From assembly GCA_036785375.1 (NCBI GenBank), contig JAWMAR010000070.1, positions 7,254,001 through 7,318,000 of the forward strand: a DNA stretch of 64,000 nucleotides, in the 5' to 3' direction. The position numbers and the translations under genes were made by a program. The notes under the pieces are model-generated. The model was not told the origin of the DNA. It did not search any database and saw only the letters and a list, made by a program, of their open reading frames with translations. This document shows positions 1 to 64,000 of this stretch, one piece after another (within the stretch, counting starts at the first letter, position 1; each line of letters opens with the position of its first letter). This DNA comes from Leucoraja ocellata. Lineage: Eukaryota.

Positions 1-1141
1 CCCCTACACCCAGATACACCCATGTATGGGATGTAAGTGTAGTTTTGTCACACCTTAGAGGTTGGCCTCCGGTGGGATCCTTGAGTCTGGAGCAGTCCAC
101 TCTCAAGACCCTCATGCTCATGGCGCTCGTCTCTGCACAAAGGGTTCAGTCGCTGCATCAACTAAGACTGGACAACATGGTAACCACCCCAGATTCCATT
201 ACATCTACCATGCCGGGGTTGGTAAAACAAAGCAGGCCAGGTATGCCCAACTCTCCGTTAATCTTCCGGGCCTATCCTCCAGAACCTAGGCTGTGTGTAG
301 TGACCCATCTATACAACTACGTAGACACAACCCAAACGCTTAGAGGGAGTGAAAAAGCCTTATGGGTCAGCCACAAAAAGCCTTTTGGACGGGTTACCAG
401 CCAGACAATATCTAGGTGGTTGAAACAGGTCTTAAAAGCCGCGGGGATTAACACGGATGTTTTAAAATCCCATTCTACCAGGGCAGCGTCCACGTCAGCG
501 GCGGAACGGATGCAGGTTCCCATAGACCACATCCTTAGTACAGCGGGATGGTCAAGGGAATCAACGTTCCGGAAATTCTACCACAAACCGCTGATGGAGA
601 AGGACTTGTTTGCGGACAAAATTTTAGAATCTGCAAACTTATAATTTAAAGCCCAGGGGAGCTATTTTTGTTATTGTTAAATAAACAATTTTGTTTCAAA
701 AAACTAACAAATTCGTTGGTCTTTAGATACCACTTCCTCCCTCGATGAACTTCGGCAGTGAGTGATATAGCTGTTACACGGTTTGAAATCACAGACCTTT
801 GAAGTCTTCACGTAGTTACTCACGTGACTCCGAAGTAAAATAGTGAGATTAAACGAGTACTTACCAGTACCAAGTTTGATCTGTATTTTATGAGGAGTTA
901 CGATGAGGGATTACGTGCCCTCCGCTCCCACCCTCGTTGTATAGATCAAACTCGAGCTGATGTCTCATTAATCTTTACTATCTTTACTTCAATATTGTGT
1001 CTACCTGTGATTCCACACCGCTGCTTGGAAGTATGCCGCGCCTGCGCACTGGGTGGGTTCTTCACGTAATCCCTCATCGTAACTCCTCATAAAATACAGA
1101 TCAAACTTCGTACTGGTAAGTACTCGTTTAATCTCACTATT
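1..1141 (+). mobile_element. 3' end of a DIRS-type (tyrosine recombinase) retrotransposon
   Basis: The YR ORF ends at 644. It is followed by a terminal region whose ends are 79-bp inverted repeats (839-917 and 1063-1141, 1 mismatch). Host CR1 sequence resumes at 1142. Confidence 0.85.
45..644 (+). CDS. Tyrosine recombinase (phage-integrase-like) domain of DIRS element, 5'-partial
   Basis: Catalytic-type motifs are present: SAQRVQSL (R), LVKQSRPG (K), HSTR, AGW, TFRKFY (Y). The frame probably continues upstream of the window. Confidence 0.85.
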   Translation: MSHLRGWPPVGSLSLEQSTLKTLMLMALVSAQRVQSLHQLRLDNMVTTPDSITSTMPGLVKQSRPGMPNSPLIFRAYPPEPRLCVVTHLYNYVDTTQTLRGSEKALWVSHKKPFGRVTSQTISRWLKQVLKAAGINTDVLKSHSTRAASTSAAERMQVPIDHILSTAGWSRESTFRKFYHKPLMEKDLFADKILESANL

Positions 1142-2300
1142 CTCTGCCACAGAAGATATTTGAGGCCAGTCATTGGCTTTATTTAAGAAGGAGTTAGATG
1201 TGGCCCTTGTGGCTAAAGGGATCAGGGGGTATGGAGAGAAGGCAGGTACTGGATACTGAGTCGGATGATCAGCCATGATCATGTTGAATGGCGGTGCAGG
1301 CTCGAAGGGCCGAATGACCTCCCCCTGCACCTATTGTCTATTGTCTATTGTCTATTGTCTATTGAGATAGGAAACATTTAAAGATACAAGTGCAGGCAGT
1401 TACAATCGTTACTGTGCTGTACTGTTCCATGTTCCATGGCCTACTCCTGCACCTAATTTCTATGTTTCTATGTTTCAATGAGAGCCAGATAGGGTAGACA
1501 GTCAGAACCAATTTGCGCAGAGTGGAAATGCCAAAGACTAGAGGGCATCGCTTTAGGGTAGGAGGCTTTCAAGAGAGAGTTAGATAGAGCTCTTAAATAT
1601 AGCGGAGTCAAGGGATATGGGGAGAAGGCAAGAATGGGGTACCGATTGTGGATGGCGGTGATCACAGTGAATGGCGGTGCAGGCTCGAAGGGCCGAATGG
1701 CCAACTCCTGCACCTATTGTCTATTGTCCATTGAGATAGGAAAAATTTAAAGATGTGCGGGACACAGAGGGTGGTGGGTGCCTGGAACACAATGCTGTGG
1801 GTGGTGGAGGCAGATACAATAGTTCAGAGTCTTTATCTAAAAGATCTCATGGACATGCAGGGAATTGAGATTATGGATCAGGTGCAGGCAGAGGAGATTA
1901 GCTGAACTTGGCATCATGTTCAGCACGGACCTTGTGGGCCGAAGGGCCTGTTCCTGTGCTGTTCCATGTTCTATGTTACATCATCTTCTCAATCACATCT
2001 TGAGAAGAACATTTTCCAGAGGTGCCCTGGTACCACCAGTGTGACATTCATTGTATCTGCTGCAGTCAATGAGTGTGTTGTGTAGACAGCCAGAGGAGAA
2101 GATGGGATTTATGTGGAGTTTCATTTTGTAATCATTATTTATTTAATGTCATAGTGTAATAGAGTCATAGAGTGATACAGTATGGAAACAGGCCCTTCGG
2201 CCCAACTTGCCCACACTGGCCAACATGTCCCAGCTACACTAGTCCCACCTGTCCACGTTTGGTCCATATCCCTCCAAATCTGACCTATACCTGTTCCTGT
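1142..2300 (+). repeat. Left arm of ~1.1-kb inverted segmental duplication (partner 4842-5880)
   Basis: Reverse-complement match includes unique non-TE sequence (1980-2160 vs 4980-5165) and the same mosaic of CR1 tails. Confidence 0.85.
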
Positions 2301-2499
2301 TTAACTGTTTCTTAAACGTTGGGATAGTTTCTGCCTCAACTGCGATGAGTTGACCAGAACGAGACGTGGTGGAGACACAAGCAGGATGTGTGGGGCGCCT
2401 GGTTGGCCGCTGGCAGCTGGGATGACGTTGTTCTTGTTAAACGTTAACGGCTGATGCAACGACACGTTTGGCAGAGGGTGGAGAGGTCGCGGCTGACTG

Positions 2500-2693
2500 C
2501 GGCCAATGCTCCGTGGGAGGCAGTGATTGGTTGAATGTACGTGAGGGCAGACAATGAGGGGCAGGAGAAGCCGGGAGTCGGTATAAAAGGAGCGAGCGAT
2601 GGCAGGAGATGAGAACAAGACCGACCCCGTCACCCTGTGTGGAGACTCCGGAGCTGGTAACCAACCCTGTGGATCCTTCAAGTGTCTGTGAGT
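2500..2693 (+). promoter_or_regulatory. Putative promoter and non-coding exon 1 of Ig-V gene copy 1
   Basis: CCAAT at 2503-2507, reverse CCAAT at 2526-2530, TATAAAA at 2582-2588, and candidate splice donors GTAACC (2657) or GTGAGT (2688). The same module lies upstream of copy 2 in the same relative orientation. Confidence 0.6.
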
Positions 2694-3236
2694 GATGGGG
2701 GTGGGATTGTCTCTGTTCACTGTTCCCCCAGTTCAGAAGCCTGATAGCAGAGGGGAAGAAGCTGTTCCTGAGTCTGGTGGTGCGCGCTTTCAAGCTTCTG
2801 TACCTTCTGCTAGACAGGACCAGGGAGAAGGAGGAATGACCGGGGTGGGACTAGTGATGGAGTCATAGAGTCACAGCGAGACCTTCGGCCCAACTTGCCC
2901 GCGCCCACCAACGTGCCCCCATCAATACTAGACCCACCTGCCTGCGTTTGGCCCTTACCCCCCTAATCCTGTCCTATCAATGTACCTGTCTAACTGATTC
3001 TTAATCATTGTGATAGTACCTGCTTCAACTACCTCTTCCGGCAGCTCGTTCCAAACACCCTCCACCCTTTGTGTAAAAAAGTCACCCCTCAGTTTCCCAT
3101 TAAATCTTTCCCCCCCCCTCGCCTTAAACCGATGTCCTCTGGTTCTCGATTCCCCAACTCTGGGCGGGTTCAGGGAATGTCATCATGAATCCTACTGAGT
3201 TGCAATAAGGTGACCCATTGTTTCACCCACAGGAAC

Positions 3237-3746
3237 ATGGGACTGCAGAGATGGATAGGATTCATGGTCCTTGTGGAGATGGTGTGGCAAGTCTCCGCAA
3301 CTGGAACAGGTCCGATCTCCAGAGAATGGGGAGAGGAAGCAAACTTGGCCGGGTGGAACGCACGGGAGCCTCGACAAGTCAACAAACAAGATACTCCACA
3401 ATGCGGTGCTATATCAGCTTCGACCAAGTTACAATTCACGGATATAGAGACAAGCCAGGGTGGTTCTACTACGCTACCCTGTAAAGTACCCACAGGGAAG
3501 GATGGACCCAAGACTTTTGAGGTCACCTGGACTAAAGGGACGAAGACATTGGCCGTGTTTACTATAGGGAAAGGTGCCAATTATCCAGGGGGGGCCGGCC
3601 GCTGGAAGTTCAAGGAAACAAACGTGGATGAGACACGGGATGCCTCGTTGGTCATCAAGGGTTTACAGAAGAGTGATGTTGGGATGTATTCCTGCACTTG
3701 GCAAACGGGCAAAGATAAATGTAGACTAACTTCCAAGCTGTCATGA
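3237..3746 (+). CDS. Putative secreted single Ig V-set domain protein, copy 1 (signal peptide + pro-segment + V domain in one exon)
   Basis: Splice acceptor tttcacccacag ends at 3232 and ATG is at 3237. A hydrophobic N-terminus ends VSA, followed by an REPR motif. V-set hallmarks are TTLPC, VTW, RDASL and DVGMYSC. No transmembrane segment. Confidence 0.8.
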   Translation: MGLQRWIGFMVLVEMVWQVSATGTGPISREWGEEANLAGWNAREPRQVNKQDTPQCGAISASTKLQFTDIETSQGGSTTLPCKVPTGKDGPKTFEVTWTKGTKTLAVFTIGKGANYPGGAGRWKFKETNVDETRDASLVIKGLQKSDVGMYSCTWQTGKDKCRLTSKLS

Positions 3747-4149
3747 AGTAAAACCTCACACTGACCCAGCACAGGCCCCCCCCATGTCACAGAAGCAACA
3801 GGCAGTGGCAGGACAGCAGAAACACACAATAACATCCATCATTATAAACTTCACACACTTAGACCAACAACAGCATTCTATATTGTAGTCACTTAATTGA
3901 TCATGAGGGGAATAGAGGGGTGAACACAAAACATCTTTTACCTGGGGTACGGGAATCAAGAACCAGGGGGACATAAGTTTAAGGTTAGAGGGGCAAGATT
4001 TAATAGGAACCTGAGGGGCAACATTTTCACTCAGGGGGCGGTGGGTTTATAGAACTGTCTGGTGGGGTGGGAATTGTAACAATATTTAATACACACTTGG
4101 GACAGGGAAAGGTTTAGGGGGATATGGGGCAAATGTAGTGCAATGGGAC

Positions 4150-4400
4150 AGATCGTGCTTGCATCGGTAAATGTATCATTAATGGAAATAAACTCTCTTG
4201 AAGACAGCCGGTGTGAGTGATTCTTTGTACGCCAGCATTGAGTTGGGTGTGAACTTTGTGCAACTCTTGCTCACTACGGGCAACATCGCCGGCTTCTATG
4301 AGCTGTGTCCAACATTGTCCATGACCACACGGGGACGGAACAACATGTGGAAAATCAGGAGTCCGCAGATGTTGAGAACAGGAACAAAAATAACGGGGAA
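4150..4400 (+). terminator. Conserved 3' module with poly(A) signal for Ig-V copy 1
   Basis: AATAAA at 4187-4192 followed by GT-rich sequence. Near-identical copies lie downstream of copy 2 (11415-11670, minus) and at 63800-64000 (minus). Confidence 0.55.
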
Positions 4401-4841
4401 TGTTGTCAGGAACAAAACAGGGACAAAAGTAAAGACTATATTTAAGAGGGAGTTAGATGTGGCCCTTGTGGCTAAAGAGATCAGGGGGTATGGAGAGAAG
4501 GCAGGTACAGGATACTGAGTTGGATGATCAGCCATGATCATATTGAATGGCGGTGCAGGCTCGATGGGCCGAATGGCCTCTACTCCTGCACCTATTTTCT
4601 ATGTTTCTTTGACACAAAAGTAGGCGGTTTTGCATGTGCAGGACCTACACAGTGAATAGTCCAGCTCTGGGGAATGTTGTAGAGCAGAGGGATCTATGAG
4701 TGAAGGTACATGGTTCCTTGAAGATGCAGTTGCAGGTAGATACGGTGGTCAAAAAGGCTTTTGGCACTTTGGCCTTCATCAGTCACAGTATGGAGTATAG
4801 ATGTTGGGAGGTCATCTTGCGTTGGTGAGGCAACAGTGAGT

Positions 4842-5880
4842 CAGGTACATGGAGAGGACAGGTTTGGAGGGATATGGACCAAACACAGGCAGGTGAGACT
4901 AGTGTAGCTGGGACATGTTGGCCAGTGTGGGCAAGTTGGGCCGAAGGGCCTGTGTCCACACTGTATCACTCTATGACTCTATTACACTATGACATTAAAT
5001 AAATAATGATTACAAAATGAAACTCCACATAAATCCCATCTTCTCCTCTGGCTGTCTACACAACACACGCATTGACTGCAGCAGATACAATGAATGTCAC
5101 ACTGGGGGTACCAGGGCACCTCTGGAAAATGTTCTTCTCAAGATGTGATTGAGAAGATGATGTAACATAGAACATGGAACAGCACAGGAACAGGCCCTTC
5201 GGCCCACATGGTCCGTGCTGAACATGATGCCAAGTTCAGCTAATCTCCTCTGCCTGCACCTGATCCATAATCTCAATTCCCTGCATATCCATGAGATTTT
5301 TTAGATAAAGACCCTGAACTATTGTATCTGCCTCCACCACCCACAGCATCGTGTTCCAGGCACCCACCACCCTCTGTGTCCAGCACATCTTTAAATGTTT
5401 CCTATCTCAATAGACAATAGACAATAGGTGCAGGAGTTGGCCATTCGGCCCTTCGAGCCAGCACCGCCATTCACTGTGATCACCGCCATCCACAATCAGT
5501 ACCCCATTCTTGCCTTCTCCCCATATCCCTTGACTCCGCTATATTTAAGAGCTCTATCTAACTCTCTCTTGAAAGCCTCCTACCCTAAAGCGATGCCCTC
5601 TAGTCTTTGGCATTTCCACTCTGCGCAAATTGGTTCTGACTGTCTACCCTATCTGGCTCTCATAGAAACATAGAAACATAGAAATTAGGTGCAGGAGTAG
5701 GCCATTCGGCCCTTCGAGCCTGCACCGCCATTCAATATGATCATGGCTGATCACCCGACTCAGTATCCAGTACCTGCCTTCTCTCCATACCCCCTGATCC
5801 CTTTAGCCACAAGGGCCACATCTAACTCCTTCTTAAATATAGCCAATGATTTGGCCTCAAATATCTTCTGTGGCAGAGAA
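4842..5880 (-). repeat. Right arm of inverted segmental duplication (partner 1142-2300)
   Basis: Reverse complement of the left arm. The CR1 is uninterrupted here (ggaattctctgcc on the minus strand). Confidence 0.85.
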
Positions 5881-6180
5881 TTCCACAGATTCACCACTCT
5901 CTGTGTGAAAAATGTTTTTCTCATCTCAGTCCTAAAAGATTTCCCCCTTATCCTTAAACTGTGACCCCTTGTCCTGGACTTCCCCAACATCGGGAACAAT
6001 CTTCCTGCATCTAGCCTGTCCAACCCCTTAAGAATTTTATTACCTTCTGTCAGGTCTCCGCTCAACATCTGAAGTTCTAGAGAAACCAATCCAAGATTAT
6101 CCAACCTGTCCATATAACTTGCTATTGAGGGAGTGCAACGTAGGTTCACCAGGTTAATGCCCGGGATGGCGGGACTGACA
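5690..6180 (-). mobile_element. CR1-type LINE 3' fragment
   Basis: Translation RTRGHSLRIRGKSFRTEMRKTFFTQRVVNLWNSLP is the typical CR1 ORF2 C-terminus; tttctatg tail repeats follow. Confidence 0.85.
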
Positions 6181-6730
6181 TGTCAACTTCTTCTTTCGTG
6201 TGGCGTGCACAGCCTAAAGTTGTAGGACAACTTGTTCTATTTGATGTTGAAGTAGAAACTGCAGATACTGGAAAATCAAAGGTACACAAAAATGCTGGAG
6301 AAACTCAGCGGGTGCAGCAGCATCTATGGAGCGAAGGAAATAGGCAACGTTTCGTCCCGAAGGTTCCCAGAGGTTGCAGGTGGTTGCCGGAGGTTGCAGG
6401 TAGTGGAAGCAGGTAGGGAGACAGACAAAAACCTCCGGGAACCGCACGGAAACCTTGGGTGGGGCGCAAAGTCTCCAGAGGTTTCCGTTCAGGTTTCCCA
6501 AGTGGGACAGGGGCATTAGTGCAACCTTGGACATTCCATAGACGTTCATCGTTGACCTCAGTGTCGTGTCGTGTTCAACAGCCTGATGGTTGTTGGGAAG
6601 GAAGAATTGATCCAACGCCATCCCAGCTGCCGGATCAGATTGAGTATAAACTGCGGAACCAGCGCAGGTGCCAAGGGCTGTGGTGGTGACGTGGCGTGGC
6701 TGGGACATCTGGTCCGATGGGTGGCCAAAG

Positions 6731-7156
6731 CGAGACGTGTTGGAGACACAAGCAGGATGTGTGGGGCGCCTGGTTGGCCGCTGGCAGCTGGGATGACGTT
6801 GTTCTTGTTAAACGTTAACGGCTGATGCAACGACACGTTTGGCAGAGGGTGGAGAGGTCGCGGCTGACTCCGGCCAATGCTCCGTGGGAGGCAGTGATTG
6901 GTTGAATGTACGTGAGGGCAGACAATGAGGGGCAGGAGAAGCCGGGAGTCGGTATAAAAGGAGCGAGCGATGGCAGGAGATGAGAACAAGACCGACCCCG
7001 TCACCCTGTGTGGAGACTCCGGAGCTGGTAACCAACCCTGTGGATCCTTCAAGTGTCTGTGAGTGATGGGGGTGGGATTTTCTCTGTTCACTGTTCCCCC
7101 AGTTCAGAAGCCTGATAGCAGAGGGGAAGAAGCTGTTCCTGAGTCTGGTGGTGCGC
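6731..7156 (+). pseudogene. Orphan third copy of the Ig-V promoter/exon-1 module, truncated by a Gypsy element
   Basis: Near-identical to ~2360-2787 (TATAAAA at 6953-6959). Identity stops abruptly at 7156, where Gypsy pol begins, and no prepro-Ig exon follows. Confidence 0.6.
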
Positions 7157-7157
7157 A

Positions 7158-9215
7158 ATCAGGCTGATATTTCACTGAAGTCCGGAATAAATTTGCTCAA
7201 GTAGTTCACGATGCTAAGGAATCTCTGCAGACTGAGCACGTGTGTGGGTGCTGGGAGCTTGTTGATGGCACTGCTTTTCACCGGATCAGTTTTTAGGCCA
7301 TCCTTAGTGAACACATGACCTAAGCATTTCACCTCACTTACCCTGCATTTGCATTTTTTAGGGTTTAGCTTGAGGTTGATGGCCTTGGCGCGATGCAGGA
7401 CCTTTGTCAGATTTGCATTGTGATCTTCGACAGTTCGTCCAGCAACGAGGATGTCATCCACTACAATGGAGCATGGGTAAACCGCAAACAACTGCTCCAT
7501 AGCTTGTTGAAATACTTCACTGGCAGAGCTTATGCCAAAAGGCATGCGAAGAAATTTGTAACGCCCGAACGGATTGCTAGGTGGTTAACTTAGAGGCGTT
7601 ATGTTCCAGCGAAATCTGCCAGAATGAGCTCTTGGCATCTAGTACAGTGAATACAGTTGCCTCAGCCATCTGCACTGCAATCTTGTCCACAGTGTGCATG
7701 GGATAGTGAGGTCATTGAATGCCTGTGTTTAAGTCCTTATGGTTGATACAAATCCGTATTTCGTCTTTACTCTCCTTCGTTGCCACAACCGTGGAGACCC
7801 AATCCGAGGGGTCAGCGACGGGAGCAATCACACCTAGAGATACCATTCCGTTGAGTTCACTTTGAACACGGTCCCGCAATAGCATGGGGAATCTTGTGAG
7901 CTGGACAGACAACTGGGATTATCTCAGGGTTAATGGTAATTGTGTACTTAGCAGGCAGCCTGCCCAGCTTGTCGTCAAAAAAAGTTTTGTATTGTGTCAG
8001 GATTTGTTGGCTAAAGTCACAGGTTGTAGTCAGATGACAAACAGAAAGGCTGAAAGAGACAAGTCCCAGGTCGTGACAAGCGTTGGCACCCAGCAGAGAC
8101 GGCACATGCTCACGAACAACATAGAAACTCAGGTTGTGGACACGTGAGTTAAGACAGCAGCGTAACTCGACTTGACCGATAGGGTGCACTGGACATCCTG
8201 CAAATGGGAGAAGGGAGGCAGTCGTAGGAGTGACGGTCTCTGTTTTTCATAACTTTTTCAACACAGCTAGACAGATCACATTACATCTGGCCCCTGAGTC
8301 AACTTTCAGATAAAAGTTTTTGCCATTAATGAGCAAAGCGACCTTGGGGTCTAGTTGTTTGTGTATTGAGTCAGATGGGAATGCACATCACAATCAAAAC
8401 CTTCGCTAGCAGCCTGCAAATCCGTGGGAGCTGGTTGAGAGCAAGTTCAACTGCAAGTTCTCATGGCCAAGTGAGTTAACAGATTGCCTTGTTTGAACTC
8501 TGTTGCTACGTGAGCGGCAGAATTTGATGAGATTATTCCTTTTGTTACAAAATCGACATAATTTTCCATACGCAGGGCAACGGCACTGGCATACATCTCC
8601 ACAGGCTCACCCTGTCTCTGGCTTCGGGAAAAGAACAAATGCCTCTCCATGACCAAGTTAGTGCGTAACTCACATAACTGTTGGAATTAGCGTGGTAGGC
8701 AATCAGGGTCACGGATAGACTCAGCGGGAACAATCTGGACACCAGCCGGGTCAAACCTAGCCAGTTCATAATGAAATCTTCTGGCAGCATCATGCAGCTT
8801 CTGTGCCTGCTAGATTAAGAAGAATTGACGCTTGAACACCGGGAGCAGCAGTAGGGTGAGTTGCTTCAATGTAAAATGAGAAATCTTCTTCAAATATGCG
8901 CCACCTTTCTGCGAGATCTTCGTGGTGTTACACAGGATCTCTGGGTTTTCTGAGAGCAGAAGCCACAGTAATATATACCGGAGGAAACAACAAACTAAAA
9001 TAAAAACAAGGAGTGAGGCCGTCCACTCTGACACCATGTCGATATTCTGCTATTGGAATAACTTAAGTCACACACAGTGATTAAGATCCAAAGACTTTAT
9101 TAGCGTTACAGCATAGGTAACTTCATCTTAATATGTAACTCAAGACTGAGGGAGAAAGGGCTGAGAAGCTTTCTGTTAAACTAGTGGGCGTAGCTACAAA
9201 GTATGACTCACAACA
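7158..9215 (-). mobile_element. Decayed Gypsy/Ty3 LTR retrotransposon (5' LTR, PBS, gag, protease, RT; truncated)
   Basis: LTR at ~9037-9215 (TGTTG...CGACA, internal AATAAA) with the PBS TGGTGTCAGAGTG adjacent (tRNA-Leu-like). Protease motif LKVDSGARCNVI at ~8280-8330. RT motifs MPFGISSASEVFQ and VVDDILV at 7159-7545. Frameshifts and stops are present. Confidence 0.85.
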
Positions 9216-9559
9216 TGAGTGACACAGGGAAAGAACCCAGCACAAAGTTTAATGATTAGATTTGGATAACAAAAGATGGCCTTGTCGGTGGCACCTACAT
9301 CACGTTAAATCTTACCTACACAGTTGGGCACTATGGGTGAGTGGTGGAATATTGCATTGGGGGAACGGGTTGCGTTGGGGGACTAAGCCTCCCGTGGGGG
9401 CTATGGGTGAGTGGTGGATTATTGCGTTGGGGGAACGGGTTACGGTGAGGGAATGGGTGGGTGGTGGATTTGGGTTGTGTTGGGGGAATGGATGAGTGGT
9501 GGATTATTTTGTTGGGGGATGGGGTCCAACGGGTCCCACTTGATCTAGACAACTATAAC

Positions 9560-9920
9560 ATTCTTAAGGGATTGGACAGGCTATATGTTAGAAAAATGTT
9601 CCCAATGTTCAGGGAGCCCAGAACCAGGCGTCACAGTATAAGAATAAGAGGTAGCCCATTTAGGACTGGGATGAGGAAACAAAATTCACCCAGAGAGTTG
9701 TGAATCTGTGGAATTCTCTGCCACAGAAGGCAGTGGAGGCCAATTCACTGGAAGTTTTCAAGAGAGTTAGATTTAGCTCTTAGGGATAAAATAATCAAAG
9801 GATATGGGGAGAAAGCAGGAACAGGGTACTGATTTAGGATGATCAGCCATGATCATATTGAATGGCGGTGCTAACTCGAAGAGCCGAATGGCCTCTACTC
9901 CTGCTATTTTCTATGTTTCT
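9560..9920 (+). mobile_element. CR1-type LINE 3' fragment
   Basis: ILKGLDRL...RTRRHSIRIRG and CR1 3' UTR/tail. Confidence 0.8.
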
Positions 9921-10903
9921 ATCTCCCTTTGGATCCCATGCGATCTAATATTTCAGAGCAGCCTACCATGCGGTACCTTGTCTCATCTCTTGCTGAAACT
10001 CACATATACATCATATGCAGCTATGCCATCATCAACCTTTTTGGTCACATCTTTAAAAAACTCATTCATATCTGTGAGACACTACCTCCTGTATACAAAA
10101 CCATCTCTAATCAGCCCATCTAAATACATGTATAGATATCCCTCAGAAAACTCTGTGGTAACTTTCTCAACACAAATGTTCTGCTCATGGGGTCTCCATT
10201 TGTTACCTTACACCATGCTCACTGGCCCAAGTGCTGAGGTGCAGCTGCTGTGGTGAAACCTGTGTGTGACGTGCGGACTAGGACTTAGATCTGACCAGAT
10301 GCCCTGGACCTTGCTTCATCATTGGCTGACATCACACCAGTCACAGCAACTCCACTTTTGTTCAGCTCATAAACATTGGCCGGTGTGGGCAAGTCGGGCC
10401 GAAGGGCCTGTTACCACACTGTATCACCCTATGACTCTAAAGATGGAAATGCCAATGACTAGAGAGCACAGTTTTAAGGTGAAAGGACAAAGCTTAAAGC
10501 AGATGTGCAGGGAAATTATTTGACACAGTGGGTGGTGGGTGCCTGGCACGTGCTGCCAGGGGTGGGGGTGGTGGAGGCAGATATGATATGGCATTTAAGA
10601 GACATTTGGATAGGCACATAGATATGCAGGGATTGGAGAGATGTAGATATGTGCAGGAAGATTAGAGTACGTCTTGGCATCATGTCCAGCACACATGTTA
10701 TGGGCCGAAGGGCCTGTTCCTGTGCTGCACTGTTCTATGTTCTACAACAGTAACTAAACTATGAACCATGGATTGTTTTTGGATGCACGAGGACTTTAGA
10801 CTTTTTTGCACTAGTATTGGGGTTATAAATTAATTGATGTTTTGTTTATTAAATGTTCTCTATGAGTATGGTGTTTCCAAGCCTGTTCTGCTGCTTCAGG
10901 TAA

Positions 10904-11217
10904 TGGCCCTGTCCCACGGTACGAGTTCATTCCAAGAGCTCTCCCGAGTTTGCCCTGATCTGAACTCGGAGATTTACGGTAATGGCCGCTCGTCGGTACT
11001 CGGGGCTCTCGTGGACTATTATCAACAGGTTGAAAAATCTTCACGAGTCTTCCCGTGCTTACCTGCCGTTAGCGAGTCTTCCTGAGTACCTGCCGTTAGC
11101 GTTACAAGCCGCTAAGAGACGTCCCCGTTCCGTTCATTCTCCGTGCTTATCACGAGTTTGATTTTTTTTAAACTTGAGAGAGCTCTTGGGATGAACTTGT
11201 ACCGTGGGACAGGGCCA
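10904..11217. mobile_element. PIF/Harbinger-type MITE
   Basis: ~48-bp TIRs tggccctgtcccacggtac.../...gtaccgtgggacagggcca flanked by a TAA duplication (10901-10903 and 11218-11220). Confidence 0.8.
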
Positions 11218-11414
11218 TAAGGATTTCATAGTCCCATTTTTGGTACATACGACAATTAAACACTCTTGACTCTAGACTCTTGACACCTGAGACCATATGA
11301 TCCACCTAACTTCAACGATAAACATCCTCTCTTGCCCGGTTCTGTTGAAGGATCTTCTGAAACGTTGCCTCTGTTGCTCCCCCTCAGATGCTGCCTGACC
11401 CACTGTGTGTCTCC

Positions 11415-25000: not shown

Positions 25001-25781
25001 ATCACTCAGGGGGCTCCACTCCATTGCTAGTGTTGGGACTGAGGACTTGGCAAACCAGCACACACTGGGAGCAGAAGGTGGGGACACGGGAGAGTAGGAA
25101 CATCATCTCAACAGAGTTCCAGCAACCTTCAACTGAAGATGGACACAGAGTGCAGGAGTAACTCAGCGGGTCAGGCAGCATCTGTGGAGAACATGGATAG
25201 GTGACGTTTCACAAAGTGCTGGAGTAACTCAGCGGGTCAGGCAGCATTTATGGAGCTAAGGAAATAGGCAACGTTTCGGGCCGAAACCCTTCCGGCCCGA
25301 AACGTTGCCTATTTCCAGAAGGGTTTCGGCCCGAAATGTTGCCTATTTCCTTAGCTCCATAGATGCTGCTGCACCATAACTCAGCGGATCAGGCAGCATC
25401 TGTGGAGAACATGGATAGGTGACGTTTCACAGAGTGCTGGAGTAACTCAGCGGGTCAGGCAGCATCTGTGGAGAACATGGATAGGTGACGTTTCACAGAG
25501 TGCTGGAGTAACTCAGCGGGTCAGGCAGCATCTGTGGAGAACATGGATAGGTGACGTTTCACAAAGTGCTGAAGTATCACAGCGGGTCAGGCAGCATCTC
25601 TGGAGATTAAGGTTAGATAGAGTCGAGACCATTCAGACACCTTTATAATAAAACGTGAGAAACAATTTAACCTGTTCTCATCATTTAATGTCTAAACCTA
25701 ATTCATTCAAAAAGCATTCCAATATCAAAAGGAATTAAACAACAAAAGACTCTTACCTGTTCCAAGAAGTAGCTTTGCCAT
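16048..25781 (-). CDS. chia: Acidic-mammalian-chitinase-like GH18 chitinase with one CBM14 domain (11 coding exons, 477 aa)
   Basis: Exons: 25781-25757, 23996-23967, 23872-23671, 22822-22766, 21815-21650, 20951-20827, 19937-19811, 19126-18944, 18229-18113, 16895-16757, 16310-16048. All introns are GT-AG and the frame is open (1434 nt). Motifs: MAKLLLGT signal start, [20 protein letters not shown], intact [23 protein letters not shown], Gly/Ser linker, CBM14 ending CKCCNWP. Confidence 0.92.
21121..21590 (+). repeat. Composite tandem array of 66-bp units with embedded palindromic element (similar arrays at 25140-25610, 27100-27660 minus, 30200-30620, 34550-35190, 37040-37400 minus)
   Basis: Unit gtgctggagtaactcagcgggtcaggcagcatctgtggagaacatggataggtgacgtttcacaga; the embedded hairpin is built on ggaaataggcaacgtttcgggccgaaaccc. 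Confidence 0.85.
24185..24690 (+). mobile_element. Young CR1-type LINE 3' fragment (intronic, antisense to chia)
   Basis: Open frame [14 protein letters not shown]...[18 protein letters not shown]; near-identical to 61697-62168. Confidence 0.9.
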
Positions 25782-25814
25782 CTTGTTACTGTTGCTGACT
25801 AGACCTGAGCTGCC

Positions 25815-25940
25815 TCTTTTATACAATGAGCTTATCACGAACAATAATCCAATGTGTTTGTCGTTCCCTTTATCAGAGTGAAAGGGCAGTCACGATGATC
25901 CTCCTGCTATTTACAAAGGGAAAATAATAGTTCTTATCTT
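25815..25940 (-). promoter_or_regulatory. chia promoter: TATA box and GATA sites
   Basis: TATAAAA on the minus strand at 25817-25823, ~36 bp upstream of the ATG. GATAA motifs near 25831, 25869 and 25934. Confidence 0.55.
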
Positions 25941-26339
25941 GACTTCAATATTTTCTCTTCAATGTCATTCAGATTGTTCACCTTCATTTTCACCTCAATT
26001 TTGTTCCTGAGCCTGGTATGGAAAAAACATAGAAAATAGGTGCAGGAGTAGGCCATTCCATGAATTGGCCTCCACTGCCATCTGTGGCAGAGAATTCCAC
26101 AGATTCACAACTCTCTGGGTGAAAAATATTCTCCTCATCACTGTCCTAAATGGCCTTCCCTCTCCTTCACCTACTTAGTTTAGAGATACAGCATGGAAAC
26201 AGGCCCCATCGGCACGCCGGGACCACGGCAACCAGCGATCATGCGTTCACAGTAGATCGATGTTTTCCCACTTTCTCATCCACTCCCTACTCACTAGGGT
26301 GCAATTTACAGAGGGTCATTTTTCCTACAAACATAGAAA

Positions 26340-26870
26340 TATAGAAATTAGGTGCAGGAGTAGAGGCCATTAGGCCCTTCGAGCCTGCACCGCCATTCAA
26401 TATGATCATGGCTGATCATCCAACTCAGTATCCCGTACCTGCCTTCTCTCCATACCCCCTGATCCCCTTAGCCACAAGGGCCACATCCAACTCCCTCTTA
26501 AATATAGCCAATGAACTGGCCTCGACTACCCTCTGTGGCAGAGAGTTCCAGAGATTCACCACTCTCTGTGTGAAAAAAGTTCTTCTCATCTCGGTTTTAA
26601 AGGATTTCCCCCTTATCCTTAAGCTGTGACCCCTTGTCCTGGCCTTCCTCAACATCGGGAACAATCTTCCTGCATCTAGCCTGTCCAACTCCTTAAGAAT
26701 TTTGTAAGTTTCTATAAGATCCCCTCTCAATCTCCTAAATTCTACAGAGTATAAACCAAGTCTATCCAGTCTTTCTTCATAAGACAGTCCTGACATCCCA
26801 GGAATCAGTCTGGTGAACCTTCTCTGCACTCCCTCTATGGCAATAATGTCCTTCCTCAGATTTGGAGACC
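26340..26870 (-). mobile_element. Young CR1-type LINE 3' fragment
   Basis: [25 protein letters not shown]...; near-identical to 37913-38390 and 62760-63190. Confidence 0.9.
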
Positions 26871-29384
26871 AAACCCGCACGTCTTTAGGATATGGGAGGA
26901 AAATGGAGTACCTGGAGAAAGCCCATGCAGTCACAGAACAAATGTGTAAACTCCATACAGACAGCTCCCGAGGTCAGGATTGAACCCAGGTCTCTGGCGC
27001 TGTTAGGCAGCGGTTCTACCAGTTCACCACCGAGTTGCTATTCTATTACAGCTTTCCTGCTCCACCTGCCCCCCTTACAATCAGTCTGAAGAAGAGTCTC
27101 GACCCGAAACGACACCTATCCCTTTGCTCCAGAGATGCTGCCTGACCCGCTGAGTTACTCCAGCACTCTGTGAAACGTCACCTATCCATGTTCCTCCACA
27201 GATGCTGCCTGACCCGCTGAGTTACTCCAGCACTCTGTGAAACGTCACCTATCCATGTTCTCCACAGATGCTGCCTGACCCACTGAGTTATGGTGCAGCA
27301 GCATCTATGGAGCTAAAGAAATAGGCAACGTTTCAGGCCGAAACACTTCTGGAAATAGGCAACGTTTCGGGCCGAAACCCGGAAGGGTTTCGGCCCGAAA
27401 CGTTACCTATTTCCTTAGCTCCATAGATGCTGCTGCACCCGCTGAGTTACTCCAGCACTCTGTGAAACGTCACCTATCCATGTTCCTCCACAGATGCTGC
27501 CTGACCCGCTGAGTTACTCCAGCACTCTGTGAAACGTCACCTATCCATGTTCTCTACAGATGCTGCCTGACCCGCTGAGTTACTCCAGCACTCTGTGAAA
27601 CGTCACCTATCCATGTTCTCCACAGATGCTGCCTGACCCGCTGAGTTACTCCAGCACTTTGTGACTTTTAAAATAATTAAATCCAGCATTAGTTTTCCAT
27701 TTCCATGTTGCCCATTGAACACATTTGAGTCAGTGTCCCTACACTGAGTTGATATCACCGTCTATCTGCTCCTCTCTCTCCTCCCCATCACCAGCACGTG
27801 AAACCAATCTCTCGCCCACCAATTCCCCTCTCTCTGTTCATAGGTTCTAGGAGCAGAATTAGGCCATTCGGCCCATCAAGTCTACTCCGCCATTCAATCA
27901 TGGCTGATCTATCTCTCCCTCCCAACCCCATTCTCCTGCCTTCTCCCCATAACCCCTGAGACCCAGACTAATCAAGAACCTGCCAAACTGCACTTTAAAA
28001 ATACCCAATGACTTGTGGCCTCCACAGCCACCTGTGGCAAAGAATTCCACAGATTCACCACCCTCTGACCAAATAAATTCCTCCTCATCTTCTTTCTAAA
28101 GCTACGTCCTTTTATTCTAAGGCTGTGCCCTCTGGTCCTAGACTCTCCCACTAGTGGAAACATCCTCCCCACATCCATTCCATATCCAAGCCTTTTACTA
28201 TTCGGTAAGTTTCAATGAGGTCCCCTCATCCTTCTAAACTCAAGCGAGAACAGACCCAGTGCCTTCAAATGCTCATCATACGTTAACCATGATCCATATG
28301 CCTCCACTCCATGTGCCTGCCTAATCACCACTATCATATGTGCCTCCACCACCACCCCTGGCAGAATTCTTCAGGCACCCACCACCCTCTGTGGAAAATA
28401 AATCTACCCCACACATCTCCTTTAAACTTGCCCCCCTCATTTTAAAGCTATGCACTTAATATAAAATTCTTAAGGGATTGGACAGGCTAGATGCAGAAAA
28501 AAAATTCCCAATGTTGGGGGGAGACCAGAACCAGGGGTCACAGTTTATGAATAAGGGGTTGGCCATTTAGGACTGAGATGAGTTTGCACATTTTTCCTGT
28601 GACTGCATGGGGTTTCTCCAGGCGCTCTGGTTTCCTCCCACATCCCAAAGACGTGCTGGTTTGTGGGCCAATTGACCCTCTGTAAATTGCTCCTAGTGCG
28701 TAGGGAGTGGATGACAAACTGGAAAAACCGATCCACTGTGGACGGGTGATCGCTGGTCGGCGTGGACACGATGGGTTGAAGGGCCTGTTTCCATGCTGCA
28801 TCTCTAAACCAAGTTAGTGAAGGAGAGGGTAGAATAAGGGGTCGGCCATTTAGCACTGAGATGAGGAAAACGTTTTCCACCCAGAGAGTTGCGAATCTGT
28901 GGAATTCTCTGCCACAGAAGGCAGTGGAGGCCAGTTCACTGGATGTTTTCAAGAGAGAGTTAGATAGAGCTCTAAGGGCTAATGGAATCAAGGGATAAAT
29001 GGGGAGAAAGCAGGAATGGGGTACTGATTGGGGATGATCAGCCATGATCATATTGAATGGCGGTGCTGGCTCGAAGGGCCGAATGGCCTACTCCTGCACC
29101 TATTTTCTGTGGGGGGTTTTTTTCTCTGGCACGTGCAGAAAAGTTGTTTAGTTCTTATCGTTTCAGCAAACTTGTGAATGGAATAAATTGGCACATGTTT
29201 GTCAAGAATAAAGGAAAGACCTTGGGGCTGAGTTGATAGATGCGAGTAATCTGGTGAAAGAATCACATGCCCACTTTTGCGTAAGCTGCAAGATATCCTT
29301 TGCAAATAATGAAATGACGACATAAAACCCAACCTCTCACTGTATCTTGGTACATGTAACAATAATAATGTGCACCACCAATAA

Positions 29385-30035
29385 CAACTTAAGGTTGAGG
29401 CTACAGCAAGATAGCACACCAACGACTCTACTTCCTTAGAAGCCTTAGGAAGTTTGGCATCTCCCCTACAACTACAGATGCACCACAAAAAGCATTTTAT
29501 CGCGATGCATCACAGCAATGTTTGGGAACGGCTCCATCCAAGACCGCAAGAAATTGCAGCAAATTGTGGGCGCAGCCCAGACCGTCACGCAAACCAACCT
29601 CCCTTCCATCGACTCCATTTATACCTCACGCTGCCTCGGCAAGGCCAGCAGCATCATCAAGGACCAGTCTCACCCCCTGGTCACTCCCTCGTCTCCCCAC
29701 TCTCATCAGGCAAAAGGTACAGAAGTGTGAAATCGCACGCACACACCTCCAGATTCAGGGACAGTTTCTTCCCAGCTGTTATCAGGCAACTGAATCATCC
29801 TATCGCAACTAGAGAGCAGTGCTGTACTAGTATCGACCTCATTGGTGACCCTCGGACTATCTTTGATCGGACTTTGCTGGCTTTACCTTGCACTAAACAT
29901 TATTCCCTTATCATGTATCTGTACACTGTGGATGGCTCGATTGTAATCATGTATTGTCTTTCCACTTTCTGGTTAGCAAGTAACAAAAGCTTTTCACTGT
30001 ACCTCGGTACACGTGACAATAAACTGAACTGAACT
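29385..30035 (+). mobile_element. Rex1/Babar-like LINE 3' fragment
   Basis: [26 protein letters not shown] and TSRFRDSFFPAVIRQLN, followed by 3' UTR and aactg tail. Confidence 0.75.
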
Positions 30036-33000
30036 GAACTTCTTTGAGTGTTGACCATAATGGGTGAACCATGGAGATAACTCAACATGACCAACTTCCT
30101 TGGTTTTAAGCTTTAATGCTCATTTGGCCTCATCCAAGAGATATCTTTGGCAGAAACAAGGAAGTGAAGATACTGGTTAATACACAAAAGGACACAAACT
30201 GCTAGAGTAACTCAGCAGGTCAGGCAGTATCTGTGGAGAACATGGATAGGTGACGTTTCACAGAGTGCTGGAGTAACTCAACGGGTCAGGCAGCATTTAT
30301 GGAGCTAAGGAAATAGGCAACGTTTCGGGCCGAAACCCTTCCGGGTTTCGGCCCGAAACGTTGCCTATTTCCAGAAGGGTTTCGGCCCGAAACGTTGCCT
30401 ATTTCCTTAGCTCCATAGATGCTGCTGCACCATAACTCAGCGGGTCAGGCAGCATCTGTGGAGAACATGGATAGGTGACGTTTCACAGAGTGCTGGAGTA
30501 ACTCAGCGGGTCAGGCAGCATCTGTGGAGAACATGGATAGGTGACGTTTCACAGAGTGCTGGAGTAACTCAGCAGGTCAGGCAGCATCTTCGGGGAACAT
30601 GGATAGGTGACATTTCGGGCCGGGATCTTTCTTCAGACTGATTGTAGGGGGAGGAGAAAGCTAGAAGAGGGGAGAGGCAGAACAACGAGTGGCAGGTAAT
30701 AGATGGACACAGGCAAGGAAGGTTTTTGATAGGCAGATGTTTGGAACAAAGGCCAGCGATAAAAGCAGAAGGTGTGCAACAGGACGAGGAGTTGCAATTG
30801 TGAAGCTAGAGGGAGGAAAGTGACAGGAGGGGAGGGGAGGGAATGGAGGGGAGAATTAGGTAGGAGTCCTGGTGGGGCACAAGGAGGAGGGGGACAGGGG
30901 GTAGAAAGGGGAGGGTATGGGGGAGAAGGGAGGGCGAGTTTGGAATTGTGGCCTACTTACCTGGGAAAAGATGGATCAGCTTTAGAGTGGTACACCGCAA
31001 CGGTTCACCAGACACAACACAGGAGATGCTGGAATCCTGAGCAAAATGCAAAGTGTTGGAGGAACTCAGTGGGTCAGGCAGCATCTGTGGAAGGAAATGG
31101 ACAGGCGACCATTTGGATGGGGACCCTTCTTCAAACTGATGAAGAAGGCTCCTGACCATTCCGTCCACAGATGCTGCCCGACCCGCTGAGTTCTCCCAGC
31201 ACTTTGTTTCATGTTCAACAAACTGAGATACTTGATACCGTGAGGGATATAGTGTTACAATAGGATGGTAGGGTTCAGCGGTAGAGTTGCTGCCTCGCAG
31301 TCCGTGCAGCGCCGGAGACCTGGGTTCGATCCCGACTACGGGCGCTGTCTTTACGGAGTTTGTACGTTCTCCTCGTGACTGCCGTGGGATTTCTCCAAGA
31401 TCTTCGGTTTCCTCCCACACTCCAAGGACGTGCAGGTTTGTAAGTTATTTGGCTTGGTAAATGTGAAAATTGTCCCTAGTGTGTGTAGGATAGCGTTAAT
31501 ATGCAGGGATTGCTGGTTGGTGCGGACTCAGTGGGCCGAAGGGCCTGTTTCAGCGCTGTACCTCTAAACTAAACTGCAGAGAAACTGCAGGTAAAAAAAG
31601 TTCAAGGGTTACAATGAGGTAGATAGGAAGATCGGGAATTCATCCCTAATATATGAGAGGTATGTTCCAGTGCCTGGTTCAGAGGGAAAGAACTGTTCTT
31701 GGACCTGGTAGTACATGCTTGCCTTTGTGTCTTCTGCAGATCTCACGACCTTTTGTAATCACCAACCAGCGATCGTGCCGTATACTAACATTATCCCACA
31801 CACTAGGGACAATTTTACCAAAAACAATTACCCTGCAAAGCAACAATCACCCATATACTTGTTCTATCCCACACTCTGGGGACAATTTACAAAAGCTAAT
31901 TAACCTACAAGCCTGCACGTCTTTGGAGTGTGGGGGGAAACCTGAGCACCCAGAGAAAACCCATGTGGTCACGGGGAGAACGTACCAACTCCGTATGGAC
32001 AGCACCTGTAGTCAGGATCGAACCCTTGTCTCTGGCGCTGTGAGGCAGCAACTCTACCACTACGCCACTGTGCCACCCACTGTGTGTTGGTACATGTTCT
32101 TTTTTGTATCTTCTGCAGATCAAGTCTCACAACGACAACTGGGGGATTTAAATCCTGTTAAATAAGTCAATCTACAATTATAAGAGAAGTCCACTTCAGT
32201 CACTGCGATCATGAAAATCGAAATCATTTAGCGTAGGTCCCTTGTCCCCCCTTACCTGGTCTACAGGTGTCTCCAGTTGCACCAACGTTGGTCTCTTGTC
32301 CAGTCGGGACAACTATGGGTGGACGGCTGCTGTTGGCGATGTCCACCGTCTCCACAAAGACTCCACCGATGTCCAGCTGGAGATCAGGAGGAAGCAGAGG
32401 GAGCCTGGAGGGAGGTGCCCAACGTCGGGTGAACAGAGAGCGAGAGTCTGAGCCTTGGTCAGATGGACGAGGGTTTTGTAAAGATTGGGGATGCGGCAAT
32501 GACCAAGCGTGAGGAACAAGCCTCAGCTGACTGTGTGTGTCAACCTAACCACATCCTGCAGCAACATCTAGATGCTCAACAACAACAGTCACATCGCAAC
32601 CACATTGCAACACAGTTGGTTTGGTTTGGGTTAGTTTAGTTTATTATCACGTGTACCGAGGTACAGTGAAAAGCTTTTGTTGCGCGCTAACCGTCAGCGG
32701 AAGGACGATTCACGATTACAATCGAACCGTCCACAGTGTACAAATACAGGATAAAGGGAAAAACAGGCCCTTCAGCCCATCGAGTCCGCGCCTACCAACA
32801 ATCACCCGGCCACTGCTCAGGACAATTTACCAAAGCCAATTAATCTACAAATCTGTACGTCTTTGGAGTGTGGGAGGAAACCAGAGCACCCGGAGAAAAC
32901 CCACTCGGGTTACACAGAGAGAACGTACAAACTCCATGCAGACAGCACCCGTGGTCAGGATCAAACCCAGGCCTTTGGTGCTAGGAGGCAGCAATTCTAC

Positions 33001-33394
33001 TGCTACGCCACCGTGACTCTCATTACTCATTTTAGACATTTTCCTTTAGATTTCAGCAATTGCTTCAATGGGAGCGCAGCCAGGAATCCTTACTCCTCTG
33101 ATGATAAGACGCAAAGTGCTGGAGTAACTTAGTGGGTCAGGCAGCATCTCTGGAGAGAAAGGATGGGTGGCGTTTGCGGTTAGAACCCTTTTTCAGACCC
33201 AGTCGGAAGAAAGGTCGTGACCCGAAATGTCTGAAGAAGGGTTCCAACCAGAAACGCCACCCATCCTTTTCCTCCAGAGATGCTGCCTGTCCCGCTGAGT
33301 TACTCCAGCACCTTGTGTCTATCTTTGGTATAAACCAGCATCTACAGTTCTTTGTTTCTACAGCCTCAGTCATGTGCTAGGTAGAACAAGTTGT

Positions 33395-33765
33395 CTGAAA
33401 ATAGTGAAAGGCCTGGATAGAGTGGATGTGGAGAGGGTGTTTCCACTAGTGGGAGAGTCTAAGACTAGAGGTCTTAGCCTCAGAATTAAAGGACTTTCCT
33501 TTAAGAAGGAGATGAGGAGGAACCTCTTTAGTCAAAGGTTGGAGAATCTGTGGAATTCTTTGCCACAGACGGCTGTGGAGCACAAGCCCAAGTCAATGGA
33601 TATTTTAAAGCAGAGATAGATAGATTTTTGATTAGTACGGGTGTCGGGTTACAGGGAGAAAGCAGGAGAATGGGGTTAGGAGGGAGAGATAGATCAGCCA
33701 TGATTGAATGGCGGAGTAGACTTGATGGGCCGAATGGCCTAATTCTGCCCCGATTACTTATGACC
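33395..33765 (+). mobile_element. CR1-type LINE 3' fragment
   Basis: KGLDRVDVERVFPLVGESKTRG...NLWNSLP. Confidence 0.8.
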
Positions 33766-36700
33766 TTAAGACTGCTTAATGGTTTCAGAGATTTCACTTC
33801 ATCAAGGCCTTCTCTCTTCCTATTTCTCTTCCCAACATCACCCTGTAACATGCACTCTTTTATTTATGGGGGTGGACAGATGCAAAGTGGAAGATAAGTC
33901 ATCCAGACCTGAAATCAAGTCGAGAGTCAAGGGTGTTTCATTGTCATTTGTACTGACAAAACCACAATGAAATTCGTACTTGTGGCAGTGTAACAGGTCT
34001 GTACATATAGTGCACATAGATAATGTATAATAAGCAAAATATTCAATAAATTAATAACCCTAATAGTGCAAAAAGCCCAAAGTCCTTAGTTCATCGATTA
34101 GTGACACAAGGAACTGTAGATGCTGGAATTGTGAGCAAAAGGCACAAATTGCTGGAGTAACTCAGCAGGTCAGGCAGCGTCTCTGGAGAACATGGAAGGT
34201 CACAGTTGGGGTTGGGACCCTTCTTCAGACTGATTGGAGTAGGGGGGGAGAAAGCCGGAAGAGAGGTGGGAGTGTGATGAAGCCTGGTGAGTGATAGGTG
34301 CATCCAGCATTTTGTGTTTCCTTTTCATTTCTTTATTGCTTGACTTCCCTTGAAGGTCAATGACAAATCAGTTCCACCTTCACCAACCCTCAGCATGAAC
34401 CGGCCTCCCACACACTATTTGCCAAACGCTATTTATGACAGTGACGATTACATGGTGGGTCCGGAGGTGGAGGACAGGTGTGGATCGTGGAAAAACAAGA
34501 GTAAGTTACCATCGTCCACACCCAACGTGAAAACAATCTGAGGACAGACGCAAAATGCTGGAGTAACTCAGCAGGTCAGGCAGCATCTGTGGAGAACATG
34601 GATAGGTGACGTTTCACAGAGTGCTGGAGTAACTCAGCGGGTCAGGCAGCATCTGTGGAGAACATGGATAGGTGACGTTTCACAGAGTGCTGGAGTAACT
34701 CAGCGGGTCAGGCAGCATCTCTGGAGAACATGGATAGGTGACGTTTCACAGAGTGCTGGAGTAACTCAGCGGGTCAGGCAGCATCTGTGGAGAACATGGA
34801 TAGGTGACGTTTCACAGAGTGCTGGAGTAACTCAGCGGGTGCAGCAGCATCTATGGAGCTATGGAAATAGGCAAGGTTTCGGGCCGAAACCCTTCTGGAA
34901 ATAGGCAACGTTTTGGGCCGAAACCCGGAAGGGTTTCGGCCCGAAACGTTGCCTATTTCCTTAGCTCCATAGATGCTGCTGCACCCGCTGAGTTACTCCA
35001 GCACTCTGTGAAACGTCAACTGAAGATGCTGCTTTATGCCAGAGATAGACACAGAGTGCTGGAGTAACTCAGCGGGTCAGGCAGCATCTGTGGAGAACCT
35101 GGACAGCTACAAAGTGCTGGAGCAACTCAGCGGATCAGGCAGCATCTCTGGAGGAAAGGAATAGGTGATGTTTCGGGTCGAGACCCTTCTTCAGACCAAC
35201 CCGTTGCCTGGTGGCCAAAGTTGAAAGACATGCAATAGATCCTTCTGCTCATGAGCTGCCACAGACACAGAATAATGGGAATAATGTTTAGTGCAAGATA
35301 AAGTCCAGTAAAGTCTGATTAAAGAGAGTCCGAGGGTCTCCATCAAGGTGGGTGGTCAGTTTTGGTTATGCTGCTAGAGGAAGTTTTATCTGCAGGTTTA
35401 TAAGACATTGGTTAGGTCGCATCTGGAGTATTGTGTGCAGTTCATTTCACTCCATTACTGGAAGTATGTCTAGTTTATTTTGTTTTAGTTTAGAGATACA
35501 GCGCAGAAACAGGCCCTTTGGCTCCGACCATCGATCCCCGCACACTAACACAATGGTCGATGGACGATGACACGTTGGCCTGGCTCGCCTCAACGGAGCT
35601 GCAGGTCTAAAAGACATACGACAGATGAAGAAGAACACAATCCTACAAACACTAGGGACAATTTACACTTATACCAAGTATTCAAACCCAAACCAAGTAA
35701 TCTACAAGGAAGGGAGTGCAGGAGAACGTACAAACTCTGCACAGACAGCACTCGTAGTCAGGATCGAACCCGGGTCTATGGCGCTGTAAGGCAGCAACTC
35801 TACCACTGTGTCACCCATCAATGAGTCATAATGCATGGAAAGAGACCAAGATGTCCCATCTGCCTGTGTTCGGCCAAATATTTTTTAAACATTGCCATAG
35901 TACCTTACCTCCTCTAGTAGCTCGTTCCTAACACCCACCACCCATTGTGTAAAAATATATGGAGGCTTTGGAGAGGTTGCAGAGGTTTACTAGAATCACG
36001 CCTCGATTACAAGGAATTATCTACATGGAGAGGTGTAAGATCTGCCATAAATTGGATATTTTCCCCTTATGTTTGACCTCTCAAAGTGTAACACCTCACA
36101 CTAGCTCAAATTAAACTCCATCTGCCATTTCTCTGCCCATTTCTGTAGCTGATCTATATCCCGTTGATTATGATATATTTATCTGTATGTTTAGTTTAGT
36201 TTGGTTTGGAGATACAGTGCGGAAACAGGCCCTTCGGCCCATTGAGTCTGCGCCAACCAGCGATCACCCTGTACACTAACACTATCCTACACACACTAGA
36301 GACAGCAGTTTTACAGTTACACCAAGCCAATACACCTGTACACACCTACACACCTGTACGTCTTTGGAATGTGGGAGGAAAGCAAAGAAACCGGAGGAAA
36401 TCTAAGCAGGTCTCAGGGAGAACGTGCAAACTCCGTACAGACAGCACCCATAGTCGGGATGGAACCCGGGTCTCCGCCGCTGTGAGGCAGCAACTCTACC
36501 GCTGCACCACCGTAGCGCCCATGTGTTATTGCATTAGTTAAGCTGCAGCAAGTCAAAATGTCATTGTCCATTGTTGATATTGAGGTATGAAAGGTACAAA
36601 GAACAAACGAATGAAAGATATGAAAATAACAAATCAAAGCCAGCAATGAAGATCAAGGAAAGGTGGAGCCCACAATGGTCTATTGTTGACCGTGGGAAAA

Positions 36701-37599
36701 GGTGATAACGAGTAGATACAAACAGTGAAACTGGTAGTTTAAGAAGGAACTGCAGATGCTGGAAAAATCAAAGGTAGACAAAAATGCTGGAGAAACTCAG
36801 CGGGTGAGGCAGCATCTATGGAGCGAAGGAATAGGTGACGTTTCGGGTCGAAACCCTTCTTCAGACAGGTAGGAAGACTAGGGTGGGGGAATTAAGGAGA
36901 GAGAGGAAATGCAGGAATTACATGAAATTAGTGAAATCAATATTCATACCGCTGGGTTGTAAGTTTTCCAGTTGCCTACCATGGGTATAGAATAACTAGA
37001 TGAACGGAATGTGGAAATGAGGAACTGAAGATGGGTCCTGACCCAAAACGTCACCTATCCATGTTCTCCACAGATGCTGCCTGACCCGCTGAGTTACTCC
37101 AGCACTCTGTGAAACGTCACCTATCCATGTTCTCCACAGATGCTGCCTGACCCACTGAGTTATGGTGCAGCAGCATCTATGGAGCTAAGGAAATAGGCAA
37201 CGTTTCGGGCCGAAATCCTTCTGGAAATAGGTAACGTTTCGGGCCGAAACCCTTCCGGGTTTCGGCCCGAAACGTTGCCTATTTCCTTAGCTCCATAGAT
37301 GATGCTGCACCCGCTGAGTTACTCCAGCACTCTGTGAAACGTCACCTATCCATGTTCTCCACAGATGCTGCCTGACCCGCTGAGTTACTCCAGCACTCTG
37401 TGTCCTTTCCGGAATGATCAGATTGAGTGCGCTTTATTTGAGTATCGGGTATTTGCTTTAATATAAAGAATGTTGCTGTACCTTAGTACATGTGATAATA
37501 AAGGACCCATTGTCCCAGCGCCTCTTGTGCTAAACCTGGTAGGCACTGCCATCTTGTGGCCATAGGAAAACTGCAGTGTCAATTGCAGAATCAAAGTTA

Positions 37600-39090
37600 A
37601 GGGCCTGTCCCACTTGGCCGACATTTGCGGGACCTCGTCGTCACGTTGTGACGCACGAGTAGCGTGTGGGCGTCATGGGACGGTCACATGGAGAAGCGCG
37701 GAGGGGTATGGAGCTGCACGCGGTATCGCGCGGAGCTCCAGGATTTTGGAGTGCACAAATCTTCCCGTGCCTCCGGCGTGACGTATCACGTACGCACGCG
37801 GACGTCCTGACCTCGTACGTACAGAACTGTCGTGTACGAATCAACTATCACGAATATCTTGATTGCATATGCTTTTGATGGAGGAATGTAGGTGCATTTT
37901 GCAATGGAGTTTAGAAACATAGAAACATAGAAATTAGGTGCAGGAGTAGGCCATTCGGCCCTTCGAGCCTGCACCGCCATTCAATATGATCATGGCTGAT
38001 CATCCAACTCAGTATCCCGTACCTGCCTTCTCTCCATACCCCCTGATCCCCTTAGCCACAAGGGCCACATCTAACTCCCTCTTAAATATAGCCAATGAAC
38101 TGGCCTCAACTACCCTCTGTGGCAGAGAGTTCCAGAGATTCACCACTCTCTGTGTGAAAAAAGTTCTTCTCATCTCGGTTTTAAAGGATTTCCCCTTTAT
38201 CCTTAAGCTGTGACCCCTTGTCCTGGACTTCCCCAACATCGGGAACAATCTTCCTGCATCTACCCTGTCCAACCCCTTAAGAATTTTGTAAGTTTCTATA
38301 AGATCCCCTCTCAATCTTCTAAATTCTAGAGAGTATAAACCAAGTCTATCCAGTCTTTCTTCATAAGACAGTCCTGACATCCCAGGAATCAGAAAGTCCC
38401 CAGAGAATAAGTCATCTCTATTGAGTCATTTGTACCTGTATACATGTAGGTGACATATTGCCGTCGGCAGATCTGCCACGTTTGATGCTGATGATGATTC
38501 ACTAAAAATTGCAAATATTCGGACACTTGACACTCTTACAGAGTTTAAAACATTTTGTTCAAGGGGCAGCTGCACTGATAATTGAGTTTGCGGCTCAAGG
38601 TTCAATGTTAATGCAAGGTCAGGGAGTCAAAGAACAATATTTGGTATTTTGCTTATACGCAGAGTCGGCTCTGATTAATTTTATTTATTTATTTTTTCCT
38701 CCAGCTTCACTCACAACGTGTCAAGTTCTCGTCATGTTGAACCCCCATCTCACGCCCCCAAGGGAACGCGCAAAACTCACTTAATTAATGGGTGTTTAGC
38801 CATTCTCTCAGTGCAGGATACCATCCAACCGCAGTACAGCATGGAGCAAACGTATATTCCATGGGGGGGTGAGGGGAGGATGGGAACATAACCCAAAGCA
38901 ACCAATTTTCTGAATTACACCATAATTCGAAAGAAAATACAGTATTATGCACGGAACAACTTTCCACTGGGTATTCAAATGACGTCACGCGTTCCAGACG
39001 GCTGTGCTGACGCAGGAAGACGTGCGCGACTGTCGTGCATCAGTCCCCACTGGCCTGTCGTGTAAATGAGGGCCAAGTGTGACAGGCCCT
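37600..39090. mobile_element. PIF/Harbinger-type non-autonomous element containing a nested CR1 (37913-38390 minus)
   Basis: TIRs agggcctgtcccacttggcc / ggccaagtgtgacaggccct with a TTA duplication (37597-37599 and 39091-39093). Confidence 0.8.
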
Positions 39091-39944
39091 TTACAGTAGG
39101 GATCATAGCCCATAGTTAAACCAGAATCAGAGGTGCCACATTGACATGTGGAACTAAACCGGCATTATTCTACTATTAATACTATTATCACTTATGACCA
39201 AACCTGAACACAATACTGGGGAGAAAGCAGGAACAGGGTACTGATTCTGGATGATCAGCCATGATCAAGTTGAATGGCGAAGCTGGCTCGAAGGGCCTCA
39301 TGGACTACTCCTGCACCTATTTTCTATGTTTCTACTGTCAAACAGTTTATACAAGGTGCTATTACTGATTGAACAGGGTTTTTTTCAGTAGTATTTAGGT
39401 TATTAATTTAGTGAAGTCTTTTGTTTATTATATGTTATCTATGAGTATTGTGTTGACATCCTGTTCTGTGGCTGCAGGTAAGAATGTAATTGTTCCATTG
39501 TTGGTACATATGACAATTAAACACTCTTTAAAGTTTAGTTTAGTGATACAGCGTGGAAACAGGCCCTTTGGCCCACATAGTCCGCACCGGCCAGCAATCC
39601 CAACACATTAACACTATCTTACACAACAGGAACAAGTTTTACATTTATACCAAGCCAATTAACCGTTACATCCTTGGAAACCCACACAGGTGACGGGGAG
39701 AACGAACAAACTCCATAGACTTGATGGGCTGAATGGCCTAATTCTACTATTCCTTATGACCTTATGATCAACAATCAACCATATATTAATTCTATTCTAC
39801 ACACCAGGACATTTCTTGCACCTGCAGATCTTTGGAATGTGAGAGGAAACCAGAGCACCAGGAGGAAACCCAGGTGGTCCCAGGGAGAACATTTGTAGTG
39901 GAGCCTATTTGGAGGTTGTTGTGTCTAATTGCCTGACGTTGTAG

Positions 39945-40244
39945 GCCTGGGCTATTGTAAGTATCTATGAAAGGAGATCTGCTGCAGAAGCTTTGCACCG
40001 ACTGAACTATCTCTGCTACAAGTGTCTGTGCTCCATCAGAAATGTCAATGGCTCCTCTCCCTGCAGCAGAAGAGGAGGGGGCAAGAGAAGACTTTGTGCT
40101 AACCACATTGATGGTATGTACGGTGATCTGAGGGACCCAGCCAACGTCTATCGATGCTTTAGAGGAGAAGCAATTGCACAATATTGTGCCCGTGGATTAG
40201 TGTTTGCCAAAGAATGTAAATGTTGCAACAAGCTTGCCCTCTGA
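39945..40244 (+). CDS. Orphan terminal exon encoding a CBM14 (chitin-binding type 2) domain; 5' boundary uncertain
   Basis: LCANHIDGMYGDLRDPANVYRCFRGEAIAQYCARGLVFAKECKCCNKL has the same six-Cys spacing as the chia CBM14. AATAAA at 40307-40312. No recognisable GH18 exons upstream on this strand. Confidence 0.7.
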   Translation, partial: AWAIVSIYERRSAAEALHRLNYLCYKCLCSIRNVNGSSPCSRRGGGKRRLCANHIDGMYGDLRDPANVYRCFRGEAIAQYCARGLVFAKECKCCNKLAL

Positions 40245-41317
40245 AATACCGCACATGCTCAAATATCAAACTCTAACTAATCAAACAATAGATTCCACGT
40301 GTTGCAAATAAAAATGACACAAATTAATTGACTGAAAAATTATTTATTAAAATGATTTGTTAATTTGAAAGTTTGAGTGTGGGAGGAAGTCGGAGAAAAC
40401 CTACACAGGTCACGGGGAGAACGTGCAAACTCTGTACAGACAGCACCCGTTGTCAGGATCGAACCTGGGTCTCTGGCGCTGTGAGGCAGCAGCTCTACCC
40501 GCTGCGCAACGTGTCTGCATTCCTTTCTATACAACCAACATTCGCATTCACTCCAGGATGCTCACTGTTCTCGGCTGTAAAACTGCATGAGCCTGGATAA
40601 GTGGCTGCCGACAATGTTTGAAGGTCATGCTCTTTTTTGCTGACGGTGTTTGCGCGCTGATCATGACCTGCTGATATTCTGGCCGTCTTCTTTCGGTTGC
40701 AGAAAAAAACCCAATCAATAACATTTCAGCAGTGTCAATAGCATTCGGGAGCACTCACTGAATGATGGCCTGACATTCCAGAAATTAAAGCGATCAACAT
40801 GTCCCTATTGGGTTTTTACTGTTTAGTCCAATAGGCGGAGGCTACCAGTCCCATCCAGTCATGGGAAACATATCGCAATACGTCAGAGTCAACACCAGCT
40901 GCTGGGTGACCTGACATTTCAGAGAGAGATGTGATCGACGGTCATGGCAAGGTGACCTTGTTTACAGTGGAGCAGACACAAAGACTTGTAGAGTTCAATA
41001 GCACAGAAACAGGCCCTTCAGCCCACTGAATCATCCTACCACAACTAAAGAGCAGTCCTGCTCTGCTATCTACCTCATTGGTGACCCTCGGACTATCTTT
41101 GATCGGACTTTACTGGCTTTACCTTGCACTAAACGTTATTCCCTTATCATATCTATACACTGCAAATGGCTCGATTGTAATCATGTATTGTCTTTCCGCT
41201 GACTGATTAGCACGCAACAAAAGCTTTTCACTGTACCTCGTGACAATAAACTAAACTAAATTCCGTCCACACTTTTATACCAAGAAAGACAAGCCTGGAA
41301 CTTTTTGCCACTTGGAT

Positions 41318-41730
41318 AATTCCACAGACTCACAATTCTCTGTGAGAAAAAGTGTTCCCTCTTCTCCGTTCTAACTGGCTTACCCCTTATTCTTAAACTG
41401 TGGCCCCTGGTTCTGGACTCCCCCAACATCGGGAACATGTTTCCTGCCTCTAGCATGTCCAAACCCTTAAAAATCTTTGTTTCAATGAGATAACCTCTCA
41501 TCCTTCTAAACTCCAGAGTGTACAAGCCCAGCCGCTCCATTTTCCCAGCATATGACAGTCCCGCCATCCCGGGAATTAACCTTGTAAATACGCTGCACTC
41601 CCTCAATAGCAAGAATGTCCTTCCTCAAATTAGGGGACCAGAACTGCACACAATACTCCAGGTGTGGTCTCACTAGGGCCCTGTACAACTGCAGAAGGAC
41701 CTCTTTGCTCCTATACTCAACTCTTGTTAT
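41318..41730 (-). mobile_element. CR1-type LINE fragment
   Basis: [21 protein letters not shown] and [14 protein letters not shown]. Confidence 0.85.
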
Positions 41731-42275
41731 AAAGGAGGGTCTCAACTTGAAATGTCATCCATTCCTTCTCTCCAGAGATGCTGCTTGTCCCGCTGAGTTA
41801 CTCCAGCACTTTGTGTCGCACGGGTCAAGGTAGATTGGAAAGAAGGATGACAGACACAAAAAGCTGGAGTAACTTAGCGAATCAGGCAGCATCTCTGGAG
41901 GAAAGGAACAGGTGCCGTTTCGGGTGGAGATGTTTGGAGAGTCCACCACAGTCCACGGATGAGGTTCCAAGCTCCTCGGTAGCGGGGGAGAGTCAGACCC
42001 CTGGGAGAAGATGCTCCCATGTTGACTCTGCACACTGCGTTATCTAGTACCTTTGAACTTCAAACATTTCCTGCATTTCTACCCACATTTACCTTGTTCA
42101 CTATCACTGTTTAGTTGATCATTTATTGGAATTGCGGCTGCATTTCTCCCATTGCCCAGGTGACATTCTGACACTCTCCTGTTGTCATGGGATAATCATA
42201 GGCAGGTCAGACAGAGACCAGTGCACAGTGCTAACTGGCATCAGTGGAAGAACCTTCCCTGCACAAGAGGACAAG

Positions 42276-45200
42276 ATGGTAAAGATCATCTTCTGCGCTG
42301 GTAAGAATGACATTCAGCTATATATCTGAACAATCAGAAGCTCGGTTAATGGCCTTAAACCTTGCAAACATGATGGATTTTTTAATCAATTTCTTGAACC
42401 ATCCTGCACAACTCTAATCCTACCCAACCAATCACTACGAACCACACCTTGCGCTACTGTGGACTTGTTTTCTCATTGTGTATTGTTGCCCCAATGTCTT
42501 CAGATTTATTTTTCCAGTCTTTTTATTTTTCACCATCTTGTAGAGTGCTCCAGTTTTCTCCCACATGCCAAAGATGTGCGGGTTTGTAGGTTAATCAGCC
42601 TTGGTATATTGCCCCTAGTGTGTGGGGAGCCGGTGAAAAAGTGGGAAAACATAGAACTATTGCGAACTGTTGATCGATGGACTTGGTGGGCCACAGAGTT
42701 TCCATGATATATCTTTCAATCAATTCAATTTATACCTCATTTATGTGCAATTCATCTAATGTTTATGTATGTTTTCGTCTGTTGTCCGAGTCCAAGATTT
42801 TCTATATTTTGTTTCTATTATTTCAGTGGGATTCCTGCTGTTGTTACAAGCATACAATGGTAAGCAGCATGCACTGAATTTATCCCATACCAACACCATG
42901 AATATTTATGCCGTCATCGGTCAAAGTTAATCTAATCAGCTGTCGTTTGTTGCAGAGTGAAAATCTCAAATACAGGTGTTGATAGCAATTTACTGTAGAT
43001 CACAGTGAATGGCGGTGCTAGCTCGAAGGGCTAAATGGCCTCCTCCTGCACCTATTTTCTATGTTTCTACGTTAATCATTGTACGAAAATACTTTCATTT
43101 ATTGAGCACAATACTGGGGGTGGGAGATTGCAACCTTCACGTGGTCCGCCCTGTTTCGATTAATGCAATCAACCCGGCGGGCACAATCAAATAAGATCAA
43201 ATAGAACAAGTTGTCCGACAACTTTAGGCTGTGCACGCCATATGCAAGGGGATGAAGAAGAAGCACAAAGGTACACAAAATTGCTGGAGAAACTCAGCGG
43301 GTGCAGCAGCATCTATGGAGTGAAGGAAATAGGCAACGTTTCCGGCCGAAACCCTTCTTCAGACTGAATTAAGAAGAAGCACAATACTGGAGAACACAGA
43401 TATGTGACGATTTGGTGTAAGATTATTCTTCGGAATGAGTTTTGAAGCTGGGTCTCGACCTATCCATGTTCTCCAGAAATGATGCCTGACCCGCTGGGTT
43501 ACTCCAGCACGTTGTCTCTTTTTGTTTAAACCAGCATCTGCAGTTCTTTGTTTCTGCTTTCATTTACACAAAGGCTATCTGCCAGTAGGAAATGCTTCCA
43601 TTTCGAAGCTTCAAATGGGTTTTCTAATTGTATTTAATAAAAAAATCGATTGACAACTTTTTTGAAACCAGTTTTAAGCCAGGACTACAAGATAGTTTGT
43701 TACTATACAAACTGGGCACATAAACGAGGAAACTGCAAGTTCCTACCAGAAGATATCAACCCCAAGTTATGTACACATCTGATCTACGCCTTCGCTGTTA
43801 TTGGCAAGAACCATGAAATGGTCCCACAGCAGACAGAGGATGAAAACCTCTATGAGTCGTTTAATAATCTGAAGAAACGGTACGTGAATTTACGAGACCT
43901 TGCAACGATTGTTAACTTAAATGTTTAATTCCACTGCAAATCTCTTCACAGGAAACTATCACAATCAGTTGAGTGCAGGAGGATGAGGGGTGATCTCATT
44001 GAGGTGGATAAGATTATGTGAGGAATAGAGATGCACAGAGTCTCTTGCCGCGAGTAGTGGAATCGAGGACCAGAGGACATATGTTTAAAGTGAAGGGGAA
44101 AGATTTAATAGGAAGCTGAGGGGTAACTTCCTCACACAAAGGGTGGTGGGTGTATAGAACAAGCTGCCATAGGAGGTAGTTGAGGCTGGGACTATCCCAA
44201 CATTTAAGAAGCAGTTGGACAGGTGCATGGATAGGACAGGTTTAGAGGGATGTGGACAAAGTGTGGGCAGGTGGGACTAGTGTGGCTGGGACACGTTGGC
44301 TGGTGTGGGCAGTTTGGGCCGAAGGGTCTGTTTCCGCACTGTATCACTCTATGTCTATCTCACTTTTTTTTTAAATGAGGAATTGGTTTTCAAAATCTAT
44401 GCAGGAAATTACCATCAGCTTAATATTAAATATATGTATGAACATATTGTACCGTGCAGAAATGAGTCTAAAATAATGAGAGGAAATCTCTCACGAGAAA
44501 GGTTTCGGTGGTAACCATTAAGTGTCCTGTTAAAACAGTTAAGAGTTCAATACTGAAACTAATTAGTTAGTGTTGGCAAATAGACTTTTTTTTTCATAAT
44601 TCACAATTGCATTAAACCACTGTGGATTTATCCATCTTTAGTCATTTCCAATTCCCAAGCCTCCTTTAGTTTAGTTTGGTTTAGAGATATAGCGTGGAAA
44701 CAGGCCCTTCGGCCCACCGAGTCCGCACCGACCAGCAATTCCTGCGCATTAAGACTATCTTACCAATACACACACTAGGGACAGTTTACACTTAAACCAA
44801 GCCAATTAACCTACAAACCTGTAAATCTTTGGAGTGCGGGAGGAAACCGAAGATCTCGAAGAAAACCCACGCAGGTCACGGGGAGAACATACAAACACCA
44901 TGCAGACAGCACCCATAATCAGGATCGAACCCGTGTCTCTGGAGCTGCAAAAATCTGTAAGACAGTGCGGCCCAAAATTCTGATTTATTCAATTACTTCA
45001 ATTTAAATTTTGTACTGGCTATAGTGGGACTTGAACTCATATCCCTGGATCAATAATCCAGCTCCCAGTCCACTCATTTAACTGTTCTCCCCGTGACCAT
45101 GTGGGTTTCCTCCTCGTGCTCCGGTTTCCTCCCACTCTAAAGACACGCAGGCTTGTAGATTGAAGTAGGGTTTCGGCCCGAAACGTTGCCTATTTCCTTC

Positions 45201-48200
45201 GCTCCATAGATGCTGCTGCACCCGCTGAATTTCTCCAGCAATTTTGTGTACCTCAGGCTTGTAGATTAATTGGCTTCTATAAATTGTCCCCAGTGTGTGG
45301 GATAGAACAAGTGTACGGGGTGATCGTTGGTCTGAGCAGACTCGGTGGGCCGTAGGGCCTGTTCCCACGCTATATCTCTAAAACTAAACAGATATGACGA
45401 ATGTACAAATATGTAGCCTGTATGGACTCCATGTAGATGGGGTTTACATGTGTGCTTGTGTTATCCGTCTTAAATGGAATCTAAAAGAGTAACTTTACCC
45501 ATCAGCGTGTTATTTATTGGGTAAAGGACATGGAAACTGTAGCTTCAGACGGAGGCTGTTCCAGCTACCTTGTGTTGTTACTTCACATCACTTCAACATG
45601 GGCTGTGCCATAGAAAGCACTTCAGAGAATTGCTGTACTGACCTCCAAAAATGAAAAGTTGTTGATGGAGTCAGATTTATTTTTCTTGCCTTTGTGCTTT
45701 TTAAAAAATAAAATAATTTCCTCTGATTTCCACAGAAACCCAAACTTACGAACACTCTTATCCATTGGAGGCTGGAATTTCGGAACTGAAAAGTAAGGCT
45801 CTTTCTTGAATGAAATTTGAGAGAGAGCGCTGCCTTACAGCGCTGGACACACGGGTTCGATCCCGACCGAAAGTGTTGTCCATGTGGAGTTTGCACGTTC
45901 TCCATGTGACCATGTAGATTTTCTCCGGGGACTCAAGTTTCCTCCCACATCTGAAAGACATGTTGGATTAAAGGATAATCGGCCCCCTGTAAATTGCCCC
46001 TGGTGCGTAGGGAGTGGATGAGAAAGTGGGATCACATAGAACTCGTGATGATTATCGGCCTGGACTCGGTGGGCCGAGGGGATTCTTTCCATTTTAGTAT
46101 CTCTAAATTAAACTGATGACTGGGTCACTGACCACAAGAAAATACAGAACTATCCCAGATTGTGTGCCAGTAGATATGTATGCAATCAAACCTGTCTGCT
46201 TAACTGAGTAAAAGAGTTTAATAGATCACACTGAACTTCCGAAGACAGATAAACCGGATGTTTATTTTTATCACGTGATAAAATCCAATCATATCAGATA
46301 ACAAATTAACGCATCTATCCATGTACATATTGGTTTACAAAATTAATCCTTCAAAATGCCTGACTTTCATGGATTTGAAGTTTATTACATGGGTTTCTGT
46401 AATAAATGATCTGGAGTGAAACACAAAGCACTGGAGGAACTCAGCAGGTCAGGCAGCATCTGTGGAGGAAATGGTCAAACAATTCACACAAATTCATTCA
46501 TGTCATACACAAGTACTGCAAGAATATAAGACATAGGAGTAGAATTAGGCCATTCAGCCCATTGGGTGTGCAATAGTGATGGAAGGAACTGCAGATGCTA
46601 GTTTACAACGAAGATACACACAAAATGCTGGAGTAACTCAGCAGAACAGGCAGCATCTCTGGAGAGAAGGAATGGATGAGGTTTCAGGTCGAAACATCGC
46701 CCATTCCTTCTCTCCAGAGATGCCGCCTGTGTTACTCCAGCTTTGTGTCTATCCATAGTTCGACAGGTTGAGCAGAGAGAAAAATACCAGGGTGCAGAAT
46801 ATAGTTTTTCAGCATTGTAACGTAACAGTTCCAGAGAAAAAGTCAACTGTAGCAATGAGGTAGGTTGGAAAATGGGGACAGTGCCCCAGCTTATGGAAGA
46901 AAATAAGATCAGAGTCTGGTAGTGCACCCTTTCAAGCTTCCATATCATCTGCCCGACATTCAATCTCGTACAATAGGTGGAGCAAAGGGGGAGATACAGA
47001 GTTCAGAATAGTTCTCAACATTGTAGCGCATCAGTTCCAGAGATAAAGTCCAATTTCCGCAATGGGGTTGAGATGAATCAGGCAGTACTCTAGTTTATGA
47101 ATGGACCATTCAGAAGCATAATAACAGAGGGGAAGAAGCCATTCCTCAGTCTGGGAGTGGTGATATGAGGGTTATATCACTGGTATATTTGGGTCACCTC
47201 AGTGGATAACCGGTGAATGGAAAATAACAAGCACTAAACCTCACTCCAGGGTCCCGACTCGAAACGTGGTCTGTCCATTCACTCCACGGATGCTGCCAGA
47301 CCCGCTGAGTTACTCCAGCACTTTGTGTTTCTCTCCAGATCGTTTATTACAGAAATAAGAAACTTCAAATACTCAAAGTCTGGCATTTTGAAGGATTAGT
47401 TTTGTGGAATGGCAGTGTGCCGAGCAGCCATCAGGGGCCGTGTGTGTTGTCAGGTGGGAATATTTCACTATTATCCATCTGCTGAGTTTGGAAAACTCAA
47501 TTCTGAAAGGACTTGTAAAATTAAAAAAAGACACAAAGTGGCGAAGAAACTTAGAGAGTCTCTCAGCAACATGGAATGGTGATGTTTCGGGTTGGGATCC
47601 TTCTTCAGACGTTACAGTGGTGGGTGGGGGGGGAGCTGGATGAGTGTAGGGGGCATGATAAAGCCTGGCAAGTGCTAGGCAGGAAAATTCTGGCGTAATT
47701 CAGCGAGTCAGGAAGCATCTGTGGAGAATATGGATAAGTGACATCTTGGTTTGGACACTTCTACAGATGGATTGTTGTGAGGAGAGAGTTGGGGGAGAGT
47801 GATGGGTGGATACAGGTGAAGGCGTCCAGGACAGAAAGGTCAGTAGGGGATGAGAAGGGGAATTAAAATGGTTAGCAACCAGGAACTCCAGCAGAGCCAA
47901 GAGTTCTAGTAAAAAATAAAACATCCTTCTCAGCCATTTATCACAAGGCCAGAAGCTTTATGCATGAAGATTATGCTGACTACCTCCTTTCCAAACATAT
48001 TTCATGTCAGGTTCACCGCCATGGTTTCCAGTAAAGAAACTCGCTTACTATTCATTACGTCTGCCATCGAGCTTCTGAGGAAAGCGGAGTTTGATGGTTT
48101 AGACCTGCACTGGGAGTTCCCCGGCTTTAACCGCAGCCCACACGAAGACAAGCAACGCTACACTGACTTGGTCCAGGTGAGCTGAACGCATCACAAATCT

Positions 48201-51200
48201 CGAGACACAAGGAACTTGTCTGGACAAAGTTTTTACACAGAGGGTGGTGGGTGCCTGCAACGTGCTGCCAGGGGTGGTGGTGGTGGAGGCAGACACGGCA
48301 GTAACGTTCAATAAAGAATCTGGAGTGAAACACAAAGTGCTGGAGTAACTCAGAGGGTCAGGCAGCGTCTGTGGAGGGAATGGACAGCCGACATTTCGGG
48401 TCGCCACCCAGAAGTGAGGTTTAGAGGTTGTAAAACGTTCAATTCATGACAGCCACGTGGATATGCTGGGAATGGTGGGATATGGATCACGTTCAAGCAG
48501 AGATTAGTTTAACTTGGTATAGTGTCGGCACTGAAATACTGATAGATTTCCAAATGGAATCGGGATGCTAAAGAGTGGAGCAGTTTCCAAATGGAACAGA
48601 GAGTTTCCATATACTCTTCACTCAGAGGGTGGTGGGCAAAGATTCTACAGCGAGCAAGGTCGACCACTCGACGAAAAAGACGTAGTACGGTCATGGGCAG
48701 ATTCGTGGGTAATTTTCGGCCCCATTTCCGTAACCGGCTTCCGTCTCCGCACCAAAGATCCCGTAGCGGAGCAAAGATACTAGTGCGGAGATGGAAGCCG
48801 GTTACGGAAACATCCTCGTAAAAATAAAAGTTCTTTGGTAAAAATCTTCTCCTCATTTTCAGAATTTTAATTTATTAACACAAACTGTTCCTCCGCAACG
48901 TTGATTACACTGCGGGTCGGGTCGGGTTACTGGAATGGATGAAAAAAAGGCCCACGTTCCACTCCGTTGCATACTACATGTCAGCCCATTGCATTTAGCA
49001 GAAGTGGTCTATCTTGCTCCACTATATCTCACCAGGGACTAACTCTACTGAACGTTTTTCCTTCCATTATTTATTATGTAAAAGAATATGTGTGTTATGA
49101 TTGTGTTTATAATTTGTTTGGTTGTTTTGTTGTTTGTCTTTTGCACAAAAGTCCGCGAGCATTGCCACTTTCATTTCACTGCACATCTCATATGTGTATG
49201 TGACAAATAAACTTGACTTGACTATAGGATCATTGGGGTGGGTATATGGAATGAGCTGCCAAAGGAGGTAGTTGATGCAGGGGCTATAACATTATTTAAA
49301 AGATATTGGGAGAGGTACATGGCTAAAAAAGGTTTAGAGGGATGTGGGCGGAATGTGGGACCAGCGTAGATGGGGCATCTTAGTCGGCATGGGCAAGTTG
49401 GACTGAAGGGCCTGTTTCCACAATGTCTGACTCTCCGACTCAGAGTGGAACTTCAGTGACAAACAGCAAAGAGTCACCCACGCTTCGGCCCCATCTAGCC
49501 TTCTGGTCAGCTGAAACAAAGCATCTTTCCCAAGACCTTCGGCCTCTCCTTCACCCTGGGGCTGGCGTATTCCACAGGAAATAATGCAACCTAGTCATAA
49601 TCATTAATGATGAGAAACATTCCTATACATTCGTTCCTTCCTGAGCCGTCCTCTCACCAGCTAGAGAGTGGTCCTGACCTCCCAACCTCCTCATTAGAGA
49701 CCTTTGAATGATCTTTAATCGGACTTTACCTTGCAGTAGATGTTATGCCCTTTATCCTGTATCTGTACACTGTGGACGGCTTGATTTTAATCACCTATAG
49801 TCTAATCAATGATTGGATAGCACAGAAAAACCACTTAATTGTACCTCAGTAAACATGACAATAATAAACTAAACTAAACCGTTTGAAATCTCAATTTCAT
49901 TTTGGAAATCCATCCTTATTCCCATCTGTATCTGTTCTTGTGTATGGCTTGATTGGATTCAGGTATAGTGTTATGTAATTCAATGGAATAGTAATGACCA
50001 TGGTCTTGGTTCTTGGTTTCTTGGTCCTCCAAAATATTCCAGATGGAATTTAAACTGGAGGTGGTGAAGGGAGGGCTTAAGCCAGAAAGGGTTATTGGGA
50101 AGAAAGAGCTACTTTAAATGTAGTTGCATCTGGTTGGGTAACTATAGTTGGGTGGAGATTATTCCATGCTTTAATTGTGCGGGGGAAGAACGAATTGCTG
50201 TACCAACACATCTGTCTTTGTAGCTGGGATCACAAATTGGATCGAATGCCCTCGTCTGCTCCATGTTAATTATATATTCATTAAGTCCATGCCATTTGTA
50301 ATCTGTCGTTCATCAGATATCATTGATGTCATCTGCCTGACAAACTCTTCACTATTTTATTAACTAATAGGAACTCCAGGAAGAATTTATAAAGGAATCA
50401 AACGAGACCAACAAACCGCGATTGCTACTTTCTGCTGTTGTAGCATCTGGAATAAGAAACATTCAAGCAGGTTATGAAATAGAGAAGATTTCAGAGTACG
50501 TTGGGAGTTTATTTTGTACCTGGTGCGGCTTTAAGCTTTGAAGATGTTCATCGTAAAACTGAAAACAATGAGGAAAGACACAAAGTGAAAAGTAAATCAT
50601 CGGGTCAGGCAGCATCTCAAGAGAGCATGGATATGTTATGATTTGATCGAGACCCTTCCTCAGACTGATGAAGGATCCCATCCTGAAATGTCACCTATCC
50701 ATGTTCACCACAGATGCTGCCCGACCTGCTGAGTGGCTCCAACACTGTCCTTGGTAAACCAGCATCTTCAGTTCCTTGTTTCTACTGAAAATAATAACCA
50801 CGGCTTTGAATAAGGGCCAAGGCGTTACAAAACTATCCAATGAACACTTCAAACTGGGCAGGAGACACAAAGACATTTGCAACCAAGGAAAAATAATTGA
50901 GAACAAACTTACAAACCACTATGGTGGTAATATTAGTAATGCAAGAGGAGAGGGAGTGATGTGGTGAAAGGACCAGTGAAATGGAGACACAAGGAACTGA
51001 AGCTGCTGCGATCTTGATTAAAACACAAAGTGCTGGAGGAAGTCAGCACATCAGGCAGCATCTGCGGAGGGAATAGATGTTTTGGGTCGAGACCATTCTT
51101 CAAACCAGTGAACTGGTTGAGTTGGCAATAACTGGCTAGATGGATCTATACGGATCAATTACATTCTAATTTCCTATCACATAAGATTGACCAGGAGAGC

Positions 51201-64000: not shown

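Follow-up and report, generated by a model that had tools for sequence, protein, structure and literature searches.

The window, a 64,000-nt stretch of the Leucoraja ocellata genome, contains two complete genes, gene A (coding sequence 3237-3746, forward strand) and gene B (12707-12198, reverse strand), each encoding a 169-residue protein. In both genes, a signal peptide, a short pro-piece and one immunoglobulin (Ig) V domain form one open frame in a single exon. A six-frame profile search found only these two leaders and two V domains in the window.

The promoter and non-coding exon 1 of gene A (2343-2687) carry a CCAAT motif (2503-2507) and a TATAAAA motif (2582-2588), both spotted in the sequence. 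They belong to a homogenized block, with one mismatch against gene B over 2391-2834 and 98.2% identity to a third promoter, copy C. The following GT..AG intron (2688-3232) is identical to that of gene B at its ends (2688-2834 and 3169-3232), and its repeat-derived middle is not common to the two genes. The exon junction is in frame, as in the Leucoraja erinacea and Logan proteins (..KCL-N-MGLQ). A further homogenized tract (3169-3373, 3 mismatches in 205 nt) covers the intron end, the signal peptide (M1-A21, predicted by eye) and the pro-piece up to the Arg46 codon. There it meets the RQVN junction (3372-3383), which is conserved in protein and synonymously diverged at three of its four third positions, and then come the V-set domain and stop codon (3384-3746). 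A one-base deletion near 3743 places the stop two residues before the end of the paralogues. Downstream are a proximal 3′ UTR (3747-3803) with weak homology to gene B (score reached by 1 of 500 shuffles) and a 3′ module (4148-4403) with AATAAA (4187-4192) as a candidate poly(A) signal, in which the 200 nt beyond AATAAA (4194-4393) are identical to gene B.

An in-frame upstream ATG lies in the region 2599-2687, 17 nt past the TATA box, and would add a 31-residue N-terminal extension. This extension is present in the L. erinacea database models and in the Logan protein P0011, is absent from the Rhinoraja model, and may be an untranslated leader. If the upstream ATG is used, the signal peptide could become a signal anchor. 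We also noticed an 874-nt inverted duplication (97%, repeat-derived) flanking the gene A unit, with arms at 1436-2309 and 4832-5705, 2522 nt apart, which is possibly a trace of the origin of this copy.

Gene B, on the reverse strand, consists of a promoter and exon 1 homologous to the gene A block (13298-13594), an intron placed by correspondence with gene A (12712-13297), a coding sequence (P0002, 12198-12707) with the same leader and a different V lineage, and a matching 3′ module (11416-11671). Directly upstream of its promoter, at 13595-13650, a segment from inside the promoter is repeated in inverted orientation over 56 nt (51 of these as in gene A). This fold-back has aged, while the promoter itself stayed more than 99% identical.

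Copy C (6715-7156, forward strand) is an orphan promoter with exon 1 and intron start, 99.7% identical to gene B over 395 nt. No leader or V domain follows it within the 64-kb window by profile search in six frames. A broken LTR-retroelement-like relic (7157-9000, reverse strand; RVT_1 2.6e-13 at 7162-7584) truncates it. A third, truncated 3′ module (63800-63998, reverse strand), 96% identical to that of gene B over 199 nt, suggests a further family gene just past the window end. Between gene B and this module, GH18 chitinase genes that carry CBM14 domains are clustered (16051-24023, reverse strand; 39945-40241, 43641-58428 and 59130-61313, forward strand), and one of these genes ends with CBM14 three times in tandem within one exon. 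The V genes appear to be interleaved with chitinases, and this neighborhood recalls the protochordate VCBPs, which combine V and chitin-binding domains. The window also contains 160-475 nt repeats (21116-37408; 93-96% identity, both orientations) with 66-nt periodic sub-units, and a frame at 1-640 that resembles, as judged by eye, the tyrosine-recombinase end of a DIRS-like element.

Both proteins scored above the Pfam V-set cut-off (5.6e-10 for gene A), with invariant C82, W98 and C153 as the B-strand Cys, C-strand Trp and F-strand Cys, and the predicted model reached a pLDDT of ~81-93 over residues 71-169. On this basis, we class the skate domain as a member of the V-set Ig superfamily. The best fold match was nectin-1 D1, the best PDB sequence matches were JAML and PVR, and the profile probability to D1 of a shark "nectin-2-like" protein (XP_067831298) was 98%. 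In sequence, fold and profile, the domain is closest to nectin/PVR D1, by small margins over CAR, JAML and CD226. PMC7286890 defines nectins and nectin-like proteins by a V-C-C ectodomain, a transmembrane segment and a cytoplasmic tail. In the skate proteins, the V domain is followed by the stop codon, and C-type domains, anchor and tail are all lacking; a search for longer family forms returned only three generic Ig proteins, a weak negative. The PVR-family lock is given as AX6G in PMC10486284. Of the 12 skate proteins, 6 carry A- or G-X6-G (3 of them with A), none of these in the gene B lineage, and 0 carry the T(F/Y)P key, whereas an electric-ray relative carries the lock and has TTYP as the key. 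The skate proteins thus resemble the first domains of nectin, PVR, CD226, CD96 and TIGIT in fold and sequence, and the ray relative retains both lock and key, but the skate proteins differ from this group also in an extra Cys pair (C56/C162 in gene A) and the pro-piece. By these features, the skate V would work like a soluble nectin-type V, yet is not a nectin.

A J-type G-strand motif reads (F/W)GxG, and none was found in the family alignment; leader and V lie in one exon instead of being split. A relaxed scan for recombination signal sequences (RSS) at the V edges, based on their consensus, gave three weak matches, all in the 3′ UTR. With respect to signals, split leader and J motif, the genes therefore do not look like RAG-rearranging or germline-joined antigen receptors.

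The relatives found were nine L. erinacea proteins, one from Rhinoraja, one from an electric ray and one Logan protein (P0011). A one-protein search returned seven clusters and a profile search eight (six L. erinacea, one Rhinoraja longicauda, one Narcine bancroftii). Among the 12 skate proteins, leaders are 84-100% identical and mature parts 28-99%, and the stop codon directly follows the V domain in all 13 proteins. R-x-x-R is present in 10 of the 12 and missing in P0006 and P0012. We regard R-E-P-R / Q at the gene A junction as a putative processing site; residues 1-52 of the model are mostly of low confidence, and the putative cleavage after Arg46 rests on the motif. Among the 150 representative matches listed, only P0008 and P0065 carry the leader, and the ESM Atlas returned generic V-set clusters. 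A viral origin was dropped, as a search among viral folds matched only generic V domains, at 10-20% identity.

P0065, the "nectin-1-like" protein XP_069798310 of the electric ray Narcine bancroftii, shares with the skate proteins a homologous signal peptide, PRQV, four Cys, a single V domain and the early stop. It differs in a longer acidic pro-piece and ~28-34% identity, and only one such protein was found there. It probably belongs to the family. Its leader is already homologous and joined to a V domain, so the union of leader and V would predate the skate expansion.

The spliced junction in P0011 suggests that a transcript exists. In the raw RNA runs X24 (~5/100 read) and X22 (~1/100 read; tissues unspecified), depth appeared only in 11 of 30 bins, which contain repeats, and not on the exons, so these runs are uninformative on expression, start site and poly(A) use. 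Our search, by accession as well, found no description of the family in the literature, supplements and most subscription papers lying outside its scope. The family is apparently undescribed, and supplements of skate genome or transcriptome papers may list these loci.

The original prediction held that gene A and gene B are nearly identical over 3169-3383 and the reverse complement of 12561-12775, intron included. An ungapped comparison bore this out: exactly 6 of 215 nt differ (3300, 3348, 3351, 3374, 3377 and 3383), with 0 mismatches over the 64 intronic nt 3169-3232. Three of the six (3374, 3377 and 3383) fall, as predicted, in the RQVN codons, at synonymous third positions of R46, Q47 and N49, which implies that the motif is old, held at the protein level and outside the copied tract. 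The predicted collapse of similarity in the V domain was also found, the mature parts being ~51% identical in DNA (50/50/53% for the first, second and third positions of 112 aligned codons). The non-coding flanks are far more similar than the coding domain, with 98.9% over 465 nt for the promoter block and 96.1% over 256 nt for the 3′ block. Similarity does resume in the poly(A) module, but only ~400 nt past the stop codon.

A two-rate model was preferred over a one-rate model by 86 log-likelihood units. The edge is best placed not at 3383 but at 3374 (posterior 0.38; ~0.87 within 3369-3377), in the Arg46 codon. The cleavage site itself is a prediction from the motif. The 5′ edge (3168/3169) is just as sharp, since A and B are unrelated in mid-intron (score reached by 57 of 200 shuffles). 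In order, 2391-2834 is shared, the intron middles are unrelated, 3169-3373 is shared, and the V domain and proximal 3′ UTR are diverged; beyond these, A and B carry different repeats and then the shared 3′ module. The pattern is a patchwork rather than a single cassette, and the diverged island reaches into non-coding DNA, namely the proximal 3′ UTR. A match in the distal 3′ UTR was set aside as a very high-copy repeat fragment. A LINE-like piece of the intron (2731-2834) has 0 mismatches between A and B, and its other copies in the window match at no more than 92%. Protein selection cannot be the cause of the identity of this piece or of the DNA beyond AATAAA. These DNA comparisons cover the two complete genes, and the other family members were compared as proteins only.

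Four-fold sites differ between A and B at 0 of 20 positions in codons 1-45 and at 5 of 15 in V (Fisher p=0.009). By NG86, dS was 0.10 in the leader vs 0.90 in V, and dN 0.03 vs 0.72; the V dS depends on the alignment, from 0.44 (15 sites) to 0.90 (NG86). Pairwise V dN/dS of ~0.8-1.6 hints at diversifying selection, short of proof. The V domain of gene B is 86% identical to L. erinacea P0007, 62% to Rhinoraja P0009 and 30% to gene A, whereas the leader of gene B shares 93% identity with that of gene A and 86% with that of Rhinoraja. The V tree unites P0002, P0007 and P0009 (95/94). Monophyly of the 11 non-Rhinoraja proteins was rejected (AU p=0.004) for a clade named after the first tree was seen and with a long-branch outgroup; Rhinoraja represents another skate family. 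On the protein tree, the V lineages are old and predate the split of the skate families.

The edge position varies among paralogues from residue 43 to about 50, with P0006 and P0012 diverging from 44 and the others from 49-50. P0008 and P0012 are 94% identical in V and have the junctions APRQVT and AYFKVT, respectively; the P0008 junction equals that of P0005 from the other lineage. Such a variable edge fits conversion tracts of varying length that survive only if the mature domain is spared.

Across V lineages, the DNA of the promoter, intron ends, leader and 3′ module is near-identical, neutral sites included. Conservation of the leader at the protein level alone would be equally compatible with purifying selection. 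We consider it probable that the flanks are homogenized by paralogous gene conversion or unequal exchange while selection keeps the V lineages distinct. Of the three explanations first put forward, gene conversion between old paralogues agrees with the equalized neutral sites and the old V domains, with selection on V as its complement; pure positive selection was rejected and V-cassette swapping found no support, as detailed below. In the favored mechanism, repeated ectopic conversion or unequal exchange between neighboring copies would overwrite the flanks. Tracts would stop at heterology, as provided by the diverged V and by repeats inserted into the intron and 3′ UTR. Those entering the mature domain would erase a useful binding variant and be selected against, so that the edge would creep up to the mature N-terminus and halt within a few codons of it, and site-specific machinery would be unnecessary. 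cDNA-mediated conversion was ruled out, as promoter, intron and post-AATAAA DNA are homogenized. We read the locus as part of a skate family of tandem genes, each for a secreted protein with one V domain, that undergoes patchwork concerted evolution.

A bolder reading, which we consider quite unlikely, is a germline, non-rearranging, secreted and protease-activated V repertoire derived from a nectin/PVR-like receptor, with germline diversification restricted to V and its edge at the processing site. If true, V-restricted diversification would mean hypermutation or exchange of V blocks between units on one homogenized promoter, and skates would possess, in addition to IgNAR, a second single-domain binder system, innate and set among chitinase genes.

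Hypermutation of this kind was proposed earlier for conopeptide and frog skin peptide precursors. Here, the copies would be fairly young, and a targeted mutator would raise both synonymous and non-synonymous change, but only downstream of Arg46. The sharp edge near the mature N-terminus and the near-equal divergence at the three codon positions agree with this, as does a V contig from an independent run, X3, in which 18 of 273 nt differ from gene A vs 0 of 212 and 4 of 223 in the flanking contigs (among the matches listed). However, one V lineage spans two skate families at 62-86% identity, P0004 and P0010 are 99% identical in V, and, as expected of old paralogues, A and B differ in the repeats inserted in their intron middles and distal UTRs. 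We therefore consider V-restricted hypermutation improbable.

Similarly improbable is cassette exchange, in which divergent V segments are recombined into a common expression unit. An orphan promoter does exist in copy C, and a double crossover within the near-identical flanks would move a V block and leave the pairwise picture unchanged. Yet the ray leader was already joined to its V, the window offers no free V donor (two matches only, both the V domains of the known genes), and the RSS scan detected no signals at the edges. The 3′ edge is undefined, the junction edge spans residues 43-49 among paralogues, and neither the intron middle nor the UTR is common to the units.

A recent duplication without conversion, after which V evolved under extreme positive selection and the flanks under purifying selection, would account for the V dN of ~0.7 and for a leader nearly invariant over 12 proteins. 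For this case, the original prediction looked to a low V dS, and the observed 0.44-0.9 is not low. At the flank rate (7/656), ~0.9 synonymous differences would be expected over all 80 synonymous sites of V; at least 14 were seen, 14 of the 38 identical-residue codons with synonymous options differing (P ~6e-13). The V lineages are also older than the family split, and the ray leader is far diverged, which means that the leader is not inherently frozen. This explanation is highly improbable.

Contigs from two other studies (runs X1 and X3) were aligned to gene A, and the following concerns the matches listed, 16 of 68118 pieces; contig depth does not equal copy number. In X1, a promoter contig of depth 412.6 differed from gene A at 1 of 374 nt, and four V contigs had depths of 26-41. 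Among these four, the contig at 3344-3498 crosses the junction with 4 differences, and another, ungapped and with 1 difference, ends V at the same place as gene A. In X3, the promoter and leader contigs (1 and 0 differences) had depths of 34 and 30.6, and V 4.19. The resulting flank-to-V depth ratio of ~7-16 agrees with the nine annotated L. erinacea proteins. Additionally, two X3 contigs at the gene A intron middle (3136-3347 and 2826-2961) had flank-like depths of 30.6 and 25.5, so most copies probably share the intron of A, and gene B is the exception. Collapse or cross-polishing of the flanks, the artefact against which the original prediction had warned, is hardly credible: near-identical repeats are prone to it and none of the listed contigs spans the whole gene, but both independent runs reproduce the flanks with 0-1 differences at many times the V depth and bridge the junction in X1, and the L. 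erinacea proteins show the identical pattern.

As to function, the common promoter and secretion leader would co-express a panel of soluble nectin/PVR-like binding domains, and the mature V is predicted to be released by cleavage after Arg46. The skate V proteins would most likely counter variable proteins of pathogens or parasites, as decoys or soluble ligands, at somewhat less than even chance in our judgment. A role in reproductive recognition is possible but less likely, and one in gut or skin tied to the neighboring chitinases is rather doubtful. The locus suggests that batoids have a panel of soluble V domains derived from nectin/PVR, which has expanded in skates and could serve as antiviral decoys, recognition proteins or small stable binder scaffolds. 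It also provides a clean case in which conversion halts within one exon, a few codons from the predicted mature N-terminus, in ~10 paralogues, and hence a natural test of how selection fixes the ends of conversion tracts. The evolutionary process is already known; the family is apparently new, and an edge inside one exon is unusual.

In conopeptide and amphibian skin-peptide precursors, a basic processing site likewise separates a conserved prepro region from a hypervariable mature part, but these are short disulfide peptides, whereas the skate product is an Ig domain and nothing suggests venom. Shark UrIg and UrIg2, like the rearranging antigen receptors, also belong to the V-domain genes of elasmobranchs; gene conversion occurs in UrIg2, and UrIg encodes a secreted protein and does not rearrange. 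According to PMC12227049, however, they have a split leader, a VJ domain, C1 domains and conversion in the C domains, unlike the skate genes. The PSG-like CEACAMs of bats and horses are closer in kind: they are secreted proteins, some with a single IgV, that expanded in particular lineages, have a diversifying V and were proposed to act as decoys or in reproductive regulation. As described in PMC5594555, they are mammalian, have a CEACAM-type V and separate leader and V exons, and have no pro-piece. The closest parallel in process is ruminant CEACAM32, where, according to PMC7042247, gene conversion in cattle affects the leader and intron and not the Ig-domain exon, keeping the mature protein distinct. 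There, the edge is at exon borders and one paralogue escapes; in skates, it lies inside one exon, several V lineages escape, promoter and 3′ flank are homogenized as well, and the Ig subfamily is different. The same signature is nevertheless found here: neutral-site identity of the flanks is far above that of the coding domain in genes A and B, and, at the protein level, mature-domain lineages are orthologous across species while their flanks are not.
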